Virus record (IMG/VR): IMGVR_UViG_3300037419_003079
DNA length: 64,000 nt
Reading direction: 5' to 3' (one strand)
Origin: a virus
Lineage: Duplodnaviria; Heunggongvirae; Uroviricota; Caudoviricetes
In this document: positions 1 to 64,000 of the stretch, in pieces
Layout of the letters: each line of letters opens with the position of its first letter
Position numbering within the stretch: the stretch's first letter is position 1
Made by a program: the position numbers and the translations under genes
The notes under the pieces: generated by a model
Databases searched by the model: none
Seen by the model: only the letters and a program-made list of their open reading frames with translations
What the model was told of the DNA's origin: nothing

Positions 1-291
1 TTAGTTACTTTCTTCTTCATTAGTATCTTCCTCCTCTAATTCATTTAAGGTAACATTAGCAAAAGCACTTACCATGATATCATGTACTTTATTTTTTTCT
101 TCCTCATTTAAAGCCGATATTGTTTCAACAAAAACAAACAATGAATCTAATAAAATCAGGTCATTTCTAATCATGGCGATTACAAGACCAATAAAATTAT
201 ATACTCGAATATCTTCTCTTGTCTCTACTTCCTCTTGTGCTATGGCTTGAAACTCCATTAATTTATCAAGAATTAAATCTTTATTAAACAT
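1..291 (-). CDS. hypothetical acidic protein (96 aa), complete
   Basis: Minus-strand ORF with an AGGAGG RBS 7 nt upstream of the ATG at 291. The stop (TAA) is at 1-3. Confidence 0.55.
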   Translation of the reverse strand: MFNKDLILDKLMEFQAIAQEEVETREDIRVYNFIGLVIAMIRNDLILLDSLFVFVETISALNEEEKNKVHDIMVSAFANVTLNELEEEDTNEEESN

Positions 292-1298
292 TATCTGTCC
301 TCCTTCTTGTATTTTCCTTCTAGCAATACATCTCTAACTATTGCTATTTGTAGGATTTCGTTTATCTCGAATCCACCTGCCTTGGCATGACCGCCACCTG
401 AAAAGTACTTTCTAGCAATATCTTTTCCTAGGTCTATATTATCATGTTTTCCACGAAGACTTACCTTATTATTTCCAATATCAAAGATGGCTACAAAATC
501 AATTTCTTCTCCGTATTCTTCTGCAATAGCATTACCTAGCAGTGATACATTTTGCTCTGCAAAGACATAGGCAACATTATACGACCTTTCGGGTAGGGTT
601 AACTTATCAAACTTTACTTCTTGTTTCTTGTTCCATATGTATTTATTGATTCTGTGTTGTTCAATTTCAAGCAGTGTCAACTCTGTATCTGTGAATGTCG
701 GTAGTGGACTGCTAGAGAATCTTTCCACGAACTTTTCTCGTCCAATAATCCACAGTAGGTCATTTAATTCCTTAGGGTGGTCATCTTTGTAGATATTGTG
801 CCACTCCCAACAGTCGTATCGCCTAACTGTTTCAGCAAAGATTTTTAATTTTTCATTTCTTGCTATACTAGGCAAGTGCTTGTTACGAAGGAATTTGTAA
901 AACAAGCTAGTTCCACTTGCACCTACTTTTTCACGATAATAAGGGCTAGTAGGTATTACAGGATACATATCGCTTTCTTCAACTCTTACTTCGCACCAAG
1001 AATATCTCTCTGCTAACCATAATGCAGTTCCATGATGGTCAATCAAGTTTACAGTTGAAACTCCACCTCTATGTATTAAGTCTAACCTCTCAGCCACTTC
1101 TTCGCTAACGGAAATATCTGTAATAAAGATACGGTCATAGTCTGTTACTTTACTATTCTCTAAGAAATCTAGAATCTTTTCATTTACATCTACATAGTCA
1201 CAATATGTAACTTCTACATCTTTAAATGCTGTCTTTGCTACTACAGCACAGCCAATACCGTCTAAATCTGTATGAGTAAATAATTTAACCTTCACCAT
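291..1298 (-). CDS. DHH/DHHA1-family phosphoesterase (NrnA-like nanoRNase / pAp or cyclic-dinucleotide phosphodiesterase-like)
   Basis: 335-aa ORF. N-terminal DHH motif region (HTDLDGIGCA ... DHHG) and C-terminal DHHA1 GGGH motif (FSGGGHAKAGG). GGAGG RBS. Size matches NrnA/GdpP-catalytic-domain class, not RecJ. Confidence 0.8.
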   Translation of the reverse strand: MVKVKLFTHTDLDGIGCAVVAKTAFKDVEVTYCDYVDVNEKILDFLENSKVTDYDRIFITDISVSEEVAERLDLIHRGGVSTVNLIDHHGTALWLAERYSWCEVRVEESDMYPVIPTSPYYREKVGASGTSLFYKFLRNKHLPSIARNEKLKIFAETVRRYDCWEWHNIYKDDHPKELNDLLWIIGREKFVERFSSSPLPTFTDTELTLLEIEQHRINKYIWNKKQEVKFDKLTLPERSYNVAYVFAEQNVSLLGNAIAEEYGEEIDFVAIFDIGNNKVSLRGKHDNIDLGKDIARKYFSGGGHAKAGGFEINEILQIAIVRDVLLEGKYKKEDR

Positions 1299-1321
1299 AT
1301 CGCCTCCGATTTATTTTATAC

Positions 1322-1356
1322 ATATAATATAACACACGTTAGAAAGAAAAGTCAAG
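1322..1356 (-). promoter_or_regulatory. sigma-A-type promoter (TTGACT-17/18-TATATT) driving 291..1298
   Basis: Reverse complement reads CCTTGACTTTTCTTTCTAACGTGTGTTATATTAT. Same extended -35 (CCTTGACTTT) as the other early promoters. Confidence 0.6.
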
Positions 1357-1368
1357 GACAATCCCTGA

Positions 1369-1647
1369 CTATTTCTTACGATATTTGAGTACCATTAACA
1401 ACATTACGAACGCTAATCCTTCATTAAAGATTTCCGTCACCATGTAGCCCCAAACTCCTGAGGTCTTAAACACGATGACTGCGTTAACAACTAAACATGA
1501 TAATGCTAGATTAAGAATAATCCAAAATGCTAGGCTCATACCTGTTACATCTTTAGATTTAAATGTCTTTGCTATCTGAGGTAAGTAGCAAATGCCTAAT
1601 AAGATACCTGCAATACTAGGTAACAAGTTTAATAGAAAATTTTGCAT
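1369..1647 (-). CDS. PQ-loop (SemiSWEET/MtN3-like) small membrane protein
   Basis: 92 aa with three predicted TM segments and an LPQI motif in TM1 (CYLPQIAKTF). AAGGAGAG RBS. Stop/start overlap (TAATG) with the upstream gene. Confidence 0.5.
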   Translation of the reverse strand: MQNFLLNLLPSIAGILLGICYLPQIAKTFKSKDVTGMSLAFWIILNLALSCLVVNAVIVFKTSGVWGYMVTEIFNEGLAFVMLLMVLKYRKK

Positions 1648-2051
1648 TATTTAAACTCTCCTTCGTCCTTGCTTGCACCTGTGTAGTATACTTGGGCTAG
1701 GTGTAAATCAAGCAATTCTTTATTTAGATTCTTCCATACTCCATTGTCTAGATAAAAGATAGTTCCTAAGTATCTGCTAAAGCTACCATCTTTAAATTTA
1801 ATGCTCTCTACAGCCATTTGCTTGCCCTCTAGAGTGGTTTTAACATGCTCCTTAGCCTTACTAGCTAGGGCTTTCCTTTCGGCTGTTTTAGAGCCAATCT
1901 CAGCAGTATTAATGCCATCTAGTCGGAATGTGATTCTTCTTAAATCATCAAAACCGTTTTCTACTAGTACTGTTAGTGTGTCTCCATCATGAATGTCAAT
2001 AATAGAATGAATATCTCGTCTGAATGTATCAAAATACTGCTTAGTTGCCAT
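1647..2051 (-). CDS. staphylococcal/micrococcal nuclease (SNase)-like protein
   Basis: 134 aa. HDGDTLTV ... RLDGINTAEIG matches the SNase DGDT...R(L)xGID(T/A)PE catalytic core. Confidence 0.6.
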   Translation of the reverse strand: MATKQYFDTFRRDIHSIIDIHDGDTLTVLVENGFDDLRRITFRLDGINTAEIGSKTAERKALASKAKEHVKTTLEGKQMAVESIKFKDGSFSRYLGTIFYLDNGVWKNLNKELLDLHLAQVYYTGASKDEGEFK

Positions 2052-2063
2052 TATGTATTCTCC

Positions 2064-2663
2064 TTAGTTGTATTGTTCTTTTAATTCTTTATAATATTTT
2101 CTGCATACAGGAAGATAGTTATTTCCGGGAGCAACTTGGTCTCCTTCAAATACTGGCTTTCCTGTTGCGTCATCTATACGCATATTGAAGATGGCTTTTC
2201 CTCCACAACAAGGACATATAGTTTTAAATTCTTGGAACTTATCTGCTATTTCAAATAGTCTCCTACTGCCTTCAAATAAGTTTCCAAACGAATCTGTCCT
2301 AAGACCATAAGCCATAACTGGAATATCGAATCTATCTACAATCTCTCCTAGTTCTTCCACTTGCTCTCTAGTTAGAAATTGAGCCTCGTCAACTAGGACA
2401 ACCGATATATCAAGTGATTCCATACTATCTAAGAATCTCATATAGTCTAATAGTAGATTTCCTCTGTCGTTATCAAGAACCATATCTACTTTACGCTTAA
2501 TATCTAATGCTCTTGATATTACATAAGCACCATCTCTTGTGTCTAGTTTGGGCTTTACGACTAGTACTCTGTGATTTCTTTCTTCGTAGTTGTGTGCAAC
2601 CATGAGTAATTGTGCTGATTTACTTGCGTTCATTGGTGCGTGAATCCAGTGTAGACTAGCCAT
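2064..2663 (-). CDS. tdk: thymidine kinase
   Basis: 199 aa. P-loop region plus C-terminal zinc ribbon (CPCCGGKA ... PVCRKYY) typical of type II TK. The DEAQF motif is present. Confidence 0.9.
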   Translation of the reverse strand: MASLHWIHAPMNASKSAQLLMVAHNYEERNHRVLVVKPKLDTRDGAYVISRALDIKRKVDMVLDNDRGNLLLDYMRFLDSMESLDISVVLVDEAQFLTREQVEELGEIVDRFDIPVMAYGLRTDSFGNLFEGSRRLFEIADKFQEFKTICPCCGGKAIFNMRIDDATGKPVFEGDQVAPGNNYLPVCRKYYKELKEQYN

Positions 2664-2952
2664 TATAAGTCACCTCCTCATATGTCTCATAAAATATGTT
2701 TTCTTTACATGGGTAAGTTTCACCCATTACTCCTGTAATAATAAAATCACCTTCTGACACGAGCATATGTCCTTCAAGAGTAGGTATGTAGTATCTTCCA
2801 TCTTTAGCAGACTTAGAACCCCACAGACCACTAAGACTAGCGTGGTCTCTTATAGTAGGGTATTTTGAACTGTCTTTTATGTATTCATCTTCAAAGAATT
2901 GGATTGCGTCAATAACAACTGGTTTCTTTCTGTATTTCTTATTCTCAGCCAT
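2656..2952 (-). CDS. hypothetical protein (98 aa)
   Basis: ORF translationally coupled to tdk (8-nt overlap). It lies in the same operon. Confidence 0.55.
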   Translation of the reverse strand: MAENKKYRKKPVVIDAIQFFEDEYIKDSSKYPTIRDHASLSGLWGSKSAKDGRYYIPTLEGHMLVSEGDFIITGVMGETYPCKENIFYETYEEVTYNG

Positions 2953-3349
2953 TGTACAACTCTCCTAATATTTCAGGGAAAATCTCTGACCAGTCATCAC
3001 TTATTCTTTCAATGTCGCTTTCTTCGCACTCACTTCCAAATTGAATTTCCATAAATTCCAATCCTCTATCTAGTGCCTTAACACTATGCAGACTTCCAAT
3101 TGGAATATCCATATTAGAACCTTGTTTTACAAATCTTACTTCTCCATCTTGCACAAAAAGTCCTTCTCCATTAATAACTGTCCATACTTCTTGACGGTGA
3201 AAATGTTTTTGATAACTAATGTGACAATGTGGATTAACAAAGATTCGTTTAATCTTGCAATGCTTTCTGCCTCTGATTTGAAAATTAAGTACTTCATAGC
3301 TACCCCATCTAGTAGGGATAATTGTGTTTAATTCTTCATTTTTAATCAT
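2945..3349 (-). CDS. cupin-fold protein
   Basis: 134 aa. The HxH...E...H-like region (HCHISYQKHFHRQEVWTVINGEG ... SLHSVKA) is consistent with a cupin metal site. Confidence 0.55.
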   Translation of the reverse strand: MIKNEELNTIIPTRWGSYEVLNFQIRGRKHCKIKRIFVNPHCHISYQKHFHRQEVWTVINGEGLFVQDGEVRFVKQGSNMDIPIGSLHSVKALDRGLEFMEIQFGSECEESDIERISDDWSEIFPEILGELYNG

Positions 3350-3381
3350 ATCAAGTACCTCCGTTTTTGTTTATATTTATA

Positions 3382-3409
3382 TTATAAATGTTTTATAAAA
3401 AATTGTCAA
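3382..3409 (-). promoter_or_regulatory. sigma-A consensus promoter (TTGACA-17-TATAAT) for the cupin-tdk-nuclease-PQ operon
   Basis: Reverse complement reads CCTTGACAATTTTTTATAAAACATTTATAATAT. Confidence 0.75.
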
Positions 3410-3471
3410 GGAATAATATTTGAATAACTACATATAATATTATTGGAGAGGCTGTGCCATTAGTCCTGTCC

Positions 3472-3501
3472 TTGACAAAACGTGTGTTCTTATGGTAAAA
3501 T
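3472..3501 (+). promoter_or_regulatory. divergent sigma-A promoter (TTGACA-18-TAAAAT) for 3524..3796
   Basis: CTTGACAAAACGTGTGTTCTTATGGTAAAATAG sits ~25 nt upstream of the RBS of the plus-strand gene. Confidence 0.65.
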
Positions 3502-3523
3502 AGACTCATAAGGAGTGATATAA

Positions 3524-3796
3524 ATGGCAAACAATAGAGACAATAAAATAGTACACATCGACCCAATATATATAAAATACCGTAAGATGTGGAAAGAAAA
3601 CAGATGGCAGTTCAGTGGAGATTTGGTTAAGTTAACAATAAAGCAAAACAAAGTTGGATTAGACAATATAGAGAAACATGCTATGGATACGATGAATAGA
3701 GTGATTAACGAAAACGATGGTAAATGGACAGAAGGATATGAATACGATAACGGTATACTTAGTAAGATAAAAAATAATAGAGATAAGAAGAAATGA
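3524..3796 (+). CDS. hypothetical basic protein (90 aa)
   Basis: Own promoter, AAGGAG RBS and own terminator. It is the only plus-strand gene in the left arm. Confidence 0.6.
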   Translation: MANNRDNKIVHIDPIYIKYRKMWKENRWQFSGDLVKLTIKQNKVGLDNIEKHAMDTMNRVINENDGKWTEGYEYDNGILSKIKNNRDKKK

Positions 3797-3821
3797 CCAC
3801 TTTATAGTGGTTATTTTTTTG
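3796..3821 (+). terminator. rho-independent terminator
   Basis: ACCACTTTATAGTGGT stem-loop followed by TATTTTTTT. Confidence 0.75.
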
Positions 3822-3835
3822 TTTAAATTTCCCTT

Positions 3836-3868
3836 TAAAAAAAGAGCCTAAGTAAATTACTTGGCTCT
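3836..3868 (-). terminator. rho-independent terminator after DHFR gene
   Basis: AGAGCC...GGCTCT stem overlapping the stop codon. A7 on the plus strand gives U7 on the minus-strand transcript. Confidence 0.65.
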
Positions 3869-4339
3869 ATCGTAAACTTCAAATATTAAGTCATATCCAT
3901 TATCAACTTCATGAGTTCTTCTTAATTCCTTCCACTCACTGAAATCTACCATAGGGAAGTAAGCGTCAGCACCTTCTATAACAGTGTGAACATTTGTTAT
4001 GTATAGTCTATCTGCATACGGTAAAAATTGTTCATATATACTAGAACCACCAATTATAAATGTATCTAAAAATTGAGACTCTTTAGCTGTCTTTAAAACC
4101 TTATCTATATCATCAGTAACGACAATGTTATCTGTTTCTTTCATAGTTTTACTTAATACTACATTGATTCGGTTTGGTAGTGGCTTTCCTATACTTTCAT
4201 AGGTATTCCTACCCATTACCACTATATGACCTTCTGTTATACGCTTAAAGTAAGCTAGGTCTTTTGGCAAGTGCCAAGGTAGTTCATTGTTCTTTCCTAT
4301 TGCATTTTTTCTGTCCTTACATACGATTAAATTAATCAT
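3857..4339 (-). CDS. folA: dihydrofolate reductase
   Basis: 160 aa. N-terminus MINLIVCKDRKNAIGKNNELPWHLPKDLAYFKRIT is a classic DHFR signature. Confidence 0.9.
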   Translation of the reverse strand: MINLIVCKDRKNAIGKNNELPWHLPKDLAYFKRITEGHIVVMGRNTYESIGKPLPNRINVVLSKTMKETDNIVVTDDIDKVLKTAKESQFLDTFIIGGSSIYEQFLPYADRLYITNVHTVIEGADAYFPMVDFSEWKELRRTHEVDNGYDLIFEVYDRAK

Positions 4340-4523
4340 CTCTTTCTGCCTCCTTGCTGACCATTGCTGATATTACCTCTATAATTCCTAATAGTATTAA
4401 AGATAAGGTGTGGGACATTGCGACACAAACTATCTCGCTAACATCTCTAGATACAAAAGAAGTTCTCACCGAGAATAAAGCTATAACGGTAAGAACTATC
4501 CTTGCAAAATTAAACCTACTCAA
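4332..4523 (-). CDS. possible small membrane protein between thyA and folA
   Basis: 63-aa hydrophobic ORF that exactly fills the thyA-folA gap and overlaps both neighbours. It has only a TTG start and no clear RBS. Confidence 0.3.
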   Translation of the reverse strand: MSRFNFARIVLTVIALFSVRTSFVSRDVSEIVCVAMSHTLSLILLGIIEVISAMVSKEAERDD

Positions 4524-5447
4524 CTACAAACCTACAGACACATTACCTTTAATTGGAGGAAATGGGTCATATCCTTCTATTTCAAAATCATCAACTTTAT
4601 AATCGAAGATACTATCAGGTTTTCTTTTGATTATCAATTTAGGTAACTCTTTAGGTTCTCTAGTTAATTGTAATTTTACTTGCTCAATATGATTATTGTA
4701 GATATGAGCGTCACCTATTGTATGTACGAAATCTCCTACTTCTAAATCACATTGTTGTGCTATCATATGAGTTAATAGTGCATAACTTGCAATATTATAA
4801 GGGATTCCTAAGAATACATCTCCTGAACGCTGATATAACTGACAAGATAACTTTCCATCAGCTACATAGAACTGGAATAAAACATGACATGGTGGTAAAG
4901 CCATTTCTTCAATCTGTCCTACATTCCATGCACTAACAATTAATCTTCGACTGTTAGGGTTTATATTGATTTGTTCAATAAGATTTGAGATTTGGTCAAT
5001 GGTAACTGCTACAAACATTTCGTCATCGTAGTTAAATTCTGAATCAGCATACCAACTTCTCCATTGAGAACCGTAGATAGGTCCGAGGTCTCCCTCCCAT
5101 ATCTTGTGGTCATAGTCTCTAATCATTTGAACATATTCTTTTTGATTAAGTTCTGTATTAGGGAATCTTTCTTTGAAGTTTCTGTATGCGTCAGGATTCC
5201 ATATATTAACTCCATTGTCAACTAGATATTTAATATTTGTGTCTCCTTCTAAGAACCAAAGTAGTTCATGAATAATTCCTTGTAATCTAACTCCACTCAT
5301 ATCTTTTGTTGTCATAAGTGGAAATCCTTTTGATAAGTCATATCTCATTTGATATCCGAAAACTGAGATAGTTCCTGTTCCTGTTCTATCTCCTTTTTGT
5401 GTTCCGTTTTCTAATATGTGACTACATAAGTCATGATATTGTTTCAT
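4524..5447 (-). CDS. thyA: thymidylate synthase (ThyA family)
   Basis: 307 aa with a PPCH catalytic-Cys motif ([13 protein letters not shown]). The adjacent DHFR argues for a genuine dTMP synthase. Confidence 0.85.
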
Positions 5448-5785
5448 TGTAACCTCTCCTTGATAGACTGATAAACATCGTCCTTTACTTTGTATACTGC
5501 AACTGTTTTATTTGTAACTAAACACTGTCTTTTTCCAATTACTTCGACAATGCCCATAGATTCCATTTCGTTTAATCTAGGGTGTGTATTGTTACGCTCA
5601 GGAGAGCGAAAGAAACCAATGCTGTGCATTTCAGTTGCTAACTCACTAGCAGTTACTCCTTGTGGGAAACAAAGCAACTCAGTGAAGACCTGAGATTGCC
5701 TAGTTCCTAATGTTTTAATAACTTCGTTAAATGACTTTCGTCTAGTTTGATTAGTTATCATATTAAAAACCTCCAAAGTCACCAA
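5444..5785 (-). CDS. winged-helix (MarR/ArsR/PadR-like) DNA-binding protein
   Basis: 113 aa. Helix-turn-helix-like segment (TASELATEM) followed by a beta wing. It overlaps thyA by 4 nt. Confidence 0.45.
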
Positions 5786-6026
5786 AATTCTTAATTATTC
5801 TACTTGAAATAGCGTTCCAATCGTCTATATGAACTACTGCTGACTTGTCAACAAAGATATTTCCACCATATGTAGATAATTCAACTGAGTATCCACTAGG
5901 CATACTAGGGTCAAATGTAACATCTACCACAGAATACTTATGTCCTATTTTTCCTATAAAAGGTGCTTCATAACTTCTAATATCCATTAGCAGTACAGCA
6001 ACTACTCCTGCCTCAACTTTTCTCAT
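5763..6026 (-). CDS. hypothetical protein (87 aa)
   Basis: ORF overlapping the downstream gene. It is inside the operon. Confidence 0.5.
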   Translation of the reverse strand: MRKVEAGVVAVLLMDIRSYEAPFIGKIGHKYSVVDVTFDPSMPSGYSVELSTYGGNIFVDKSAVVHIDDWNAISSRIIKNFGDFGGF

Positions 6027-6028
6027 GA

Positions 6029-6169
6029 TTACTCACCTCGCATATCTATAATATCTAGAATAGTCTCTTGTAATGACTCGTTGATTCCTGCTTTATCACA
6101 AGCTTTTTTAAACTCACTTAAAGGAAGTTCATTTACCAATCTCACTAATAATTGTTCTAAATTAATCAT
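6029..6169 (-). CDS. small hypothetical protein (46 aa)
   Basis: Not in the ORF track (<60 aa). GGAGG RBS 8 nt before the ATG at 6169. Its stop lies 3 nt before the next gene's start. Confidence 0.4.
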   Translation of the reverse strand: MINLEQLLVRLVNELPLSEFKKACDKAGINESLQETILDIIDMRGE

Positions 6170-6211
6170 AATATCTACCTCCGAAAATTTATTTGATTTT
6201 TTGTTACACGT

Positions 6212-6240
6212 TTAAAGGAGGGAAAACCCTCCTCGTATTA
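6212..6240 (-). terminator. hairpin/weak terminator after ClpP-like gene
   Basis: GGAGGG-AAAA-CCCTCC stem, then UUUAAAC on the minus-strand transcript. Confidence 0.35.
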
Positions 6241-6855
6241 AAACTCTAAGCTTGAGATTAACTCGTCTGCTACACCTAATTCAATAGATTCGTCACCGAA
6301 GAAGAACCATTCTTCTTTGTACTTATCTTTGTATTGCTCAGGAGTAATCTTTGTGTTGCCTAAGATATAAGCCTTAACTCGTTCCTCTTGACGCTTTTGA
6401 AACTCAACTTGGTCGATAACCTGACCTGTAGTTCCTGACGCACCTGATGAACCTTGGTGAATTAAGACTACTGAATCTTTGTAAGTGAAACGCTTATGTC
6501 CTGCGATAAAGATTAATCCTCCTGCTGACCAAGCCTTACCTAAGTTATATGTATAAACAGGTGTTTTACTTAACTGAATAGTATTGATGATAGTATTACA
6601 TGCTACTAAATCTCCACCGTAACAGTTGATAAAAATCTTAATTGGTTTGCGTTGCTCAACTGGTAAGTCTTTGTCTTCTTTGTTATAGCGAATGATATGT
6701 TCAGCGATTTCTGCGATAATATCGTCTTCAACTACTTCGGGCAAGTATAACTCACGGTTCTCAAGTTTTTCTGCATATAGTAATTCGTCAACCTTTGATG
6801 TTGTGTTCATGTTTCCTAATTGTAGTAATAATTTGTTTTGATTCATGCCATTCAC
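6238..6855 (-). CDS. ClpP-like serine protease (Clp protease proteolytic subunit family, paralog 1)
   Basis: 205 aa. Ser-His-Asp arrangement: KAWSAGG (Ser) and LIHQGSSG (His). Not at the prohead-protease position. Confidence 0.75.
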   Translation of the reverse strand: MNGMNQNKLLLQLGNMNTTSKVDELLYAEKLENRELYLPEVVEDDIIAEIAEHIIRYNKEDKDLPVEQRKPIKIFINCYGGDLVACNTIINTIQLSKTPVYTYNLGKAWSAGGLIFIAGHKRFTYKDSVVLIHQGSSGASGTTGQVIDQVEFQKRQEERVKAYILGNTKITPEQYKDKYKEEWFFFGDESIELGVADELISSLEF

Positions 6856-6884
6856 CTCGTAAGTTTATTTTGTATTATACTTAT

Positions 6885-6913
6885 ATTATAACTCAACTTT
6901 CTTTGAAAGTCAA
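6885..6913 (-). promoter_or_regulatory. sigma-A consensus promoter (TTGACT-17-TATAAT)
   Basis: Reverse complement reads CCCTTGACTTTCAAAGAAAGTTGAGTTATAATATAAG. Confidence 0.75.
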
Positions 6914-6922
6914 GGGATAATC

Positions 6923-7396
6923 CTAAAAAGATGGTACTAACATTTTAAGTGCACTTCCTAGTGTAACTAGTACGCCTACTACCAATGTAGGAGTTACAAT
7001 CTGTGGTTTTTCCTGCTCAACTACAGGAGCACTAGGTTCGTGATGAAACTTTACTTTTATTGATGATGTTTCTGTATTCGTTATGTATTCAACCTTAGGT
7101 GTATGTAATAATCCTTTTATGTGTTCTTGTTGCTCAACAACTATGTTATGTAATCCAGTATTTTCATTATGTAATAAAGAATTTTGTGCCTCTAGCTGAC
7201 TTACATGGTCTTGAAGTGAGTTAATCTCTACACTTTGCTGATGATTGTGTTTAACTAGTATGTCTATGTATTTACTAAGGTCACTTATGTATTTCCAAAG
7301 TATAAGGATTAACAGGACAATCAATGCAATAATTATGAATCTGATTATTATTTTGCGATACATCTTCTTTAAGATTTTGTCGCCTTTTCTTTTCAT
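6923..7396 (-). CDS. membrane-anchored coiled-coil protein
   Basis: 157 aa with an N-terminal TM segment (IIIRFIIIALIVLLILILW), a heptad-rich middle and a C-terminal hydrophobic segment. Confidence 0.55.
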   Translation of the reverse strand: MKRKGDKILKKMYRKIIIRFIIIALIVLLILILWKYISDLSKYIDILVKHNHQQSVEINSLQDHVSQLEAQNSLLHNENTGLHNIVVEQQEHIKGLLHTPKVEYITNTETSSIKVKFHHEPSAPVVEQEKPQIVTPTLVVGVLVTLGSALKMLVPSF

Positions 7397-7425
7397 TGTT
7401 ATCGCCTCCTGTTATCTTATAATTG

Positions 7426-7456
7426 TATTATAACTTTATTCTGTGGAAAAAGTCAA
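7426..7456 (-). promoter_or_regulatory. sigma-A promoter (TTGACT-17/18-TATAAT)
   Basis: Reverse complement reads CCTTGACTTTTTCCACAGAATAAAGTTATAATAC. Confidence 0.7.
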
Positions 7457-7608
7457 GGATAAAATTGATAAAAACTTCAAGGAAATAATAGAATATTATC
7501 GGTATGCAAAGTGACTCTACTACTCCGAAATCCGTATAAAAGAATAATAGTGCCGATGGAAGTAAAAGGAATATAATTATTTTTAAAATCATCATAATAT
7601 CTGACATA

Positions 7609-7914
7609 TTAATCGTGGTGGTGATGATGTGCTATTCCTAAAGCAAATCCAACTGCTAATGAGAATAGTCCAAAAATCACATTTTCAATATTAGGCAACA
7701 TTATTGCCCACATAGTCAACGCTTTATCTACTCCGTTTACAAACAACATACTAGTTATAGTGCTTACTCCAAATGCTTTGAACACTCCAACAGAACCTAT
7801 ACACGCTACTATTAAGTGAATAACTCCTTCAATACCATTTAATATAGCCATACTATTATACAACCATTTACCAAACTTGTTTTCAAAAAAGAAATGTTTT
7901 AATTTGTTTTTCAT
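7609..7914 (-). CDS. small membrane protein with natural C-terminal His5 tail
   Basis: 101 aa with 2-3 TM segments, ending ...GIAHHHHHD. AAGGAGG RBS. Confidence 0.6.
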   Translation of the reverse strand: MKNKLKHFFFENKFGKWLYNSMAILNGIEGVIHLIVACIGSVGVFKAFGVSTITSMLFVNGVDKALTMWAIMLPNIENVIFGLFSLAVGFALGIAHHHHHD

Positions 7915-8423
7915 ATAATAACTACCTCCTTAATTCCTTTAACTTCTTTTCTAACTATTTCTATAGGTACAGCATAACCGTAGCTATGATAAAGAACTTT
8001 ATTGCCACTCCTTGTTGCCAACTTTTTCTTGTCGAATCTATCCATGTTTTTTATGAACCACTCTCTAGTAGATGGCATAGGAAGTATGTAGATTGTACTG
8101 CTCTTTACAAAATAATAATGTAAGTAGTCTGCACAGGTATACATAAAACAACCTTGAGTTCCTTTAGTTGCGTTACTAATTGTCTCAAAAAAGAAATTTC
8201 CACTTTCATATGTATCAGACTTAACCTCTATGTTAACAACATTTCTGTTGGTTATATGGATTAAATCTATGTCAAACTCTTGAAACGCTTTGTCATCTTC
8301 TACATTCATTACGTCTATCGTTTCTTCGAGTGAAAAAAGATAATGACTTACCCTATCAATAGCTATCTTTGAAACATCATATTGTTTATTGAAGTCGTAA
8401 GTTTTAATAGCTAAACACCTCAA
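7911..8423 (-). CDS. hypothetical protein, possible PD-(D/E)xK nuclease fold
   Basis: 170 aa. D...E-x-K-like core (DIDLIHI ... NIEVKSD). TTG start. 20-nt overlap with the upstream gene. Confidence 0.4.
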   Translation of the reverse strand: MRCLAIKTYDFNKQYDVSKIAIDRVSHYLFSLEETIDVMNVEDDKAFQEFDIDLIHITNRNVVNIEVKSDTYESGNFFFETISNATKGTQGCFMYTCADYLHYYFVKSSTIYILPMPSTREWFIKNMDRFDKKKLATRSGNKVLYHSYGYAVPIEIVRKEVKGIKEVVII

Positions 8424-8784
8424 CTAAAAGACCTTTCTTTGTAGCGTAGTCTATCATATCTTTAGTTCCTGATGACGTTCCATTCCAAAATGCTAACAGT
8501 ATGTCTGCATAATCACCCATGTCGTGATTACGCTTAATTCCTGCACCTTTATCTGTAGAACCGTCTGCTCTTTTCCATTTAGGTATAAATCTCTTTATCC
8601 TACAATCTCTTTCTCTAGCAAATCTCTCTCCTAATTTGTCAGCACCGTTAGCACCACCCGACACTATCTCCACTTTATCCCATAATTCGGGAGGGAGTTG
8701 TGAACAAATAAAGAAGGCAACCTTATCTGCTAAGTAATCGTAGTCATTAAAGTCTCGACCACCTGCAATTATGATTCTTATCAT
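8404..8784 (-). CDS. SLOG/Rossmann-fold protein (DUF2493 / YpsA-like)
   Basis: 126 aa. IIIAGGRDF ... IVSGGANGADKLGERFA motif is typical of the DprA/LOG-like SLOG clade common in phages. Confidence 0.55.
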   Translation of the reverse strand: MIRIIIAGGRDFNDYDYLADKVAFFICSQLPPELWDKVEIVSGGANGADKLGERFARERDCRIKRFIPKWKRADGSTDKGAGIKRNHDMGDYADILLAFWNGTSSGTKDMIDYATKKGLLVEVFSY

Positions 8785-8815
8785 GTCTTACCTCCTTTGC
8801 TTATCTTATATTTAT

Positions 8816-8844
8816 ATTATAGTTTCCCATAGTCCGAAAGTCAA
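8816..8844 (-). promoter_or_regulatory. sigma-A consensus promoter (TTGACT-17-TATAAT)
   Basis: Reverse complement reads CCTTGACTTTCGGACTATGGGAAACTATAATATAAATA. Confidence 0.75.
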
Positions 8845-8865
8845 GGACAAATTGTAAAAAATTTC

Positions 8866-8890
8866 AAAAAAAAGAGAGGCGTTAGCCTCC
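8866..8890 (-). terminator. rho-independent terminator after SPFH gene
   Basis: GAGGC-GTTA-GCCTC stem, with plus-strand A8 giving U8 on the minus-strand RNA. Confidence 0.6.
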
Positions 8891-8895
8891 CTCAA

Positions 8896-9837
8896 TTACT
8901 TAGTTCCTTTGATTGGTAAGTTGAACAACATATTACCATTGTCACCAATTACTAGGTTCTCAGGTAATTTAATTTTACCTTCTGCTAAACCTTTAGCTAA
9001 TGTTTCTTGAATTTCTAATTGTTTCATCTCTGCTAATGTAGCCATAGCTTGCTTCTTTTTCTGTGCTTGTAGTAATTCAGATTGTGCTTTAGCCTCATTA
9101 GTAGCGTTGGTAATTTTTTGTGCCTCTTGTTCTGCCTTAGCAGTAACTTTTGCTGTTAATGCGTTTTGTACAGCCTCGTCAGAGTAAACTAACTCACCTT
9201 TATAACCAATGTTAGAAATAGTAATACCTTGCTCTTTGAAATACTTAATGACATCTACACTAACTTCATTGATAATGTCAGCCTTGTTAGCACGAATTTC
9301 GTCCATACTACGCTTAGAGAAAGCCTCAATCATTTTCGTTTCTAAACGGTTACGAATTTCATTATCCATGATTTCAGATAAGTGCTTACCTTTGTATGTA
9401 TATAAGAACTTAGGTGTGTCCTCAGGGTGAATAGATGAAGTAGCAGAGATACCTTGTGAGAACTTAATTGAGTCACGAGATTCCGACTTAATAACTTTGT
9501 CTCCAATCCACTCACGAGTCTCAGGGGAACGATTGATTTTTACAACTGAAACAGTGTCAATGTATTTTACTTGCCAGTATCTACGACCTACTTGGATTTC
9601 TTTTTGAGGAATTTGGATTCGCTTACTAGCAACCATGTTCTTCTCTAAGAATTGAACTGAATCGAATTGTTGTTGGTCAGAAGTCTTACCTTCTAACGGT
9701 AATACGAAAGCAGTCTCATTAGCGTCAATAGTGACGAACTTAGGCTTGTTATAAGGCTTAACACAACCTGTTAATGTAGTTGTTAAAGCAATACCTACTA
9801 CTAAAGCACCAATTTTTTTACTTGTTTTCATTTGCAT
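8896..9837 (-). CDS. SPFH/band-7 (stomatin/prohibitin-like) lipoprotein
   Basis: 313 aa. Lipoprotein signal MQMKTSKKIGALVVGIALTTTLTG-C, then an SPFH core, then a coiled-coil tail (AKAEQEAQK ... ELLQAQKKKQA). Confidence 0.75.
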   Translation of the reverse strand: MQMKTSKKIGALVVGIALTTTLTGCVKPYNKPKFVTIDANETAFVLPLEGKTSDQQQFDSVQFLEKNMVASKRIQIPQKEIQVGRRYWQVKYIDTVSVVKINRSPETREWIGDKVIKSESRDSIKFSQGISATSSIHPEDTPKFLYTYKGKHLSEIMDNEIRNRLETKMIEAFSKRSMDEIRANKADIINEVSVDVIKYFKEQGITISNIGYKGELVYSDEAVQNALTAKVTAKAEQEAQKITNATNEAKAQSELLQAQKKKQAMATLAEMKQLEIQETLAKGLAEGKIKLPENLVIGDNGNMLFNLPIKGTK

Positions 9838-10081
9838 TACCTCCGAATAGTTTTTTAATATCTTTTAACATAAACAAGATGAAGATTAAGATTGAGCCAC
9901 TGAATTGAATGGTAGTTCCATATTTAGTTAGGAAGTTATATCCTGCTAAACTAGTGTTGCTATCTTGAAGTTGCATTAAAGCTACTTTGTTGTCTATTGG
10001 TGTTGAAAAAGAATTTAGTACTACATTGAGTAATGTTATAAATACTAATCCTACTACTAATCTAATGATTGTTGATTTCAT
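9818..10081 (-). CDS. small membrane protein (possible NfeD-like partner of the SPFH protein)
   Basis: 87 aa with two TM segments. Overlaps the SPFH gene start by 20 nt. Lies 11 nt downstream of the ClpP-like gene. Confidence 0.5.
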   Translation of the reverse strand: MKSTIIRLVVGLVFITLLNVVLNSFSTPIDNKVALMQLQDSNTSLAGYNFLTKYGTTIQFSGSILIFILFMLKDIKKLFGGNANENK

Positions 10082-10092
10082 TGTTCTCCTCC

Positions 10093-10713
10093 TTATTCAA
10101 TTGCGAAATTTCCTGCTTGAACATCTTCTCTTTTCAGACGAGTAATAGCAATCTTAGATTCTACTACACCTAGCTTAATAGCCTCGTCAGTATCAAAATA
10201 CCAATCTTTGACTGTATCTTGCATATTAGCAATCTCGTCTGCACGAATATTAGTTCTTTCTAAGACAAATTTATTAACCTTGCTTCTCATAAACTTCTCT
10301 ACAGCCTCCATGCGTCTTTGGTGTTCTGTGAAAGTACCACCTTGACCATATGAAATGTCATGGAACATAAACACTGTATGTTCGTATGAATAACGCTTAT
10401 GTCCTGCTAGTAAAATTGGGATACCCATACTAGCTACCATTCCTAATCCAATAGTATGTACTGGTGTCTTACTATTTCTGATGATGTCCATCAATCCTAG
10501 ACCTGATGTTACAGAACCACCGGGAGTATTGATAGTCAAGAAGATAGGGAATTTACTTCTGTCGTGATTGTTATAAGTAGCCTTCTCTTTTGCGTCATCA
10601 ATTCGATTGATTTCTACAATCTTCTCGATAATGGCTTTTGTAGAGGTATTACTAACTTCTTCTGATAAAAATAAGTTACGGTTGATTTCGTTAACTGGAA
10701 CCTGTACTGTCAT
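10093..10713 (-). CDS. ClpP-like serine protease (paralog 2), first gene of the protease / small-membrane-protein / SPFH operon
   Basis: 206 aa. TINTPGGSVTSGLGLMD ... MVASMG (Ser) ... MFHD (His). ClpP/NfeD-N (clan SK) organisation. Confidence 0.8.
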   Translation of the reverse strand: MTVQVPVNEINRNLFLSEEVSNTSTKAIIEKIVEINRIDDAKEKATYNNHDRSKFPIFLTINTPGGSVTSGLGLMDIIRNSKTPVHTIGLGMVASMGIPILLAGHKRYSYEHTVFMFHDISYGQGGTFTEHQRRMEAVEKFMRSKVNKFVLERTNIRADEIANMQDTVKDWYFDTDEAIKLGVVESKIAITRLKREDVQAGNFAIE

Positions 10714-10745
10714 TTCAATTACCTCCTCGTTTATCTTATATTTGT

Positions 10746-10775
10746 ATTATAACTTGCTTGGATACAAAAAGTCAA
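10746..10775 (-). promoter_or_regulatory. sigma-A promoter (TTGACT-18-TATAAT)
   Basis: Reverse complement reads CCTTGACTTTTTGTATCCAAGCAAGTTATAATAC. Confidence 0.7.
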
Positions 10776-10810
10776 GGATAAATCAGAAAACTTTTTTAAT
10801 TTATATCCCT

Positions 10811-10840
10811 AAAAAAAATCGACTAGGAAATGTCCTAGTC
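10811..10840 (-). terminator. rho-independent terminator downstream of the tRNA
   Basis: GACTAGGA-CATTT-CCTAGTC stem followed by U8 on the minus-strand RNA. Confidence 0.75.
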
Positions 10841-10868
10841 TTTAAAATCGTGAAACGTTAAAGGGGTG

Positions 10869-10942
10869 TGGCACGGATTGTAAGAATCGAACTCACATCA
10901 AAGGTTTTGGAGACCTTTGTTTTACCATTAAACTAAATCCGC
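10869..10942 (-). tRNA. tRNA-Trp (anticodon CCA), 74 nt with encoded CCA
   Basis: Hand-folded from the sequence: acceptor GCGGATT/AATCCGT (G1-U72), D arm GTTT-AATGGTA-AAAC, anticodon arm AAGGT-CTCCAAA-ACCTT (U33, C34C35A36, A37), 4-nt variable loop, T arm GTGAG-TTCGATT-CTTAC, discriminator G, CCA. Confidence 0.75.
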
Positions 10943-11463
10943 ATAAGAGGGAGTGCATTAGCACTCTTGGCTCACCAACTGTTTTTATAGAGAAACAGTA
11001 AACGTATTGAGAGAGGTTTTCCGTGCCTCTCCCATTTAATCGGAGGTAGGTTGCGTGGGGAAAATCAACAAAACCCAACGCACGTTTAAGGGTATCGTTT
11101 AAAAGCACGCTTTCCTAGTTATATTATATAGCGAGTGCTAGGTCACTACCTCAGATACCCGTGAGGCAAGCATGTTTATACTCTACACTTCAAGAGATAC
11201 GTTGTAGCGATTCGAGAGGAATGACCATATTGCCGTTTATCTAGGATAAGTCCGTGTAATACAGGCAAACTACCTTGAATCGCATAATTACAGTGCTAGG
11301 CTCATACCAAGAACCAACCTAGCTTGTATTCTCCTCAACTTTTACTTAACTCGTGTCAGGTGTATCGCCTTAGATTAAGTTTTATTGGAGATTACGGTTG
11401 TCCGTTTTCAAACATAGACCTGATACAGGAGGTACGGACGGTAAAGTTTCATGTATTGTGATT
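10943..11463 (-). ncRNA. GC-rich ORF-free structured region upstream of tRNA-Trp (candidate pre-tRNA leader, additional non-canonical tRNAs, or large structured ncRNA)
   Basis: 520 nt with no convincing ORF and clearly higher GC than the flanks. Multiple long stem-loops (e.g. GTCCGT...ACGGAC at 11399-11438, GCGTGGGG...CCCAACGC at 11052-11086, GAGTGC-ATTA-GCACTC at 10951-10966, GGGTATC...GATACCC at 11090-11160). It is co-transcribed between gene 11464..11787 and the terminator at 10811-10840. Confidence 0.4.
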
Positions 11464-11787
11464 TTACTTCTTGTTAAAATAAAGAACAGTTGCATAGTAA
11501 GTAGTTGTTCCGGGAGCGATTGCATATACTTCTTCGCCTTTTTCTAAGTATAATTCGATTTCTCTAGAATTATTTCCTGCATTAATGCTCTCCACTGGAA
11601 TAAGCATTGAATTATTGTTGATGTTCTGTAGTAATTCCGTGTAATTAGGATTTTGGAAGTCGATATTAAGGATTTCTTTTCCTGCAATTCTTACAGGTTG
11701 ATTATCAACGAAGATTTTGACATATCCTCTGTCTCCAACTGCTATAACACTAGGCGTTGCATTTACTGGTTTCACTTCTACTCTCAT
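11464..11787 (-). CDS. hypothetical protein (107 aa)
   Basis: ORF with tandem promoters upstream. Confidence 0.55.
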   Translation of the reverse strand: MRVEVKPVNATPSVIAVGDRGYVKIFVDNQPVRIAGKEILNIDFQNPNYTELLQNINNNSMLIPVESINAGNNSREIELYLEKGEEVYAIAPGTTTYYATVLYFNKK

Positions 11788-11884
11788 TAAACATCTCTCC
11801 TTATTATATCTAATATAAAACGTTGCCCTCTATAAGAGGGATTGGGATATACCCTTACTGATATGTTTTTTATCAGTAATATTA

Positions 11885-11957
11885 TTATGTATTCTTATAT
11901 ATTAAGTTGTCAAGGTATCTTATAAATATATTATAACACAAGACCTTTTAAAAGTCA
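11885..11957 (-). promoter_or_regulatory. tandem sigma-A promoters (TTGACT-17-TATAAT and TTGACA-17-ACATAA)
   Basis: Reverse complement reads CCCTTGACTTTTAAAAGGTCTTGTGTTATAATATATTTATAAGATACCTTGACAACTTAATATATAAGAATACATAAT. Confidence 0.65.
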
Positions 11958-11976
11958 AGGGTTATTACGTTAGAAA

Positions 11977-12300
11977 GGAGGTTTAGCGTTGCCTCCTTCC
12001 ATGATTATTGACATATCATAGTTAGTGTCTGTATTCTATTCCATGATATACACGCCAATGTGGTAGTAACCAACACTTCGATTGGTCTTTGTTGAGAGTA
12101 GAACTATATGGTGAGAGCCTAAACCCTTCATCTCTCTGCACAATGCCCGCTACCGTCACCTTCCATTGTGTTTCCTAGTTCGTAGCTACTGAACTAATCG
12201 CCACACCTTGCGAGTATGACTTCCCTTTCGGGCATAACAGGACTAATCCCCTTCACCTGTCTGTGTCGTCCCCTTTCTATCTTTCCTATGACGACTTTCC
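11977..12300 (-). ncRNA. candidate ~300-nt GC-rich non-coding RNA transcribed from promoter 12314-12342 and ending at hairpin 11977-11996
   Basis: No ORF. GC well above local background. Perfect TTGACT-17-TATAAT promoter directly upstream on the minus strand. GGAGG-N10-CCTCC hairpin at the 3' side. Internal long hairpin TAGTTC-AGTAGCTAC-GAACTA. Confidence 0.35.
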
Positions 12301-12313
12301 TAATTACTATGTA

Positions 12314-12342
12314 ATTATAACATACTTATAATATAAAGTCAA
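12314..12342 (-). promoter_or_regulatory. sigma-A consensus promoter (TTGACT-17-TATAAT) with no ORF downstream for ~300 nt
   Basis: Reverse complement reads CCCTTGACTTTATATTATAAGTATGTTATAATTAC. Confidence 0.7.
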
Positions 12343-12348
12343 GGGTAA

Positions 12349-12633
12349 TTATCTTACGCTCTGACCTGAATGAATTTTTCTAATAGCCTCTAGTGCCTCA
12401 ATATTCTGAGGTTGATTACGCATAATCCAAAGCCTTAATTCATTATATTTTAATGCGAATTTATGTTCTAACTCTCTGTCTAGTTGCTCTTTCCAATAAT
12501 CTGCTACTGCTCTAGTTGTAAAGAAAATGTCGTGCATGGATTTGTCAGATAAATGTATGCTTTCATTTGTTTGAATGTGGTAGGCAATCTTTCTTGCGTC
12601 ATATTCCACTCTAGGGTCATACTTTCTTTTCAT
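12349..12633 (-). CDS. hypothetical protein (94 aa; start refined to ATG with AAGGAGG RBS)
   Basis: The ORF-track ORF was trimmed to the internal ATG at 12633, which has a strong RBS. No recognisable motif. Confidence 0.5.
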   Translation of the reverse strand: MKRKYDPRVEYDARKIAYHIQTNESIHLSDKSMHDIFFTTRAVADYWKEQLDRELEHKFALKYNELRLWIMRNQPQNIEALEAIRKIHSGQSVR

Positions 12634-12646
12634 GCTACATTCCTCC

Positions 12647-13165
12647 TTAGATTTTGTAGTACTTCTTAATGGATTCAATAAGTGAGTCTAAGTCAGGAGA
12701 TATACTACCTCCTGAATCTTTGATAGTTCCAACTACATAAAGGTTACGGTATGGAAATTGATTTTCTACAGCGTCCTGAGACAAAGCATGTAATTTTTTC
12801 ATGTTATCTCTACCTTGTTGGCGAATATCTGTAAATAATGCAAATATAGGTCTAGGTTTAGCACCTGTTCTTAACTGATAGTTAATATCAAAACCTGCAA
12901 ACTTACCAATCTCACATGCAACTCCTGAATCTATCTCAACTCCATCAATAACTGCTATCAAAAATTGAGAGTCTAGTAGATATTCATCGTCTCCTCTTGA
13001 GATAGTTAAACTATTAGCATATCCTGTTTTATCATTTAGTGCCTCGTTTTCTTGTGGAACATATAGTTCTAACTCAGGAAACACCAATCTTAGTTCGTTT
13101 GCTATGATAGTATTATATAGATAGTCTGCCTCACTGAATAGTCCGTTTGCTAGGTACGCCTTCAT
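12647..13165 (-). CDS. nucleoside 2-deoxyribosyltransferase-family protein (NDT/Rcl-like)
   Basis: 172 aa. N-terminus MKAYLANGLFSEADYLYN... with a conserved acidic pocket (DSGVACEIG) characteristic of NDT/DNPH1-like enzymes. Confidence 0.6.
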   Translation of the reverse strand: MKAYLANGLFSEADYLYNTIIANELRLVFPELELYVPQENEALNDKTGYANSLTISRGDDEYLLDSQFLIAVIDGVEIDSGVACEIGKFAGFDINYQLRTGAKPRPIFALFTDIRQQGRDNMKKLHALSQDAVENQFPYRNLYVVGTIKDSGGSISPDLDSLIESIKKYYKI

Positions 13166-13422
13166 TAGTCACTACCTTCTTCTGCTACATCTTCTTTCAC
13201 TACTTCTACATTTTCTTCTAGAACGATTTCTTCTTCTTTGTTTAATCGAAGAATAAATTTATCTTTATTACTCTTGCTATAATCAACTTCAAGTCCTTCT
13301 AAGTAGTTCTTTTCTAGTTGATGATTAGTTATGTGAATTGGTGCTTTGCCATTCTTTGATAGTCGTCTTATACACTCAATCAATAATAAAGTTAAGACTG
13401 CCTCTTTTGATGTTTCAGCCAT
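13165..13422 (-). CDS. hypothetical acidic protein (85 aa)
   Basis: ORF whose start ATGA overlaps the previous gene's stop. Confidence 0.5.
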   Translation of the reverse strand: MAETSKEAVLTLLLIECIRRLSKNGKAPIHITNHQLEKNYLEGLEVDYSKSNKDKFILRLNKEEEIVLEENVEVVKEDVAEEGSD

Positions 13423-13549
13423 TCATACCTTCCTCCATTTCTAAATATCTTTTAAGTTCTGATGGGTTAAATTCTTCTGAGATTCGCTTGTTAATTTCAG
13501 CCATCTCAACGTATCCTTGTGCCATTTGGTCTTTATCTATTTTTTTCAT
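13415..13549 (-). CDS. small hypothetical protein (44 aa)
   Basis: Not in the ORF track. AAGGAGATGG RBS 5 nt before the ATG at 13549. Its TGA overlaps the ATG of the next gene (translational coupling). Confidence 0.4.
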   Translation of the reverse strand: MKKIDKDQMAQGYVEMAEINKRISEEFNPSELKRYLEMEEGMNG

Positions 13550-13593
13550 TCCAACCATCTCCTTAAATTATATTTATATTATAACTTCCCTGT

Positions 13594-13619
13594 AAAAATT
13601 TGAGGGGGCGAACCCCCTC
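13594..13619 (-). terminator. hairpin terminator/attenuator between promoter 13657-13685 and first gene of its operon
   Basis: GAGGGGG-CGAA-CCCCCTC stem followed by AAAUUUUUA on the minus-strand RNA. It sits ~35 nt downstream of the predicted start site. Confidence 0.45.
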
Positions 13620-13656
13620 TGAAAGAGTAGAAATTATGTATTGATTAACTATTTAT

Positions 13657-13685
13657 ATTATACTTGAATTATAACTAAAAGTCAA
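13657..13685 (-). promoter_or_regulatory. sigma-A consensus promoter (TTGACT-17-TATAAT)
   Basis: Reverse complement reads CCTTGACTTTTAGTTATAATTCAAGTATAATATAAATAG. Confidence 0.75.
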
Positions 13686-13695
13686 GGACAAATTC

Positions 13696-14421
13696 TCAAC
13701 CTTTACCAATTCGCATAATGCTTACTTTAACATGCTTTTGTCTTCCGAACTGTTTAGCAATGCTTTCGTTTCTTACAAGAACGTCTAACTTATGTCCTCT
13801 AATAGCACCACCTTTATCTAACGCTTGTGCGTAGAATGTTTCTCCACGAGCCTCAATCTTGATAATGGAGTACATAGGAATCACATTAGGGTCTACTGCT
13901 ACAACCCTCATTCCATCTACTTTAGTGGTATTTGCTACATTGTATCCTGTCGATGTCATTCCAGTGCAACCTTCTGAACAAAAGGCTGTGTAGGCTGTCG
14001 CCTCCATATAAAGAACTCTCTTAGCTTGTTGTTGTGATTTCACCACTTTGGTTTTTCTGATATTGTTCTTTTGCCTTACCGAGGGAGATTCACTTCCATC
14101 TTTATATGTTTCAATCTTCTTCTTTAGGTTTGCGTTCTCTTTTGTAAGATTAGCAATCTTGCTGTTCATTCGTTGTGCTTCTTGTAAATGTTTTTGTTTT
14201 TCTAAATCTTTCTTTTGAAGGTCAACTTTCGCTTGGAAAAGCCTATCCTCAAGACTATCAATCTGCATGTTTAAATCTACTCTCTCTTTTTGCATATCTC
14301 TCGCATTGGTCTCGGAAATTATTGCTCCTGCTCCGAATGTTGTCAGACCTGCTAATAAAATAGCTACGGATAAGATATTCATAGACTTAGAAAAGAATTT
14401 TTTCTCCTCCATTACTATCAT
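13696..14421 (-). CDS. membrane-anchored 3D-domain protein (MltA/YabE/YuiC-like cell-wall-active domain)
   Basis: 241 aa with an N-terminal TM segment, a coiled coil, and a C-terminal 3D domain (YMEATAYTAF ... VVAVDPNVIP ... LDKGGAIRGHKLDVL). Confidence 0.65.
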   Translation of the reverse strand: MIVMEEKKFFSKSMNILSVAILLAGLTTFGAGAIISETNARDMQKERVDLNMQIDSLEDRLFQAKVDLQKKDLEKQKHLQEAQRMNSKIANLTKENANLKKKIETYKDGSESPSVRQKNNIRKTKVVKSQQQAKRVLYMEATAYTAFCSEGCTGMTSTGYNVANTTKVDGMRVVAVDPNVIPMYSIIKIEARGETFYAQALDKGGAIRGHKLDVLVRNESIAKQFGRQKHVKVSIMRIGKG

Positions 14422-14443
14422 CTCCTTTGCATATTATAATTGT

Positions 14444-14472
14444 ATTATACACGCCCTTCCATATCTTGTCAA
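14444..14472 (-). promoter_or_regulatory. sigma-A consensus promoter (TTGACA-17-TATAAT)
   Basis: Reverse complement reads CCCCTTGACAAGATATGGAAGGGCGTGTATAATACAATTATAAT. Confidence 0.75.
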
Positions 14473-14486
14473 GGGGTGTCCCTGAG

Positions 14487-14516
14487 TAAAATAAAAGAGA
14501 GGCTAAATGCCCCTCT
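14487..14516 (-). terminator. weak terminator after MBL-fold gene
   Basis: AGAGG-N9-CCTCT stem followed by a U-rich tract (CUUUUAUUUUAC) on the minus-strand RNA. Confidence 0.3.
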
Positions 14517-15294
14517 ATTTAACTTCAAAACTGTAAGTCTCTCTTGGTAGTGCAATTCTCATAAATGAATCTTTAACCTCTAAGTAATGTTCTTCTAGGT
14601 CATCTCCGTAGTGCATTATGAAAATATTTCGTTTATACTTGTTTGGCAATGATTTAAGTTCTTCAAGTGAAGCGTGCACCTTACCATCATAATCAAACAT
14701 TTGGCAATCATGGAAAATAGCTTGTGCACCGTCTTTAACTGCCATCTTAATAAATTCTTCGTTAAACAATGAATCAGATGTGTAAACTATGTAATCGTGT
14801 TCTGAGATAATTAAGCCATATGACTTTTTCTTAGGGATATGCTCAGTGCTATAGACTGAAATCATGCAATCGTTAAAGAAGAAGTATTGGTCTCTATCGT
14901 TAACAATTTCATATGTAAAGTAATCATCAAATTTCATTTGTCTATCTAATTCGCCTTCTACCATAGTTCCTTTAAGGACTTTATTCCACAAATCATTTTT
15001 TAAATCTACATGAGGGAAAATAAGGTGTGGCTTTTTCTTTAAAACATATCGTCCAAAGAATCCTGCCTCCTCTAGTCCGTATACATGGTCTCCGTGGAGG
15101 TGAGTAATAAAAATAGCGTCAATATCTGACCATGAGAACTCTGATTTAAATAAATCATCAGGTGTTGTTCTTCCACAGTCAATCATCATATTCTTTTTTA
15201 CTTCTCCATTTGTTACAGTTAACACTGCACTGTTATTGCCAAAGTTCTTAGCAAATGCACTTCCTGTTCCTAGAAAAGTTAAGTCTATTTTCAT
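14515..15294 (-). CDS. metallo-beta-lactamase-fold hydrolase (RNase Z / cyclic-nucleotide phosphodiesterase-like; Apyc1-like candidate)
   Basis: 259 aa. HxHxDH motif (ITHLHGDHVYG) plus downstream His/Asp ligands. Last gene of its operon. Confidence 0.8.
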   Translation of the reverse strand: MKIDLTFLGTGSAFAKNFGNNSAVLTVTNGEVKKNMMIDCGRTTPDDLFKSEFSWSDIDAIFITHLHGDHVYGLEEAGFFGRYVLKKKPHLIFPHVDLKNDLWNKVLKGTMVEGELDRQMKFDDYFTYEIVNDRDQYFFFNDCMISVYSTEHIPKKKSYGLIISEHDYIVYTSDSLFNEEFIKMAVKDGAQAIFHDCQMFDYDGKVHASLEELKSLPNKYKRNIFIMHYGDDLEEHYLEVKDSFMRIALPRETYSFEVK

Positions 15295-15809
15295 AGGTCT
15301 ATCCTCTCCTCTAACACTTCGTTGTACATTACCAATAAATCAATAATACCATCTAGGTCATCTAAGGAGTTCATTAAGATTTCTAACTCCCAAAACATGT
15401 AGTAACTGCTTTTATCGTCTTTTTCTCTATGGTTAAAGACTTGTTTTACTTGGATACTAACTCTTTCGCTATGATGTGCAAACTTCAACAACATCTTAAC
15501 AAGTTCTATCCAATCAGAACGCTTATGTGGAACAACTTTGATATAAAGGTCTTCACCTATATTTTTAGCTGACATAACTTTCACATCAGCAATAGCAAAT
15601 AGTTCTCCAACAATCTTGTTTTTATAACTTAAAAATTCTAGTGATTCTCGACATTCTTCTTCTGTCATAACCTCTTTTACAAATCCATATCCTTCGCAAT
15701 ATCCACAATCAGTCCAATTTGAGTCTAGGAAGTCTTGTTTCACCTTCCTAAACCCACCTTTTCCATGACATACTGGACACGCTACATTGTAAGGTGTTAC
15801 AGTTTCCAT
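15291..15809 (-). CDS. zinc-finger protein (172 aa; start refined to METVTPYN with AAGGAGG RBS)
   Basis: CPVCHGKGG ... CGYCEGYG treble-clef-like Cys pairs. Overlaps the MBL gene by 4 nt. Confidence 0.5.
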   Translation of the reverse strand: METVTPYNVACPVCHGKGGFRKVKQDFLDSNWTDCGYCEGYGFVKEVMTEEECRESLEFLSYKNKIVGELFAIADVKVMSAKNIGEDLYIKVVPHKRSDWIELVKMLLKFAHHSERVSIQVKQVFNHREKDDKSSYYMFWELEILMNSLDDLDGIIDLLVMYNEVLEERIDL

Positions 15810-15823
15810 GATAATCCTCCTTT

Positions 15824-16513
15824 TTATTTGCCATACATTAATCGTTGCCAAGCACCGTCAGAGAATCCTGCTCGTTGCATTTGACCAACTGTTCTGTCTA
15901 CCGCATAAGGGATTCGATAAAAAGTTACAATGTCTTTTTCAACATCATACACTGCATATGAGGCTCTAGGGTCTCCATCACGAGGAGAACCAACTGAGCC
16001 AACATTGATAATTGCTCTTTTGCCATCTAAGTGCGTAGAGTAATATGACATATGTAAGGGTGATTTAATAAACTCTGCTTTGTTGTATGAATTTACAAAA
16101 CTTATAGATGGTGCGAACATATTTCCTACAAACAACATTTCAAAGTCTCCTAAAAATCCTTGTGGTGTTTCTCTTGAGAATACAATTTCATCTAACCTAT
16201 GACTATCTACTAAGTTTTTCAAATATGATACTTCTTTTCCTAATTTTTCTCTTGTCCAATCTACTGCAAATCTTGATTGAGGAGTCAATCCAAAGCTTGC
16301 GTCCTCGTCAACTACTGCTAAGTCATGGTCTCCCATAACTATGTAATGAAACTCCTCTAATGTTAGAGTTAATGTCTCATTTGGTTTCGGTCCATTACCA
16401 ACAATGTTGCCTAGGTGAACTTTCATGTCCACTCCGACACTGTTCATATGTTCCAATACTGATTGCAGTGCATATAGATTGGAATGTGTATCTGATACAA
16501 TTCCAATTTTCAT
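15824..16513 (-). CDS. calcineurin-like metallophosphoesterase
   Basis: 229 aa. N-terminus MKIGIVSDTHSN ... GD(H)D ... GN(H/I)VG motifs of the MPP superfamily. Confidence 0.8.
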   Translation of the reverse strand: MKIGIVSDTHSNLYALQSVLEHMNSVGVDMKVHLGNIVGNGPKPNETLTLTLEEFHYIVMGDHDLAVVDEDASFGLTPQSRFAVDWTREKLGKEVSYLKNLVDSHRLDEIVFSRETPQGFLGDFEMLFVGNMFAPSISFVNSYNKAEFIKSPLHMSYYSTHLDGKRAIINVGSVGSPRDGDPRASYAVYDVEKDIVTFYRIPYAVDRTVGQMQRAGFSDGAWQRLMYGK

Positions 16514-16737
16514 TTTTTAATCTTCCTCTCGACTATTTTTTTAACGATTGGGTAGTGGTCTCCGTCTGTGAAGTATTTGACTCGTTTATCGCATTGGTCA
16601 CACTCTGAAATGAAAAACATTTCATTATTTTCTACTCCATAATCCTTTGTGATTGGCTTTAAATTATAAAGGCACTCAGGGCATTTTGGTTTCTTACCAT
16701 CTTTGAAAAACACAGCGTCTAGTACTTCTTTAGCCAT
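16510..16737 (-). CDS. small zinc-ribbon protein (75 aa)
   Basis: CPECLYN ... CDQCDKR pairs of Cys. Overlaps both neighbours by 4 and 1 nt. Confidence 0.5.
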   Translation of the reverse strand: MAKEVLDAVFFKDGKKPKCPECLYNLKPITKDYGVENNEMFFISECDQCDKRVKYFTDGDHYPIVKKIVERKIKK

Positions 16738-17309
16738 TATTGACCACCTACAATCTCAATTATTTCTTTCTCAATTTCTGATAGTGTCTTTCTAGTTGTG
16801 TCTACATGATGAAATTTAACATTGTCATATGTATGTTTTATAGTGAAGTCTTGCATAATAGTTTTATATAGGTTTTGCTGTTTAATTGTTTCTGCTACAC
16901 TTTCTTCTGCTTTTCCAAAAGGAACTTTGTCTCTTAGTAGTCGTCCTTTTAGTTCTTCTTCGTCTTCGATAGTAAAGAATATAACGTCTACTTGCATAGC
17001 CATTCTTTTTAAGTTAAAAACTAGATGTCGATAGTCATTAGAAAAGTCATAGTCTTTATATAATTCCGAGAAAACTCTCTCAGAGAAAAAGAATCTATCA
17101 AAGACAAAAGTTGAATCATGATATTTCATTGTTTTTAGAAATTCGTACCAGTTCCAGTAGTACTCTGCTATTTTTTCGTGTCCTTCTGCTCCATCGTCAT
17201 GAAAACCAGTTGGATTAATCAAAGTAATTTCTGAAACTTTTTCTCGAATTGCTCTTGCAATAGTAGATTTTCCAGTTCCACGACCACCTTCAAGAATTAT
17301 AAGTCTCAT
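16737..17309 (-). CDS. P-loop nucleotide/polynucleotide kinase (dNMP-kinase or Pnk-kinase-like)
   Basis: 190 aa. Walker A motif EGGRGTGKST near the N-terminus, with lid-like basic residues. It is the first gene of a kinase / Zn-ribbon / MPP / Zn-finger / MBL operon. Confidence 0.65.
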   Translation of the reverse strand: MRLIILEGGRGTGKSTIARAIREKVSEITLINPTGFHDDGAEGHEKIAEYYWNWYEFLKTMKYHDSTFVFDRFFFSERVFSELYKDYDFSNDYRHLVFNLKRMAMQVDVIFFTIEDEEELKGRLLRDKVPFGKAEESVAETIKQQNLYKTIMQDFTIKHTYDNVKFHHVDTTRKTLSEIEKEIIEIVGGQ

Positions 17310-17343
17310 TTAACCACACCTTTTTATTTTATATTTCATTTAT

Positions 17344-17372
17344 ATTATAAACTAAAAACTAAAAAAAGTCAA
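17344..17372 (-). promoter_or_regulatory. sigma-A consensus promoter (TTGACT-17-TATAAT)
   Basis: Reverse complement reads CCTTGACTTTTTTTAGTTTTTAGTTTATAATATAAATG. Confidence 0.75.
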
Positions 17373-17380
17373 GGTCTATC

Positions 17381-17409
17381 TTGATTTAGTTGTTAGTATA
17401 TATTATAAT
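17381..17409 (+). promoter_or_regulatory. divergent sigma-A promoter (TTGATT-17-TATAAT) for the S1-domain gene
   Basis: CTTGATTTAGTTGTTAGTATATATTATAATAGC. Back-to-back with the minus-strand promoter. Confidence 0.7.
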
Positions 17410-17465
17410 AGCAACAAGTAGCGAAGGTTGCTTGTCCCACAAACTAAATGAGGAGGAATGTCACA

Positions 17466-18392
17466 ATGACAATTACCTACGAAAGAGGAAAATGGATTGA
17501 ACTAGGAAAACAGTTGGAGGTAGTAGTTGCCAAAAATAATGAACTTCCTAAGCCAAGAAAAAAATCTTTAACTGAGTTATTTAAAGACTTTGCTAGAGAA
17601 CATAACACAACTTATAGTTCTGCTCAATTTTATTATTACAACGATATTAAGCCAAAGGTTGATAGAAATGAATTGGTTTACAACCCTAGGTCATATGATG
17701 ATGAACTAAACAACTATATGAACAACACTCAAGTAGACCCTATATTTAGAAACACAAAAAACGTTAGAAATGTTCACAAGATTGGAACTATCGTACAAGG
17801 AGAAATCGTTGGTCTAACAGACTTTGGTGCTTTTCTTAGAACAGAACAAGGATTTGAAGGACTTATACACATATCTCAAATTACAGAAAAAGATTTCGTT
17901 ACGCTTCCTGAGGACTATTTTTATATTGGTGAAAAAGTTAAAGCTAAAGTCATGAGATATGACGGAAACAAACTTAATTTATCAACCAAGGCAACAGGAG
18001 GAAAAGAAAAGATAAATCCTGTTTTCAAAGATTTAAGTTTAAAGAAAACTGAAATACAAGAAACTAAGAAAGTAACTCCGAAAGTAATACAAAAACCAAA
18101 AGAAGTTGTACATGAGACCAAAGTAGAACCTAAAGTTATAGAGGACAATACAAAAGTAGTTCCAATTAGTACATCTAACAATGATAAAGATAACATAATC
18201 AACTTTATTAAGAGATATTCTGATAATAACGTATCTCAAAAGGCACTTGGAGATTTAGACGACTTAATCTCTGAATATGGAGTTTTCCAAACAACTATAT
18301 CACTAATGGAAACTGTTCGTGATTTAGATATTTCTTCTTTCATTACCGAGATGACAAAAGAAAGGCTTGAAGGTGAATATCTTAGGCAATAA
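17466..18392 (+). CDS. S1 RNA-binding-domain protein with Lys-rich C-terminal extension
   Basis: Start refined to the ATG at 17466 (GAGGAGGA RBS). S1/OB core GTIVQGEIVGLTDFGAFLRT ... GLIHISQI ... GEKVKAKV. Confidence 0.75.
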   Translation: MTITYERGKWIELGKQLEVVVAKNNELPKPRKKSLTELFKDFAREHNTTYSSAQFYYYNDIKPKVDRNELVYNPRSYDDELNNYMNNTQVDPIFRNTKNVRNVHKIGTIVQGEIVGLTDFGAFLRTEQGFEGLIHISQITEKDFVTLPEDYFYIGEKVKAKVMRYDGNKLNLSTKATGGKEKINPVFKDLSLKKTEIQETKKVTPKVIQKPKEVVHETKVEPKVIEDNTKVVPISTSNNDKDNIINFIKRYSDNNVSQKALGDLDDLISEYGVFQTTISLMETVRDLDISSFITEMTKERLEGEYLRQ

Positions 18393-18651
18393 TGAATTGA
18401 AAGAAAGATATTCTTTAACTTCACACATAGTCAAACGGTGGAGACAACGTATAGAAAAAAATATTACCTACGATGAAATCAGAGAGAAAGTAGATGAAAT
18501 CATAGATAATGGTATTAAGAGAACTGTAGACGACAAGCATTATCGGATATGTTATAAAGACATCTGTGTTGTGTTTATGAAATTAAGTCCGCTACATTCA
18601 TTGGCAAAGACTGTTTATATTAAGAGTGAGGAGGAATTTGGGTGCTGTTAG
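18367..18651 (+). CDS. hypothetical protein (about 85-94 aa, start uncertain)
   Basis: Only TTG/GTG in-frame starts. Followed by a terminator hairpin. Confidence 0.35.
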   Translation: MKVNILGNNELKERYSLTSHIVKRWRQRIEKNITYDEIREKVDEIIDNGIKRTVDDKHYRICYKDICVVFMKLSPLHSLAKTVYIKSEEEFGCC

Positions 18652-18668
18652 CACTCTTTTTCTTTTCC
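18640..18668 (+). terminator. rho-independent terminator
   Basis: GGTGC-TGTTA-GCACTC stem followed by TTTTTCTTTTCC. Confidence 0.55.
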
Positions 18669-18860
18669 CTAAATTTATAATACACTTATATTTTAACATA
18701 GTCAAGAGTATCTGCAAAAAAACATGCTTTGAATCGTAAATATTTAATAAAAAGAATTATTTAGTATTTATATATCTTTTAGTAATTACTAAGTAATTAT
18801 ATTATATTTATTTATTATTTATTAATATATATATTTATATATATAACTGTCCAAAGTTGA
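18669..18860. repeat. AT-rich region with (TA)n/TATTTA simple repeats and a 6-bp inverted repeat ACTGTC-N7-GACAGT
   Basis: More than 85% A+T over ~190 bp. ATATATATTTATATATATAACTGTCCAAAGTTGACAGTCC lies immediately upstream of the sigma-factor gene. Confidence 0.6.
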
Positions 18861-18901
18861 CAGTCCCCAAAATTGACCCTATAAAAAGGAGGTGCGTTAA
18901 T

Positions 18902-19558
18902 ATGTCAAGAATTGAAAAAGAAGAACATTTAAAAGGACTTATAAATATTGTGCAAAACTCTGATAATGGATATGAGAAAGAAAACGCCATGATGGAGGTA
19001 CTTAATAAATTTGAACCTTTCAGAAGGTCTTTAACGAAGAAATTCGCAGGAAAAGGAGTAGACTTCGATGATGTGTGTCAAGTAATTGATTTAAAGCTAA
19101 TTGAAGCTATGTATGATTATGATGAAAAACTAGATTCATCTGCTATTAGGCATATCACATCTAAGGCAAGGAATGGAGTATTTAATTTCTACAAGAAAGA
19201 AATGAACTACTTTAAAGAAGACCGTAAAACTATTAGCATTGACCAATCATTTTACAATATTTCTCACAACGGATACAAATTAACTATTGATGATTCATCT
19301 TGGATTGAGGCTTATTTTGAAGAAGAATTTGACGAAGATAAAATCATAGATAAGATTATGTTAGAACAAGGATTGACAAATTTAACAGAACATCAAAGAG
19401 AATTAATACATATGTACTATTGGGCAGATATGACCCAAGAGGAGATTGCAGAAGAACTACAGATACACCAAGCAAATGTATCAAGGGCAACAAAAAGAGG
19501 AGTCAAGAGACTCAAAGAGAATCTTAACCCCTTGGGTGAGCAGTCCGATAAGCTTTAG
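18902..19558 (+). CDS. phage-encoded sigma-70-family sigma factor (sporulation/ECF-like size)
   Basis: Start refined to the ATG at 18902 (AGGAGG RBS). Region-4 HTH LTEHQRELIHMYYWADMTQEEIAEELQIHQANVSRATKRGVKRLKE, with a region-2-like helix upstream. Confidence 0.75.
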   Translation: MSRIEKEEHLKGLINIVQNSDNGYEKENAMMEVLNKFEPFRRSLTKKFAGKGVDFDDVCQVIDLKLIEAMYDYDEKLDSSAIRHITSKARNGVFNFYKKEMNYFKEDRKTISIDQSFYNISHNGYKLTIDDSSWIEAYFEEEFDEDKIIDKIMLEQGLTNLTEHQRELIHMYYWADMTQEEIAEELQIHQANVSRATKRGVKRLKENLNPLGEQSDKL

Positions 19559-20393
19559 ACATCTGCTCATTAGCAATAGTTGTATAAACGGTAGTTGTGT
19601 TTATGTCTGCATGACCTAGTAGTTCTTGTATATATCTAATATCAGCACCGTTAGCATGTAAGTGAGTAGCGTAACTATGTCTAAACATGTGTGGGTGAAC
19701 TTCACCATCTGAATACTTATAAACTATTCTACGAGCGTTTCTAGTCGTCATAGGAAGACTAGGGGTTCTTCTACTAGCAAACACATAAGGACTGTTGTAG
19801 TTCCTAGTTTCAAGGTGTCTTGCTATAGCATTTAGAGCAGGATTATTAATAGGTACTAGTCGTTCCTTATTTCCTTTTCCAAGCAACTTAACAGTTCTAT
19901 TTTCTAAGTCTATGTCGTCAACTTTAATAATCACTAATTCACCTACACGACAACCTACTCCATACAATGTTTCCATTATCGCTCTATCTTGCTCATTATC
20001 AATGGAGTCCAATATTCTAGAAGTTTCATTTACTGTCATTACATTAGGTAGTTTCTTGGCTATCTTGGCATTATCAATATCTAGAGCGTCATTATGCTCT
20101 ATCACTCCTTCTTTCTTTAAAAATGTCATGAAAGAGCGAATAGCAGATAATTTTCGTCTTCTAGTTGTAGGTGCTAAAGAATTAATGTCGGCAAGGAACT
20201 TTCTGATTGTTGATTTATTAAGTTGCTCTATATTCACAATAGAACTAGATTCAAAGTATTGATTTAAATCTTTTTTATAACTGATTACCGTGTTATTAGA
20301 TAAATTCTTTTCAACACTCATGTAGTTTAAGAAATCATTTAAATAGTTATCCATATTTATCAGCCTCCGATTTGTTTTGTTCCTATAACACAA
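19524..20393 (-). CDS. tyrosine recombinase, XerC/XerD-like (no N-terminal arm-binding domain)
   Basis: 289 aa. C-terminal catalytic box HMFRHSYATHLHANGADIRYIQELLGHADINTTTVYT (R..H..R..Y). Convergent with, and overlapping by 35 nt, the sigma-factor gene. Confidence 0.9.
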   Translation of the reverse strand: MCYRNKTNRRLINMDNYLNDFLNYMSVEKNLSNNTVISYKKDLNQYFESSSIVNIEQLNKSTIRKFLADINSLAPTTRRRKLSAIRSFMTFLKKEGVIEHNDALDIDNAKIAKKLPNVMTVNETSRILDSIDNEQDRAIMETLYGVGCRVGELVIIKVDDIDLENRTVKLLGKGNKERLVPINNPALNAIARHLETRNYNSPYVFASRRTPSLPMTTRNARRIVYKYSDGEVHPHMFRHSYATHLHANGADIRYIQELLGHADINTTTVYTTIANEQMSKAYRTAHPRG

Positions 20394-20422
20394 AGTTTAC
20401 CAATTAATTCCTATAATGTCAA
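20393..20422 (-). promoter_or_regulatory. probable sigma-A promoter for the recombinase (TTGACA-17-TAAACT)
   Basis: Reverse complement reads TCCCTTGACATTATAGGAATTAATTGGTAAACT. Shares the GTCAAGG motif of the early promoters. Confidence 0.45.
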
Positions 20423-20493
20423 GGGAGAATAGCATACTTTTCCATGTATTAATAAGCCTTAGTATTAGATAGTACCCCTATCGGCAGTTCTCT

Positions 20494-20552
20494 TTTACAT
20501 TTTCCCCTATTTTTGGCTATTGGCTATTTGGCTACCCCCCCCCTGCCTTATA
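20494..20552. repeat. GGCTAT direct repeats (x3), C9 homopolymer and inverted ATAGCC copy upstream of terS
   Basis: TTTTTGGCTATTGGCTATTTGGCTACCCCCCCCTGCCTTATAGCCATTC. Confidence 0.6.
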
Positions 20553-20582
20553 GCCATTCTTTTTAAAAGGAGAGTGATGTAG

Positions 20583-21257
20583 ATGGCAAGAAGAAAACTC
20601 AATGATGAAGAATTAGAGAAAATTTCAAATAAAGAGTGGAAAAAAACGCCTATATTTACAAGTGATGAAAAATTAGCAAATAGAGCCAAAAATTTAACAG
20701 GTCCAAAGACCGTGGAAGGGAAGAAGAAGTCATTGGCAAATTTACAAGTTGGTAGAAACAGTTCGGATTCTCCTACCAATCTTAGGCATGGTGGGTATAT
20801 CCGTAAGATTTTAAATGAAGATGAACAAGAGTACTATTTCATGCGTATGGAGATTTACTATAAGGATTACGATATTAATGGTTCGGCTGATGAAATTATA
20901 TTACATCAGGTTTTGATGGAGGAAGTTATCTTAATGCGTTTATACACTAAGCAAGCAAACAATCCTTCAACAGATATAGAAAGACCATTAAATGATTGTA
21001 CTCGTAGATTGCGTACAGCACTAGAAGACCTAGGTGCATTAAGAAAGCAACGATTAAAACAAGACGATAAAGTAGCAAGTCTGAATATCGCTACAATTGC
21101 TCAAGCATTTGCTCGTGAATTAAATCAAGGAAGTGTAGAGCAAGAACTACTCAAATTAAGACAAGAGGAAGAAGAATTTGAGAAGTCAAGAACAAAAGAC
21201 ATTAACGATAGATATGTAATCGTTGAGGAAGATGAAGATGGAGAACAATCAGAGTAG
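20583..21257 (+). CDS. putative terminase small subunit
   Basis: 224 aa. Located immediately upstream of, and overlapping, the large terminase gene. GGAGAG RBS. Assigned by position; no diagnostic motif. Confidence 0.5.
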   Translation: MARRKLNDEELEKISNKEWKKTPIFTSDEKLANRAKNLTGPKTVEGKKKSLANLQVGRNSSDSPTNLRHGGYIRKILNEDEQEYYFMRMEIYYKDYDINGSADEIILHQVLMEEVILMRLYTKQANNPSTDIERPLNDCTRRLRTALEDLGALRKQRLKQDDKVASLNIATIAQAFARELNQGSVEQELLKLRQEEEEFEKSRTKDINDRYVIVEEDEDGEQSE

Positions 21258-22905
21258 TATAAATATGAGCGTTCAGAACAACGCAGTAGAGCAGGGTGCT
21301 AATGTAAACACAGAACATATGGAGATGATGAAAATCTTCGTAGATAACCCTGATATTGCGGCTAGTAGATTACTAGTTCGTAATGACAAGCCATTGAGAC
21401 TAGCTGTTCACCAACGTTTGATTATTAGAGGACTATGGAAACATCAGTTTAATCTATTAATCCTTACTCGTGGTGGAGGAAAAACATTCTTACTGGCTCT
21501 TTATTGCGTTCTTAAAACAATGCTATTTCCTCGTGAAAAAGCAGTGGTAGCGTCTTCTTCCTATCGTCAAGCACAATTCACATTTGACGAGATAATAAAG
21601 TTTTATGAGGAATCACCTTTACTACGACAGGCTACTACAAAGCCTCCTACGAAAGGTCCTAACTCATGTGAAATGCACTTAGAAAATGGTTCTAAGATTA
21701 TATGTTATCCGTTGGGTGACGGTCAAAAGATTCGTGGTGCTCGTGCTAATACATTGGTTATGGACGAGGTAGCACAGATACCTTCCGATATTATCAACCT
21801 AGTAATCCTACCTATGATGAACACACGACAAGACCCGTTCGATACATCAGGTCGTAAAAACCATTTAGTTATGGCTAGTTCTGCGTATTTCCAATTTAAC
21901 CATCTATATGATAAGTATCTATCATACAAAGATAGGGGTAATCCTAGACATGAAGATTATGACGATAACTACGGTCTGCATGTTTTTTCTGTATACGACA
22001 TGCCTGAGGGTTGGATGGACCCTGCAATTATCAAGGAGGCAAGACAACAACTATCTGAGATACAGTTCCAAATGGAGTACGAATGTTTATTCCCTGCTGA
22101 GTCAGATGGATTCTTCCCTGCTAAATTAATGTATGGTGCTAGAAAACAATCTGTATTATTAGAGTTAGAAGGTAGTAAAGGTTCAGAATATGTATTCGGA
22201 ATTGACCCTGCTCGAACAGGAGATAATTTCGCATTGGTAGTTTTAAAACTAGGTAACCCAAATAAAATAGTAGCGTCTTACTCATTAAATAGAAATACAT
22301 TCCCTGAAATGCACGAGTTTATAAGAAGAAAAATTCGTGAATATAATAAAAATGGTGGAAAAGTAGTTAGGTTACATATGGATAATGGTGGTGGAGGACA
22401 CACTATTAAAGATTTACTAGCAGAAGAGTATGCTTGGTTTGACGGAGAGGCAGGGGTATGGAGAACTGACCCTGCTATTATTGACATGGACGATGAAGAA
22501 CAACAATACCTAACAGGTGAGCGAATACTTAAAATGCAAGTATTTAGTGCACCATCTATCAACTCAATGAACTATGACCTAAGAGCAGACCTAGAGAAAA
22601 ACAGAGTAATACTACCAACTCAACCACCTACTGAGGAAGGTGATATAGGTATGCTTTATAGAGATATTTTTGATGAAATAGAGGATATGATTAAAGAGAC
22701 TATGACTATTGTTCCAACACCTTTAAAATCAGGAATGTTGCATTTTGACACACCAAAACAAAAAATGAAGAAGGATAGATACTCTGCTTTCTTATTATGT
22801 TGTCAAGGTGCTAGAGAATTGCAGAGAGATTGGGGAGGTCCACCAGTTAAGACATTAGCTAGGGGCTTTGCTAGGAACTCATTCATGTCGGGTAGTGGAC
22901 TATAA
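21223..22905 (+). CDS. terminase large subunit
   Basis: 560 aa. Walker A-like LTRGGGKT, Walker B DEVAQIP, and a C-terminal RNase-H-like nuclease region. Confidence 0.85.
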   Translation: MRKMKMENNQSSINMSVQNNAVEQGANVNTEHMEMMKIFVDNPDIAASRLLVRNDKPLRLAVHQRLIIRGLWKHQFNLLILTRGGGKTFLLALYCVLKTMLFPREKAVVASSSYRQAQFTFDEIIKFYEESPLLRQATTKPPTKGPNSCEMHLENGSKIICYPLGDGQKIRGARANTLVMDEVAQIPSDIINLVILPMMNTRQDPFDTSGRKNHLVMASSAYFQFNHLYDKYLSYKDRGNPRHEDYDDNYGLHVFSVYDMPEGWMDPAIIKEARQQLSEIQFQMEYECLFPAESDGFFPAKLMYGARKQSVLLELEGSKGSEYVFGIDPARTGDNFALVVLKLGNPNKIVASYSLNRNTFPEMHEFIRRKIREYNKNGGKVVRLHMDNGGGGHTIKDLLAEEYAWFDGEAGVWRTDPAIIDMDDEEQQYLTGERILKMQVFSAPSINSMNYDLRADLEKNRVILPTQPPTEEGDIGMLYRDIFDEIEDMIKETMTIVPTPLKSGMLHFDTPKQKMKKDRYSAFLLCCQGARELQRDWGGPPVKTLARGFARNSFMSGSGL

Positions 22906-22971
22906 AACAATAGTGCAAACTTTTCGTAGTTGAATCGTAAATATATTAATATGAAGGGAGTGAGCCACTGA

Positions 22972-25200
22972 ATGACAGAAGACAACAAATCAAATACTAA
23001 TATAGTTAATAAGGTAGATTTAGGAAATGGCAAGAAACAAGTCACTTTCAAAGTAGACCCTACTGACATCACAAAGTACTTCTCTAATCTTGATGAATCA
23101 AATGTCAAGTATGATGTAGAAGGTGATTTTAAATTGGGCAAGGGAAGTGTAAGAAATAGATACGAACCTACCAATTATGACTATCTATCGCAACACACTT
23201 CAAACCAAAAGTCTTATACACAAGCATTAAAAACTCCTACTGACCCACATGATAAAATCAGGTTAGCGTCAGAACTTTACTACAAAGAACCAATCATCGG
23301 TACAGTTATCGACATGATGGTAGATTTCAGTGCAAGTGGCTTTAATAATGAGTGTGCAGACAAAGAGGTTAAAAAACTTTATGACCAATGGGCTAAGGAT
23401 ATTAAATTACAAGAAACAGTAGAGCATATATTCTTAGAATATTACCGAAGTGGCAATGTATCAATTTATCGTAGCGATAGAGACGCAAAGGTTAAAAAGA
23501 CAACTACTAAAAAAGGTAAAGCTACTGCTACAGAAGAATTTACTTTTCCTAGTGGCTATACCATTTTAAATCCTATGAATGTTAAGATTGAAGGTCCTTT
23601 ATTATTCAATCAAGAAAGGGCTTATCTTGAACTTGGCGAAGACTTAGTTAAGATGACAAAAGAAGGAGATTCTTCTGTTCTTAAATTAATACCTGCTGAG
23701 GTTGTAAAAGCAGTAAGGTCAGGTCGAGGTAATATACCTTTAGACCCTAAGTTATACACTCGTATCACGAGAAAGAAACAGCCATATGAAAGATATGCAA
23801 CACCTTACTTAGAGAGAGTATTTGAGCCTATCATGTATAAACAAAAATTAAGAATGATGGATATGTCTACTATTGAGGGACTAGTTAACCAACTAGTTAC
23901 AGTAACAATTGGTAATGACGAATATCCTGCAAGCGATGAAGACTTAGAGGCAATCTCAGCATTATTCCAAACTCCTAATAAGGCATACACAGTGTTTTGG
24001 AATCACACACTTGAAGTTAAATTCCATAAGCCTGAGGGCATTGAAACACTGAATAACGATAAATACAAGCAAGTCAATGACGATATTCTAGCAGGACTTG
24101 GTGTAAGCCGAGTACTTATTGACGGTCAAGGTTCTAACTTTTCAACTGCATGGGTTTCAATCCTATCTTTAATTGAGAGATTAGACAATACTCGTGAAAA
24201 AGTAGTTCGATGGCTAGAAGACGAGTATAAGCGTATTGCTGATGAAAATGGTTTCAAAGTTATACCAAAAGTTCAATTTAATAAGATGAATCTTCGTGAA
24301 GATAATTACATTAGAGATGTACTTCTTGCTATGTATGACAGAGGTCTTATTGATGAAGAAGATATTCTTAAAGAAACTGGTCGTGACTACGAATCTATTA
24401 TCGAAACTAAAAAACGCAATGAGAAAAATTCTAAATTATTCTTACCTCCTGAACAACCATTCCAAGGTGGTCAGACAGGTCCGAATGGTGGAAAACCAAG
24501 TGGTCAACCACAAAAACCTATGAAACAAAGAGATGTTTCACCTGAACAAAATAGTGGAAACCCACCAAAATCTAAGGCAAATAAGTCAATAGCATATTCT
24601 CAGCAACTAGAAGAAGAATATGAAACTGAGTTAGTAGAATTTTATAATTCTATCAAAGCAGATATATCTAAACTAGCTGAGGAAAACAAAGACAATAGCT
24701 TGCTAGAGGCAATTTTGTTAGGTGCTTTAATAGGAATGTTTAAGTCTTTAAGTCATCTAGGTGATAGATATATTGATGACGCTTATAATAGTGAGATAGT
24801 AATGCACTCAAATAATATAGATGTTTCAAAGTCTAATAAAGTCAAGAACGACTTAAAAAACTGGAATAACAGCTATGTTGTTAAGCTAGCTAACGATATT
24901 AGAAATGATATTATCAATAACATATCTAAAGACTTACCAGTTAATATTGCAGTTAATAAAGCGTTCAATAGTAACGCATATAGAATCCCTGCTATGGCTG
25001 AGGCTGTAATCCTAGATTCAACTAGACAAGCAAAGATTCAAGGTAACGAGTTCTTAGGTATGCAAACTGCTACATGGAGAGCACACCTTGATGATAGAAC
25101 TTGTTCAACATGCAGAGGTTTAGATGGTAAGACATTTAACATTAATGGAATCCCACCTCGACCACATGCACATTGTCGTTGTGACTTGGATTTCAACTAA
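22972..25200 (+). CDS. portal protein fused to Mu-F/SPP1-gp7-like minor head protein domain
   Basis: 742 aa. The N-terminal ~500 aa is portal-like. The C-terminus carries the Phage_Mu_F signature ...WRAHLDDRTCSTCRGLDGKTF ... PPRPHAHCRCDL. Confidence 0.8.
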   Translation: MTEDNKSNTNIVNKVDLGNGKKQVTFKVDPTDITKYFSNLDESNVKYDVEGDFKLGKGSVRNRYEPTNYDYLSQHTSNQKSYTQALKTPTDPHDKIRLASELYYKEPIIGTVIDMMVDFSASGFNNECADKEVKKLYDQWAKDIKLQETVEHIFLEYYRSGNVSIYRSDRDAKVKKTTTKKGKATATEEFTFPSGYTILNPMNVKIEGPLLFNQERAYLELGEDLVKMTKEGDSSVLKLIPAEVVKAVRSGRGNIPLDPKLYTRITRKKQPYERYATPYLERVFEPIMYKQKLRMMDMSTIEGLVNQLVTVTIGNDEYPASDEDLEAISALFQTPNKAYTVFWNHTLEVKFHKPEGIETLNNDKYKQVNDDILAGLGVSRVLIDGQGSNFSTAWVSILSLIERLDNTREKVVRWLEDEYKRIADENGFKVIPKVQFNKMNLREDNYIRDVLLAMYDRGLIDEEDILKETGRDYESIIETKKRNEKNSKLFLPPEQPFQGGQTGPNGGKPSGQPQKPMKQRDVSPEQNSGNPPKSKANKSIAYSQQLEEEYETELVEFYNSIKADISKLAEENKDNSLLEAILLGALIGMFKSLSHLGDRYIDDAYNSEIVMHSNNIDVSKSNKVKNDLKNWNNSYVVKLANDIRNDIINNISKDLPVNIAVNKAFNSNAYRIPAMAEAVILDSTRQAKIQGNEFLGMQTATWRAHLDDRTCSTCRGLDGKTFNINGIPPRPHAHCRCDLDFN

Positions 25201-25212
25201 GGTGGTGAAAAA

Positions 25213-26844
25213 GTGGATAAAGAGCATAAAAACCTATCTTTAGAGAAGATTGATATGCAGGTACTATCTGTAGAGGCTTGCGAAGTAGATGAAATTAAAA
25301 AGTCTTTTGCAAGTTTAGCAGATAAAGAGGATTTATTTTTAGACCCTGACCTGATGTATGCAAAATTCATTATGTGCCATGAAGGTGCTAATGCTAACGG
25401 TGATTACTTTACAAAAGATGTACTTTTCCGAGCACAATATACACCTAGGTTTAAGCCTATTGATTGGGAACATGGTCAACCTATGATTGGAACTATGTTA
25501 GACAGTCGATACGCAGAAGACGCACAAGGCAGAGCATACATAGAGGCTATAGGAGTTATTTGGAAATTTATTTACCCTGACTTAGCAGAACAAGTAAAAG
25601 AGAAATCTAGCACTGGTGCACTAAGGCTTTCAATGGAGTGTTACTTCAAAGACGCTAACTACAAATATGGAGAGCAAATCTTCGACCAAGAACAAGCAGA
25701 GGAATTAGGAATCTCTGATTATGTTGGTCGTGAATATATGGGACAAAAAGTTTACCGTGTATTCAAAGATGTAGTATTTGGTGGAGTTGGAGTTGTAGCT
25801 AATCCTGCTGACAAAGAGGCTGTATTTCTAGCAGTAGCTAAGAAAAAAGCACAAGAAGTTATTCAAAACAACGAAGTCGCAAACAACCTTACTGATGAAC
25901 AAATCCAAGCGATTGCAAACATCATAAGAAACACAAACGACTTTAATGAGAAACAGATTAGCAAAGACACTATTGACGCTGTAACAGTAGCTAAATTTGT
26001 CAAGGCTTTTGATAAAGCCAAAAGCGATATTGTTGCAAAGTTCAATAAAGAACATCTTGCAACGAAGGAACAGTTAGTATCTGAGGTTAGAAGTATCATA
26101 GAATTACTTCTATCTGATGTTTCTAATATAAACAATGATTATTTTGTTGGTCGTGCCAAAGATGACTCTAATGAGTTAGAGGTTGCGATTGCAGACTTAA
26201 ACCTAAAACTATGCAACCAATGTCAAGAAATAGAGGTAGCAGAAGAAGACGAGGGAGGAAGTGAAAAGATGGAACAGGAAAACTTAGAAACTGTTGTTGA
26301 GCAAGTAGAAGATACTGAGGAAGTTGAAAATACTGAGGAAGTAGCAGTAGAAGAAGTAGTTGAGCCTGTAGTTGAGGAAGTTGAAGTTATTGACTACCAA
26401 GCACAAGCTAATGAACTACAAGTTAAAGTTACTGAACTTGAAGATAAACTTCAAGAAAAAGACCAAGCATTTGCTAGTCTTAAAGAGGAGTTTGACGCTT
26501 TAAAAAATAAAGTTGAAGCAAGCGAAAAAGAGGTCACTTTAAATACTCGTATCGCTGAATTAACTGAATTAGGTATTGAGTTCTCTGAGGCTCGTAAGGC
26601 TAAAGAAATCGAAAAGATTTCTGCTATGGACAACGATTCATTTGTTGATTACAAAGAGTTTTTATCTGAGTTACTAGGTAAAAACACTGAGGTAGTTGAG
26701 GCTACTGAACAAGAAGTTGAAGAAGTAGTTGAAGAAGAAGAAGTAGAAGTTGAGGTAGAAGTTGAGAAAGCTGAGGCTACTGAACTTAATATCGAAACTC
26801 CACAACCAAAAGTTATCAAACCATTTGGACATCTGTCTGAATAA
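25213..26844 (+). CDS. scaffolding protein (possibly with N-terminal prohead protease-like domain)
   Basis: 543 aa. Highly acidic Glu/Val-rich coiled coils (EEVEVIDYQAQANELQVKVTELEDKLQEKDQ ... EEEEVEVEVEVEK). Sits between portal and capsid genes. Confidence 0.65.
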   Translation: MDKEHKNLSLEKIDMQVLSVEACEVDEIKKSFASLADKEDLFLDPDLMYAKFIMCHEGANANGDYFTKDVLFRAQYTPRFKPIDWEHGQPMIGTMLDSRYAEDAQGRAYIEAIGVIWKFIYPDLAEQVKEKSSTGALRLSMECYFKDANYKYGEQIFDQEQAEELGISDYVGREYMGQKVYRVFKDVVFGGVGVVANPADKEAVFLAVAKKKAQEVIQNNEVANNLTDEQIQAIANIIRNTNDFNEKQISKDTIDAVTVAKFVKAFDKAKSDIVAKFNKEHLATKEQLVSEVRSIIELLLSDVSNINNDYFVGRAKDDSNELEVAIADLNLKLCNQCQEIEVAEEDEGGSEKMEQENLETVVEQVEDTEEVENTEEVAVEEVVEPVVEEVEVIDYQAQANELQVKVTELEDKLQEKDQAFASLKEEFDALKNKVEASEKEVTLNTRIAELTELGIEFSEARKAKEIEKISAMDNDSFVDYKEFLSELLGKNTEVVEATEQEVEEVVEEEEVEVEVEVEKAEATELNIETPQPKVIKPFGHLSE

Positions 26845-26877
26845 TAAAAAAGAAAATTTCTAAGGAGGAAATTCACA

Positions 26878-27321
26878 ATGTTAAAAGCAATTTTTGAAGG
26901 CGAATTAGCTGTTCACTTTAATGCTCCATCTGCTGACCTTGAGGCAGGTATCTTAGTAAAACTTAACGGTTCTGCTGTAGCTGTAGCAACTGGTGGTGCA
27001 ACTGGTGATGATGTTTATGGTATCTTAGCACAACCAGTTCGTGCTCGTAATGTAAACAACTTTAAATTAGATTCAGTTACTCATGTAGCTTACTACGGAG
27101 AAAAAGTAGGTGTGTACTACGGTGGTGGTGTATACATTACTGACCAAACTCTTGACGGTACTATTGCAGTAGGTCAAAAGTTATATGTAGGTACAGGTGG
27201 TAAATTAACTAAAACTGCTCCTACTGGTGGAAACACTAAGCATGTTGCTATTGCTGAAACAGCAGGTACATTAGCAGGAGATAAAATCCGTATCCGTCTA
27301 GTTGGAAATATCCAAAACTAA
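26878..27321 (+). CDS. capsid-associated protein (decoration/auxiliary), Gly-rich beta protein
   Basis: 147 aa. Immediately upstream of the major capsid protein gene. Confidence 0.4.
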   Translation: MLKAIFEGELAVHFNAPSADLEAGILVKLNGSAVAVATGGATGDDVYGILAQPVRARNVNNFKLDSVTHVAYYGEKVGVYYGGGVYITDQTLDGTIAVGQKLYVGTGGKLTKTAPTGGNTKHVAIAETAGTLAGDKIRIRLVGNIQN

Positions 27322-27337
27322 TCTAAATAAATTATAA

Positions 27338-28282
27338 ATGGAGGTTAAAAAAATGTTTAATGAATACAAAATTTCTTTAGCTACTAGCTTAAAAGATAAC
27401 AAAGCATTAGCAGGAGAAGAATTACAATCGTTTATTAATGACTTTAAAGCTACTGCTGACAACGAAGAAATTCGTAAATCTTTTGCGGCTAGCCTAGCAG
27501 TACCAATCTTAAAGGCTGTTGCTCCACAATCATCTGTTCGTGACATCTTCATGGTAGATGAATTACCTGCGGGTTCACTAGCTGAATACCCAATCGACTT
27601 AGATGACATTGAAGTAGCAACTGTAATGCCTCGTCTAGGTGCAGTACCTCAAAACTTAGTAGTTGGCGATAGCTTAATCGTTCCTACTTTCGAGGTTGCT
27701 AACTCAGTAGAATGGAAATTAGCTTTCGTTCGTGACGCTCGTTTCAACATCGTTGAGCGTGCATTAGAAAAATTAGCTGAATCTTTTGTTCGTGCAGAAG
27801 AAAAAGCAGGTTGGGATACTATTCGTGGTGCTAAAGACACAACTAATACTATCGCTATCGGTTCTGAAACTGGACTTACTCGTAAATTATTCAACAAAAT
27901 GATTACTGACATGAGAGCAATCGGAGCATGTGAGCCGAATGTAATCTATGTTTCTCCTAAGCGTGCTTCTCAAATTCGTGATTGGGGTGCTAGTGACATT
28001 GATGACACTACTCGTAGAGAGTTATTCGTTAAAGGTGGCATGGGTTCTATCTATGGAGTTGAAATCCGTGAGTTACGCTCATTAGGTGATAACGAAGTAT
28101 TTATGTTTGACACTACTAAATTAGGTGTTATGCCTATTCGTACTAAGATGACTTCATATGACAAGCCGGATTCAATCAACCGTCTTCGTGCAGGTGTGTT
28201 AGCTTGGGAAGAAATCGGTTTCGCTGTAATTGACAAGCGTGCTATGCGTGTTTGCGATACATTACCTGGTTTACCTGCTTAA
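27338..28282 (+). CDS. major capsid protein
   Basis: 314 aa. Lies after the scaffold gene and is followed by the strongest terminator in the window. Start may be at the second Met (MFNEYK). Confidence 0.7.
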   Translation: MEVKKMFNEYKISLATSLKDNKALAGEELQSFINDFKATADNEEIRKSFAASLAVPILKAVAPQSSVRDIFMVDELPAGSLAEYPIDLDDIEVATVMPRLGAVPQNLVVGDSLIVPTFEVANSVEWKLAFVRDARFNIVERALEKLAESFVRAEEKAGWDTIRGAKDTTNTIAIGSETGLTRKLFNKMITDMRAIGACEPNVIYVSPKRASQIRDWGASDIDDTTRRELFVKGGMGSIYGVEIRELRSLGDNEVFMFDTTKLGVMPIRTKMTSYDKPDSINRLRAGVLAWEEIGFAVIDKRAMRVCDTLPGLPA

Positions 28283-28308
28283 TATAATATAATTATATCA
28301 TAAGTGAA

Positions 28309-28349
28309 GACCCACTGCCCCTCTAGTTAGGGGGGTGGGTCATTTTATT
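28309..28349 (+). terminator. strong rho-independent terminator after capsid gene
   Basis: GACCCACTGCCCCTCTAGTTAGGGGGGTGGGTC (7-bp outer plus 5-bp inner stem) followed by ATTTTATT. Confidence 0.8.
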
Positions 28350-28376
28350 ATCCGAGAAAAGGAAAGGTGAAATTAA

Positions 28377-28904
28377 ATGAATTTTGAAGGAAAACTAACT
28401 ATTAAAAATATAGCATATGGTAGGTTGATTTTAGGAGTATTGACATTAGACCATGAAGGTACATTTGATGTAGACTCTGAAACTCTATCAGAACAAAACA
28501 AAAAAGATTTTGAACATCTTATTGCTACAAAACAAATAGAAATCTACCCTGCTGACGTGGAGGAGTCCAAGGAAGTTGAGAAGGCTAGTGATGTTATCAC
28601 AAAAGAGTCAGTTAAAAATGAAAAAGGAGAAACACACAGCCACTCTGTCTATGACCCTGAAACAGCAAGTAAAAACCGTGCAATCAATGTAGAAGAAGTT
28701 CAAACATCTAAGGCAATCGTAGTAGAGGAGAACAGAATGGACTATATTAATTTCTTAGAAAAACATTGGAAGACGGTAGAGAAAGAACTTGAAAACATTA
28801 CAAGTGTTGAGAGATTAAAAAAATTATTATCTGTAGCTGAGGAACTTGGTATGAAGGGCAACAAGAAGTACGAGTTAATCAAAGACAGAATTGCTAAAAT
28901 TTAA
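28377..28904 (+). CDS. hypothetical structural-module protein (175 aa)
   Basis: ORF with AAAGGAAAGGTG RBS. Confidence 0.45.
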   Translation: MNFEGKLTIKNIAYGRLILGVLTLDHEGTFDVDSETLSEQNKKDFEHLIATKQIEIYPADVEESKEVEKASDVITKESVKNEKGETHSHSVYDPETASKNRAINVEEVQTSKAIVVEENRMDYINFLEKHWKTVEKELENITSVERLKKLLSVAEELGMKGNKKYELIKDRIAKI

Positions 28905-28919
28905 GAGAGGTGACTAGAA

Positions 28920-31043
28920 TTGGCAAACATTTATAATTCAGACGGTAGTAATATCGACAGACGCAACCCCCTAAAGGTCAATACTGCCAATGAAAATTCC
29001 AAAATAAGAGATGGATTTCAATCAGTTAACACTGACCTTTGGGATATTACTGTTGCTGATGGAGATACAGTCTCCATAGGTGGTAATACAGCAGGTTCAG
29101 GATATGTCAAAATCTCAAAGAGTATTGACAAAGAAGACACAGAAACGATGTTCCTATCAAAGTTTACATTTGATAGTCCTGCTAGAATAGGTCTAGCATT
29201 ATCATTATCTCAAAGATTTCCACATCAGCGTTTTTCATTTGACATTGTAGGTGTAGATGATTATGGAAATATAGTTAGCGAATTACCTTTAGATATGCCT
29301 ATTGCATTATCTTCTATTCAACAATCTACTACTACATTAACTGTGACAACTCAAACAGCACATGGGTATCTTCCGGGAGACCGAGTTTCTATCTATGGTG
29401 TTACAAGTGATTCAAGGCTTAATTACGGTGAAGTATTAGTTTCATCTGTAACAAGCCCAACTGTGTTCACTGTTACATCTACTCCTTCTGCTACTATTTC
29501 ATCTGTTACAGTAGGTCCTTTTAACGGAGTGGGATATGTTCAGCGTATTGACCCTACATTATATGCTAACAACTCATTAGGTATATATTTAGAAGGTTCG
29601 TCTGCGAGTAATGCAAAAATGATTTCTAGAACTAACAAAGGAACTTTATATAACAGTGTGGATACTTCGTTAGGTAGTAACCATACTAATGCAACTGTAG
29701 CAAACGCTAATGCTTTTGCAGACGCTTTTAACCCTCAATATATGTATGATTTAAGATATAAAGCAGAAGGTGTTATAGCTAGAACATTCCCATTAGATTC
29801 TTTAGGTCAATATGGTGGACAGATAAAGCGTACACAAGTTATTCCTGAAATTGAATCGGGATACAAACTTCGTATCAGAGCAAAAAATAACAAATCAATG
29901 AGTAAGCCAATCGCTAGGATTGTTAGTGCTAGTAAAACAGCTTCAACTACTGCAACAATCACAACTGATGTAGCACACGGATTAACTACAGGAGATTTCA
30001 TTACATTAATTGGTATGCGTGACCAAACAAACTTCGCAAACCAAACTTCTCAAGTTCAAGTAGCCTCTGTTGTTAACTCTACTCAATTCACTGTAGCTTT
30101 CGGTGCGTCTGCAACAGCTACAACTCAAGGTGGAATGGTTACAAAAGTAAATGGTTCACTATTGAACTCAGTTTCAGGTCAGTCAGTTCAGTCAATTCAA
30201 ACAACTGGTGGGTTAATGACTGTTATCGGTAATACTACATGGTCAGGATTCTCCATCGGTGAGACTATTGAACTTCGTGGATTGGTTGATTCAGTGGGAA
30301 CAATATATCCTCAGTACGAAGGAATTTATAGAGTAGCTAATATCTCTACAACTACATTAACATTAATCGCTACTAATGTGGCTGATTTCGGATTAATCAA
30401 CTGTGGTGGTACAGTATTTAAGCGTACTGACTTACGACTGCATTTCTTCCGTCTATTAGACTATAATAGACAAACAGTTGAGATTGATGGCTCTGTAGGT
30501 AATATTGCAGATTTACAAGAGGCTCTTCCAGTAAATATAGCAAACTCACCTACTATTTCAGGTGGTCAAACATCTCATGATGGTGTCACTTCAGGAAACC
30601 CTATGCGTATTGGGGCAAGAGCAAGAAATGTTACTCCTACCAATGTATCTGCTGACAATGACACAACAGAACTTAACGCTACTATGAATGGTACATTACT
30701 TCAAAAACCTTACTCTGTTCCTGAGGCAGACTTTATGTATTCAGGTGCAGGTGCAGTTACAGGTACTACTGATGTAGTCATAAAAATTGCGTCAGGCGTA
30801 GGTATTCGTAACTATATGACTGGTATGCAACTACAAAATACCGGCACTGTTGCTACAGAGGTTGTTATTAAAGATGGTTCAACTGTAATTTGGAGAGGAT
30901 ATTTACCTGCGTCACAAACAGGAATCTCTGATGTTACATTCCCTACACCATTAAGAACAACTGCTAATACTGCGTTAAACTTTGCATGTATCACAACTGG
31001 TGCGAATGTTTATGTAAACGCACAAGGTTATACTGCACCTTAA
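28920..31043 (+). CDS. virion structural protein with three tandem ~70-aa beta domains
   Basis: 707 aa. Repeats of (L/F)xxGDx(I/V)x(I/L)xG ... TxFTV (LPGDRVSIYGVTSD ... TVFTVTS / LTTGDFITLIGMRD ... TQFTVAF / FSIGETIELRGLVD ... TLTLIAT). Confidence 0.55.
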   Translation: MANIYNSDGSNIDRRNPLKVNTANENSKIRDGFQSVNTDLWDITVADGDTVSIGGNTAGSGYVKISKSIDKEDTETMFLSKFTFDSPARIGLALSLSQRFPHQRFSFDIVGVDDYGNIVSELPLDMPIALSSIQQSTTTLTVTTQTAHGYLPGDRVSIYGVTSDSRLNYGEVLVSSVTSPTVFTVTSTPSATISSVTVGPFNGVGYVQRIDPTLYANNSLGIYLEGSSASNAKMISRTNKGTLYNSVDTSLGSNHTNATVANANAFADAFNPQYMYDLRYKAEGVIARTFPLDSLGQYGGQIKRTQVIPEIESGYKLRIRAKNNKSMSKPIARIVSASKTASTTATITTDVAHGLTTGDFITLIGMRDQTNFANQTSQVQVASVVNSTQFTVAFGASATATTQGGMVTKVNGSLLNSVSGQSVQSIQTTGGLMTVIGNTTWSGFSIGETIELRGLVDSVGTIYPQYEGIYRVANISTTTLTLIATNVADFGLINCGGTVFKRTDLRLHFFRLLDYNRQTVEIDGSVGNIADLQEALPVNIANSPTISGGQTSHDGVTSGNPMRIGARARNVTPTNVSADNDTTELNATMNGTLLQKPYSVPEADFMYSGAGAVTGTTDVVIKIASGVGIRNYMTGMQLQNTGTVATEVVIKDGSTVIWRGYLPASQTGISDVTFPTPLRTTANTALNFACITTGANVYVNAQGYTAP

Positions 31044-31056
31044 TAGTATTTTATAG

Positions 31057-31087
31057 GGCTATGTTTCACGACATAGCCTTTCTAATT
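31057..31087 (+). terminator. terminator/hairpin
   Basis: GGCTATG-TTTCACGA-CATAGCC followed by TTTCTAATT. Confidence 0.5.
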
Positions 31088-31116
31088 ATTAACAAGTAAA
31101 AAAGAGGTGATAAGAT

Positions 31117-31524
31117 ATGCAAATGTCCGATATAGTCAATGTACTAAGAAGAAGAATAGGTGACACGGAGAGTCCTTATACATTTACAGATGAACTTTTA
31201 ATAGGATACATAGAGGACGCTGTTGCTAGTGTTGAGATGGATTGGAGTAGAGGATTTGAAGTAAACCTTGGTGTGTTCAATCAACAACCTGACAAGAAAG
31301 ACACAAACCTATTTTGTATCAAGGCTCATTACCTTATCAAACTAAGAACGAAAGATAAAGCAGATAGAGATAATTTCAGAATGGTTAAAGGTAGATTAAC
31401 TCTAGATAATACCAATCAATCTGCTGACCACAAGGACACATTAGAGTTCATTGATAAAGAATACAAACAAACTCTTTATCGAATGAAAAATGGTGGAAGT
31501 ATCAAAGGAATAAGAATGGAGTGA
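31117..31524 (+). CDS. head-tail connector/adaptor protein (putative)
   Basis: 135 aa. Assigned by position in the morphogenesis module. Confidence 0.4.
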   Translation: MQMSDIVNVLRRRIGDTESPYTFTDELLIGYIEDAVASVEMDWSRGFEVNLGVFNQQPDKKDTNLFCIKAHYLIKLRTKDKADRDNFRMVKGRLTLDNTNQSADHKDTLEFIDKEYKQTLYRMKNGGSIKGIRME

Positions 31525-31529
31525 TATAG

Positions 31530-32024
31530 ATGAATATACCTGAATCCAATCTTAGAAATATGCTTAAATCAATAAGCAGTTTAAATCATGTATTAAACGA
31601 AACTCTTAAAATATGTAAGCATAACGAGTCAGACTGCCCTAGTTGTAAGTTTGACCCAATCAGAGGAGAATCAACAGACCCTTATTGTGACACATGTGAC
31701 GGAAAAGGAAAAGTAACAGCAGATGTATTCTATACTATACCTTCATCTGTAGAGACGGAACAAGACTTTACTTTTGATTATGCTAAAGTCGGAAGACTAA
31801 CAAACGGTGAAATACTAGCTACAATAGACAAGGTTGAAATTGATACAGTGCTTAATGTAGGTGGAACATACAATATGGACAGCTATGATGACATCAAAAA
31901 GTTCCTTGACCAATATGATTATTTTGAATGGAAAGGTGCTAAGTATGTCCTAAAGAGTTTTCAAGCAGGATACTTACAAGGCAACTTCTATGAAATATCA
32001 ATGACATTAAGTTTGAAGGCGTGA
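31530..32024 (+). CDS. head-tail joining protein with zinc ribbon
   Basis: 164 aa. CPSCKF ... CDTCDGKG. Confidence 0.4.
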   Translation: MNIPESNLRNMLKSISSLNHVLNETLKICKHNESDCPSCKFDPIRGESTDPYCDTCDGKGKVTADVFYTIPSSVETEQDFTFDYAKVGRLTNGEILATIDKVEIDTVLNVGGTYNMDSYDDIKKFLDQYDYFEWKGAKYVLKSFQAGYLQGNFYEISMTLSLKA

Positions 32025-32029
32025 TATAA

Positions 32030-32755
32030 ATGAAAACATCAACAAACTTTCAAGATTTAGAAAAACACATCAACAGTGTCTTCAAAGGAATGATGAAAAG
32101 CAGAGAGTTAACTGAGGCAGGTAAGACAGCTAGTAAAGCTATGGGTAGATATGTATTGGACGAGGTAGCAGGTGGAGGAGCGTCAGGATACGATTATGAA
32201 CAATCAGGTGACTTCCATAATCTACTAGCTAGTGAGGCTAAACATGGTAATGTCTATTCTACACCAAGCAAGTTAACTATGGGTTTTGCATACATACCTG
32301 AAATGAACTTAGGGGTAGAAGCAAAGCGTAACTTCCAAATACAAGACCATGTAGTTCAAATGAATGGTGGTCGAATAACAAAGATTAGAACCTTCAAGCT
32401 GAAACAAGAAGAACAAATGCCTAAATGGATTATAGCAGAGTTTGGTTCGGGGGAGAAGAAAGCTAAAGGAAGAATATTAAAAGACTTTGCTATTACATAT
32501 ACTCCTAGACCTGATAAGGATTTCCTATTAGGACCATCTTTAAGTAAGGTAAGAGGAGAAGGTGGAGGAAGAAAGAAGGGTTACTTCATGATAAGTGGAA
32601 AGAGCCTAGACAAACTCCAACATCAACAAGCACAAAGATTTTTCCATCGTGGTGTTAAACCGGGTAGAATATTTAGCAGAGGACTTGAGAGTTCGCAAGA
32701 AGAAGTAACACAAATTCTTCACGAAGGAATATCTAAATACCTGAGAAACAATTGA
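32030..32755 (+). CDS. head completion / tail-attachment protein (putative)
   Basis: 241 aa, basic. Assigned by position. Confidence 0.4.
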   Translation: MKTSTNFQDLEKHINSVFKGMMKSRELTEAGKTASKAMGRYVLDEVAGGGASGYDYEQSGDFHNLLASEAKHGNVYSTPSKLTMGFAYIPEMNLGVEAKRNFQIQDHVVQMNGGRITKIRTFKLKQEEQMPKWIIAEFGSGEKKAKGRILKDFAITYTPRPDKDFLLGPSLSKVRGEGGGRKKGYFMISGKSLDKLQHQQAQRFFHRGVKPGRIFSRGLESSQEEVTQILHEGISKYLRNN

Positions 32756-32769
32756 GGAGGTGAACCTAG

Positions 32770-33459
32770 TTGAAGAAAACAAGATTAGTAGAACTATCTT
32801 TGTATTATGCAGTTCAAGAGGCATTGTCTAGGTATAGAGACAAGGAAAAGCCTAAAAGTGCAAACTTTAGTGTGTATAATCTTAAATATAATAATATACA
32901 GACAAATAGCCAAGTAAGTGTATATGTCAATGGTATACTTAAAAGCAATACACTATATTCTGTAAACTATATCGAAGGTATCATTATTTTCAATACAGCA
33001 CTAACCTCCTCTGATGTTGTTGAAGTAAGCTACACATATTGTCCAATCAATATATATGATGAAAGCAAGAGTCCTACAAATGAAGATTTCAAATATCCTG
33101 CTGTTGCAGTGTATGAAGATGAAAGAACAGACCGTCCTTTTGAATTAGGAAATCCTAGAAAAGAAATGCACTCAACATGGGTGTTCGAGGTTTGGTCAGA
33201 AAGAGGAGGAGAGAGAAACGATATTACTGATACTATAATGGAAATGTTTGAAGAAGGCAATGTTCCTGTAGTAGACTACAATATTAACTTTCCTACTAAC
33301 TCAGATGGTAGCAAGAATAGTAGTTTCGATGAAACATCTCAAATTATAGGGTATATGCTATGTGATAGCATAAATTATCGTAAAGGTGGAAGTTTAGATA
33401 TAGGAGACAACCCGAAGTTTTTATCGGAAATAATAGTAGATTTAACTATTAATATATAA
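32770..33459 (+). CDS. tail completion/terminator protein (putative)
   Basis: 229 aa. TTG start. Assigned by position. Confidence 0.35.
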   Translation: MKKTRLVELSLYYAVQEALSRYRDKEKPKSANFSVYNLKYNNIQTNSQVSVYVNGILKSNTLYSVNYIEGIIIFNTALTSSDVVEVSYTYCPINIYDESKSPTNEDFKYPAVAVYEDERTDRPFELGNPRKEMHSTWVFEVWSERGGERNDITDTIMEMFEEGNVPVVDYNINFPTNSDGSKNSSFDETSQIIGYMLCDSINYRKGGSLDIGDNPKFLSEIIVDLTINI

Positions 33460-33506
33460 TAGTATAATAATCATTAAATTTAAAATAAAAAAGGAGAGAT
33501 TCTATA

Positions 33507-35030
33507 ATGGCAAAATCTAGTCGTGTAAGATATAACGGTACTGCACCTTTCATTGATGACGCTCAAGTAAACCGTGTTCAAGCGTTAGGTTCATCTTCTC
33601 GTTTAACTACAGAAGACATGAAAGAATTAGGTACACTTAATATCGTAGAAATCGTGGACGATGTACCACAAGTTGATGTTTCTATTGACGCAAATGAAAA
33701 TGGAACAAATGAAATCTTAGGCTTATTAACTAACAAAGGATATGGCTGTCAAGTTGTAGCAGTGCCAAGTGCGTCAGCTATCGGTACTACTAGCGTTCGA
33801 GTTAGACCGGGTTCTTATATGTATCAAGGAAATCGTATTTTATTTCCGGGTGCTACTTTAACTGTAACAGGCTCAACTGCTACTGCTGTATACTTATTAC
33901 CTGCTGTAACTGGTACTCAAGCACAAGTTAGTTCAACTGTACCGGCAGGTGGAGGAATTAAGATTGCTGACTTAGCACCAACAGCAGGTGTATGTACTCA
34001 AGCGAATATCACTGATACTCGTACATTCGCTCAAGTTACTGAGTTAGACTTTGAATTATGTAAAGCTGACATCTTTGTTCCTGTTAAAGAATCAGGTCAA
34101 GGTAACAATGTTAAGCGTACAATGTATATGGAAAGAGTATATGTAAATAACTTAGACTTAGGTTTCCAAGTAAACGGTGTAGCGTCTGCTTCTTATCGTT
34201 TAGAGACTGACAACAAGCGTTGGTTCTTAAATGACTCAGCACAAATGATTGTTGACGAGTACAAGTTAACTGCAACTCCAACTGTAACATTATCTCAAAC
34301 TCCTTGGATTCTTGCTAATGGTAAGAAAATTCTTAAAGCAGTTAAGAACGGTGTTGAGTTAGTAGAGGGTACAGATTTCACTGTAACAGGTACTACTATG
34401 ACATTAACTCCAACTCCAACAGCAGGTGACTTACTAAAAGTTCGTTACACTTCTGCTACTGGTGGACGATTATTCTCTCCTGTTCCTGCTTTAGAAGACC
34501 CACACCCTGAATTAGCAGGTGGAGTAAAAGAAGGGCAAATCGAGTTATACTTAGTTGACAAAGCAGGTACTCCTGACGCAACTAGAACTGCTCGTGTTCA
34601 ATCTGCTCGTATCTCTGTACCTTTACAGCGTGACCAGTTAGACGAATTAGGTTCTTCGTTCCCTTATGAGCGTCCAATGCAGTTACCTGTAAATGTTTCT
34701 GTGTCTTTAGAGTTAAAAGATTCTGACTTAGAAATGATGGCTCGTTTTGCAGGATACTCAGACATCAACACAGTAGATGAAATCGCATTAAGTGACTTAG
34801 TTAAAGATAAAGGATTATTAATCAAAATCTTCCGTGAGACTGATGTTAAGCGTGCTAAGTTACCGGCAGGACACCCTGACAAATATGCAATCAAATCAGT
34901 ATATGTTAGAAACTTAATCCCACAATCAGAAAGTTGGGACGTTCGAGTTGATTCGGACGCTACTCAATCATTTGAGTTCCTAGCACACAATGTACTTATC
35001 TCTGACAAAGTGACTTTGGCTATGCCCTAA
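33507..35030 (+). CDS. major tail protein (putative, with C-terminal Ig-like extension)
   Basis: 507 aa. Strong RBS AAAGGAGAG. Ser/Thr/Val-rich beta protein placed before the chaperone/TMP block. Confidence 0.5.
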   Translation: MAKSSRVRYNGTAPFIDDAQVNRVQALGSSSRLTTEDMKELGTLNIVEIVDDVPQVDVSIDANENGTNEILGLLTNKGYGCQVVAVPSASAIGTTSVRVRPGSYMYQGNRILFPGATLTVTGSTATAVYLLPAVTGTQAQVSSTVPAGGGIKIADLAPTAGVCTQANITDTRTFAQVTELDFELCKADIFVPVKESGQGNNVKRTMYMERVYVNNLDLGFQVNGVASASYRLETDNKRWFLNDSAQMIVDEYKLTATPTVTLSQTPWILANGKKILKAVKNGVELVEGTDFTVTGTTMTLTPTPTAGDLLKVRYTSATGGRLFSPVPALEDPHPELAGGVKEGQIELYLVDKAGTPDATRTARVQSARISVPLQRDQLDELGSSFPYERPMQLPVNVSVSLELKDSDLEMMARFAGYSDINTVDEIALSDLVKDKGLLIKIFRETDVKRAKLPAGHPDKYAIKSVYVRNLIPQSESWDVRVDSDATQSFEFLAHNVLISDKVTLAMP

Positions 35031-35142
35031 TTCAGCCGACCTAGGAACAGGTTGGTCTGTATATAGTCTAAATGACATACTATAGCCTTTAGCCCTCAAT
35101 TTTTTGGGGGCTAGAACGTTAAATAAACAAGGAGGTAATAAA

Positions 35143-36678
35143 ATGCCGGATTTTTTAAATCAACAAGGTACGATATACACATCGGCAAGAAACAATGGAC
35201 AAAATCAACCTATCACTGATACTTCTGTAAAAGAAAGCATAGCATACGATAAAGCAGATGATATGTTTAAAATAAAATCATTGCAAAAAAAATGGAGAGC
35301 AGACTTTAATGGCTCAGTATTAAATGCAGGTAAATGGGAAGTTCTTCAAACAGGCTCAGGTCATACTATAACAGTTGCCAATAGTGAATTAAAAATTAAT
35401 ACAGGCACTACAATCAACTCGGAGACTATTATTCAATCTACGGAGGCTTTTACAGACCCATTTCGTGCTATGATTGGATTAATGATTTCTCAGAAAATAG
35501 TAAATCAACAATTCTATGTTGAGGCTGTATCTGTTGACCCTGTTACTCTAGTAGCAGATGGTTTAAATAAAGCGTCTTGGAGAATTGACTACGCTGATAA
35601 CTCAAGTGCACAGTATGGAGTGTATGAGGTTCAAAATGGCGGAGGTACAATGTTGGCTTCATCTGCTCAGTATATTGCTAATGCTGTAACTTCATATCAA
35701 AATTTCGAGATTGAATTGTTTTCAGATGAAGTGTGGTTTCACACTAGAGCACAAGATAGTGCTAATGGTAGAAGTGCTTCGTTTGTTCGTCAGAACTCTG
35801 CTCCTGACCCAACTGCTTTATATAAGATTCGTATTAGAGCAAAGAACTTAGGTACTGCTCCTGCGTCAGCAACAGACTTAAAGGTTAATTTTGTTACTGT
35901 TATGGATTCATCTGAGTTAACTGCTGAAATTACAGCAGGTAGAGGTGTTTCATCTCCGGGTCAAGCAATCGGAGTCCAAGTATTAAACACACCTACTCAA
36001 TATGTTGTAGCAGGTGTTCTAGGCTCAAGCTCAACAACAAACTTAGGTGCGAGTGCTACATACACTGCTAGTTCCATTGACAATGGTTCTAGTACACAAT
36101 TATATAATCGTTTTAGGGTTTCTGTTCAACATACAGCAGGTTTAGTACCCGGTCATCTAACATTTGAAATTTCCACTGACAACACTAACTTTAGGGAGAC
36201 ACATCGTATTCCAATTCCTTCTGATGGAAATTATCGTACTTTCGACTTGCCTATAACAGCTAGGTATTTCCGTTGGAAATTTATCAATGGTTCTACTGCA
36301 CAAACATCATTCTTTATTCAGGGAATGTATGTTCGTCAAGACGGAGCAATCGACTTTGATAAATCAATGACATTTGTTCACTCAACTACAGCATTAGGAA
36401 TATCGGCTACATTTACAGGTACTACGCTAGACTTAGGTTCTAATCATTCAATTAATAGACATAGAGCACTGGTTTTTGCAGACCAAACAGGAACAGTATA
36501 TCTAGAGCAATCAAGAGATGGCTCAACATGGAGAACAACAGCAACAGCAAATGTTACTGCTAATACTCCTACCACACTAGAAGATATGGTTATATCTCGA
36601 TATGTAAGAGTTAGATATGCAAATGGTGGAACTGCAAACACTGTATTTGAACTACAAAGTGCTTTAATTAGACAATAG
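35143..36678 (+). CDS. tail-associated ConA-like/lectin-fold protein
   Basis: Start refined to the ATG at 35143 (AAGGAGG RBS). Laminin-G/glucanase-like N-terminal half (WRADFNGSVLNAGKWEVLQ) and a beta-sandwich C-terminal half. Confidence 0.5.
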   Translation: MPDFLNQQGTIYTSARNNGQNQPITDTSVKESIAYDKADDMFKIKSLQKKWRADFNGSVLNAGKWEVLQTGSGHTITVANSELKINTGTTINSETIIQSTEAFTDPFRAMIGLMISQKIVNQQFYVEAVSVDPVTLVADGLNKASWRIDYADNSSAQYGVYEVQNGGGTMLASSAQYIANAVTSYQNFEIELFSDEVWFHTRAQDSANGRSASFVRQNSAPDPTALYKIRIRAKNLGTAPASATDLKVNFVTVMDSSELTAEITAGRGVSSPGQAIGVQVLNTPTQYVVAGVLGSSSTTNLGASATYTASSIDNGSSTQLYNRFRVSVQHTAGLVPGHLTFEISTDNTNFRETHRIPIPSDGNYRTFDLPITARYFRWKFINGSTAQTSFFIQGMYVRQDGAIDFDKSMTFVHSTTALGISATFTGTTLDLGSNHSINRHRALVFADQTGTVYLEQSRDGSTWRTTATANVTANTPTTLEDMVISRYVRVRYANGGTANTVFELQSALIRQ

Positions 36679-36690
36679 GAGGCAGTAAAA

Positions 36691-36840
36691 ATGGCAGTAA
36701 ATTTTTCATTCTCTTTTATCACATGTGGTTGTGGTAAAGAATTTCAAGTAATTAATGCAGACGAGACAGATTGGGACGAAATTGCAACTGCTCAAGAATA
36801 TTACGAGCACCTAGAGGTTTGCCCACTAAACAAAGAATAA
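36691..36840 (+). CDS. small zinc-ribbon protein (49 aa)
   Basis: Not in the ORF track. AGGAGG RBS. CGCG ... C ... VCP Cys cluster. Confidence 0.4.
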   Translation: MAVNFSFSFITCGCGKEFQVINADETDWDEIATAQEYYEHLEVCPLNKE

Positions 36841-36956
36841 AGACCATATAGGGTCAGCACTAGATTCCTTACGAGGACTAGTGCATACGTTCTATATAAA
36901 AATTGAATATAGAAGGAATTACTTAGGTATAAAGGAATAGCAAGGAAAGGGGGTTT

Positions 36957-37214
36957 GTGCAAGTGAGCATGAACGAGGACAAAGATAGGCTAAATCGTGC
37001 CATATCCAAGAGTATCAAGAAAGTCTTTAAGGACTCATTGAATCTTATGGAAATGTCAGGAGTTGACCCTAAACAGTTCGGAAGAATTAGAAAGATGATT
37101 CTTAGGTCAGGAAATGATGAAATTCGCAAAATTGCAGAGGAACTTGATAAATATGAAGTCAAGTATACACCTCAAATTAATGAACAGTTCGACTTCGATA
37201 AAGAAGAAGACTAA
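36957..37214 (+). CDS. hypothetical protein (about 81-85 aa; likely start GTG 36963 or ATG 36969)
   Basis: ORF followed by a strong terminator. Possible tail-assembly-chaperone-region gene. Confidence 0.45.
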   Translation: MQVSMNEDKDRLNRAISKSIKKVFKDSLNLMEMSGVDPKQFGRIRKMILRSGNDEIRKIAEELDKYEVKYTPQINEQFDFDKEED

Positions 37215-37245
37215 TTTTGCGTAAGGACTAACTACTGAAACCGTA

Positions 37246-37280
37246 AGAGACATTTTCTAATAATGTCTCTTTTTTATTTT
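37246..37280 (+). terminator. rho-independent terminator inside late operon
   Basis: AGAGACAT-TTTCTAATA-ATGTCTCT stem followed by TTTTTTATTTT. Confidence 0.8.
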
Positions 37281-37306
37281 ATTAAAACAAAGGAAGGTGC
37301 TAAGGA

Positions 37307-37978
37307 ATGGCAGAGGCTAAAAAGAAAGAAAGTCAGGAAATGAGCAATAAGGATAAGCGTGAAAAAATGACAGAGGTTCAAACTGGAAGACGAGTTTTTG
37401 ACAGTGAGAAATACGGTTTACTACAAATTCGCTATCCAAAGGTAGAGGAGAACCGATTAGCAGATTGGGAGTATTCTAAAGTATTCCAACAAGCTATTAT
37501 GGACGACATTCCAACTAATCGTGAAATGGAAGAATTAATTAAAAAGAAAAAACTATGGACTAAGAAAGATGACGAGCGTATTGAGCAGATTCGTGAAGAA
37601 ATCAATAAGCAATTAACATTGCTATCTAAGATGGAAACAGAGAAAAACATGTTGCCTATCGAGATGAAGATTGAAGAACTTCGTGATGAAATGTTTGCTT
37701 TACAACAAGAAAAGCAAAAATATTTCAATAATACTGCTGAGGCAAAAGCTGACGAGGCTAAGATGTCATTCTTAATTCATAAGTGTACAGAATATGCAGA
37801 GAATGGTAAACCTGTATGGAATAAATATGCTGAATTTAAGGAAGAAGAAGACCAACAAACTGTTAATATGATTGTATACCAATTTTTAACATTTATTAAT
37901 GGCTTACCTGCCGACTTCCTTGCAAGCCCTTCTGAGGACGAAGGAGAAACAGACGAAGTAGAAACTACTGAGGAGTAA
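37307..37978 (+). CDS. putative tail assembly chaperone (acidic C-terminus)
   Basis: 223 aa with coiled coils. Ends ...EDEGETDEVETTEE. Sits before the TMP. Confidence 0.45.
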   Translation: MAEAKKKESQEMSNKDKREKMTEVQTGRRVFDSEKYGLLQIRYPKVEENRLADWEYSKVFQQAIMDDIPTNREMEELIKKKKLWTKKDDERIEQIREEINKQLTLLSKMETEKNMLPIEMKIEELRDEMFALQQEKQKYFNNTAEAKADEAKMSFLIHKCTEYAENGKPVWNKYAEFKEEEDQQTVNMIVYQFLTFINGLPADFLASPSEDEGETDEVETTEE

Positions 37979-38197
37979 TAAGTAAATAACTACTATCGTA
38001 CTGTGATACATAGAGATATGATAATAAGTAGCATAGCGAACCAAGCAAAGGTATCCTAATGTGTTAGGCAACACTTTAACAAATAAGCCTGACCTTGTAG
38101 TAGCTATACTAACCTTGCCCCCAAGACAAGGTGCTTTAGTTCACAAATAACGGTAGGTAGAAATATTGCTTATGAAAGACAATAGATTTCTCCTCGT

Positions 38198-38638
38198 TTG
38201 CCTTCCATTCGGAATAGGGTTCTGAGAGAAGTAGCTAGGGGGCAGGGAGAAGTTGGAGCAGAATGGAGAGCAAGATGGAAAGCTAGTAAAGATACTGGTT
38301 CACCTCTATTTGGTGGTATAGTAGCCGACTGGAATCCATCACAAGTTGCTCTTGCATACTGGTTCTCATTTTATGATAATATTTACGAACACCCTGAGAG
38401 ACCACCTATGAAAGTCATAAACAACGATGACCTACTAGATAAGTGGGTAGAAGATAAGACTAGAGAGATGGAGAAAAGGGCTAAGAAAGGAGATACCTCT
38501 AATACAGTATCAAGAGGTGCTCTAGAATACGATGAAGTAATCATATTCGATAACGCAGACGAAGAATACTACGAAGACCTTGTTGCAAGTGATGGAGACG
38601 GTGATTCGTATGAGTTTAATGGTGTGGATTACGATTAA
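38198..38638 (+). CDS. acidic ORF upstream of TMP without canonical start/RBS
   Basis: 146 aa. Only TTG/ATT starts after an in-frame TAG. Acidic C-terminus resembles chaperone 'T' segments. Confidence 0.3.
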   Translation: MPSIRNRVLREVARGQGEVGAEWRARWKASKDTGSPLFGGIVADWNPSQVALAYWFSFYDNIYEHPERPPMKVINNDDLLDKWVEDKTREMEKRAKKGDTSNTVSRGALEYDEVIIFDNADEEYYEDLVASDGDGDSYEFNGVDYD

Positions 38639-38730
38639 GAAGGTAAAGGGTAGGGTTAGGTTTTCAGGTGAACTATACCCTTCCCTATTTTTTATATAAA
38701 CGTACAAATTTTAAGAAGGAGGTTAAAGAG

Positions 38731-41700
38731 ATGGCAGGAAAAGACTTTAAGTATATTATTAATACCGAGTTAAAGTTAAATACAGGCTCTCTAAAAAAAT
38801 TATTAGAAGATGTAAAAGATGTAGATACTTCCATACGCAACCATTTCAATAAAACTGGTAAAGGTGGTATCAAACTACCTATCAGTATTGATAAAGGTGC
38901 TAGTTTAAATAACTTACAATCAGAAGTAAAGGCAGTAATTACCAACTTCAACAGAAGTCAAGCACCTAAGATTAAAATCAAAATGGAACTTGATAATAAA
39001 AGTGCTGAGGCTTTAAAGCAACAAGTAGACAATGTTAAGCACCATCTTAACAATATTAATAATAGCAAAGAAAATGTAAATATTAAGACCTCTCTTAAAG
39101 TTGACAAGGGCGAAAAAGAAAAAGTACAGAAACAAGTTGGCGACATCAAAGCAACTATGACTGTGGGATTAAAAATAGACCAAAACGATTTAAGAGTTGT
39201 TAAAGGTCAAATAGAATCTTTAAGACAAGAAGTTGTAAACACTAGTAGAACTAGAACAACTAGAAACGGTGAGGTAGTAGGCAGTTTCCGTGACCATGTT
39301 AACGATAGAACTGCGTCAGTTGGCTCTAGAAGTACAGCAGACAAAGACTTACTTAATGCTAAGGCTCAGGCTCAGGCAGAGAAGGATATGGCAAGTGCTA
39401 GAAGGCAAAATGCTCAAGCACAAAAAACTGAATTACAAGTTGAACAGGCTATCACAAAAGAAAAGGAAAAGCAAGCTAAGTTAGACAGAGAAAATACAAA
39501 CCTTTTCAAAATGAGAGACCAATCAACTAGAAGATTGACTAAGGCACAAGATACTCTAACTCAACTAGAGTCAAAGGCTAACGGTTCTAATTGGAGAACA
39601 CTATCTACTAATGACCAAAAAGCATTATCAGGTCAACTAGACACATATAGAAAAAAGGTAGAAAAGTTCCAAAGAGAAAGAGATAAGATTGACAATGCAA
39701 TCTTAAACCAATTACCTAACAACTATTACAATCGTAAGCCATTAGTTGACCCTATGAACGCAACTAGAGGCAGAGTTGTAATGAATACCAACTCTAATGT
39801 TCAAGCACAGATTCAATCACAAATAAAGGCTCAGAGACTAGCTGAACAACAAGCACAAAAGGAAATAGAAAGAGCACATAAGCAAGCTGACGCTCTAAAT
39901 AGAAAGTATGACCAAGACCGTGCTAGACAACAACAACAAGCTAGGAGAGACGCTGAGTGGAATGGTGCTGTACATAGATACGGTGGCAACAGACAAAAAA
40001 CCATTCTTGATGATGAAATGGTTTTAAGAAATCCTGACGCTAGTAAGAATGACAAGTTAGAGGCTCTTGAAAGATTAAAGCAAAATGCAGGTGGATTAGC
40101 TAGGGAAATGAATCAAAACCTAACTCGTTCATTTGAAGTATTTAATCGTAATGCTGATGGAACCATCTCTAGAACTAGAACCGCACAGTATGAGTTCACT
40201 AGATTCGGAGACGCTGTTGACCGTTCTAACAAGTTTATGAGTACTCTTAGAAACACTATGCAATATGCAGGTATTACGACTGCTTTCATGGCTATGGGTC
40301 AAGGTATTCAAATAGCTGTTCAAAGTATGATTGATTTTGAGGCTCAAATGTCTCGTATTCAATTGCTAACTACAGACCTAAGAGATGGTGGTCTAAACCA
40401 AGCATACTCAGGTTTCGGATATAGTAAAAATAACATAAAGCATAATACTCGCAGAGATGTATCAAATCTTTCTCAAAAATACGGAATGTCTGCTACTGAC
40501 ACTGTAATGCCAGTTTATCAACAAGTTATGGCTAGAAGTGAGCTGATTAAAGGTAATGGAGATAAGCCTAGCCCTGTGTTGGCAAATAAGATTACAGACC
40601 AAATCTTAAAATATAGTGCAATTACATTAGGACCTAATGCAGGTGCAGATGATGTTAATCGTATATCTCAAGATATGTTATCTCTATATCAAGGGCTATA
40701 CAAAGGAAAAGGTCAACAACATGTATACGACATGGATAGATTCGTAGACTTCATGACTCTAATGAATGGTAGTGGTGTCAACACTAACAACATTATGGAC
40801 GCTATGAGTGAAGTTGCTCCTGACGCTATTAAGAAAGGTATAGACCCTAGGAGAGTAGCAGGTATGCTAGGTGCTTACAATTTATCTGATAGTGATTCAA
40901 GTGGCTCTAATATGACAACAGTTGCTAAAACATTCTTCGGTGGATTAGCTAGATATAAAGATAGTGAGTCTATCCAATCAGGTCTGAAAACACTAGGCAT
41001 TGATACAACTCAAAACTATTCTCAAGAAGAATTATTAGACTTAGTTGTTAAGAATTACAAAGGTTTGAGTGATACACAAAAAGAATCTGTATCTAGAGAC
41101 TTGTCATCTGTTAATGGTAAAGGTATATCGCAAGCACCTAAGATTCAAAAGTTCTTAGACGCTAGTGGTTCTGAATATGCTGAAACATTCAAAAAGAATA
41201 TGACTAGCACTGGATTAGCTGACAATGCACTTGATACTTATCTAAAAACTGCTAAAGTTCAGTTCGGTCAATTAAAGCAAGAATTGACTGAGACGGTTGA
41301 ACTATTAGCTGAACTAGGTGCTTTAGATGGTCTTAAAGCATTGCTTGGTGGATTCAAAGTTGCTGTTCAAACAGTAAATGGTTTCCTAGATATAATTGTT
41401 AGACTAGGTGACGCTAGTGAGAAAATATTTGGATTCAATATTCCTAAATATGTGACACAAATTTTAGCATTAGCAGGTGCATTTAAATTAGTAACTGCTA
41501 CGATGAAAAAGTTTCAACTTGGAACTGGATTGCTTCAAGGTGGTAGTTCATTAATAGGTGCTCTTACTCAAGGAGAAATGATTACTCGTGCCTCTTTCAA
41601 CGGAAGAACTCAAAGGAAAGTTAATGTAGAAGTTCCTCATACTGGAAAAGGTTCAGGCGTAGGAAATGTTATCGGTCAGGCAGTAGGTTGGGTACTTATG

Positions 41701-44700
41701 GGAGGCAATCCTTTCAAAAGAGGTGCTAATGTTGCTAAAGCAGGTGAAGTTGGAGGCAATGTAGCAACAAACTTATTCTCTAAACTAGGAACTTCTTTAA
41801 AAGGATTACTTCCAATACTAGGTAGGTTTGCAGGAATCTTGCTTAGATTAAGTGCTATAGGTGCTGTCATAGGAACTGCTGTTTGGGTAGGTAAGAAACT
41901 ATGGGACATGAATCAAAAGCATGAGGCTAATGTAAGGAAAGGCGAGTTCAAAAACTTCAACAAGGTATATGGTGGTGGAGAAGAAGACAAAGAGAAATTA
42001 GCTAAGGACTTAAATACTTGGAAAGACTGGAATGACAAAAACAAAACTGTAATAGTTTCTAGAAATGGCTCATTCCACGGAAACCCAATGCCTTCGAGCG
42101 AACCACCTAAGAAAAATAAAATGCCCAAGGAGATTGAAAAACTTCAAAAACAATTCTCTGAAATGGGAATTACTTACTCAACTGTCGCAGGATTAAACGG
42201 TAACAACACTAGTACTATAGCGTACAATGCCGAAGGAAAAGATGGCAAGATATATAAACAACATTTTAATGCCGATGACAAAGGCGGTTGGAAGGATATG
42301 ATTGACACTTTAGGTGCTAAGGGCTTAGATAAAGACGCTCAAATAGCAGAGAAGTGGAAAATCGCTAACAACGAGGCAATTAAATATCAAACAGAATTAG
42401 GTATAATTAATGACTTAACTGAGAAGTTCAATAGAACTATGAACAGACTAGGTTACGATATGTCTAAAATTGACTTTAACTTTATGGGTGCTGAAAACTC
42501 GTCAAGTGCTAGCATTGCTAAGATTAACCTTATCAATGGTGCTATGTCTGATTTAAGTGGAACTATTACTGAGTTAACTGACAAAGGTAACCACTTTAAA
42601 GAGCAAGCAGGAATTTATGACACTAAAATTACTGGTCAAAGAAACAAGATTATAAAAGGAGGTTTAATGTCTAAGGCAGAAATGGACGACTTAGACCAAA
42701 CTTATAAACTTGCCTATGATTCAGGAAACGCAGACACTATCACTAACCAGTATGAAGTAACAGATAAAACTAGAGACAAACTTAAAAAAGCAGGTATGAG
42801 TAAGAAAGATATAGAAAAAGAACTTGCTAAGAGATATGCAGTTAGTGAATATCTGTCATACAAACAATCTAATGCAGGATTTGTAGACGCAGACAAAGAA
42901 ACAGAGGCTCAAATTCTACAAACTAATATGGCTATACTTGAGAGACAACAAGCATTGAAACAGTTAACTGCTCAATTACTAGTGTCTCAATCTCAGATTG
43001 ATGTATTCAATGCTAAGATTAGTGCTATACAGTTTGGTACTGGTAAAGCCAAAACTCTACTTGATTTATCGAATACAGACGAAGAAAAAATCAAGAGAAG
43101 TGGAGACCTACTAAAATCTCAATCTACTGAGTTATCTGCATACAGAGCACAATTAAATTCTGTCTACGCTCAAATGAGTAGAATTAAGGCTCAAAATGGA
43201 GGTCAAGATTTCTCAATCGACACACTATATAATCCGGGAGAGAACGGACTATCAGCAGAGCAAAATGCTTACAAGCAACTACTAGAACAACAATATAGTA
43301 TTCATGACAATATTAACTCTACAACAGTTGCTATGAAGGAACAAGCAGACCAAGTTAAAGAAATGGTGCTTAATTCTGATAAGTATGCTGATGTGTGGGA
43401 AAGAGTTCAAAACCGTATTCAACTAGTAAAAGACCTAAACAACGAGATTGCTAGCATTAAAACTGACCTATCATTAGTTAACAATTTCTCTAATATAAGA
43501 AGTGCTGTTACAGGAGGCTCTTATATTCAAGATAGAAATAGTAGATTAGAAGGTATCCGTGATAGAGGATTAGATGGATACGAGAAAATCATGACTTCTC
43601 TTAAAACTTATGCAGGAGACGAACAGAAACTTGTTGAGGCATATGATGAAATCAATAAGTCTATGGGTGGAGAATTTGACAATGCGTTCATTCAACCACT
43701 TAAAGACTTAATACAAAATGATTTCACTAAAGCAGGAAACCTTATTAGTGATGGTGCAGGTAAACTAGACCAAGTACTAACATATTGGGCAAACAATATA
43801 ACTAGTGGACTTCTAACTCAACAGTCTCAAAATTTCCAATCTGATTTAGCAGGAACAACTGGAACTGGTGGTTCAGTAATTCCGGGATTCACTGGTGGTA
43901 TCAATACTAAAAATGCTACTGACGCTGAAAAACTAGACGCTTATATTACTCAGCAATTCGGGTATAAAAAAGGAACTAGAGAGTTTAACTCTATGAAGAA
44001 ACAAATGCAAGCTAGTATGACTCCTGCTGAAATCAAAAAAGAAGTTAATAGAGGAACTATTTCGGTTGGTAATAATAAGGCAGTTGCAGATTACACTGAA
44101 AAAATAAATTCTTATTTTAGCAAAACTGGAAGAACTAAACTTCAAGGAACTGGAAATATGTTCGTTCAAGCAGGTGCTAAATATGGTATTGACCCAATGT
44201 TCTTAGCGTCTATCGCAGTTCAAGAAACTGGTGGTAAATCAGGAGTAATCAATGGTGCTTATAATGTTGGTAACATCAAAGGTACTGGTAAAGCTAATGC
44301 TGAGTGGAACGGTACTAAGTGGGTTAATCCGGGAGACGGACTAACATATAGAAAATACGGTTCTCTACAATTAGGTATTAATGACTTAGCTAGGTTACTA
44401 AAAGATGTATATATCAGCCAAGGATATGATACTATTCCTAAAATTAACAGCAAGTATGCAGAAGACCCTAACTGGAAATACGGTGTAGCTAGTATCTACT
44501 CTAGTATGTCAGGTACATCTAAAGAGTCATTGCTAGGTGGAACAACTATGTCTGCATTAGGTGGTGGTGGAGGTACATCAGTATCATCATCTTACGGAAC
44601 TATTAGAAAAGGTTCTAAAGGAGCGTCAGTTAAAGAACTTCAAAAAGCATTAGGGGTTAATGCTGACGGTATCTTCGGTTCTGCAACTGAAAAAGCTGTT

Positions 44701-47700
44701 AAAAGCTATCAAAAGAGTCATGGGCTAACTGCTGACGGTATTGTAGGTTCTAAAACTTGGAGTTCATTAGGTATAGGTGGAGGTTCATCTTCTTCAAGTA
44801 CATCAGGTGTTGGAAAAGGTGGAATGGCAGTACTTAATAGTCTAGTTAATAAATCTGCTTCTCAAGGAGGTCTAGGATATTCTTGGGGTGGAGGTCATGA
44901 TAAAGGAGATTGGGATTCATTTATCAAAAAAGCTAAAGCTGACTGCTCAGGACTTGTTCAACATTTCTATAGAGAATTTGCAGGAGTAGAATTAGGAACT
45001 GGTTCGTCTAATAGCATGTGGCAAAATAGCCAAGGTAAAAGGATTACAAATAAAGCAGACCTACAAGTTGGTGATGTAGTCTATTTTGGTAGTGGAGGCA
45101 AAGTAACTCACACTGGTATCTATGCAGGAAACGGTCAATACATTGGTATGAACAGTGGAGGTCCTAATAAGAGTGGAGCACCACTTAAAAAGGACGCATT
45201 ACGAAGCGACTTTGTTGGAGGCAAAAGATATGACGGTGCTAATGCTAGATTAACATCAGGAGGCAGTGTTGCAGGTGCTCTAGGTGCAGATGTGCCAACA
45301 GTAGCACAGATGATTAAAACTGCTTTTGGAATGTTTAAAGAGGCAATCGAGGCTGAAATGGCTATAAACAATGTTGCAACAATTAAAGAGTCATACAATA
45401 AAGACAAGACATTGGGTTATGGTCATGGTAATATCCGTGATGTACTAGGTACAACTGGTAGATTAGGTGCTTATGATAGAAACTATCAAGCTAGAGAAGA
45501 AATCTATGACGCTAAGTACGGTAATGTAGAGCAAATGAAAGCACTTTCTAAAACTCGTGCTCAATATGTTAAGGACGCTAATAGTGCATTGAAGGCAGGT
45601 AAAACTGACGAATATAATGCGAATAAAGAGGCTGTATCTTCTATTGACAAACTTATTGCTACTTTAAAAGAAAACAATAAGAAATTAGACGAGTGGGATA
45701 AAGAGTTAGTAAAAGCACTTCAAGGAGACCCTAGATATAATGCTAGTAATGCAGGTTACTACATAAAAGGTGGGTACAATAAGTTAGCTACTATGCAAGA
45801 CGGAACTACTGATTACTATCGTACAGTTGAAGAACTTAATGGTATGAATAATCAGTACATGACGACTAAGAAACGATTATCAGTAATGGGTGAATTTTGG
45901 AATACAACAGGTCTTGAAACTGGTCACTACAATGCAGTAAAGAGAAAGTCAGACCAAGAGGACATCAATGTTGCGTTTGTTAAACTGAAAGAAATTCAAA
46001 AGGTTTTAAATTCATTCGCTCAAGGAACTCAGAATTGGTACTCTACTCTTGAAGATGTAGTTGCAGTATATCAAGAACTTCGTGAACTTGATGAAAAGAG
46101 ACTTGAAAATGCTAAGGCATACTTTGAGATGACTGGTCAAGGTGCTCAAACATATATTAATCAACAAGCATACCTGAATAGCAAAAGTTACTCTGAAAAC
46201 AGAAGAAACCTTAATGTTGCTAAACAAACCCTTACTAATGACAAACTGAAAAGAGCGTCAGGTGCTAAAGGTATGGACGAAAATCAACAACTGGCTACAC
46301 TACAAATTATAGCAGGTTTGCAAGACGCTTTAATTAGTCAAATGAATGAGTATCGTCAAGCTGTTATTGGTGCTTTTAAAGCAGGTGCTATGTCTATTCA
46401 AGAGTACATAGATAGAATGTCTGACCTTCGTGATGTGCAAAATGAACAGAAAGAAAATGCTCTTAAAATGATTGATTCTATCTCTCAAGGTTTTGAGCAA
46501 TCCCTGTCAAATGCACTAGCAAGTGGATTCATGGGCAACATGGATTCTACTCAAGGTTTCATAGATGGTATCAAGCAGACATTAGCAACAACTATAGCTT
46601 CTCAACTATCAGCTACGCTACTTAATAACACTGGTCTACAGAAAGTTATTAATGACTTAATCACTTCGGTAACTACTGCGGCTACAACTGGAAACCCTGA
46701 TGATATTGCTAATATGTTTAACAATAACAACTTCGGAGACCAAATTAATAACGCACTAGCACCGTTCCTACCTTTAATCGAACAAATTGTTGCCTCAACA
46801 GATGGTATATTCTCTATCATGAAAGACCAACTGTTTAATGCACCACAAGGATTCAAAATTGACCAATACTTATATGACCAAGCTAAAGGTAAGAGTTTTG
46901 AAGGTGTTAAGAACTGGCAACAAAATGGTGAAACTAATGAGGCAGGTTCTCCTATTGGAGGAGTTGGAAGTAATACTCCTATAGTTACACCACCGGGAAC
47001 AACACCGGGAGGAGTTCCGGGAGGTACATCTAAACCACCAACAGGGACACCGGGTTCAACTGGTGGAACACCTAACACTGGTAAGGGTGGAGCAGGAGCA
47101 CCTGATAGTGGAAGTGCTGTTAAGAATCCTACAACTGACAACTCTAAGGTTAATACACCTCCTAAATCTTCGGGTGGCAAAGGTTCATCAGGCTCAGGTC
47201 ATAATCATGGGACTGTTAACAAAGGAGATAGAGGTGAGGCTGTTAAGGAAATCCAAAGGGCTGTAGGAGTTAAGGCAGACGGTATCTTTGGTTCTGATAC
47301 TGAAAGAGCTGTTAAGGCTTACCAAAAGAAACACGGACTTAAAGCAGATGGTGTAGTTGGTAAGGACACTTGGGCTGTTATTCATAAGGGTAACGGTGGA
47401 AGTAGTTCGGGTAGCAAAGGTAATTCTAATTCAGGTAGCAAAGGAACTACTAAGACTACTAAGCAAGCACTTAATTTCCGTAGTAGTCCGGGAGGAAAGG
47501 TAATGAGTGTATTACCTAAAGGTGCTAAGGTAAATTACCTAGGAATGGAAAAAGGTTGGGCGAAAGTAAGCTACAAAGGTAAGACAGGTTATGTTGGTAA
47601 AGATTATATTTATCATACTGGTGGTATCGCAGGAATGATGAATTTTGCTAATGGTCAACAACTTAAAGCGAATGAGATTCAAGCTATTATGCAAAAAGGT

Positions 47701-47937
47701 GAGATAGCATTACAACCTAAGCAATTAGCAACTTTACTTGGTAACACAGTACCTAAAGCAACTGCTGAGGGCAACGGTGCAGGAATCAATATCAATGTCA
47801 ATGTAACTGTTGAAGGTGGAGATTATGACCAAAAAGGAATCGAAAAAGTTGTCGAAACATCTGTTGAAAAAGCTATGACTGAGTTCAAGCGTCAACAAAG
47901 ATTAGGTAACTTATCATGGAAAGGAACTTCCTACTAA
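38731..47937 (+). CDS. tape measure protein with lytic transglycosylase, 2x PG-binding, NlpC/P60 and SH3b domains
   Basis: Start refined to the ATG at 38731 (AAGGAGG RBS); 3,068 aa. SLT-like GIDPMFLASIAVQETGG. PG_binding_1 twice (KELQKALGVNADGIFGSATEKAVKSYQ and VKEIQRAVGVKADGIFGSDTERAVKAYQ). NlpC/P60 Cys-His (ADCSGLVQHF ... VTHTGIYAG). C-terminal SH3b-like domain. Confidence 0.9.
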   Translation: MAGKDFKYIINTELKLNTGSLKKLLEDVKDVDTSIRNHFNKTGKGGIKLPISIDKGASLNNLQSEVKAVITNFNRSQAPKIKIKMELDNKSAEALKQQVDNVKHHLNNINNSKENVNIKTSLKVDKGEKEKVQKQVGDIKATMTVGLKIDQNDLRVVKGQIESLRQEVVNTSRTRTTRNGEVVGSFRDHVNDRTASVGSRSTADKDLLNAKAQAQAEKDMASARRQNAQAQKTELQVEQAITKEKEKQAKLDRENTNLFKMRDQSTRRLTKAQDTLTQLESKANGSNWRTLSTNDQKALSGQLDTYRKKVEKFQRERDKIDNAILNQLPNNYYNRKPLVDPMNATRGRVVMNTNSNVQAQIQSQIKAQRLAEQQAQKEIERAHKQADALNRKYDQDRARQQQQARRDAEWNGAVHRYGGNRQKTILDDEMVLRNPDASKNDKLEALERLKQNAGGLAREMNQNLTRSFEVFNRNADGTISRTRTAQYEFTRFGDAVDRSNKFMSTLRNTMQYAGITTAFMAMGQGIQIAVQSMIDFEAQMSRIQLLTTDLRDGGLNQAYSGFGYSKNNIKHNTRRDVSNLSQKYGMSATDTVMPVYQQVMARSELIKGNGDKPSPVLANKITDQILKYSAITLGPNAGADDVNRISQDMLSLYQGLYKGKGQQHVYDMDRFVDFMTLMNGSGVNTNNIMDAMSEVAPDAIKKGIDPRRVAGMLGAYNLSDSDSSGSNMTTVAKTFFGGLARYKDSESIQSGLKTLGIDTTQNYSQEELLDLVVKNYKGLSDTQKESVSRDLSSVNGKGISQAPKIQKFLDASGSEYAETFKKNMTSTGLADNALDTYLKTAKVQFGQLKQELTETVELLAELGALDGLKALLGGFKVAVQTVNGFLDIIVRLGDASEKIFGFNIPKYVTQILALAGAFKLVTATMKKFQLGTGLLQGGSSLIGALTQGEMITRASFNGRTQRKVNVEVPHTGKGSGVGNVIGQAVGWVLMGGNPFKRGANVAKAGEVGGNVATNLFSKLGTSLKGLLPILGRFAGILLRLSAIGAVIGTAVWVGKKLWDMNQKHEANVRKGEFKNFNKVYGGGEEDKEKLAKDLNTWKDWNDKNKTVIVSRNGSFHGNPMPSSEPPKKNKMPKEIEKLQKQFSEMGITYSTVAGLNGNNTSTIAYNAEGKDGKIYKQHFNADDKGGWKDMIDTLGAKGLDKDAQIAEKWKIANNEAIKYQTELGIINDLTEKFNRTMNRLGYDMSKIDFNFMGAENSSSASIAKINLINGAMSDLSGTITELTDKGNHFKEQAGIYDTKITGQRNKIIKGGLMSKAEMDDLDQTYKLAYDSGNADTITNQYEVTDKTRDKLKKAGMSKKDIEKELAKRYAVSEYLSYKQSNAGFVDADKETEAQILQTNMAILERQQALKQLTAQLLVSQSQIDVFNAKISAIQFGTGKAKTLLDLSNTDEEKIKRSGDLLKSQSTELSAYRAQLNSVYAQMSRIKAQNGGQDFSIDTLYNPGENGLSAEQNAYKQLLEQQYSIHDNINSTTVAMKEQADQVKEMVLNSDKYADVWERVQNRIQLVKDLNNEIASIKTDLSLVNNFSNIRSAVTGGSYIQDRNSRLEGIRDRGLDGYEKIMTSLKTYAGDEQKLVEAYDEINKSMGGEFDNAFIQPLKDLIQNDFTKAGNLISDGAGKLDQVLTYWANNITSGLLTQQSQNFQSDLAGTTGTGGSVIPGFTGGINTKNATDAEKLDAYITQQFGYKKGTREFNSMKKQMQASMTPAEIKKEVNRGTISVGNNKAVADYTEKINSYFSKTGRTKLQGTGNMFVQAGAKYGIDPMFLASIAVQETGGKSGVINGAYNVGNIKGTGKANAEWNGTKWVNPGDGLTYRKYGSLQLGINDLARLLKDVYISQGYDTIPKINSKYAEDPNWKYGVASIYSSMSGTSKESLLGGTTMSALGGGGGTSVSSSYGTIRKGSKGASVKELQKALGVNADGIFGSATEKAVKSYQKSHGLTADGIVGSKTWSSLGIGGGSSSSSTSGVGKGGMAVLNSLVNKSASQGGLGYSWGGGHDKGDWDSFIKKAKADCSGLVQHFYREFAGVELGTGSSNSMWQNSQGKRITNKADLQVGDVVYFGSGGKVTHTGIYAGNGQYIGMNSGGPNKSGAPLKKDALRSDFVGGKRYDGANARLTSGGSVAGALGADVPTVAQMIKTAFGMFKEAIEAEMAINNVATIKESYNKDKTLGYGHGNIRDVLGTTGRLGAYDRNYQAREEIYDAKYGNVEQMKALSKTRAQYVKDANSALKAGKTDEYNANKEAVSSIDKLIATLKENNKKLDEWDKELVKALQGDPRYNASNAGYYIKGGYNKLATMQDGTTDYYRTVEELNGMNNQYMTTKKRLSVMGEFWNTTGLETGHYNAVKRKSDQEDINVAFVKLKEIQKVLNSFAQGTQNWYSTLEDVVAVYQELRELDEKRLENAKAYFEMTGQGAQTYINQQAYLNSKSYSENRRNLNVAKQTLTNDKLKRASGAKGMDENQQLATLQIIAGLQDALISQMNEYRQAVIGAFKAGAMSIQEYIDRMSDLRDVQNEQKENALKMIDSISQGFEQSLSNALASGFMGNMDSTQGFIDGIKQTLATTIASQLSATLLNNTGLQKVINDLITSVTTAATTGNPDDIANMFNNNNFGDQINNALAPFLPLIEQIVASTDGIFSIMKDQLFNAPQGFKIDQYLYDQAKGKSFEGVKNWQQNGETNEAGSPIGGVGSNTPIVTPPGTTPGGVPGGTSKPPTGTPGSTGGTPNTGKGGAGAPDSGSAVKNPTTDNSKVNTPPKSSGGKGSSGSGHNHGTVNKGDRGEAVKEIQRAVGVKADGIFGSDTERAVKAYQKKHGLKADGVVGKDTWAVIHKGNGGSSSGSKGNSNSGSKGTTKTTKQALNFRSSPGGKVMSVLPKGAKVNYLGMEKGWAKVSYKGKTGYVGKDYIYHTGGIAGMMNFANGQQLKANEIQAIMQKGEIALQPKQLATLLGNTVPKATAEGNGAGININVNVTVEGGDYDQKGIEKVVETSVEKAMTEFKRQQRLGNLSWKGTSY

Positions 47938-47985
47938 GGTAGGGGGTTCTCCCTAACGTATAAATAAAAAGAAAGGGTGTAAAAA

Positions 47986-48999
47986 ATGTCTCAAAGATGG
48001 AAACTAGGGAATTATCAATTTACTGTAAATCCAAATAGATACGGAGAAAGCGTAGAGGTAGTTGGAGACACTGTTAAAACATTAGACGGAACGGTAATAA
48101 GTCAACCAACTGAATTAGATGAAAGTTATGAAATAACATCTGTGTTTTTTCAGAGTAGACCTAGAATTGTAGCAGAATTATCCTTTCCAAAATCGCAAGG
48201 ACTAAAGTTTGTTAATGGAAATTACTACTTGCTAGATAATACAACTAAGAAAGTAAATAAATACAATAAGAATATGTCTTTGTTAAGTACAACAAACATA
48301 ATCGACACTCCAAATGGAGAGAACCTTATAGCTTTAGATGTTGAGTCAGATGGAACTATTTGGGCAGTTCAAGAAAGTGTATCTCCAAGTAAGATTCACA
48401 AAGTAGTTAATACTACAAAAACTATCTACAGTATGCCAGTTCAAGTTCAGGGAACTGTTGAGGGAATATGTGTTGATAGTAGCTTTATTTATATCGTAAC
48501 AGATTTAAGGAAGTTGTACAAAATTAGTAAATCAAACATGACAAGCGTATCATCAGTAAGTCTTCCATTTATATCTTACAATAATTTAGGCTATCAAGGT
48601 ATGTCTATTATAAAAGGATACTTGGTAATGTCATTTAACGATGGAGAACAGTCAGGTGCATATCATATGGATATAAATGATGGTAGGGTAGTTAGTAGAT
48701 TCTCAATACCAAATACAACTTACACAGAGTTAATAGACGTTACTCATGACGGAACTAACTTTGTATTTTTATGTAATGGTGGAACTAATGTTAAATATTC
48801 AAACGGAAACACACTTCTTGTAGATATTTATGAATTAGAAAATCAGATTCAGAATTATGGGTATTTAAATTTAGTAGATGACATGGGTGTATCTAGAAGG
48901 GTTACAGTTACAAACTATGGCTTTGAGAGAGAAGATAATAGTCTAACAAAATACCAAGTTAATCTAAGCATTAAAAAAGTAGGTAGGGGTGTTAATTAA
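47986..48999 (+). CDS. distal tail protein (Dit-like, putative)
   Basis: 337 aa. First gene after the TMP. Confidence 0.5.
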   Translation: MSQRWKLGNYQFTVNPNRYGESVEVVGDTVKTLDGTVISQPTELDESYEITSVFFQSRPRIVAELSFPKSQGLKFVNGNYYLLDNTTKKVNKYNKNMSLLSTTNIIDTPNGENLIALDVESDGTIWAVQESVSPSKIHKVVNTTKTIYSMPVQVQGTVEGICVDSSFIYIVTDLRKLYKISKSNMTSVSSVSLPFISYNNLGYQGMSIIKGYLVMSFNDGEQSGAYHMDINDGRVVSRFSIPNTTYTELIDVTHDGTNFVFLCNGGTNVKYSNGNTLLVDIYELENQIQNYGYLNLVDDMGVSRRVTVTNYGFEREDNSLTKYQVNLSIKKVGRGVN

Positions 49000-50081
49000 T
49001 GAGATGGAAAATAGGTACTTATGAAGTAAAGTATAACCCAAAATCAAATTCAAAAAGTTGGGGAGCAGAACAAGACATAATAACAAATGTCAATGGAAAT
49101 TCATCTAACCCAAACTTAGTTTTTAACGGTACTCAAAACTTCACTATTGATATTTACGAAAAAGCTACATATCTTAGTAGGACACCTATATTGACAGGTA
49201 GCTATGTATCTATTACTGAGGAAAGAATTACAGAGAGAATATTCATGTTGAAAAACAATGGTACTTTTGATGTAAAAGGAAAAGATGGTGCAAACTACGG
49301 AAATTTTACAATAACTAAGGGAACTATAACTGCCCTACCATCTACATTTCCTATATCAATGATTCACATTGATACTGAAATTGCTTTTCTATATCAAGAA
49401 TCAGGTCAGACATCTATAGTTATAACTGACAAAAATGGGGTAGGAAATCGTAAATATATATATACAAGTGCTTCAAGTGGAGACATGAGCACATTAGTAT
49501 CGTTATCTTGGGCTTACAATAGCATTATATATGCTGTAAATCCGTATGGCAGAGTATACACACTAAATACAGCAAGTGGAATATACTCATTTGCTTGTGA
49601 ATTTGAAGATTTTTCCACAAACAAATCAGGTGCAATTAAAAAATATAAATCTTCAATAGTAATTGAAAAACAAGGAAACTTGTATCTTGGGATTATGACA
49701 AATAATAAAAACATATTGTTCCTAGATGGAAACTTTAACATTATTTGTCAATGTGAAACAAACATGAATAATATAATCGACATATCCTACAGTAACTACA
49801 GTGAGCAATATTATGTTCTAATAGGGACTTCCATAATAGAGATGTTTCCTAATACTTGCAGGATAGATGTTGAGATAATAAAAAGCATAGTTTCAAATGG
49901 CAGAGTTACTATAACAGATGAAAATGGAGTGACTTCTGTTTTAGCTATAAAAGGATTAAATATTGCAAGAAATAAGAACATGCAAGAAGCCAAGTACGAA
50001 ATATCTTTCAATGCAGACATAATGTATACAAATCAGATGTTCGATAGTAAGTGGAAAACATTGAGTAGAATACCATTTTAG
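48999..50081 (+). CDS. tail/baseplate protein
   Basis: 360 aa. ATGA overlap with the previous gene. Confidence 0.45.
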   Translation: MRWKIGTYEVKYNPKSNSKSWGAEQDIITNVNGNSSNPNLVFNGTQNFTIDIYEKATYLSRTPILTGSYVSITEERITERIFMLKNNGTFDVKGKDGANYGNFTITKGTITALPSTFPISMIHIDTEIAFLYQESGQTSIVITDKNGVGNRKYIYTSASSGDMSTLVSLSWAYNSIIYAVNPYGRVYTLNTASGIYSFACEFEDFSTNKSGAIKKYKSSIVIEKQGNLYLGIMTNNKNILFLDGNFNIICQCETNMNNIIDISYSNYSEQYYVLIGTSIIEMFPNTCRIDVEIIKSIVSNGRVTITDENGVTSVLAIKGLNIARNKNMQEAKYEISFNADIMYTNQMFDSKWKTLSRIPF

Positions 50082-50094
50082 GAGGTGATGAACA

Positions 50095-51738
50095 ATGCTT
50101 ACTGCTAGTTCTTTTTATAAAAACATAATTGACTCAGGTACTAATAGGGTATTTGATATAAAAGTAACAATCACTAGAAATGATACAGGAGCACAACCAC
50201 TAGACATATCTGACAGGGTTGTGTCTTATTCAACTCAACAAGATTTCGAGAGTAGAAACGGTAGATTAAATTTAGAACTAGATAACTATGACTATCAACT
50301 GTCTCCTTTAAACAGAATCAGTTCATTTAATCTTGACGCAGGAGTGTATGACCCATTGTTAGATTCTAATCACAAAGTAGAACTGTACGAGGGACTACTT
50401 GTTAATGGTAGCTTTGAATACATTAAAAAGTTTGTTGGGTATATAGGTGACGAAATAAGCGTAAGTTCATCTCCAACAATACAATTATCTTGTCGTGATA
50501 AATCTAAGCTAATGCAAGATATATACATATATCAAGGTCCTAGTTACTCACTTATGTTGGTGGAAGATGTAATACAAGACATGATTAACGAATTTATGCC
50601 ATTCAATCAAATGGTGATTTTGCAAGTTCAAGACCCAACTCAGTATATGATTGGAAGACCTGATGGAGCGTACACTGCAAAAGATACAAATCTTTGGGAC
50701 GCTTGCCAGTTGCTCGCAGATTCAGCTAGTCAAGAACTTAGATTCTTAGAAGATGGAACTTTAATAATGAGAAAAGTAGATAGAGATTTTTCTGATAAAA
50801 CTCCTAATCTAAGACTCGATTTATCAAATTTAATATCTGATGACATGTCTATAAGTGACGCTGATGTTCGCAATCATATAGTGGTAAAAGTACAGGGATA
50901 TGACCCTATAACAGCCAAAGATATTGACTCGATAAACAAGTATGGAAGAAGATATATGGAAGTAACGAGAAGTATGTCTGACATAATAACTGATGTTTCT
51001 CAAGCACACGAATTAGCAGAGAACATATTGAGGGATTTAAGATACGCAAATCCAACTGAAAGTGCTGAGTTGCCACTACACCCACTTGTTCAAGTTGGAG
51101 ACATAGTGACTATCACGAATCCTAGATTAGGGACTAATTCAATAAACGATATATTTAAGGTAGTTAGTGTATCAAATAATTACACGAAAGACAACAAAAG
51201 AACTCGTCTTGAATTAATAGGTCATGATAAATTCCTGTCAGACCCACTTGCTCTAACAAACCCACCAACAGGACTTACATATGTAATGCAAAAAAGAACG
51301 ATTCAAAACTATAAAGGCTCAGGTTGGTTTGGATATGAGAAAGAACAATATTTTCCTATGTTAAAATGGACACCGCCAACAAAAGATGTTAACAATGTTG
51401 CACTGCCTCCTAACTTCGGAGGATACATAATAGAGAGAGCAACGCTGATAGACTTATTAGGTAAAAATCTAACGGGAACATATAGGTGGACTACTATAGC
51501 CTCTATACCTTCATACATAGGAGCACTAGATAAAAAAATAGACTATTTCTATGACTATTCAGTTTCATCAGTTATTGATAAATACATAAAATTAGGTGCT
51601 ACGGGAAATAGCGTAACTGTTAAGTATAGAATATGTGCTGTAAATAGCCAAGGTAAAAAGACAGCAAAAACAGCAGAGATGTCAGTAGTAGTTAGCTATC
51701 CTAAATATAAGGACGCTCAAGGAAATTACTTAAATTAA
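50095..51738 (+). CDS. tail-associated protein (Tal/baseplate hub-like, putative)
   Basis: 547 aa. GGAGGTG RBS. Assigned by position. Confidence 0.45.
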   Translation: MLTASSFYKNIIDSGTNRVFDIKVTITRNDTGAQPLDISDRVVSYSTQQDFESRNGRLNLELDNYDYQLSPLNRISSFNLDAGVYDPLLDSNHKVELYEGLLVNGSFEYIKKFVGYIGDEISVSSSPTIQLSCRDKSKLMQDIYIYQGPSYSLMLVEDVIQDMINEFMPFNQMVILQVQDPTQYMIGRPDGAYTAKDTNLWDACQLLADSASQELRFLEDGTLIMRKVDRDFSDKTPNLRLDLSNLISDDMSISDADVRNHIVVKVQGYDPITAKDIDSINKYGRRYMEVTRSMSDIITDVSQAHELAENILRDLRYANPTESAELPLHPLVQVGDIVTITNPRLGTNSINDIFKVVSVSNNYTKDNKRTRLELIGHDKFLSDPLALTNPPTGLTYVMQKRTIQNYKGSGWFGYEKEQYFPMLKWTPPTKDVNNVALPPNFGGYIIERATLIDLLGKNLTGTYRWTTIASIPSYIGALDKKIDYFYDYSVSSVIDKYIKLGATGNSVTVKYRICAVNSQGKKTAKTAEMSVVVSYPKYKDAQGNYLN

Positions 51739-51754
51739 AGAAAGGAGTTAGCAA

Positions 51755-54700
51755 ATGAGTAAGTTTAACAACAGATACTTAAAATATTCAACAAACACAA
51801 ATGACACCTACGCTGATTACGGTGAAGTAGTAAGTGTAATTAGTGACAAAATAGTTAATCTAGATATGGGTGGAACAGGGTACATTCTAGAGGCTGTTAA
51901 CTGTGATAATTCATATATACCTAAATTAGGTGATTGGGCTACTGTTGAATGGAGAAATGGTCAGCCATTAGCAAAAGGTGGAACTAGCATGTCTACAGGA
52001 CTGCGAGACATCAATGATAATGTTACTATTATTTCTACAAGTGACATAGCTAGTGGTGTAGTCAACTCAGACCACATCAGAACAAATACGATAGAGGCTA
52101 GACACATTACTGCTGAATCTATTCAAGCAAACCACATTTCAGCAAACTCTATTAATGCAAACCACATTACTGCTAACGCTATTACTACTGTTCAGTTGTC
52201 TGCTAATAGTATCACGACTGACAAGATACAAGCAGGTGCGATTCAAGCACAGAATATTCAAGCAGGAGCAATAGGTGCAACGCAAATTAGTGCTAACTCC
52301 ATTAACGCAACGCATATCACAGCAAACGCTATTCAAACTCAACATATTTCAGCAAACGCTATTCAAGCAGGACAAATAAGTGCTAACGCTATCCAAACTC
52401 AACATATCTCGGCAAACACTATTACTGCTAGTCAGATTAAAGTTGACGCTATCAATGCTAGCCATATTTCTGCTAACTCCATAACTTCTAGTGAGATTTC
52501 TGCGAACGCAATCCAATCAGTTCACATTAGTTCTAATGCTATCAATTCAAACCATATTAATGCAGGAACTATTAATTCAGGTCATATTAGTGCAAATGCA
52601 ATTCAATCACAACATATTTCAGCAAACAGTATTGACGCTAGCCATATTAAAGCAGGGGTAATTAATGCTACACTAATCTCTGCTAACGCTGTTCAAGCAC
52701 AACACATTTCAGCAGGAAGTATTACATCTACACATATCAGTGCTAATGCAATACAATCTCAACATATCAGTGCAAACAGTATTCAAACTAATCACATCTC
52801 TGCTAACTCAATAACTGCTAGTAAGATTAGTTCAGATTCAATCTTTGGATACCATATTGTTGCTAATAATATTACTGCAAGTCATATTACTGCAAATGCG
52901 ATTCAAGCACAACATATATCTGCAAATAGTGTTCAATCTGCTCATATTAGTGCAGGCTCTATTAATGCAGGTCATATCGTTTCAAATGCGATTCAATCAA
53001 ATCACATTTCTGCTAATTCAATTCAAGCAAGTCATATAACAGCGAATGCAATCCAAACGCAACACATTTCAGCTAATACGATTGTTGGTAGTCAAATTAA
53101 AGCTGATACGATTAGTGGTAATCATATCACTGCTAACACTATCCAAGGTAAGCATATTCAAGCTGACACAATTAGTGGAAACCACATTACTGCAAATAGT
53201 ATTGATACTAAGCATGTTAAGGCAGGAAGTATTACTGCTACACAAATTTCTGCTAACTCTATTACTTCTAGTCACATCTCTGCTAATAGCGTTCAGTCTC
53301 AGCATATCTCGGCTAACTCAATTCAGTCAAGTCATATCTCAGCTAACTCTATTAATGCAGGTCATATTATCGCTAACTCAATTCAATCTAGTCATATTAG
53401 TGCAAATTCTATTCAATCAGGACACATTTCTGCTAACTCTATTCAGACTCAACATATTAGTGCAAATACAATCACTGGTGGAATGATTAAATCTAATGAG
53501 ATTTCAGGTAATCACATTCAAGCAGGAAGTGTAGACACAGACCATTTGACGGTGGGAAGTAGAAAAGAAGGATTGCTAGGACAATACTTTACATATAACT
53601 CTGCAAGTGGAAATAGTAAATTCCAAGTTTACAAGGGTAGTCAAATAGACCCTACTATTAACTTCTCATGGGGAACAGGTTCTCCTGCTATTGTAGGTCA
53701 GAATGATAGTTTCTCAGTAAGATGGCAAGGATTCATCTATGCACCTGAGACAGGGACTTACTCATTCCATTTAACTGCTGATGATTTAGGAAAAGTAGTT
53801 GTCAATAACACTGTTGTTGTAAATCAACTTTCTTATTCAGGTGGGGTAGAGCAAACAGGGACTATTTCTCTTACACAAGGAAACTGGTATCCTTTCTTAG
53901 CAGAAATGACAGAAGGTACTAGTGGAGCAATGGCAATAGTAAAATGGACAAAACCATCTCTAGTAAAAGAAGTTGTTCCTTCTAAATATTATACACAAGG
54001 TAACACTGTAATTGATGGTCAAACTATTACTACTGGAAGTATTACTGCCTCTGCAATTCAAGCAGGTACAATTACTGCTCAATCAGGTATTCTAGCAAAT
54101 GCAGTTATTCAAACAGCTAATATTGCTGACGGTGCAATTACAAATGCCAAGATTGGTAACGCTGAAATCAAAACTGCTAATATAGCAAGTGGTAATATCA
54201 CTAACGCATTGATTCAAGACGCTACTATCCAATATGCTAAAATAGCAAGTGTAAACGCTGATACAATTACAGTTGGCAAAATAACTGGTACTCAAATTAG
54301 TGGTAGCACTATCGAAGGTCAGAATATCAAAGGTAATACAATATCAGGTAATCACATCGTAGCTAACTCCATTGATTCGCTACATATCAAGGCAGGTGCT
54401 ATTACTACTACAGAACTTTCTGCACAATCTATTACATCAGATAAAATTCAAGCAGGTTCAATTACTGCTGATTCTATTCGAGTTGGTAGTATTAGAGCAG
54501 AACATATTTCTACTGTAGGCTTAGACGCTAACATCGTTTCTGTTTACAATCCAACTACAGGTCAAACATTAATCGGTGGAGGATATTTAAGAGTAGACGG
54601 TTTAGATGTAGGGGTAGTACAATCGGATAACCTAGTTGGTAACGGATTATTCTTAACAGCCTCGTCTGCATTTGGTTCTAAGAGAGATAATCCTTATGGT

Positions 54701-57700
54701 GAGGTATTATTAGGTAATACAAGAGCAGTAGTCGGTGGAAACCAAGTTTGGAAAATCAATGTTACGACAGGGCAAAAAGTTCAAGTAATTGACATTCCTT
54801 CTTCAAAACCTGCTGATGTCTCTATACACCCATCAGGAAATTACGCATATGTAACCGTTCAAGGTGATGATACTGTAGCACAGATTGACTTAGCTACTGA
54901 CTTATTAACCACAAATACATTAAGTGTAGGAAAAGGTCCTAATGTTATTAAGTGGGTAGGAATGAAGTTAATGGATATGAAACACTTCTTAGTCCTTAAC
55001 AGAGACCCTGATGATATGAATGTACCTGATACTTTAAATGTAATTGATTCACCTCCAACATCAGTTAACGCAGATTTATATGTTCATCACTTTATCCCAC
55101 TAGGAAACGGTCCTTATGATTTAGTCGTTGATGACAACATGCAAATCTATGTAACTATGGCTGATGATGGTGACATTGTAGTTATTGACGCTAGTGCACA
55201 TGATTCTTCTACTTGGAAAGTCAAAGGTAGACTACCAATCTCTGCATACGGAACTGATAACTATCATGGAGGACTACCTGCTAACTTTGGATTGAACGAA
55301 GTAACTGGTGGTGACGCTAGCTACCAATATAATGACGCAGGAATGGCAGGAATGGTAGATATGCCGGGTATGTCACATAGTCATGGTGGATACGGTACAT
55401 CAGATGGTTCATTAAAAACATATCAACCACATGGTATTGCATTAAGTTCAGACCCTAACCATTTATATGTAGTTGACAATAAAAATGGAGAATTAGTTGT
55501 AGTAGATAAACTAGGTAACGCACCATATAACGCATTAATAGGTACATCACCTAATGGTTCATTTTCATATGGAATGGATATGCACATGGATATGAGCAGT
55601 GGTGGAACTATGCCGGGAATGGATATGGGATTCGGTCCTAGCCCTGAGCACCTTAAAGAAATGGGTATAGCAAGTGGTGGAGGTCCGGGAACATACCATG
55701 TAAGATATAGAATACCAGTTGGTGACTCACCTGATTTCATCGAAATAATAAACGGTAAAATCTTCGTAACATTAGAAGGCACTGGTGATATTGCTATTAT
55801 TGACGAGCAAAAGATTCTTGACGAGATAGCACTTGATAAGGCTTACTACGGTAACTTCGTTGAAGGTGGAGTATTCGAGAAGTGGAATGTATTCCAACCA
55901 ATGAGAGATGTTAACGCTATTCCTGTTAGAACAATATCTGTAGGTTCTAAACCATCATTTACTGATGTTGCTAATGGAAAGTTATTCGTTTCACTATCAG
56001 GTCAAAACCAAGTGGCTGTAATTAATCCTACTACAGAAACAGTAACTCAGTACATTAATACTGGTGCTAATCCAAAAGGTTTCGCTTTCACACCTGACAA
56101 CCAATATATGTATGTTGCTAACTTTGGTGGTTCAGGAGACCTGTCAATGGTTTATCCTAAAGGAGAATACATTGGTGACGCTTTCTTAGGTCTAGAAGGT
56201 GGGGTAGTATACCAAGGTGCAGAATGGTGGACTCCTGATAGAAGCGATTGGGTGTATGACGCTAGTGGAAATGTTAAGTCAAGGTCTACTGTAGAGTTTC
56301 GTATCAACGAACCATTCTTGAATGAGGGTGGATATGCAAAGCTTACTACTTTCGGAAAAGACTATCAATATGCACAAATTGAGCAAGACATTTACAATGT
56401 ATCAAACTACTCAAATGGTGATAATAAACTTAATGTTAAGGCAGAAAAGTTAATACAAGGAACTGGAACTGGAAATATATTTTATCCTAGAAATGAATGG
56501 TTAAACAGTCCTGTGCCAAGCAACATCAACATTGGTAATGTAGTGTCAGGAAGTACAATTTTAACTCCTGCAAACCCATCTAAGTACACTATTTATTACG
56601 GACAAAATGCAAGAATTGAGTTCTCTGCAAATACTCTTGTTAGTGGGAACTGGATTGAGGCAGATTATACTTGTAAGAATGACATATATTTCAAACCACA
56701 TAACGGTTCAGCACTTGTAGCTATCGAGAACGGTTCTTCTCCTAACTTCAATGTTACTATGGAAATAGATGAATTTGTTCCTAAGTTCGTTGTTTATGAC
56801 AATCAATTAACTGCTACTACATTCACACCAACAGCAGATGGTATAAACCAAACATACACAGGCTTAGAGTATTCTACTATAACGAATAGAGCATTAGGAA
56901 TGACTGTAACATCGTCAGTAGCACCAACTTCGGGAGGGGCACTATCTAAGATAGTAGACGGTGGAGAAGTAATGTCTGTTCATGGTGACAACACTGCTAA
57001 TCCTTTACCTTCTTCTACTGGAACTCTTACATTCCCATCAGGAAATCAATGGGTTAAAGTAGACCTTGGAAAAGTTTATATGGTAGGTATGATACAAGTT
57101 GCTCATAGTTATGGTCTTGATAGAGTATACCAAGGAACTAAAACTGAGGTTTCAGAAGATGGAGTTACTTGGACTACTATTTATGATAGTGCAGTATCAG
57201 GAACATATAGTGAAAAAATTTCTTACCATGCTCCTCATAACCATACGCATTACGCTAAAACTTTTACATTTGGTGCAAAACCAGTAAGATATGTACGAGA
57301 TTGGGCTAACGGTTGGAAAAGTGGAGATGGATTAACATCAGGAAGTACTAACAACTGGACAGAGATTCAAGTCTTTGGTGATTGGGAGTTAGAAAAAGGA
57401 TATACATATCCTGCAAACTCTGAATTAGCAGGTCAACAAATAGCTACCAACGGAAAAGGATTTGTATCTACAGACATATCTAAAGCATATATCGCAGTAG
57501 ACATTCCTATCGAATACACTACTTGGTGGTACATGTCATATATCGTAGGTCCTGACTTTGGTAGAATAAAAATTGATATGCCTACAGCTATGGGTGGAAG
57601 TCACTTCTTAGAGTTAGAATCTCCATTCGTTAACAAAGTAGCACACAGACATATCATGCCTTTCACTCCTTCTCAGAACATAAAAGCAAATGACGCTATG

Positions 57701-60307
57701 AATATAAAAGCAGGTAAACATAGAGCAGTAATCATGCAAGATAGTGGTAGAGTAACTGTAGATAGATTAAGGTTTGAGGACTACCAGTATCTTACAAGGT
57801 CATCTCTATTGATACCTTCTCAGTCAACATCTACTATTTTCAGAAGAAACAAACTTGTTGCAGAACAAGCAAAATGGTATCAAGGAATGGGAGTGCAGTC
57901 TACAGAAGGTGCATTTGATAAGCCTAGGGTAAACCCTGACACAGGTATTCCTGATAAGTCAGTGCCTATCAAATACAGAATGAGATTTAGAACTGAGTTA
58001 AATGCTAACGGAACTATTGAGGAACGAGGAACAGCATACTTCACTTCTGCAATCTTTGAAACTGGTAAACTTTCTACTCATTGGAGAAGGTCAGAATCGG
58101 TTGATAGCTACCCTGCTCACAAGATTGAGAAATGGGACGGAAACCAACCTCATAAAACTGGTATACAACATGACCACTTAGCCAACGGTGCTGTAAGAGG
58201 TACTAAGATTATGCCTAATACAATCATGGATTGGCATATCAGTAACTACGCTAGAATACAAGAGCATAAGTTGGAATTAAATCACCCAACACATGCACAC
58301 GGTAAGTATCAAGTTCTAGCAGGTCAAGGACCCATGGGAACAGACTTATATCTATGGAAAGACAACTCAGACTTGTTGAACTCTATGGACGGTTGGGCAG
58401 GAACTAGTGGAAACTACGGAACTGGAAATACAGTTTCTCGTGGAGACCATAAGCATGATGATTTGTATCTATCCTTAGCAACTGGTGGAGTAATGAAAGG
58501 ACACATAGATTTCGGTCCGAATAATGCACTAGGATTGAAGTTCGGGTCTGTTGCTAATGGTGCTGTAGGATATATTAGACAAAGTGCTACACAAGGTCAG
58601 TTAGACTTAGGCTCAGATGATTTAATTAATTTCTATGAATCAGACTCTAATACTCTAGCAGTTTCAATTTCTACTAATGGTAAAACATTAGACGCTAAGG
58701 GTGGTCTACTAGAAAATGGAGTTGCATTATCTAGTAAGTATGCACCAATAGCACATGTTGGCTCAGGTGGAAGTGCTCACGCAGTAGCAGTAAGTGGAGG
58801 AGCAAATGGATTTATTGACGGTGCTAACTATGGCAAGCTATTAAGAATCCAAGACAACGCAATCAACCAAACAACTGCTGATGGAAGATATATTCAGTTA
58901 AACGGTAGTACTGGCATACTTAGTGTTGGTGGTGGAGGAGGAGCATTAAGCCTTAAAGCAACATCTACAGACCATATCTATATGGCTATTTACGCAAGGT
59001 CAGGAAACTCTACTCGTTCAGGTTGGTTCGGATATGGAACTAATGGCAATAACACAATGCAAATCACTAATGAAACAAGTGGAAACATAAACATATCAAC
59101 AGTTGGTGGAGGATTAGTTCAAGTAAACGGAAGTACAATTTGGACTAGTGCTAATTTTGACCCTTCTACAAAATCAGATACTACTCATGTCCACGCAGTA
59201 GCAATAAGTGGTGGAGCGAACGGATTTATGAGTGGGTCAGACAAAGCTAAGTTAGATGGTGTTGCTACAAATGCAAACAATTATTCTCACCCTACAGGAG
59301 ATGGAAACCTTCATGTCCCTGCAACTAGCACAACTAACAGTAAAAAGGTATTAACAGCAGGAGCAACAGCAGGAAGTCTATCTTGGGCTAATGTAGATTA
59401 TGCAGATGTAATTAATAAACCTACTACATTTACACCTTCTGCACATACTCATACTGCTAGCAATATTACTGACTTATATAGCAATATCTACACTAAGACA
59501 GAGGTAGACACAGCAGTATCTAATGCAGGAGACATCAAAGCAGGTCAAGCTAACATATTTACTAACACTAATACATTTAACAAAGCAGGATTGGGAATTA
59601 AAATTCAGCCAAGTTCTAGCGTAGCTAATAGCACTAAGTTATTCCAAATTAATAATGCTACTAGTTCAGAAGTATTCTCAGTAAACTATTCAGGTGGTGT
59701 AGTAATAGCAGGAGATTTCACTGTTACTGGTCAACAAATCATTAGTGGTACTACAAATGTAAATGGTGACTATACAATTAGTGGTCAACTAATAGTTGGA
59801 GGAAACTCTACCCTAGGTGACGCTAGTACAGATGTAACGACTGTAAACGGAACTCTTAAAGTACAGAATGGCTCTATTCAAGAAATTGGAAAATATAACG
59901 AAGTACACAGAAGACCGATTTACGGTATTGGAGGAGACCTTCAATTCCAAACTGATAGCACTGTGTTTGATGACATCACAGATTACTACGATTTAAGTTC
60001 TTATGCTCTACCTACAGTTCAAGCAGGTGCTACAAGATATTATCGCTTATATGTAGTTTACAGTGATGATATTACAAGTGCTCAACAAACTGGTGGACAA
60101 AAGGCAACGATAAGAATTGCAGGAGCAACAAATAAGGACTTAGATTTACCGATAACATTCGGATTGGTAAATGGCAGGAGAGATTGGTTTAGTGCTTACT
60201 TCACTGACCTACCAACAGGTAATGGTAAGATTCAAGCTAAACTTGCATTGGCAAACAACAATCTTGGTATTAGATGGATTGAACTTGTGGCTTACGATAA
60301 ATTTTAA
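51755..60307 (+). CDS. giant multi-domain tail fibre/receptor-binding protein (2,850 aa)
   Basis: 47 tandem decapeptide repeats (HISANAIQSQ-type); a PA14 domain (GLLGQYFTYNS ... FSVRWQGFIYAPETGTYSFHL ... DDLGKVVVNN); YVTN beta-propeller-like repeats; Met-rich MDMHMDM/MPGMDMGFGP motifs; a discoidin/F5_F8-C-like domain (VDLGKVYMVGMIQVAHSY); C-terminal HxH fibre repeats (HVHAVAISGGANGF, SAHTHTASNITDL). Confidence 0.85.
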   Translation: MSKFNNRYLKYSTNTNDTYADYGEVVSVISDKIVNLDMGGTGYILEAVNCDNSYIPKLGDWATVEWRNGQPLAKGGTSMSTGLRDINDNVTIISTSDIASGVVNSDHIRTNTIEARHITAESIQANHISANSINANHITANAITTVQLSANSITTDKIQAGAIQAQNIQAGAIGATQISANSINATHITANAIQTQHISANAIQAGQISANAIQTQHISANTITASQIKVDAINASHISANSITSSEISANAIQSVHISSNAINSNHINAGTINSGHISANAIQSQHISANSIDASHIKAGVINATLISANAVQAQHISAGSITSTHISANAIQSQHISANSIQTNHISANSITASKISSDSIFGYHIVANNITASHITANAIQAQHISANSVQSAHISAGSINAGHIVSNAIQSNHISANSIQASHITANAIQTQHISANTIVGSQIKADTISGNHITANTIQGKHIQADTISGNHITANSIDTKHVKAGSITATQISANSITSSHISANSVQSQHISANSIQSSHISANSINAGHIIANSIQSSHISANSIQSGHISANSIQTQHISANTITGGMIKSNEISGNHIQAGSVDTDHLTVGSRKEGLLGQYFTYNSASGNSKFQVYKGSQIDPTINFSWGTGSPAIVGQNDSFSVRWQGFIYAPETGTYSFHLTADDLGKVVVNNTVVVNQLSYSGGVEQTGTISLTQGNWYPFLAEMTEGTSGAMAIVKWTKPSLVKEVVPSKYYTQGNTVIDGQTITTGSITASAIQAGTITAQSGILANAVIQTANIADGAITNAKIGNAEIKTANIASGNITNALIQDATIQYAKIASVNADTITVGKITGTQISGSTIEGQNIKGNTISGNHIVANSIDSLHIKAGAITTTELSAQSITSDKIQAGSITADSIRVGSIRAEHISTVGLDANIVSVYNPTTGQTLIGGGYLRVDGLDVGVVQSDNLVGNGLFLTASSAFGSKRDNPYGEVLLGNTRAVVGGNQVWKINVTTGQKVQVIDIPSSKPADVSIHPSGNYAYVTVQGDDTVAQIDLATDLLTTNTLSVGKGPNVIKWVGMKLMDMKHFLVLNRDPDDMNVPDTLNVIDSPPTSVNADLYVHHFIPLGNGPYDLVVDDNMQIYVTMADDGDIVVIDASAHDSSTWKVKGRLPISAYGTDNYHGGLPANFGLNEVTGGDASYQYNDAGMAGMVDMPGMSHSHGGYGTSDGSLKTYQPHGIALSSDPNHLYVVDNKNGELVVVDKLGNAPYNALIGTSPNGSFSYGMDMHMDMSSGGTMPGMDMGFGPSPEHLKEMGIASGGGPGTYHVRYRIPVGDSPDFIEIINGKIFVTLEGTGDIAIIDEQKILDEIALDKAYYGNFVEGGVFEKWNVFQPMRDVNAIPVRTISVGSKPSFTDVANGKLFVSLSGQNQVAVINPTTETVTQYINTGANPKGFAFTPDNQYMYVANFGGSGDLSMVYPKGEYIGDAFLGLEGGVVYQGAEWWTPDRSDWVYDASGNVKSRSTVEFRINEPFLNEGGYAKLTTFGKDYQYAQIEQDIYNVSNYSNGDNKLNVKAEKLIQGTGTGNIFYPRNEWLNSPVPSNINIGNVVSGSTILTPANPSKYTIYYGQNARIEFSANTLVSGNWIEADYTCKNDIYFKPHNGSALVAIENGSSPNFNVTMEIDEFVPKFVVYDNQLTATTFTPTADGINQTYTGLEYSTITNRALGMTVTSSVAPTSGGALSKIVDGGEVMSVHGDNTANPLPSSTGTLTFPSGNQWVKVDLGKVYMVGMIQVAHSYGLDRVYQGTKTEVSEDGVTWTTIYDSAVSGTYSEKISYHAPHNHTHYAKTFTFGAKPVRYVRDWANGWKSGDGLTSGSTNNWTEIQVFGDWELEKGYTYPANSELAGQQIATNGKGFVSTDISKAYIAVDIPIEYTTWWYMSYIVGPDFGRIKIDMPTAMGGSHFLELESPFVNKVAHRHIMPFTPSQNIKANDAMNIKAGKHRAVIMQDSGRVTVDRLRFEDYQYLTRSSLLIPSQSTSTIFRRNKLVAEQAKWYQGMGVQSTEGAFDKPRVNPDTGIPDKSVPIKYRMRFRTELNANGTIEERGTAYFTSAIFETGKLSTHWRRSESVDSYPAHKIEKWDGNQPHKTGIQHDHLANGAVRGTKIMPNTIMDWHISNYARIQEHKLELNHPTHAHGKYQVLAGQGPMGTDLYLWKDNSDLLNSMDGWAGTSGNYGTGNTVSRGDHKHDDLYLSLATGGVMKGHIDFGPNNALGLKFGSVANGAVGYIRQSATQGQLDLGSDDLINFYESDSNTLAVSISTNGKTLDAKGGLLENGVALSSKYAPIAHVGSGGSAHAVAVSGGANGFIDGANYGKLLRIQDNAINQTTADGRYIQLNGSTGILSVGGGGGALSLKATSTDHIYMAIYARSGNSTRSGWFGYGTNGNNTMQITNETSGNINISTVGGGLVQVNGSTIWTSANFDPSTKSDTTHVHAVAISGGANGFMSGSDKAKLDGVATNANNYSHPTGDGNLHVPATSTTNSKKVLTAGATAGSLSWANVDYADVINKPTTFTPSAHTHTASNITDLYSNIYTKTEVDTAVSNAGDIKAGQANIFTNTNTFNKAGLGIKIQPSSSVANSTKLFQINNATSSEVFSVNYSGGVVIAGDFTVTGQQIISGTTNVNGDYTISGQLIVGGNSTLGDASTDVTTVNGTLKVQNGSIQEIGKYNEVHRRPIYGIGGDLQFQTDSTVFDDITDYYDLSSYALPTVQAGATRYYRLYVVYSDDITSAQQTGGQKATIRIAGATNKDLDLPITFGLVNGRRDWFSAYFTDLPTGNGKIQAKLALANNNLGIRWIELVAYDKF
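52070..53550 (+). repeat. about 47 tandem 30-bp (decapeptide) coding repeats within the giant fibre gene
   Basis: Periodic xIxANxIQxx units create low-complexity spurious ORFs in other frames (52139..52345, 52845..53039, 53046..53486, 53069..53305). Confidence 0.85.
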
Positions 60308-60319
60308 GGAGTGAGATAG

Positions 60320-62794
60320 ATGGCAAAGTACTATGACATAGATAATGATGTAAGAATAAATGGCAAGCTAACTGTCAATGGGGATACTACTATCCCCTCC
60401 TCCTTTAATTTATTAGTAGGAGGAAATATAACAGGAAACACTATAAGTGGTGGAACAATACAAGCGTCCACTATTAATGGAACGAATGCTACACTAACTA
60501 ATGTTACTTCATCAGGAACAGTATCAGGAAGTTCAATAAAGGGTGACGGTTCAACATTAGTTGTTAATAGCGTCACTGCAAATGGTGGTAATGTTCCAAT
60601 ATCAAATGGTTGGGCATACACACATGAAAATAAAACTGGTGCACTTGGTCATATCCCGAATGGAGGAAGTGCAACAACTTTCCTTCGTGGAGATGGAACT
60701 TGGGCAACTCCTACAGACACAGACACCTATGTAAATGGTTTATCAAGTACAGCAGGAGGCAATGGAACTCTTACTGTAAGCAGAAATACTGGTGGAAATT
60801 TAACAATAAATTTATCTCATACCCACCCATTCAGCCAAGTAACAAGCACACCAACAACATTGAGTGGTTATGGTATTACGGATAGTGCACCTAAGTATAT
60901 AGCCTCAAACGGTACAGCATATGGAAGATTCACTGAGACAGGATTTACTCCACTACCTATGTTTGGAGATGAAATACGATTTAGAAAGCCTACTTTAGTT
61001 GAATATTTTGATGGAAGTTCTTGGGTAACTTGGTCAACAACTGCATTTGATATACTTACAGATGGAAAAGGGAATACAAGTGTTAATATAGATTATACAC
61101 ATAAAAATTTCAGGGTAACATATGATGTTGACGCTTATAATGGTGCAGACTTAATTTGGGTTTCATCTGCCTATAATGCTCCGGGTGGAACTCTACTTAT
61201 TGAGTCAACTAGTGACAATTGGGCAACAACAAATGTTCGCAGTAGCAATTCTCCTTTGGGGGCTTATTGGCGATACACATCAATGGCAAGTGTCTCAGGT
61301 GATACAAAAGTTAGATTTACATTTGACTGTGGTTTGTCCAGTGGAAATACCTTCAACTTAAACCAAATAATGATGATGACAAGTAGACCAGCAGAGCAGG
61401 GTGGCTCTATGGAGACTTTATTCCCTTTTGTTTGGGATATAAATAAAAATTTATCAACAGTAGGAAATATAACTGCTAATAGTTTTACTGGTAGTGGAAA
61501 CAGTCTAACTGTAAGTGGAACTCCTGCTAATGGAAGTTTGAACCCTATAAATTCAGGTTGGGCTTACACTCATACAAATACTACTGGAATAGGTTCACAT
61601 GTTCCTACAGGTGGAACAACGAGCAACTTCCTTCGTGGAGATGGAACTTGGCAAATACCTGTAGATACAAATAACTATCTAACAGGAGTATCAAGCACAG
61701 CAGGTGGAAATGGTACTATAACATTTACTAGACAAGGATTATCAAGTCTTACCCTAGACGCAAGCCATACTCATTCTCAATATGTTCTAAATAACACTGA
61801 TAATCAAGTGATGAACACTGGATTGAATGTTAAAGGTAATATGTTTGTTGGTACTACTGGAACAGCAGGAAGTCTTTATGTTAGAAACTCTAGTAATACG
61901 AATGTAATTCAACTAGTTGGAGATACAAGTGCGAAAGGTGCAGGGATAAAAGCACAAATTAATGCAAATGGTGACGCTATATTTGATGGTATTCTTAGTG
62001 GTAATTCATTAAAAGTCACTGATACTACTATAGTATCAAACTTAAATGCAGAAATGGTTGGGGGAACAAAAGAATCCAAAATAGCTAAGAATCTAAGTAT
62101 ACGAGAATTAGGTGGAAGTGGAGTATTCACAGGATTAAATATTACTCAGCAAACAGTTCCTAATATGACAGTGTTAATAAATTCAGGTGTCGTATACACT
62201 GACACTGGAATGAGAGTTGATATACCTAATACAAGTATATCTCTAGCTACTTCGAGTGCTACATATGATAGAAAAGATGTCATATATATTCAAGGTTCTA
62301 GTGCAGGTGCTAATGAAGGTGTTCCAACAGTTGCAACTGGTACTCCTGCCTCAACACCTATTGAACCATCAATACCTTCTGACGCTATTAAATTAGCAGT
62401 TGTTTCTGTTCTTAGAAACATAGGTAGCATACAAGATGTTCACATAACTGACACAAGAGTTTGGAAGATGTTGAGATATAGAAGTACAACAAATGATTTA
62501 TGTGTAGAGAAATTATCTCCAAATATATATTCTTCAAATGTCGCTACAGCTAATTTCGATAAGCCTATAAAAGGTTCAACATTCGCAAGTTCTATTGTTA
62601 TAACAGCAGGAAATACATCTGCAACATGGAATCATAATCTTGGATTAGGAACTAATTACACAATAACATTCTCATGGAACAATGCAGAACCTCATGTGTA
62701 CTGGTCAAATAAAGCCACTAATTCAATAGTGTTAAACCTTGATGATATATGTGAGTCAGATGTGACAATCGACTGTCAGATAATGGCATATTAA
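60320..62794 (+). CDS. tail fibre protein with internally duplicated HxH fibre-repeat module
   Basis: 824 aa. Duplicated ~80-aa module NGWAYTH.N.TG ... FLRGDGTW ... SSTAGGNGT ... SHTH at aa ~95-175 and ~410-490. Confidence 0.8.
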   Translation: MAKYYDIDNDVRINGKLTVNGDTTIPSSFNLLVGGNITGNTISGGTIQASTINGTNATLTNVTSSGTVSGSSIKGDGSTLVVNSVTANGGNVPISNGWAYTHENKTGALGHIPNGGSATTFLRGDGTWATPTDTDTYVNGLSSTAGGNGTLTVSRNTGGNLTINLSHTHPFSQVTSTPTTLSGYGITDSAPKYIASNGTAYGRFTETGFTPLPMFGDEIRFRKPTLVEYFDGSSWVTWSTTAFDILTDGKGNTSVNIDYTHKNFRVTYDVDAYNGADLIWVSSAYNAPGGTLLIESTSDNWATTNVRSSNSPLGAYWRYTSMASVSGDTKVRFTFDCGLSSGNTFNLNQIMMMTSRPAEQGGSMETLFPFVWDINKNLSTVGNITANSFTGSGNSLTVSGTPANGSLNPINSGWAYTHTNTTGIGSHVPTGGTTSNFLRGDGTWQIPVDTNNYLTGVSSTAGGNGTITFTRQGLSSLTLDASHTHSQYVLNNTDNQVMNTGLNVKGNMFVGTTGTAGSLYVRNSSNTNVIQLVGDTSAKGAGIKAQINANGDAIFDGILSGNSLKVTDTTIVSNLNAEMVGGTKESKIAKNLSIRELGGSGVFTGLNITQQTVPNMTVLINSGVVYTDTGMRVDIPNTSISLATSSATYDRKDVIYIQGSSAGANEGVPTVATGTPASTPIEPSIPSDAIKLAVVSVLRNIGSIQDVHITDTRVWKMLRYRSTTNDLCVEKLSPNIYSSNVATANFDKPIKGSTFASSIVITAGNTSATWNHNLGLGTNYTITFSWNNAEPHVYWSNKATNSIVLNLDDICESDVTIDCQIMAY

Positions 62795-62843
62795 TAAAAG
62801 CCCCTTCGGGGGCAAACGTATAAAAAATTAGGAGGAGAATAAA

Positions 62844-64000
62844 ATGTCTAACGCACATAAAGGTAGTAAGTTGATTCTTAAAGACCAAGTTATAGCAGTG
62901 CCTTTTAACTCTACACACTTTGACTATAATATGGACGCAACTGGAATACAATACGGTGACTTAGTAGAACCTACCGTTAGTTCTGTTTACACATTAAGAC
63001 CAAATGAAGGTAGGTTTGGTGTTGGCGTATCGGTAGAACAAGGAACTACAAATCTTTGGACAGGAATAATAAATTCTTATAACAACTATGCTACAAGTGG
63101 TAATATGACTCACACACTTGTACCATTAACTGAAACATATATGGGTCAAACAATATATCGCTTGACGATGACACCTGTATCAGCAAACGCTTTGTCCCAT
63201 GTACAAACGACATTAAGTGGTCATGGTGTAATGGGTTCAACTGGATTCAACTACCTGTCAGGTAATACATATATGACATCTATATATTGGAGACCAGTTA
63301 ACAAATCAGATATTTCAGTAGGAGGGACAGCTTCAAATATAGCAGGTTGGACAGATGTAGGGACACAACAATTAAATAATAATTGGAACAGAAGTGTTTC
63401 TAAATGGTTCGACACAACAAATAGGACTGATGGAAAATATTGGTCGTTCAAATGTCCATCAGCAATTGCTAATGAACCTATTATAATAGACTGGACTTGT
63501 CCTCAAATAGAACAAAAAACATATCCTACATCTTATGTCTTAGGAACAAGAGCCAATGGATTGTTGTCTTACCCAAAAGAAGTTGTAAATACTGATGAAG
63601 GTTGTATATCCTTTTGGCTCTATGCTAGTACGCTTGGAAATTCAAATGGAAGTTCATACCCTGTATTCAGTTCGGGTATAGATAATGGTTGTTTTGATTT
63701 CCTGATAGATAAAACAGGTGGGCATTATTTGAGAGTATACAACACAGTAGGTGGAGCAAACACTCAATTGCAACCCACGCTTACATATGACGCATGGAAT
63801 CATATAGTTGTATATTGGAAAAAGAATGTAGAGGTAGGAATCTATGTTAATGGTGTTTTAAACAAGAATAGTGTTTCTCCTGTTGATTGGTCTACAAATT
63901 ATAACAACAATTCAACTGGTTTCTATGTTGGTTCAGGAATAAGGTCTAATCCTCAAATAATTGTCTCAGACTTAAAAATAGATAAAAAAATGCCTACAGC
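62844..64000 (+). CDS. lectin-like (ConA/LamG-fold) tail fibre/receptor-binding protein, 3'-truncated by window end
   Basis: ATG at 62844 with an AGGAGGAG RBS. Open to the window end (385+ aa). YDAWNHIVVYW ... VNGVL motif typical of the concanavalin-like lectin/glucanase fold. Confidence 0.65.
   Translation, partial: MSNAHKGSKLILKDQVIAVPFNSTHFDYNMDATGIQYGDLVEPTVSSVYTLRPNEGRFGVGVSVEQGTTNLWTGIINSYNNYATSGNMTHTLVPLTETYMGQTIYRLTMTPVSANALSHVQTTLSGHGVMGSTGFNYLSGNTYMTSIYWRPVNKSDISVGGTASNIAGWTDVGTQQLNNNWNRSVSKWFDTTNRTDGKYWSFKCPSAIANEPIIIDWTCPQIEQKTYPTSYVLGTRANGLLSYPKEVVNTDEGCISFWLYASTLGNSNGSSYPVFSSGIDNGCFDFLIDKTGGHYLRVYNTVGGANTQLQPTLTYDAWNHIVVYWKKNVEVGIYVNGVLNKNSVSPVDWSTNYNNNSTGFYVGSGIRSNPQIIVSDLKIDKKMPT

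Follow-up and report, generated by a model that had tools for sequence, protein, structure and literature searches.

There is a growing view that phages use their tRNA clusters to take over translation and to evade defences that target tRNAs. ROOL and GOLLD, structured non-coding RNAs (ncRNAs) of Firmicutes phages and prophages, often adjoin tRNA genes; they are ~500-800 nt long and have Rfam models that, like the HEARO model, are presumably contained in Rfam 15. The tRNA region of phage T4 yields a pair of small RNAs with no known role, RNAC and RNAD (PMC3014915), which were detected by Northern blot (PMC9697503). These embedded non-tRNA RNAs have been unexplained for decades. HDV-like theta ribozymes also adjoin phage tRNAs (PMC10879173). 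We compared these systems to a 150-nt RNA motif found upstream of a phage tRNA-Trp gene. RNAC and RNAD resemble the motif in being non-tRNA RNAs of ~100-150 nt that lie co-oriented in a phage tRNA cluster (PMC3014915, PMC9697503), but their sequences are unrelated to it (blastn, 50,697 phage records), and the hosts differ, T4 being a coliphage and the motif carriers Bacillaceae phages. The motif may be a second well-defined RNA of that kind. With the theta ribozymes it shares a pseudoknotted fold, a place in phage tRNA loci and a presumed link to tRNA-precursor processing (PMC10879173); those ribozymes, however, are minimal HDV-like folds beside tRNA, whereas the motif is larger, has another helix order and usually sits just 5' of a tRNA. 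ROOL and GOLLD are likewise phage structured RNAs by tRNA genes, but the conserved unit of the motif is 150 nt.

The tRNA-Trp locus and its ORF-free segment

The window, the whole 64,000-nt stretch of viral DNA that was analysed, has the following features at this locus:

10813-10840, minus strand: intrinsic terminator, 8-bp stem GACTAGGACATTTCCTAGTC with 4 G-C pairs, then GATTTTTTTT
10869-10942, minus strand: tRNA-Trp (anticodon CCA) with encoded CCA (ARAGORN; Rfam RF00005)
10943-11206, minus strand: hairpin-rich spacer, the pre-tRNA-Trp leader (blastn, alignment to metagenomic sequence L030, folding energy)
11207-11283, minus strand: apparently decayed tRNA-like element, 77 nt (L030 alignment; acceptor-like stem)
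11294-11443, minus strand: conserved pseudoknotted RNA motif, 150 nt (blastn, nhmmer, covariance model, covariation)
11464-11787, minus strand: 107-aa CDS (ORF list), with a good RBS, AAGGAGAG
11884-11958, minus strand: two sigma-70-like promoter matches (consensus scan, 11/12 each)

A sequence-only reading of this DNA had folded the tRNA-Trp by hand, placed a terminator behind it and drawn attention to some 520 nt of GC-rich sequence upstream. ARAGORN returned exactly the same tRNA span, and RF00005 matched it with 69.3 bits (gathering score, 29); the sequence has C32-U33-CCA-A37-A38, a UUCGAUU T-loop, discriminator G73 and an encoded CCA. The terminator was recovered as well: 10840-10813 is the sole match of a terminator scan within 10000-13500, begins 28 nt after the end of the tRNA, and consists of an 8-bp stem followed by the U run GAUUUUUUUU. 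At the other end of the locus, the promoter matches read TTGACT-17-TATAAT with TG (11958-11930) and TTGACA-18-CATAAT (11913-11884). Our scan found neither a promoter-like site nor a terminator between the stop of the 107-aa CDS (11464) and the start of the motif (11443), which are separated by 20 nt. As judged from these consensus matches, the two promoters probably drive a single transcript that carries the CDS, the RNA motif and tRNA-Trp. The CDS gives no PHROG match, and it is not a conserved partner of the motif, because no homolog of it lies beside the motif in other loci; a search for any partner protein conserved across the motif loci found none.

The ORF-free segment upstream of tRNA-Trp comprises 521 nt (10943-11463) with a GC content of 41.5%, compared with 35.8% in the whole window and 34.5-36.4% in the five nearest CDSs, so its description as more GC-rich than nearby coding sequence is borne out; the value is in the 98.6th percentile among 521-nt windows. 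Its ORFs are chance ones only (30-71 aa), and these include the GTG ORF 10893-11108 overlapping the tRNA, which had rightly been dismissed. The impression that the segment is packed with long perfect stems holds to a lesser degree. Minimum free energy (MFE) z-scores are -1.83 for the whole segment, -2.07 for its 3' 348 nt and -0.94 for the conserved 150-nt motif by itself, and hence the stems beat chance only weakly on thermodynamics. The real structural evidence is comparative. The suspicion of a structured ncRNA beside the tRNA proved well founded for 11443-11294, which is conserved with covariation. The same reading had asked whether homologous phages carry unrelated sequence here: this is true for most of 10943-11206 but not for the motif.

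A conserved 150-nt motif in phage tRNA arrays

The motif forms the 5' 150 nt of the segment and has no Rfam match. We found eight distinct copies, namely in the window, in the Bacillus megaterium myophages Mater, Moonbeam and Eldridge, and in four metagenomic sequences; nhmmer E values range from 1e-33 to 1e-44. A covariance model, built from these same eight sequences, scores them at 129-176 bits, the window copy being best (175.7). Several copies are close kin (Moonbeam and L055; the window and L030, whose motifs are 87% identical). Three of the Herelleviridae copies are from isolates belonging to three genera. The window phage is only distantly related to these carriers: its terminase is ~30% identical to terminases of B. 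megaterium siphophages, a close DNA relative was not found, and neither the 107-aa protein nor the ClpP-like protein retrieved close relatives of the phage from IMG/VR. The occurrence of the motif in at least one distantly related phage lineage as well points to selection or to horizontal spread as a module.

Further searches added few copies. Blastn with four family members against 50,697 phage records matched only Mater, Moonbeam and Eldridge, and blastn against a plasmid collection returned nothing. A scan with an invariant 16-mer gave 23 IMG/VR loci, of which only four are motif loci (L006, L020 and the IMG/VR copies of Moonbeam and Mater); the others are chance matches, as a 16-mer is expected to give. 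Composite patterns, of which three were run on viral contigs and one each on GTDB genomes and JGI metagenomes, contributed L030/L031 and L055 and no other copies. Exact-pattern scans, which can miss divergent copies, found none on a bacterial chromosome. We found no description of the motif in the literature, including papers that name Mater, Moonbeam and Eldridge, and the invariant sequences led to none; a paper on Bastillevirinae introns treats introns of protein-coding genes only. The motif is a solid new candidate RNA family, and a rare one.

In all eight loci, the motif is located inside a tRNA array and on the tRNA strand. A tRNA starts 7-8 nt 3' of it in five of the eight (five of the seven besides the window), and the next tRNA is 63-351 nt away in the remaining three. 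The identity of the tRNA that follows varies by locus (Asn, Gly, Pro, or none), and on the 5' side a tRNA lies 39-445 nt away or is absent altogether. P5, the last helix of the motif (see below), is followed by neither a U-tract nor an RBS, and the motif thus lacks an expression platform. Mater, Moonbeam and Eldridge have a ~1-kb unannotated region upstream of the motif, which we considered as a large structured RNA; this is not obvious, the region being AT-rich with repeated promoter-like TTGACA elements. The hexamer AAACGT, suggested as a processing signal by its recurrence in L030, was set aside: the window shows no enrichment of it.

Five helices make up the fold, together with a 6-bp kissing interaction between two loops and a 17-nt loop that hardly varies:

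11400-11439, minus strand: P1 stacked on P2 (covariation)
11326-11395, minus strand: P3 domain (covariation; single-sequence folds)
11361-11429, minus strand: L2/L4 kissing-loop pseudoknot (covariation)
11295-11323, minus strand: P5 hairpin (covariation)

Across the 42 proposed pairs, 94.6% of alignment cells are paired, compared with 31-37% when the partners are slid by 1-3 columns, and both sides change in 21 of the 42. None of 500 shuffles reached the observed score, although with only eight, partly close sequences such shuffle statistics overstate independence. The motif structure fits the tRNA strand only, as indicated by G-U pairs at several positions. The motif is not coding, because all eight copies contain stop codons in all three sense frames and differ by indels of 1-9 nt. 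About 58 positions are invariant, many of them unpaired.

From 5' to 3', the motif comprises a UACC strand, the P1/P2 hairpin, an AACC strand, the P3 domain built around the P4 hairpin, and the P5 hairpin, and the MFE fold of the single sequence reproduces P1-P5. P1 (GUCCGU 11439-11434 / ACGGAC 11405-11400) and P2 (ACCU 11433-11430 / AGGU 11421-11418) are paired in 100% of cells, with both-side changes in two of six and two of four pairs, respectively; P2 is capped by loop L2, CCUGUAUC (11429-11422), and the conserved J2/1 reads CUAUGUUUGAAA. The P3 domain contains P3a (GUA/UAC), P3b (UCUCC/GGAGA), an inner P3c and a conserved GACAnGA strand. Six of the eight aligned P3 pairs change on both sides; P3c is present in each sequence folded alone, its alignment registers differing. 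P4 (AGG 11370-11368 / CCU 11360-11358) lies within P3, is closed by A-U, U-A or G-C depending on the copy, and presents loop L4, CGAUACA (11367-11361). Here, GAUACA (11366-11361) pairs with UGUAUC (11427-11422) of L2; these six kissing pairs are formed in 97.9% of cells and change on both sides in four, Moonbeam and L055 having the version UGCCAG / CUGGCA.

P5 (GCUAGG / CCUAGC), with both-side changes in six of seven pairs, closes the 17-nt loop L5, UUGGUUCUUGGUAUGAG (11317-11301; family form UUGGUUYUUGGUAUGAG), which is invariant except for one substitution in L030 and one in L055. L5 contains GGUU and GGUA, which are complementary, in three-way-junction order, to AACC (11399-11396) and UACC (11443-11440), the two strands flanking P1. 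UACC is invariant and AACC nearly so (UACC in L020). All eight junction pairs (UACC/GGUA plus AACC/GGUU) are complementary; seven never vary, and the L020 substitution A58->U breaks the other one without compensation. It is probable that L5 docks on these ACC-containing strands. The overall helix order is UACC, P1, P2, P2', P1', AACC, P3, P4, P4', P3', P5, GGUU, GGUA, P5'. To our knowledge, kissing loops and a possible loop-closed three-way junction have not been described for the T4 RNAs.

The tRNA-like element and the leader of tRNA-Trp

The segment outside the motif looks like decayed tRNA-cluster remnants. The 77-nt element starts 11 nt after P5, about where tRNAs begin in five of the seven other loci. 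It lacks a T arm but has an acceptor-like stem of 7 bp (GCGAUUC / GAAUCGC), and neither ARAGORN nor the Rfam tRNA model calls it. Over 62 nt it is 80.6% identical to L030:1259-1201, a counterpart that retains a canonical T arm, GGTTCGATTCC; a paralog of the element in L030 is called by relaxed ARAGORN as a tRNA-??? with a 4-nt anticodon. By these sequence features, we regard the window element as a dead tRNA-like gene. The spacer beyond it (10943-11206) gives no blastn match in the phage collection; L030 aligns only with its tRNA-proximal part, and conservation is confined to short tRNA-adjacent pieces, ACCUCCG..GGGAGA and CUCCCUCUUAU. The last ~260 nt are a lineage-specific, hairpin-rich leader of tRNA-Trp. 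L030 also has pieces homologous to 11284-11223 and to the tRNA-Trp region; between them and the motif lie five canonical tRNAs, additional tRNA-like elements and an HNH-type ORF, indicating that the motif, the tRNA-like piece and the tRNA-Trp region are separate modules.

We searched Rfam with the whole 64-kb window at gathering scores, where tRNA alone passed, and with four sub-regions (three from the window and one from Moonbeam) at E<=10. A match to wcaG (RF01761) lies in the spacer (10964-11053, minus strand) and scores 27.8 bits, below the gathering score of 42 (E = 0.0056 in a 901-nt search). The alignment spans the whole model, with several single-stranded consensus stretches in common; however, the middle hairpin is unpaired here, and the L030 leader has no wcaG-like match. 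Located in non-conserved spacer outside the motif, the match is probably a chance resemblance. Weak Rfam matches to wcaG, snoRNAs, STnc430 and sR11 were inconsistent among family members and were discarded.

Possible roles of the motif RNA

We hold, with about as much confidence as doubt, that the ORF-free segment is a shrunken tRNA-array remnant and that the motif is a discrete, stable small RNA cut from the precursor and acting in trans; a discrete stable RNA is favoured by the precedent of RNAC and RNAD from the T4 tRNA region. The motif is conserved, has a defined fold on the tRNA strand and keeps a constant position in tRNA arrays, and from this we infer its processing, stability and action in trans. 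Transcription from the promoters at 11958 and 11913 would span the 107-aa gene, the motif and tRNA-Trp and end at the terminator, and the motif RNA would then be freed from the polycistronic tRNA precursor. RNase P cleavage at the 5' end of a tRNA 7-8 nt downstream could set its 3' end, and tRNA 3'-processing or exonuclease trimming its 5' end. In the three loci where the next tRNA is 63-351 nt off, RNase P cannot set the 3' end near P5. The RNA may act while the phage infects Bacillus/Priestia-type hosts, and binding to a protein or to a tRNA-related factor is its most plausible mode of action. Because many of the ~58 invariant positions are unpaired, a ribozyme or ligand-binding core fits as well as a protein-binding RNA.

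The motif may instead be a cis-acting element of the tRNA precursor that serves the following tRNA and is functionless once cleaved, an account we consider unlikely. It could be a 5' roadblock to 5'-to-3' decay (by RNase J1, in Bacillus), a module for folding or for presentation to RNase P, or a processing sensor. The fixed 7-8 nt spacing in five of eight loci and the constant co-orientation with tRNAs are in line with such a function, and the invariant GGU loop and ACC strands are reminiscent of the GGU/NCCA contacts that RNase P and T-box RNAs make. Yet the tRNA that follows differs by locus, and in the window it has decayed beside an intact motif, which speaks for selection on the motif that does not depend on its neighbour. 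There is also no terminator/anti-terminator alternative after P5, and the T-box and all riboswitch models gave no match to the motif. It is quite improbable, in our view, that the motif is a new self-cleaving or catalytic RNA helping to cut the polycistronic precursor, by analogy with the role of theta ribozymes. Its compact, multi-pseudoknotted fold with many invariant unpaired nucleotides (GAAA in J2/1, GACAnGA, L5) and its situation within tRNA arrays would suit a catalyst, and ribozymes beside phage tRNAs have precedent (PMC10879173). However, known ribozyme models, Rfam HDV-type models included, give no match, and the helix order cannot be mapped onto the HDV-like nested double pseudoknot (P1-P2-P3-P3'-P1'-P4-P4'-P2'). 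Theta ribozymes immediately follow a tRNA, but the motif does not, given gaps of 39-445 nt or no tRNA upstream, and RNase P alone would account for processing at the downstream tRNA.

The sequence-only reading had also suggested that the 520 nt could be a single large ornate RNA like ROOL or GOLLD, or could conceal non-canonical tRNAs. The segment is GC-rich, ORF-free and tRNA-adjacent, folds with z-scores of about -1.8 to -2.1, and includes one tRNA-sized remnant with an acceptor-like stem, but our searches make this proposal highly improbable. ROOL, GOLLD, HEARO, group I/II intron and tmRNA models match neither at gathering scores nor at E<=10 (10700-11600 and 11280-11460). Conservation elsewhere is limited to 150 of the 521 nt and ends at 11294, and the L030 arrangement shows separate modules. 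ARAGORN at relaxed 85% thresholds (-ps85, with -i for introns and -m for tmRNA) found tRNA-Trp only, and thus no hidden tRNA beyond the decayed tRNA-like remnant. A bolder and rather doubtful idea is that the motif represents a new class of functional RNA peculiar to phage tRNA arrays, either a self-cleaving or processing ribozyme or a tRNA-binding or tRNA-mimicking decoy. In a decoy, the invariant GGU-rich loop and the ACC strands could bind to tRNA 3' ends, to RNase P or to a host defence nuclease that targets tRNAs. With either function, the motif would be an RNA-based part of what phage tRNA clusters do in counter-defence or translation takeover. Mater, Moonbeam and Eldridge can be cultured in B. 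megaterium, so that deletion and direct probing of the motif are possible.

Separately, we noted a second, promoter-driven ncRNA candidate of ~330 nt at ~12310-11965. Likeness to RNase P RNA, suggested by GGAAAGUC and ACAGA strings, was rejected, as the GGAAAGUCGUC strand has its partner, GACGAC, close by and not at long range; RNase P models gave no match to this candidate at E<=10. Should the motif indeed be a new RNA class, the locus would, with this ~330-nt RNA nearby, form a small island of unknown phage ncRNAs.

The tRNA-Trp locus and its ORF-free segment

A single tRNA was found by ARAGORN in the 64-kb window, a tRNA-Trp(CCA) with a regular anticodon loop (CU-CCA-AA), a UUCGAUU T-loop, G73 and an encoded CCA end. 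It scores 69.3 bits with the Rfam tRNA model (gathering score 29), and tRNA is the only Rfam family to reach its gathering score in the window. The locus comprises the following features.

10840-10813, minus strand: terminator-like hairpin with a U8 tail, the sole such site in a scan of 10000-13500
10869-10942, minus strand: tRNA-Trp(CCA)
11283-11207, minus strand: dead tRNA-like copy, 77 nt
11443-11294, minus strand: conserved motif, 150 nt
11464-11787, minus strand: 107-aa CDS preceding the segment, with a good RBS
11913-11884 and 11958-11930, minus strand: nearest promoters to the motif (promoter scan, consensus match)

The 521-nt segment between tRNA and CDS (10943-11463) contains chance ORFs only, and its GC content is 41.5%, higher than that of the window (35.8%) and of the five nearest CDSs (34.5-36.4%) and at the 98.6th percentile among windows of equal length. 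The tRNA, terminator, ORF scan and GC figures thus agree with the sequence-only reading, which had described a tRNA-Trp(CCA) with a terminator and ~520 nt of GC-rich, ORF-free DNA. That reading had also called the segment structured; here, the folding energy alone is only slightly out of the ordinary (z = -1.83 over the full segment, z = -2.07 over its 3' 348 nt), whereas the motif in its 5' part has a conserved, covarying fold. Elsewhere in the window, GC content peaks (~46%) at ~46860-47520, within the 3089-aa ORF 38668-47937, which together with the 2850-aa ORF 51755-60307 forms a pair of very large plus-strand ORFs in the structural gene block.

Fold and covariation of the motif

In the motif alignment, invariant single-stranded blocks alternate with helices that vary in a compensatory manner. 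The elements, all on the minus strand, are listed here with window coordinates.

11439-11434 / 11405-11400: helix P1, GUCCGU with ACGGAC
11433-11430 / 11421-11418: helix P2, ACCU with AGGU
11429-11422: loop L2, CCUGUAUC
11395-11326: P3 domain, enclosing P4
P4: helix, AGG with CCU
11367-11361: loop L4, CGAUACA
11323-11318 / 11300-11295: helix P5, GCUAGG with CCUAGC
11317-11301: loop L5, UUGGUUCUUGGUAUGAG, near-invariant

Loops L2 and L4 can form 6 bp with each other and covary, UGUAUC/GAUACA being replaced by UGCCAG/CUGGCA in Moonbeam and the metagenomic sequence L055. We counted covariation over 42 pairs, pseudoknots included, in a model-based alignment of eight sequences. In this structure 94.6% of cells are paired, compared with 31-37% when partners are slid by 1-3 columns, and 21 of the 42 pairs have changed on both sides (P1 2/6, P2 2/4, kissing loop 4/6, P3 6/8, P4 1/3, P5 6/7). 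None of 500 shuffles reached the observed covariation score, in a sample where some sequences are closely related and from which the structure itself was derived. Each sequence, when folded singly, also forms an inner P3c helix, but this helix was excluded from the pair count because its alignment registers differ. G-U pairs assign the motif RNA to the tRNA strand, and stop codons occur in all sense frames of all copies. L5 contains GGUU and GGUA, complementary to AACC directly 3' of P1 and to UACC directly 5' of P1, in the order that a three-way junction needs. L5 may pair with these strands flanking P1; because the positions hardly vary, we offer this pairing as a hypothesis.

Distribution, genomic setting and proposed role

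A sensitive blastn search with 10700-12400 against 50,697 phage records matched, tRNA-to-tRNA matches aside, over window 11451-11301 only, in unannotated DNA of Mater, Moonbeam and Eldridge, Bacillus megaterium myophages from three Herelleviridae genera. All three carry the matching DNA within the tRNA cluster that precedes the portal gene, in the orientation of the tRNAs and with tRNA-Asn shortly downstream. Four further distinct metagenomic copies (L006, L020, L055, and L030, which is identical to L031) came from pattern scans of IMG/VR, JGI metagenomes and GTDB genomes, whose candidates were verified with nhmmer and a covariance model; no copy was found in the bacterial chromosomes scanned, GTDB genomes included, or in plasmids. 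With the window copy, the three phages and four scanned sequences thus make a family of eight distinct members (covariance model scores 129-176 bits). The family is rare, and B. megaterium is the host of each of its three isolate carriers. The window phage, which does not belong to these, is without a close DNA relative; its terminase shares ~30% identity with the terminases of B. megaterium siphophages. The motif occurs in two phage lineages with only a distant relationship to each other.

Two observations were made alongside. Within the window's first 25 kb, the sole near-identity match to known phages is a 44-nt megablast match (9185-9228, 93% identical) to gp65 of B. megaterium jumbo phage G, within a lipoprotein-like CDS (8896-9837). 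Upstream of their tRNA cluster, Mater, Moonbeam and Eldridge carry ~1 kb of unannotated AT-rich DNA (L001:1552-2500, L002:1343-2300 and L003:1219-2500, respectively) in which TTGACAtATTTTAATCC promoter-like units recur; tblastx shows 80-90% conservation between Moonbeam and L055, with a shorter stretch shared by Eldridge too, and the Moonbeam copy has no ORF of at least 50 aa.

Each of the eight motif copies is part of a tRNA array and has the orientation of its tRNAs. A tRNA starts 7-8 nt after the motif in five of the eight loci (Asn in four, Gly in one), and the upstream tRNA, if any, is 39-445 nt away. The 107-aa CDS stops 20 nt before the window motif; its product belongs to no PHROG family and has no homolog at other motif loci. 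Since no promoter-like or terminator-like site lies between this CDS and the motif, and the nearest promoters are those at 11958-11930 and 11913-11884, the CDS, motif and tRNA-Trp probably form one transcription unit ending at the 10840-10813 terminator.

The motif is conserved, compact and pseudoknotted, is always sense in tRNA arrays and is kept where the neighbouring tRNA died. It could be cut out of a polycistronic precursor, its 3' end being produced by RNase P cleavage at the downstream tRNA, and would then work as a stable trans-acting RNA, a reading to which we give about an even chance. The closest precedents are RNAC and RNAD, two small RNAs of the T4 tRNA region whose roles are unknown (PMC3014915; PMC9697503). 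A cis-acting leader serving the downstream tRNA appears rather unlikely, since the motif outlives that tRNA and precedes different tRNAs at different loci. Theta ribozymes (PMC10879173) provide a precedent for a new ribozyme processing the tRNA precursor, but the motif is unlike them in topology and placement, and we regard such an activity as improbable.

The sequence-only reading had proposed a single large ornate RNA or hidden further tRNAs. Rfam gave no ROOL, GOLLD, HEARO, intron, tmRNA, riboswitch or ribozyme match at E<=10, either in 10700-11600 or with the motif alone, and ARAGORN at 85% thresholds and in intron and tmRNA modes returned only tRNA-Trp; we consider this proposal very improbable. 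The sole notable sub-threshold Rfam match in 10700-11600 is a full-length one to the wcaG RNA model directly upstream of tRNA-Trp (10964-11053, minus strand; 27.8 bits, gathering score 42; E = 0.0056 in a 901-nt search), with a non-pairing middle hairpin and no conservation in L030. Rfam 15 does not contain the motif, and no description of it was found in the literature searched, by its invariant sequences or the names of its carrier phages. It is a new RNA family among the non-tRNA small RNAs of phage tRNA clusters, a known kind, and three culturable carrier phages make it directly testable.

The remainder of the segment and neighbouring elements

The contigs behind L030 and L031 come from metagenomic relatives of the window phage and have in common with it the motif (87% identity), the tRNA-Trp region, promoter sequences and two small ORFs. 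The L030 array is large and reads Met, Rfam-only tRNA, Thr, motif, Pro, HNH-type ORF, Met, Gly, Arg, Ser, Gly, tRNA-like elements, ORF, Trp. L030:1259-1201 is 80.6% identical to window 11284-11223 and falls within a tRNA-like element whose T arm, GGTTCGATTCC, is canonical; relaxed ARAGORN reports a paralog of this element as tRNA-??? with a 4-nt anticodon. Three such elements (L030:1175-1259, 1345-1430 and 1437-1514, minus strand) have acceptor stems and canonical T arms, but their anticodon arms are abnormal, with either 4-nt loops or 4-nt 'anticodons'. Neither ARAGORN at default settings nor the Rfam tRNA model calls them, and two become tRNA-??? at relaxed thresholds.

The window copy of this group (11283-11207) has kept a perfect 7-bp acceptor-like stem and lost the T arm. 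It starts 11 nt past P5, close to the place where most relatives have the start of a live tRNA, 7-8 nt past the motif. Conservation in related phages, which the sequence-only reading had left to be checked, holds for the motif with its covariation (n=8) but not for the ~260 nt at 11206-10943, which have no counterpart in the blastn phage collection or L030 except short tRNA-proximal pieces. Because a dead tRNA-like copy adjoins the motif and these ~260 nt lack a counterpart, the segment appears to be a tRNA array that has contracted, retaining the motif and tRNA-Trp while the remainder decayed.

Eldridge and L030 also have in common a ~100-nt non-coding element (L003:2397-2491, plus strand; L030:2585-2668, minus strand, = L031:655-738), with blocks of 32 and 24 nt, 94-96% identical, around a variable middle (GGAGrUCGUGCUCCUkAUAAUUAACCUGAUA ... 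GUUGGCAGGCAACGwUAAAACACG). In Eldridge the element closely precedes the motif and in L030/L031 it closely follows it; it is absent from the window.

The next ORF-free stretch upstream in the window (~11965-12310, minus strand; 44% GC) holds another ncRNA candidate, ~330 nt long, for which there is no Rfam match at E<=10 and no blastn match in the phage collection. Its promoter (12342-12314) is strong, a near-consensus extended -10 promoter (TTGACT-17-TGtTATAAT), and its 3' end is a hairpin, GGAAGGAGG..CCUCCUUUC, then UUCUAACGUA. A full-length homolog, L031:4289-3973 (identical to L066:975-659; nhmmer E = 1.2e-6), is syntenic and downstream of the same promoter type. Conserved blocks, purine-rich ones among them, include AAUUAGGAAA, GGAAGAUAG, CAGGUGAA, GUUCUACUCUCAA and AACUAUGAUA, and the intervening stems show compensatory changes between the only two distinct sequences found (GUCGUC/GACGAC versus CUGUC/GGCAG; ACAGG/CCUGU versus GCAGG/CCUGC).

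What the first reader, a model, noticed from the sequence alone, without database searches (positions are those of the whole stretch)
11977..12342. Orphan consensus promoter firing into a ~300-nt GC-rich ORF-free segment ending at a hairpin: candidate phage sRNA/ncRNA
The promoter at 12314-12342 (perfect TTGACT-17-TATAAT) lies downstream of gene 12349..12633 and has no ORF after it. The next 300 nt (12300 down to 11997, minus strand) are GC-rich, with several long stems including TAGTTC-N9-GAACTA. They end at a GGAGG-N10-CCTCC hairpin just before the next tandem promoters. This architecture (promoter, structured RNA, hairpin, promoter) fits an independently transcribed structured RNA, not a UTR.
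Basis: seen in the sequence. Interest (0 to 1): 0.65.

Follow-up and report, generated by a model that had tools for sequence, protein, structure and literature searches.

The report
New structured phage non-coding RNA family
A near-consensus promoter in this uncultured Bacillus-type phage sits in front of a ~340-nt non-coding RNA whose hairpins are kept by compensatory mutations in eight related phages, which defines a structured RNA family, absent from Rfam, at the head of the phage's tRNA/RNA island.

Summary
On the minus strand, a TTGACT-17-TATAAT promoter with an extended -10 (12342-12314) precedes an ORF-free, G+C-enriched segment (about 12307-11967).

I found homologues in seven other lineages of uncultured large phages, all reached through the neighbouring nucleoside deoxyribosyltransferase (NDT) gene. 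A covariance model seeded only on one distant lineage hits the window at 72.7 bits (E about 5e-23).

On the 10-sequence alignment:
- 97% of helix cells are paired.
- 27 of 32 pairs show double-sided compensatory changes.
- There are 17 G·U pairs and no A·C pairs, so selection acts on the minus-strand RNA.

The conserved part is a ~200-nt 5' core of five hairpins plus a variable insert. A variable 3' domain follows, then a purine/pyrimidine terminal hairpin that is not a canonical terminator, then an AACGU motif. That motif recurs between RNA modules and is about 12-fold enriched in these RNA islands.

No Rfam family matches any homologue, and no sequenced phage has a blastn-detectable copy. 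Hairpin P4 always carries a 6-8-nt palindrome in its loop, which suggests a kissing-loop contact.

This is a new structured phage RNA family. Its function is not established. The closest analogues by context are the ROOL and GOLLD RNAs.

The parts
12314..12342 (-). Sigma-A-type promoter TTGACT-17-TATAAT with an extended -10 (TGtTATAAT). The predicted start is at about 12308/12307.
   Evidence: 11/12 matches, TG present. A promoter of the same form lies 38-74 nt upstream of the conserved core in L017, L006, L046 and L049. The transcription start is inferred from spacing only.
11967..12307 (-). RNA-1: the whole non-coding RNA unit (~340 nt), from the predicted start to the AACGU motif.
   Evidence: No ORF longer than 45 aa. 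CM hit over 12303-12108. The 3' limit is inferred from the conserved terminal hairpin plus AACGU in homologues.
12296..12303 (-). Conserved single-stranded 5' motif UUAGGAAA.
   Evidence: Nearly invariant in alignment A8.
12265..12295 (-). Helix P1 (GUCGUC/GACGAC) with a 19-nt loop carrying conserved GGA..GAU.AG..GGG.
   Evidence: 5 of 5 modelled pairs show double-sided changes and 100% of cells are paired. RNAalifold predicts the helix independently.
12237..12260 (-). Helix P2 (ACAGG/CCUGU) with the conserved loop UGAAGGGGAUUAGU.
   Evidence: 3 of 5 pairs are compensatory, 2 are invariant G-C, and 100% of cells are paired.
12197..12236 (-). P3 variable insert domain. The closing stem is 12234-12231/12202-12199. 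In the window it is expanded with small GAAA-type hairpins.
   Evidence: This is the weakest helix (82.6% paired, many gaps). It is absent or reduced in L006/L046 and a simple hairpin in L048/L050.
12176..12196 (-). Helix P4 (UAGUUC/GAACUA) with the loop AGUAGCUAC, which contains the palindrome GUAGCUAC.
   Evidence: 5 of 7 pairs are compensatory. A palindrome of 6 nt or more sits in the loop in all 8 lineages, either UAGCUA-type or GCUAGC-type.
12139..12170 (-). Helix P5 (CACAAUG/CAUUGUG) with an 18-nt loop containing the conserved G(A/U)CGGUAGCGGG (GGUAG at 12154-12150). It is preceded by the conserved GGAAA at 12175-12171.
   Evidence: 6 of 6 modelled pairs are compensatory.
12113..12136 (-). 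Helix P6 (GAGAG/CUCUC) with a loop containing the conserved GGGUUUAG (12126-12119).
   Evidence: 5 of 5 pairs are compensatory and 100% of cells are paired.
12091..12101 (-). Conserved CUACUCUCAAC. CUACU (12101-12097) is a candidate pseudoknot partner of the P5-loop GGUAG.
   Evidence: CUAC(C/U) lies 16-18 nt after the P6-loop motif in 7 of 8 lineages. The pairing itself is inferred and is not supported in L006/L046, where the loop reads GGCAG.
12003..12090 (-). Lineage-variable 3' domain (two predicted hairpins in the window).
   Evidence: It does not align between lineages. The fold comes from a single-sequence MFE only.
11973..12000 (-). Terminal hairpin GGAAGGAGG-(10 nt)-CCUCCUUUC.
   Evidence: Seen in the sequence and in the MFE fold. 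Homologous purine/pyrimidine hairpins occur in L048, L050, L006, L046 and L017. The terminator scan does not call it.
11967..11971 (-). AACGU punctuation motif at the 3' boundary of the RNA.
   Evidence: The same motif follows RNA modules in every related island: 22 occurrences in 7.0 kb of island against 27 in 101 kb outside.
11884..11958 (-). Two tandem near-consensus promoters that bound the element and drive the next gene (11787..11464).
   Evidence: The first is 86% identical to the equivalent promoter in L006.

Best explanation
Window 12307-11967 (minus strand) is the gene for a trans-acting, highly structured non-coding RNA, here called RNA-1. It belongs to an RNA family that no Rfam 15 model matches and for which I found no blastn-detectable copy in sequenced phages.

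Shown:
- The RNA has a ~200-nt conserved 5' core of five hairpins (P1, P2, P4, P5, P6) plus a variable insert (P3).
- The core is maintained by compensatory substitutions in eight lineages of uncultured large Bacillota-type phages.
- Selection acts on the minus-strand transcript.
- In every example found, it lies in the same orientation in front of the phage's RNA island (tRNAs and other ORF-free modules).

Inferred:
- In this phage it is transcribed early and strongly by host sigma-A RNA polymerase from its own near-consensus promoter.
- Its 3' end is probably produced by read-through and endonucleolytic processing at the AACGU motif that punctuates all modules of the island, rather than by intrinsic termination.
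- It acts as a folded RNA, not as an antisense regulator.
- The invariant large loops and the always-palindromic P4 loop suggest a tertiary or quaternary kissing-loop contact. This could be a homodimer or a contact with the GCUA-containing 3' hairpin, and a protein or RNA partner may be involved.
- My preferred functional reading is a stable structural or decoy RNA serving the tRNA-centred RNA island, analogous in context to the ROOL and GOLLD RNAs.
For: Homologues and model:
- Homologues were reached through NDT gene neighbours.
- CM R1 was seeded only on L050/L051. It hits the window at 72.7 bits, E about 5e-23, and all other lineages at 44-133 bits. There is no second hit in the window or in about 300 kb of other phage DNA.

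Covariation:
- 97% of cells are paired, against 34-52% when the partners are slid.
- 27 of 32 pairs show double-sided change, and 0 of 500 shuffles reach the observed values.
- RNAalifold predicts the same five helices on its own, with 25 of 30 pairs compensatory.
- An unconstrained column scan recovers only those helices.

Strand and coding status:
- 17 G·U pairs and 0 A·C pairs.
- No ORF and no protein-family hit.

Expression signals and context:
- The promoter is present in 5 of 8 lineages.
- Downstream neighbours differ.
- AACGU is 12-fold enriched in the islands and sits at module ends.
- The P4 loop is palindromic in 8 of 8 lineages and switches between UAGCUA and GCUAGC. Switching between palindromes is the signature used for symmetric kissing loops in OLE and GOLLD (PMC12286853).
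Against: - There is no expression data, so the start, the 3' end and the stability of the RNA are all inferred.
- All homologues were found through one neighbouring gene (NDT), so the association with that locus is partly an ascertainment effect.
- NDT-independent pattern scans recovered only contigs already known.
- The alignment used for counting was fitted to the model.
- The palindrome switch may be a single evolutionary event, so the evidence for dimerisation is thin.
- Three lineages lack a dedicated promoter.
- Single-sequence folding energy is unremarkable (z = -1.2).
- The function itself is not demonstrated by anything here.
Confidence: 0.8

Rival explanations
1. Cis-acting leader. 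The structure acts only on its own transcript, either as a processive antiterminator (like HK022 put or the Bacillus EAR element) or as a regulatory 5' UTR. Its role would be to let RNA polymerase read through the long untranslated, hairpin-rich RNA island or to control the next gene.
For: - It lies immediately behind a promoter and always 5' of the RNA island, in the same orientation.
- It has no canonical terminator at its end.
Against: - Two near-consensus promoters start downstream of it in the window, and one does so in L006, L046, L017 and L050. Most transcription of the downstream genes would therefore bypass it.
- The element immediately downstream differs between lineages.
- At ~200 nt with six helices, it is far larger than put.
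Confidence: 0.1
2. tRNA-mimicking or ribonucleoprotein decoy. RNA-1 would titrate a host factor that targets tRNAs or translation, or it would partner a phage protein such as the DUF2828/vWA protein encoded next to it in several relatives. Either way it would be part of an anti-defence module.
For: - It sits in an island with tRNAs, Y-RNA-like repeats and, in 4 lineages, a DUF2828/DUF7788 vWA gene.
- The P5 loop AGUCGGUAG resembles a tRNA D-loop (comparison from memory).
- The locus lies downstream of an anti-Pycsar Apyc1 homologue.
- Cultured relatives carry RNA ligase plus polynucleotide kinase in the same NDT-ClpP interval.
Against: - No tRNA, YrlA or other Rfam model matches RNA-1 even at E <= 10.
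- ARAGORN finds nothing there.
- The window has no DUF2828 gene.
- Four lineages lack an adjacent DUF2828 gene.
Confidence: 0.15
3. DNA-level element: a replication origin, a packaging site or an operator array whose palindromes bind proteins, rather than an RNA.
For: The segment is ORF-free and G+C-rich, with several inverted repeats including a near-perfect 20-bp palindrome at P4.
Against: - Stem sequences change freely while pairing is kept. There are 17 G·U pairs and 0 A·C pairs, an asymmetry that has meaning only for the minus-strand RNA.
- The conserved residues lie in loops, not in half-sites.
- A promoter points into it.
Confidence: 0.03
4. Degraded or unrecognised protein-coding sequence, for example a lysozyme remnant or a small protein.
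For: - A 45-aa ORF (12159..12022) contains EGFRLSPY, reminiscent of T4-type lysozyme.
- One metagenomic gene call in L074 runs through the RNA.
Against: - There are no Pfam or PHROG hits, even for a frame-repaired peptide.
- The L074 call crosses an in-frame TAG.
- Variation between homologues is by compensatory pairs and by indels that are not multiples of three.
Confidence: 0.02
5. Sponge for a GGA/Shine-Dalgarno-binding factor (CsrA or the 30S anti-SD). The RNA presents several exposed GGA motifs and an SD/anti-SD hairpin.
For: - Invariant GGA occurs in the 5' tail, in the P1 loop and in the P4/P5 junction.
- The terminal hairpin pairs AAGGAGG with CCUCCUUUC.
Against: - The architecture is unlike known Csr/Rsm sponges, which are many short GGA-loop hairpins.
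- Most of the conserved mass is in long covarying helices and non-GGA loops.
- The terminal hairpin sequence is not conserved in all lineages.
Confidence: 0.05

Closest known systems
ROOL and GOLLD RNAs (large 'ornate' RNAs of phages and prophages)
   Same: - They are encoded by phages, often next to tRNA islands.
- They have many covarying helices with large conserved loops.
- No protein partner or function is known.
- They self-associate through kissing loops, and palindromic loops that covary between palindromes have been used as the signature of that contact (PMC12286853).
- RNA-1 shares the phage and tRNA-island context and the palindromic loop.
   Different: - No match to either Rfam model in any of seven lineages.
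- RNA-1 is much smaller: a ~200-nt core and ~340 nt in total, against about 580 and 800 nt.
- Its helices and motifs are different.
- Oligomerisation is untested.
- It is known from only eight uncultured phage lineages.
Bacterial Y RNAs (YrlA) with Ro60/Rsr
   Same: These are structured RNAs encoded beside a vWA-containing protein and tRNA-related functions. Four relatives of this phage carry a DUF2828/DUF7788 (vWA) gene and tandem stem-closed repeats just downstream of RNA-1.
   Different: - RNA-1 itself does not match YrlA.
- It has no terminal closing stem.
- The window has no DUF2828 or TROVE gene.
- The Y-like repeats are separate modules.
Bacterial RNase P RNA (conserved region I, P4)
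   Same: The 5' motif UUAGGAAAGUCG resembles the universal GAGGAAAGUCC of P4 (comparison from memory). The location next to tRNA genes would also fit.
   Different: - No RNase P model matches.
- GUC is not conserved across homologues.
- The strand after AGGAAA pairs locally in P1 rather than with a distant 3' strand.
HIV-1 DIS and phi29 pRNA loop-loop contacts
   Same: A hairpin loop presents a self-complementary 6-nt sequence (UAGCUA or GCUAGC) that could mediate symmetric RNA-RNA association.
   Different: There is no sequence or family relationship. In RNA-1 the contact is only inferred.
Stable small RNAs of the T4 tRNA cluster (species 1 and 2)
   Same: These are non-tRNA stable RNAs of unknown function, co-located and co-processed with phage tRNAs (from memory).
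   Different: There is no detectable similarity, and the phage group and size differ. The comparison is by genomic context only.

Membership tests
ROOL RNA (Rfam) | Match to the family covariance model at or near its gathering score. | tested here: not met
   No hit at gathering score or at E <= 10 in the window region, and none at E <= 1 in six homologous loci.
ROOL/GOLLD | Encoded in phage or prophage DNA near tRNA genes. | tested here: met
   tRNA-Trp lies about 1 kb downstream in the window. tRNAs or tRNA arrays follow in L048, L006, L046 and L017.
ROOL/GOLLD | Length of about 500-800 nt with the family's specific multi-pseudoknot architecture. | tested here: not met
   RNA-1 is ~340 nt with a ~200-nt core of six simple helices.
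ROOL/GOLLD | RNA-only homo-oligomeric assembly. | not testable with these tools
   The only indirect hint is the palindromic P4 loop in 8 of 8 lineages.
GOLLD RNA (Rfam) | Match to the family covariance model. | tested here: not met
YrlA / bacterial Y RNA | Match to the YrlA covariance model. | tested here: not met
   RNA-1 gives no hit. The only weak YrlA hit (35.6 bits, gathering score 69) is elsewhere, at L017 7310-7419.
YrlA / bacterial Y RNA | An adjacent gene for a Ro60/TROVE-vWA protein. | tested here: not met
   The window has no DUF2828 homologue. Four of eight relatives have a DUF2828/DUF7788 vWA gene nearby. Whether that protein is Ro-like was not established: a PDB sequence search found nothing.
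RNase P RNA | Match to a bacterial RNase P covariance model and long-range P4 pairing of the AGGAAAGUC strand. | tested here: not met
   No model hit. The strand pairs locally as P1.
tRNA / tRNA-like element | Cloverleaf recognised by ARAGORN or by the Rfam tRNA model. | tested here: not met
   Searches find only the genuine tRNA-Trp at 10869-10942.
Classical trans-encoded base-pairing sRNA | Own promoter. | tested here: met
   The promoter is conserved in 5 of 8 lineages.
Classical trans-encoded base-pairing sRNA | Rho-independent terminator at the 3' end. | tested here: not met
   The terminal hairpin lacks a U-tract and is not called by the scan.
Classical trans-encoded base-pairing sRNA | A conserved single-stranded seed with conserved mRNA targets. 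| not tested
   The host is unknown, so no target search was possible.
Symmetric kissing-loop dimer (as in OLE L9.3, GOLLD L21a, HIV-1 DIS) | A self-complementary sequence of 4-6 nt or more exposed in a hairpin loop. | tested here: met
   GUAGCUAC, UAGCUA or GCUAGC is present in all eight lineages.
Symmetric kissing-loop dimer | The loop varies between different palindromes. | tested here: inconclusive
   There are two palindrome registers (UAGCUA and GCUAGC) around a constant GCUA. This may be one evolutionary event.
Symmetric kissing-loop dimer | A physical dimer. | not testable with these tools
   Needs native gel, SEC-MALS or cryo-EM.

The most novel reading that the evidence does not exclude
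RNA-1 would be a third, smaller class of self-assembling phage RNAs alongside ROOL and GOLLD. It would dimerise or oligomerise through its palindromic P4 loop and act as a scaffold or decoy within a tRNA-centred counter-defence RNA island. The AACGU motif that punctuates every module of that island would be the recognition site of a dedicated, as yet unidentified, processing endonuclease.
Probability: 0.2. Interest if true: 0.8.

Novelty: new variant of a known kind. Interest (0 to 1): 0.6.

Why it matters
Phage genomes contain a few large, intricately folded RNAs whose roles are still unknown. ROOL and GOLLD are the known cases. They cluster with tRNA islands and were recently shown to form RNA-only assemblies.

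RNA-1 adds a compact member of that kind (a ~200-nt core), with an unusually clean covariation signal and a simple architecture. It should be easier to probe, mutate and solve than the 600-800-nt RNAs.

RNA-1 also exposes an organised 'RNA island' made of:
- RNA-1 itself;
- a second conserved module, which also occurs in cultured Bacillus megaterium phages;
- Y-RNA-like repeats;
- tRNAs.

These modules are separated by a common AACGU mark. That points to a shared processing pathway that can be tested in Bacillus.

If the function is counter-defence or manipulation of tRNA or translation, it would extend the list of RNA-based phage strategies.

Tried and rejected
- **Direct DNA similarity.** blastn of the window segment against 50,697 phage records found nothing. 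A concatenated query of six homologues found no RNA-1 match; it hit only the neighbouring RNA-2 module.
- **Flanking small proteins as handles.**
  - The 94-aa and 107-aa proteins gave no loci in IMG/VR.
  - The 94-aa protein's distant homologues in Goe8 and Eldridge, and in metagenomic loci L010-L016 and L018, have no ORF-free segment after them.
- **Exact-pattern scans.** Scans of the viral, metagenome and genome collections with conserved-motif patterns returned only chance hits in coding regions, plus contigs already known.
- **MAFFT plus RNAalifold on raw sequences.** This recovered only one helix because the stems were misaligned. I replaced it with a hand-derived structure on one lineage, a covariance model, and a model-guided alignment.
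- **Lysozyme-remnant idea** (EGFRLSPY ... GYYHIGV). No Pfam support.
- **RNase P-like idea** from AGGAAAGUC. Rejected on model search and on topology.
- **Presence in cultured relatives.** The NDT-ClpP intervals of phages vB_BcoS-136 and PBC2 are fully coding and give no model hit. The tRNA-leader regions of Mater and Eldridge also give no hit.
- **A single-sequence thermodynamic signal.** It is absent on the RNA strand (z = -1.2) and is actually stronger on the opposite strand (z = -2.6). MFE z-scores were therefore not used as evidence.
Full report
**What is in the window**

The genes from 1 to about 17300 run on the minus strand. Directly after the stop codon of a 94-aa gene (12633..12349) lies a TTGACT-17-TATAAT promoter with a TG-extended -10 (12342-12314).

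The next ~340 nt have no ORF longer than 45 aa on either strand. Their G+C content is 0.47-0.48, against about 0.3-0.36 around them.

The segment ends in a 9-bp hairpin, GGAAGGAGG/CCUCCUUUC (12000-11973). Then come AACGU (11971-11967) and two more near-consensus promoters (11958-11930 and 11913-11884) that drive a 107-aa gene.

Two things are not significant on their own. The number of promoter-like sites matches the shuffled expectation (20 against 17.3). The single-sequence folding energy gives z = -1.2 on the RNA strand. The terminal hairpin has no U-tract and is not called as a terminator.

**Known families**

Rfam 15 finds only tRNA-Trp (10942-10872) at gathering score. At E <= 10 it finds nothing inside the segment. 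ARAGORN finds no tRNA-like gene there.

The short ORFs have no Pfam or PHROG match. That includes a frame-repaired peptide I built to test a superficial lysozyme-like motif.

The window is a novel phage:
- The segment gives no blastn match in 50,697 phage records.
- Identical contigs occur only in three Logan runs.
- Protein matches to cultured phages are below 60% identity. The best are large Bacillus and Geobacillus phages.

**Finding relatives**

The two flanking small proteins gave nothing useful.

The nucleoside 2-deoxyribosyltransferase (NDT) gene two genes upstream did. An IMG/VR contig with a 79%-identical NDT (L006) is syntenic with the window. It has an ORF-free ~360-nt gap in the same place, behind a TTGACA-17-TATAAT promoter. 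blastn sees no similarity in the gap itself.

More NDT relatives at 66-76% identity and one relative of the 94-aa protein led to contigs L017, L046/47, L048, L049, L050-52 and L070-75. Every one has an ORF-free stretch after the NDT gene or after the 94-aa homologue.

Read side by side, these stretches share conserved loop motifs: UUAGGAAA, UGA..GGGGAUUAUU, GCUA, CGGUAGCGG and GGGUUUAG. The motifs are separated by stems whose sequences differ but stay complementary.
- GUUC/GAAC
- UACC/GGUA
- AUGUG/CAUAU
- GGGG/CCCC
- GAGAG/CUCUC
- AGAGGU/ACCUCU
- GGAA/UUCC

**Formal test**

MAFFT misaligned the stems. I therefore wrote the structure by hand on one lineage only (L050/L051) and built covariance model R1.

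R1 contains no information from the window, yet it hits window 12303-12108 on the minus strand at 72.7 bits (E about 5e-23). It hits the other lineages at 44-133 bits. It finds no second copy in the 64-kb window and no hit in about 300 kb of other phage loci, including NDT loci at 48-57% identity.

On the model-made alignment of 10 distinct sequences:
- 97.0% of 302 helix cells are standard pairs.
- 27 of 32 pairs change on both sides.
- The covariation score is 0.935, against 0.23 for shuffles (0 of 500 reach it).
- Sliding the partners by 1-3 columns drops pairing to 34-52%.

The alignment was fitted to the model, so I added two checks. RNAalifold, predicting freely on the same alignment, returns the same five helices with 25 of 30 pairs compensatory. 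An unconstrained scan of all column pairs for runs of four or more paired columns returns exactly those five helices and nothing else.

The helices contain 17 G·U or U·G pairs and no A·C or C·A pairs. The selected molecule is therefore the minus-strand RNA, the strand the promoter transcribes. It is not DNA and not the opposite strand.

**Anatomy in the window**

| Element | Coordinates | Notes |
|---|---|---|
| Predicted start | about 12308/12307 | inferred from promoter spacing |
| 5' motif UUAGGAAA | 12303-12296 | single-stranded, conserved |
| P1 | 12295-12290 / 12270-12265 | conserved 19-nt loop |
| P2 | 12260-12256 / 12241-12237 | loop UGAAGGGGAUUAGU |
| P3 (variable insert) | 12236-12197 | expanded in the window, L017 and L049; reduced or absent elsewhere; the weakest helix |
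| P4 | 12196-12191 / 12181-12176 | loop AGUAGCUAC |
| GGAAA | 12175-12171 | junction between P4 and P5 |
| P5 | 12170-12164 / 12145-12139 | 18-nt loop with GACGGUAGCGGG |
| P6 | 12136-12132 / 12117-12113 | loop with GGGUUUAG |
| CUACUCUCAAC | 12101-12091 | conserved |

CUAC(C/U) lies 16-18 nt after the P6-loop motif in seven of eight lineages. It could pair with the P5-loop GGUAG as a pseudoknot. This remains tentative, because L006 and L046 have GGCAG there, although they carry an extra GACGGUAG in a 5' extension.

Beyond the core, the 3' ~100 nt do not align between lineages. Most lineages nevertheless end with a purine-rich/pyrimidine-rich hairpin followed by AACGU. In L074 the hairpin is missing, and RNA-1 runs through AACGUA straight into the next RNA module.

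**Transcription and ends**

A promoter of the same near-consensus form sits 38-74 nt upstream of the core in the window, L017, L006, L046 and L049. None is present in L048, L050 and L071, where the RNA follows the upstream gene directly. An own promoter is therefore common but not obligatory.

AACGU is strikingly associated with module boundaries. In the window's 1.5-kb island (12345-10800) it occurs at 11971, 11824, 11203, 11086 and 10859. That is five of the 14 minus-strand occurrences in the whole 64 kb.

Over eight islands there are 22 occurrences in 7.0 kb, against 27 in 101 kb outside. This is 3.1 per kb against 0.27 per kb. Nearly always the motif follows the 3' strand of a hairpin or a tRNA.

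I infer read-through transcription and endonucleolytic processing at this motif. This is not shown.

**Why a trans-acting folded RNA rather than a leader**

The element immediately downstream differs between lineages:
- promoters plus a 107-aa gene in the window;
- a promoter, three or four stem-closed repeats (one with a tRNA T-arm) and a DUF2828/DUF7788 vWA gene in L006, L046, L017 and L050;
- two tRNA-like genes in L048;
- RNA-2 in L074.

Where downstream genes have promoters, those promoters lie after RNA-1, so their transcripts do not contain it. That argues against a UTR, a riboswitch or a put/EAR-type antiterminator role.

**The palindromic loop**

In all eight lineages the P4 loop, with its closing pair, contains a 6-8-nt palindrome:
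- GUAGCUAC or UAGCUA in the window, L017, L006, L046 and L048;
- GCUAGC in L050, L071 and L049.

The flanks of a constant GCUA change in a way that keeps the sequence self-complementary. The recent cryo-EM study of OLE, ROOL and GOLLD used exactly this behaviour, loops switching between palindromes, as evidence for symmetric intermolecular kissing loops. It also notes that ROOL and GOLLD are phage and prophage RNAs often near tRNA islands (PMC12286853).

In several lineages the 3' terminal hairpin loop also carries GCUA or UAGCUA. An intramolecular loop-loop contact is therefore an alternative. Both readings are inferences, and the switch could be a single evolutionary event.

**Comparison with known families**

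By context and style the nearest known things are ROOL and GOLLD. By membership RNA-1 is neither: it matches no model and differs in size and helices.
- It is not a Y RNA. It does not match YrlA, it has no closing stem, and the window has no Ro-like gene.
- It is not RNase P RNA. AGGAAAGUC is only partly conserved, and that strand pairs locally.
- It is not a tRNA-like element.
- It lacks the terminator expected of a classical sRNA.

The cultured relatives I checked have no copy:
- The NDT-ClpP intervals of vB_BcoS-136 and PBC2 are fully coding and give no model hit.
- The tRNA-leader regions of Mater and Eldridge also give none.

**Limits**

There is no expression evidence. All homologues were reached through the NDT gene, so the constant neighbourhood is partly a product of how they were found. 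Two NDT-independent motif scans of IMG/VR recovered only the two contigs already known, and the metagenome and genome scans gave only chance hits.

The family may therefore be rare, or the exact-pattern scans may be too strict. A collection-wide cmsearch could not be run.

**Verdict**

This is a genuine structured non-coding RNA gene that I found described nowhere, with an unusually clear comparative signal. Its function is unknown.

Interest is moderate to high for RNA and phage biologists. It would be higher if the self-association or the AACGU processing system is confirmed.

Noticed in passing
window 11463-10943 (minus strand): A second ORF-free, G+C-richer stretch ('RNA-2') lies between the 107-aa gene and tRNA-Trp. 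Its first ~150 nt (11443-11294) are 89% identical to L074 and 77% identical to L048. They are also 70-80% identical to unannotated DNA lying immediately 5' of the tRNA arrays of the cultured Bacillus megaterium phages Mater, Moonbeam and Eldridge. No Rfam family matches it. It looks like a conserved RNA module that heads phage tRNA arrays.
   Followed up: partly
window 11971, 11824, 11203, 11086, 10859 (minus strand); also L006, L046, L048, L049, L050, L074: The motif AACGU recurs at the 3' side of each RNA module or tRNA in these islands. It occurs at 3.1 per kb inside the islands and 0.27 per kb outside. It may be a processing or punctuation signal, and no enzyme is known to me that would recognise it.
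   Followed up: partly
L006 6282-8220; L046 4770-6697; L017 4745-6695; L050 4470-6303: In four relatives, RNA-1 is followed by a promoter and three or four tandem ~100-nt units. Each unit is closed by a stem (for example GACAC...GUGUC) and has a conserved ACAGCAA motif, and one has a tRNA T-arm (GGUUCGAGUCC). A ~498-aa DUF2828/DUF7788 (vWA) gene comes next. The arrangement resembles Y RNAs beside Ro60. Rfam gives only a weak YrlA hit elsewhere in L017 (35.6 bits), and the PDB sequence search was empty. The window has no such gene.
   Followed up: partly
window 10964-11053 (minus strand): There is a sub-threshold match to the wcaG RNA motif (27.8 bits, gathering score 42, E = 0.012) at the 3' end of RNA-2, just before tRNA-Trp.
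   Followed up: no
window 14518-15294 (minus strand): An anti-Pycsar Apyc1 homologue (PF23023, E = 5e-37) lies about 2 kb upstream of RNA-1. It is in a conserved block of thymidylate-kinase-like, metallophosphatase, Apyc1, 3D-domain and NDT genes that is shared with all the RNA-1 loci.
   Followed up: no
L082 (vB_BcoS-136) 3334-5611; L083 (PBC2) 14802-17079: The cultured relatives carry RNA ligase plus polynucleotide kinase (a tRNA-repair pair) in the NDT-ClpP interval. The window's lineage carries the RNA island in that interval.
   Followed up: no
L074 678-1310: A metagenomic gene call of 210 aa starts at the 104-aa gene, crosses its in-frame TAG stop (990-992) and runs through RNA-1. It is probably a gene-caller artefact or a wrongly chosen genetic code on a short contig.
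   Followed up: no
window 10093-10713 and 6241-6855 (minus strand): There are two ClpP-family protease genes in the same early region, and a Band_7/SPFH gene at 8899-9837.
   Followed up: no
window 38668-47937 and 51755-60307 (plus strand): There are two giant ORFs of 3089 and 2850 aa in the structural module. They are presumably a tape-measure protein and a tail or host-recognition protein.
   Followed up: no
window 11965-12310, plus strand: The strand opposite to RNA-1 folds with a better z-score (-2.6) than the RNA strand itself (-1.2). This shows that the MFE z-score is a poor guide to strand or function here.
   Followed up: yes

What the first reader, a model, noticed from the sequence alone, without database searches (positions are those of the whole stretch)
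14515..17309. Five-gene operon: P-loop kinase, Zn-ribbon, metallophosphoesterase, Zn-finger protein, MBL-fold hydrolase. Possible split Pnkp-like RNA-repair or anti-Pycsar module
Cellular polynucleotide kinase-phosphatases (Pnkp) join a P-loop 5'-kinase to a calcineurin-like 2',3'-phosphatase. Here they are adjacent as separate genes (16737-17309 and 15824-16513), in a phage that carries its own tRNA(s). This suggests end-healing of tRNAs cut by host anticodon nucleases (as T4 Pnk/Rnl do). No ligase is seen in the window. Independently, the terminal MBL-fold gene (14515-15294; THLHGDH) has the size and fold class of Apyc1, the phage anti-Pycsar cyclic-mononucleotide phosphodiesterase found in Bacillus phages. 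Alternatively the kinase is simply a dNMP kinase, and the MBL enzyme is RNase Z/PhnP-like.
Basis: inference. Interest (0 to 1): 0.65.

Follow-up and report, generated by a model that had tools for sequence, protein, structure and literature searches.

The report
Phage Apyc1 operon with dead phosphoesterase
This five-gene phage operon is not an RNA-repair module: it joins an ordinary thymidylate-kinase-like nucleotide kinase to a clear member of the known anti-Pycsar enzyme family Apyc1, together with a phosphoesterase that has lost its metal-binding active site and a small zinc-finger protein of unknown role.

The parts
17344..17372 (-). sigma-70-type promoter-like site (TTGACT-17-TATAAT) for the operon
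   Evidence: Consensus scan, 11 of 12 matches. TTGAC and TTATAATATAA are invariant in 8 relatives within a variable spacer. Function as a promoter is inferred.
16737..17309 (-). thymidylate-kinase-like P-loop (d)NMP kinase, 190 aa
16510..16737 (-). 75-aa CxxC...CxxC zinc-ribbon protein, optional in the clade
   Evidence: Only phrog_2993 (unknown function) at 7e-4. Present in the window, L009, L011/L012 and L019/L020; absent from L005, L008, L010 and L013.
15824..16513 (-). calcineurin-like metallophosphoesterase-fold protein with degenerate active site (probable pseudoenzyme), 229 aa
   Evidence: PF12850 54.8 bits. PDB 3rqz 8e-27. D36N, N62D, H114R, H131N, H133F and a deletion of about 20 aa, compared with 26 canonical clade members. 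It groups with P0004/P0005/P0026, which share the deletion and the N62 and H131 losses. dN/dS within that subclade is 0.12-0.27.
15291..15809 (-). 172-aa protein: N-terminal double CxxCxGxG zinc knuckle plus alpha/beta C-terminal domain; lineage-restricted orphan family
14515..15294 (-). Apyc1-family MBL-fold cyclic-mononucleotide phosphodiesterase, 259 aa
   Evidence: PF23023 Anti-Pycsar_Apyc1 128.1 bits (cutoff 50), E 5e-37, covering residues 1-256. PDB 7t28 1e-42, 7u2r 3e-38, 7u2s 2e-35, against YhfI-type 6kns at 1.5e-3. 38% identical to SBSphiJ Apyc1. H65/H67/D69/H70, E75, H152, D174, H195, D196 and H228 are invariant.
14496..14516 (-). intrinsic-terminator-like hairpin plus T-run ending the operon
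   Evidence: 8-bp stem with 5 GC pairs, then TTTATTTT. An equivalent hairpin and T-run are seen in most of the 8 relatives. Function is inferred.

Best explanation
The block is one early transcription unit read by host RNA polymerase, and it combines two unrelated functions. (a) The first gene is a thymidylate-kinase-like (d)NMP kinase. It belongs to the phage's nucleotide-supply set: ThyA, DHFR, thymidine kinase and nucleoside deoxyribosyltransferase lie in the same minus-strand block. It most likely phosphorylates dTMP or other (d)NMPs. (b) The last three genes, MPE, ZnF and Apyc1, are a clade-specific conserved cassette. Its enzymatically competent member is Apyc1, a two-zinc MBL phosphodiesterase. 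By homology to SBSphiJ and Bsp38 Apyc1, it should hydrolyse 3',5'-cCMP and cUMP (and other cNMPs) to 5'-NMPs. That would remove the second messenger that activates Pycsar effectors and so prevent abortive infection. In this phage the MPE cannot assemble a two-metal centre. It is retained as a non-catalytic protein, whose role may be structural, ligand-binding or as a partner of another protein. In most relatives the MPE is a canonical phosphodiesterase of the 3rqz/SapH type with unknown substrate. Shown here: gene structure, family membership, active-site state, synteny and selection. Inferred: all substrates, the anti-Pycsar effect, any role of ZnF, and any interaction within the triad.
For: Operon boundaries and their conservation. 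Apyc1 membership: with defining features from PMC9117128. Kinase. In Thrax1 and PJN02 the kinase lies in the replication module, and in 0305phi8-36 it lies next to the nrd genes, each time without MPE or Apyc1. Thymidylate genes in the window. MPE degeneracy. The signature D..GD..GNH[E/D]..H..GHxH consists of metal- or phosphate-binding residues (PMC8366450), and a single motif substitution abolishes activity in a phage MPE (PMC12287305). Triad invariance: about 20 loci, including L022 and L025, where the kinase is replaced. Purifying selection on the dead MPE subclade: dN/dS 0.12-0.27 at dS 0.72-0.79.
Against: No biochemistry exists for any protein of this clade. The window Apyc1 is only 38% identical to the tested enzymes. 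The residue aligned with SBSphiJ Y112 is Glu, and it varies within the clade. The Apyc1-specific loop could not be checked structurally. Apyc1-like enzymes also occur in bacteria, where their role is unknown (PMC9117128), and Apyc1 genes sit in nucleotide-metabolism neighbourhoods both here and in Herelleviridae, so a purely metabolic role is not excluded. The kinase scores below the curated cutoffs of PF02223 and TIGR00041, so its substrate is open. For the window MPE itself dS is saturated, so selection is shown only for its sister lineages. The triad is confined to one phage lineage, and none of 80 bacterial Apyc1 loci has the ZnF or a full-length MPE nearby; one has a weak partial MPE hit. 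The linkage could therefore be inheritance and not function.
Confidence: 0.7

Rival explanations
1. Split Pnkp-like RNA end-healing module. The kinase would phosphorylate 5'-OH ends and the MPE would remove 2',3'-cyclic or 3'-phosphates from tRNAs cut by host anticodon nucleases.
For: A P-loop kinase and a calcineurin-fold protein lie in one operon. The phage carries a tRNA. The Pnkp phosphatase domain (4j6o; identity of this entry from my own knowledge) is a distant superfamily match of the MPE family profile, E 1.5e-4 over about 75 residues.
Against: The kinase fold and profile are TMPK/YorR-like, and the Pnkp kinase 4gp6 ranks only 47th. The window MPE lacks 5 of 8 signature residues. The MPE family is closer to 3rqz (3e-86) and SapH-type Ap4A hydrolase/PDE (4e-20) than to lambda phosphatase or Pnkp (about 1e-4). 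The kinase and the MPE are inherited independently. No ligase or Hen1 was found in the window.
Confidence: 0.03
2. Multi-signal anti-defence cassette. MPE, ZnF and Apyc1 would act together against nucleotide-signalling immunity. In most relatives the active MPE would degrade a second class of signal (for example cyclic oligonucleotides, 2',3'-cyclic or polyphosphate-linked nucleotides). In this phage's subclade the dead MPE would have become a binder (sponge) or a scaffold, and ZnF would be an adaptor or inhibitor.
For: The triad is invariant in every locus whose Apyc1 is at least 54% identical to the window protein, while the flanking genes turn over. The genes are tightly packed. The ZnF family exists only in this position. 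The dead MPE is kept under purifying selection, and its C-terminal third (63-71% identity) is better conserved than its catalytic core (47-57%). The nearest characterised relatives of the MPE are nucleotide phosphodiesterases and Ap4A hydrolases. Anti-defence genes tend to cluster (PMC9117128).
Against: There is no evidence outside one phage lineage: 12 other phage Apyc1 loci and 80 bacterial ones lack the ZnF, and only one bacterial locus has a weak partial MPE hit. No substrate can be inferred. Loss of the metal centre would also weaken phosphate binding, which argues against a sponge. The ZnF fold is uninformative. No complex prediction was possible.
Confidence: 0.2
3. Pure nucleotide-salvage operon. 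The MBL enzyme and (in relatives) the MPE would break down host cyclic or oligonucleotide pools to NMPs, and the kinase would feed these back towards (d)NTPs, with no dedicated anti-defence role.
For: The operon lies in a nucleotide-metabolism block. The slot upstream of the triad always holds a nucleotide-related gene: TMPK-like kinase, guanylate kinase or DUF1599. Apyc1 sits next to nrd genes in Herelleviridae.
Against: Cellular cNMP pools are, to my knowledge, far too small to matter as precursors. The Apyc1 family has a demonstrated anti-Pycsar activity (PMC9117128). The kinase is dispensable for the triad (L022; frameshift in L014).
Confidence: 0.07

Closest known systems
Apyc1 (anti-Pycsar protein 1) of Bacillus phages SBSphiJ and Bsp38 and Paenibacillus homologues; Pfam PF23023; PDB 7T28, 7U2R, 7U2S (Hobbs et al. 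2022, PMC9117128)
   Same: Full-length match above the Pfam cutoff. 37-41% identity to phage Apyc1s. Same length. HxHxDH, the E74 equivalent and the further His/Asp ligands are conserved. Much closer to validated Apyc1s than to YhfI-type cAMP/cGMP phosphodiesterases. Carried by a phage of Bacillales-type hosts.
   Different: A diverged clade (under 41% identity to any cultured-phage Apyc1). The position aligned with Y112 is not Tyr. It is always preceded by an MPE gene and an orphan zinc-finger gene, which no other Apyc1 locus examined has. Activity is untested.
Thymidylate kinases (e.g. PDB 2PLR, 5X7J, 4DWJ, vaccinia 2V54) and SPbeta prophage YorR (PDB 2AXP)
   Different: Scores below the curated cutoffs of PF02223 and TIGR00041. 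Forms its own phage family. Substrate unknown, and YorR itself is uncharacterised.
3RQZ-type metallophosphoesterases (Sphaerobacter thermophilus structural-genomics protein) and SapH/Spr1479-type Ap4A hydrolase/phosphodiesterase (PDB 3QFM; function recalled from my own knowledge)
   Same: The family profile matches 3rqz at 3e-86 and 3qfm at 4e-20. The characteristic C-terminal GSVGQPRDGDPRASY...RLxxGR region is retained. 26 of 32 phage-clade members keep the full signature.
   Different: The window protein has GN, GDHD, R and GNMF in place of GD, GNHD, H and GHTH, and lacks about 20 residues between motifs IV and V. It is predicted to be catalytically dead. The family's natural substrate is unknown.
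Bacterial Pnkp (Clostridium thermocellum Pnkp; kinase PDB 4GP6, phosphatase 4J6O) and T4 polynucleotide kinase-phosphatase
   Same: Only at superfamily level: a P-loop kinase and a calcineurin-fold domain encoded side by side.
   Different: The kinase is of a different subfamily. The phosphatase active site is absent. There is no ligase or Hen1 partner. The genes are not co-inherited.

Membership tests
Apyc1 (anti-Pycsar MBL phosphodiesterase) | Full-length match to the family model above its curated threshold | tested here: met
   PF23023: 128.1 bits against a cutoff of 50; residues 1-256 on profile positions 1-246 of 250
Apyc1 (anti-Pycsar MBL phosphodiesterase) | HxHxDH zinc-binding motif (SBSphiJ H64/H66/D68/H69) and the further His/Asp ligands of the MBL fold | tested here: met
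   H65, H67, D69, H70, H152, D174, H195, D196 and H228 are invariant across the window, six clade members, SBSphiJ, BSP38 and Goe25. Motif definition from PMC9117128.
Apyc1 (anti-Pycsar MBL phosphodiesterase) | Catalytic Glu from the opposing protomer (SBSphiJ E74) | tested here: met
   E75 lies in GLEE, which is invariant
Apyc1 (anti-Pycsar MBL phosphodiesterase) | Catalytic Tyr from the opposing protomer (SBSphiJ Y112) | tested here: inconclusive
   The aligned position is E in the window and E/V/Q/R in the clade. The deposited Paenibacillus Apyc1 7u2r has Q there in the alignment, so the residue is not universal. The loop also contains indels.
Apyc1 (anti-Pycsar MBL phosphodiesterase) | Closer to validated Apyc1 enzymes than to cAMP/cGMP-preferring YhfI-type MBL phosphodiesterases | tested here: met
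   7t28 1e-42, 7u2r 3e-38 and 7u2s 2e-35, against 6kns at 1.5e-3 (that 6kns is YhfI is from my own knowledge)
Apyc1 (anti-Pycsar MBL phosphodiesterase) | Apyc1-specific extended loop reaching into the nucleotide pocket; homodimer | not tested
Apyc1 (anti-Pycsar MBL phosphodiesterase) | Hydrolysis of cCMP/cUMP with relaxed base specificity, and protection from Pycsar | not testable with these tools
   Needs biochemistry and a phage challenge
Pnkp / T4 Pnk (polynucleotide kinase-phosphatase end-healing) | Kinase domain of the polynucleotide 5'-kinase type | tested here: not met
Pnkp / T4 Pnk (polynucleotide kinase-phosphatase end-healing) | Active binuclear metallophosphoesterase site (DxH, GD, GNH[D/E], H, GHxH) | tested here: not met
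   D36N, N62D, H114R, H131N and H133F; there is no HxH anywhere in the protein
Pnkp / T4 Pnk (polynucleotide kinase-phosphatase end-healing) | Associated RNA ligase or adenylyltransferase (and Hen1) | tested here: not met
   No such Pfam domain in 40 ORFs scanned across the window, which covers most but not all ORFs of at least 90 aa. Only 64 kb of a roughly 166-kb genome was available.
Pnkp / T4 Pnk (polynucleotide kinase-phosphatase end-healing) | Kinase and phosphatase inherited together | tested here: not met
   Kinase without MPE in Thrax1, PJN02 and 0305phi8-36. MPE with DUF1599 (L022) or a guanylate kinase (L025) in place of this kinase.
Thymidylate-kinase-like NMP kinases | P-loop, DR[YFH] motif, basic lid, and TMPK fold | tested here: met
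Thymidylate-kinase-like NMP kinases | Score above the curated thresholds of PF02223 or TIGR00041 (dTMP kinase equivalog) | tested here: not met
   23.3 bits against 27, and 24.4 against 83.25. It is therefore filed as TMPK-like and not as a dTMP kinase.
Calcineurin-like metallophosphoesterases (Metallophos_2) | Fold or family match above threshold | tested here: met
   PF12850: 54.8 bits against 27. 3rqz at 8e-27.
Calcineurin-like metallophosphoesterases (Metallophos_2) | Complete metal- and phosphate-binding signature | tested here: not met
   5 of 8 positions are non-canonical, whereas 26 of 32 clade members have none. A member by descent, but not a functional phosphoesterase by sequence.

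The most novel reading that the evidence does not exclude
MPE, ZnF and Apyc1 are a three-component counter-defence cassette. The phosphoesterase, active in most relatives, would remove a second immune nucleotide that Apyc1 does not handle. In this phage's subclade it would have been converted into a non-catalytic binder or scaffold, kept by selection, and the orphan zinc-finger protein would be its partner. That would be the first accessory module described for Apyc1, and an example of a dead phosphodiesterase repurposed in phage immune evasion.
Probability: 0.2. Interest if true: 0.6.

Novelty: new member of a known kind. Interest (0 to 1): 0.35.

Why it matters
The finding extends the Apyc1 anti-Pycsar family to an uncultured lineage of large (about 150-170 kb) Bacillaceae-type phages, at under 41% identity to any cultured example. 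It also removes a tempting but wrong annotation (phage Pnkp/RNA repair). The useful lead is the invariant MPE-ZnF-Apyc1 triad. It offers a natural series of active and inactivated phosphoesterases next to a known anti-defence enzyme. That series could show whether Apyc1 works with partners, and whether phages turn dead enzymes into binders. If the triad is only an inherited arrangement, the locus is ordinary.

Full report
OBSERVATION. Reading the strand shows that the fourth gene most likely starts at the ATG at 15809, behind AAAGGAGG, and not at the TTG at 15851; this gives 172 aa. The genes are packed tightly, with overlaps of 1 and 4 bases and one 15-base spacer. A TTGACT-17-TATAAT site lies 35 bases upstream of the kinase start. 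A GC-rich hairpin with a T-run begins at the stop codon of the last gene, and a perfect TTGACA-17-TATAAT promoter for the next gene (a 3D-domain protein) follows. In eight relatives whose proteins are only 45-70% identical, the -35/-10 elements and the arrangement of terminator plus downstream promoter are conserved in otherwise variable spacers. The 'five-gene operon' is therefore a real, bounded transcription unit. Promoter and terminator activity are inferred.

WHAT EACH GENE IS. MBL protein (14515-15294): it matches Pfam PF23023 'Anti-Pycsar protein Apyc1' over its whole length at 128 bits, against a cutoff of 50. Its best solved relatives are the three Apyc1 crystal structures (7t28 1e-42, 7u2r 3e-38, 7u2s 2e-35). 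RNase Z entries match only the N-terminal motif region, and the YhfI-type entry 6kns scores 1.5e-3. It is 37-41% identical to Apyc1 of SBSphiJ, BSP38 and Goe25. Hobbs et al. [quoted passage not shown] In my alignment, H65/H67/D69/H70, E75 and the further ligands H152, D174, H195, D196 and H228 are invariant. The position aligned with Y112 is Glu here and varies in the clade, but it is also Gln in the deposited Paenibacillus Apyc1 (alignment). The loop and the dimer were not tested.

Metallophosphoesterase (15824-16513): it has the fold (Metallophos_2 54.8 bits; 3rqz 8e-27), but the active site is gone. The superfamily signature D..GD..GNH[E/D]..H..GHxH is made of metal- and phosphate-binding residues, and the metals are essential for catalysis (PMC8366450). 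A single motif substitution abolishes activity in a phage MPE (PMC12287305). Against 31 phage-clade relatives and 24 bacterial homologues, the window protein reads GN for GD, GDHD for GNHD, R for the motif IV His, and GNMF for GHTH. It also lacks about 20 residues between motifs IV and V. Five of eight tabulated positions are non-canonical, whereas 26 of 32 clade members have none. There is no HxH anywhere in the sequence. The identical protein is on record from seven contigs, so this is not a sequencing error. As a family, these MPEs are closest to the uncharacterised 3rqz (3e-86) and to a SapH-type Ap4A hydrolase/phosphodiesterase (3qfm, 4e-20). Lambda phosphatase, ApaH and the Pnkp phosphatase domain are superfamily-level matches near 1e-4.

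Zinc proteins: the 75-aa Zn-ribbon is optional in the clade. The 172-aa protein has an invariant pair of CxxCxGxG knuckles and a divergent alpha/beta C-terminal domain (model pLDDT 81). It gives no informative fold match. Its family has only 21 cluster representatives among 1.84 billion proteins; all are 153-178 aa except one 84-aa fragment, and none is fused to another domain.

COMPARATIVE CONTEXT. The MPE's close relatives (42-59% identity) all come from one uncultured phage lineage with contigs up to 173 kb. One contig is binned with a Psychrobacillus MAG. The large terminase is at most 30% identical to those of cultured phages, and the best hits are Bacillus phages. In about 20 loci, every Apyc1 that is at least 54% identical to the window protein is immediately preceded by the ZnF gene and the MPE gene. 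The 12 phage loci with more distant Apyc1 genes (at most 41% identity; Herelleviridae and others) have neither. The slot upstream of the MPE varies. Most loci have the TMPK-like kinase, L022 has a DUF1599 protein, L025 has a true guanylate-kinase family member (PF00625, 53 bits), and L014 has a frameshifted kinase. L025 has also lost the S1 and 3D neighbours. The conserved core is therefore the triad MPE-ZnF-Apyc1, not the five genes. Among 80 bacterial Apyc1-like loci, none has the ZnF or the kinase within 6 kb, and one has a weak partial MPE hit. The linkage thus has no support outside this lineage.

THE DEAD PHOSPHOESTERASE IS MAINTAINED. A neighbour-joining tree groups the window MPE with P0004, P0005 and P0026. 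All four share the IV-V deletion and the loss of the motif III Asn and the first motif V His. Full-length ORFs were confirmed in L039 and L040, and the apparent N-terminal truncations are contig-end artefacts. The window lineage lost three further ligands. All four still lie in the same operon next to an intact Apyc1. Within this subclade, where synonymous sites are not saturated (dS 0.72-0.79), dN/dS is 0.12-0.27. For the same genomes, Apyc1 gives 0.07 and ZnF 0.08-0.10. The C-terminal third of the window protein is 63-71% identical to relatives, against 47-57% for the catalytic core. I infer that catalysis was lost once and that the protein was then kept for some non-catalytic role. For the window copy itself only the intact ORF and the long branch can be cited, because dS is saturated.

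MECHANISM. Most likely (confidence about 0.7), host RNA polymerase transcribes the unit early. The kinase serves dNTP supply. Apyc1 hydrolyses the Pycsar messengers cCMP and cUMP, and other cNMPs, to 5'-NMPs, so that Pycsar effectors are not activated; this is the mechanism shown for SBSphiJ Apyc1 (PMC9117128). The window MPE is not an enzyme. Three rivals were weighed. A cooperative three-part anti-defence cassette is given 0.2; it is supported only by invariance within one lineage and by selection on the dead MPE. A purely metabolic salvage operon is given 0.07. The Pnkp-type RNA repair module is given 0.03; it failed all four membership tests.

VERDICT. The locus is a new, diverged member of a known anti-defence family, set in an undescribed but lineage-restricted three-gene arrangement that includes a probable pseudoenzyme. 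Interest is 0.35.

Noticed in passing
window 8404-8784 (-): A 126-aa protein consisting of a YAcAr/YspA-type SLOG domain (PF10686, 48 bits). SLOG domains bind nucleotide-derived ligands (from my own knowledge), so a small phage copy could be a signal sponge or decoy.
   Followed up: no
window 6238-6855 (-), 10093-10713 (-), 8896-9837 (-): Two ClpP protease paralogues and an SPFH/Band-7 protein lie in the early region of the phage.
   Followed up: no
window 2064-5447 (-) and 12647-13165 (-): A complete thymidylate set (thymidine kinase, DHFR, thymidylate synthase) plus a nucleoside 2-deoxyribosyltransferase. An SNase-like nuclease (1647-2051) and a DHH-family protein (291-1298) lie nearby.
   Followed up: partly
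window 13696-14421 (-), promoter 14444-14472: A 3D-domain (cell-wall-binding/lytic type) protein with an N-terminal membrane segment and a coiled coil. It has its own perfect TTGACA-17-TATAAT promoter, whose core is invariant in eight relatives. In Thrax1 and PJN02 the 3D gene sits directly next to the kinase.
   Followed up: partly
L038/L039 versus L040: Between these two related genomes the ZnF genes are 99% identical (dS 0.066), but the adjacent MPE genes are only 74% identical (dS 0.72). This indicates a recombination breakpoint between MPE and ZnF.
   Followed up: no
L022 3435-3728; L025 3033-3620; L014 1165-1748: The gene slot upstream of the MPE turns over. It holds DUF1599 (nucleotide-modification-associated) in L022, a guanylate-kinase family protein in L025, and a kinase with a 1-nt deletion in L014.
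   Followed up: yes
window 17448-18392 (+): A divergently transcribed 314-aa protein with a central S1 RNA-binding domain. It is conserved at this position in nearly all relatives, next to a phage sigma factor (18857-19558) and a tyrosine recombinase (19524-20393).
   Followed up: no
window 38668-47937 (+) and 51755-60307 (+): Two giant ORFs of 3089 and 2850 aa lie in the structural module, presumably a tape-measure protein and a tail or host-recognition protein. They were not analysed.
   Followed up: no
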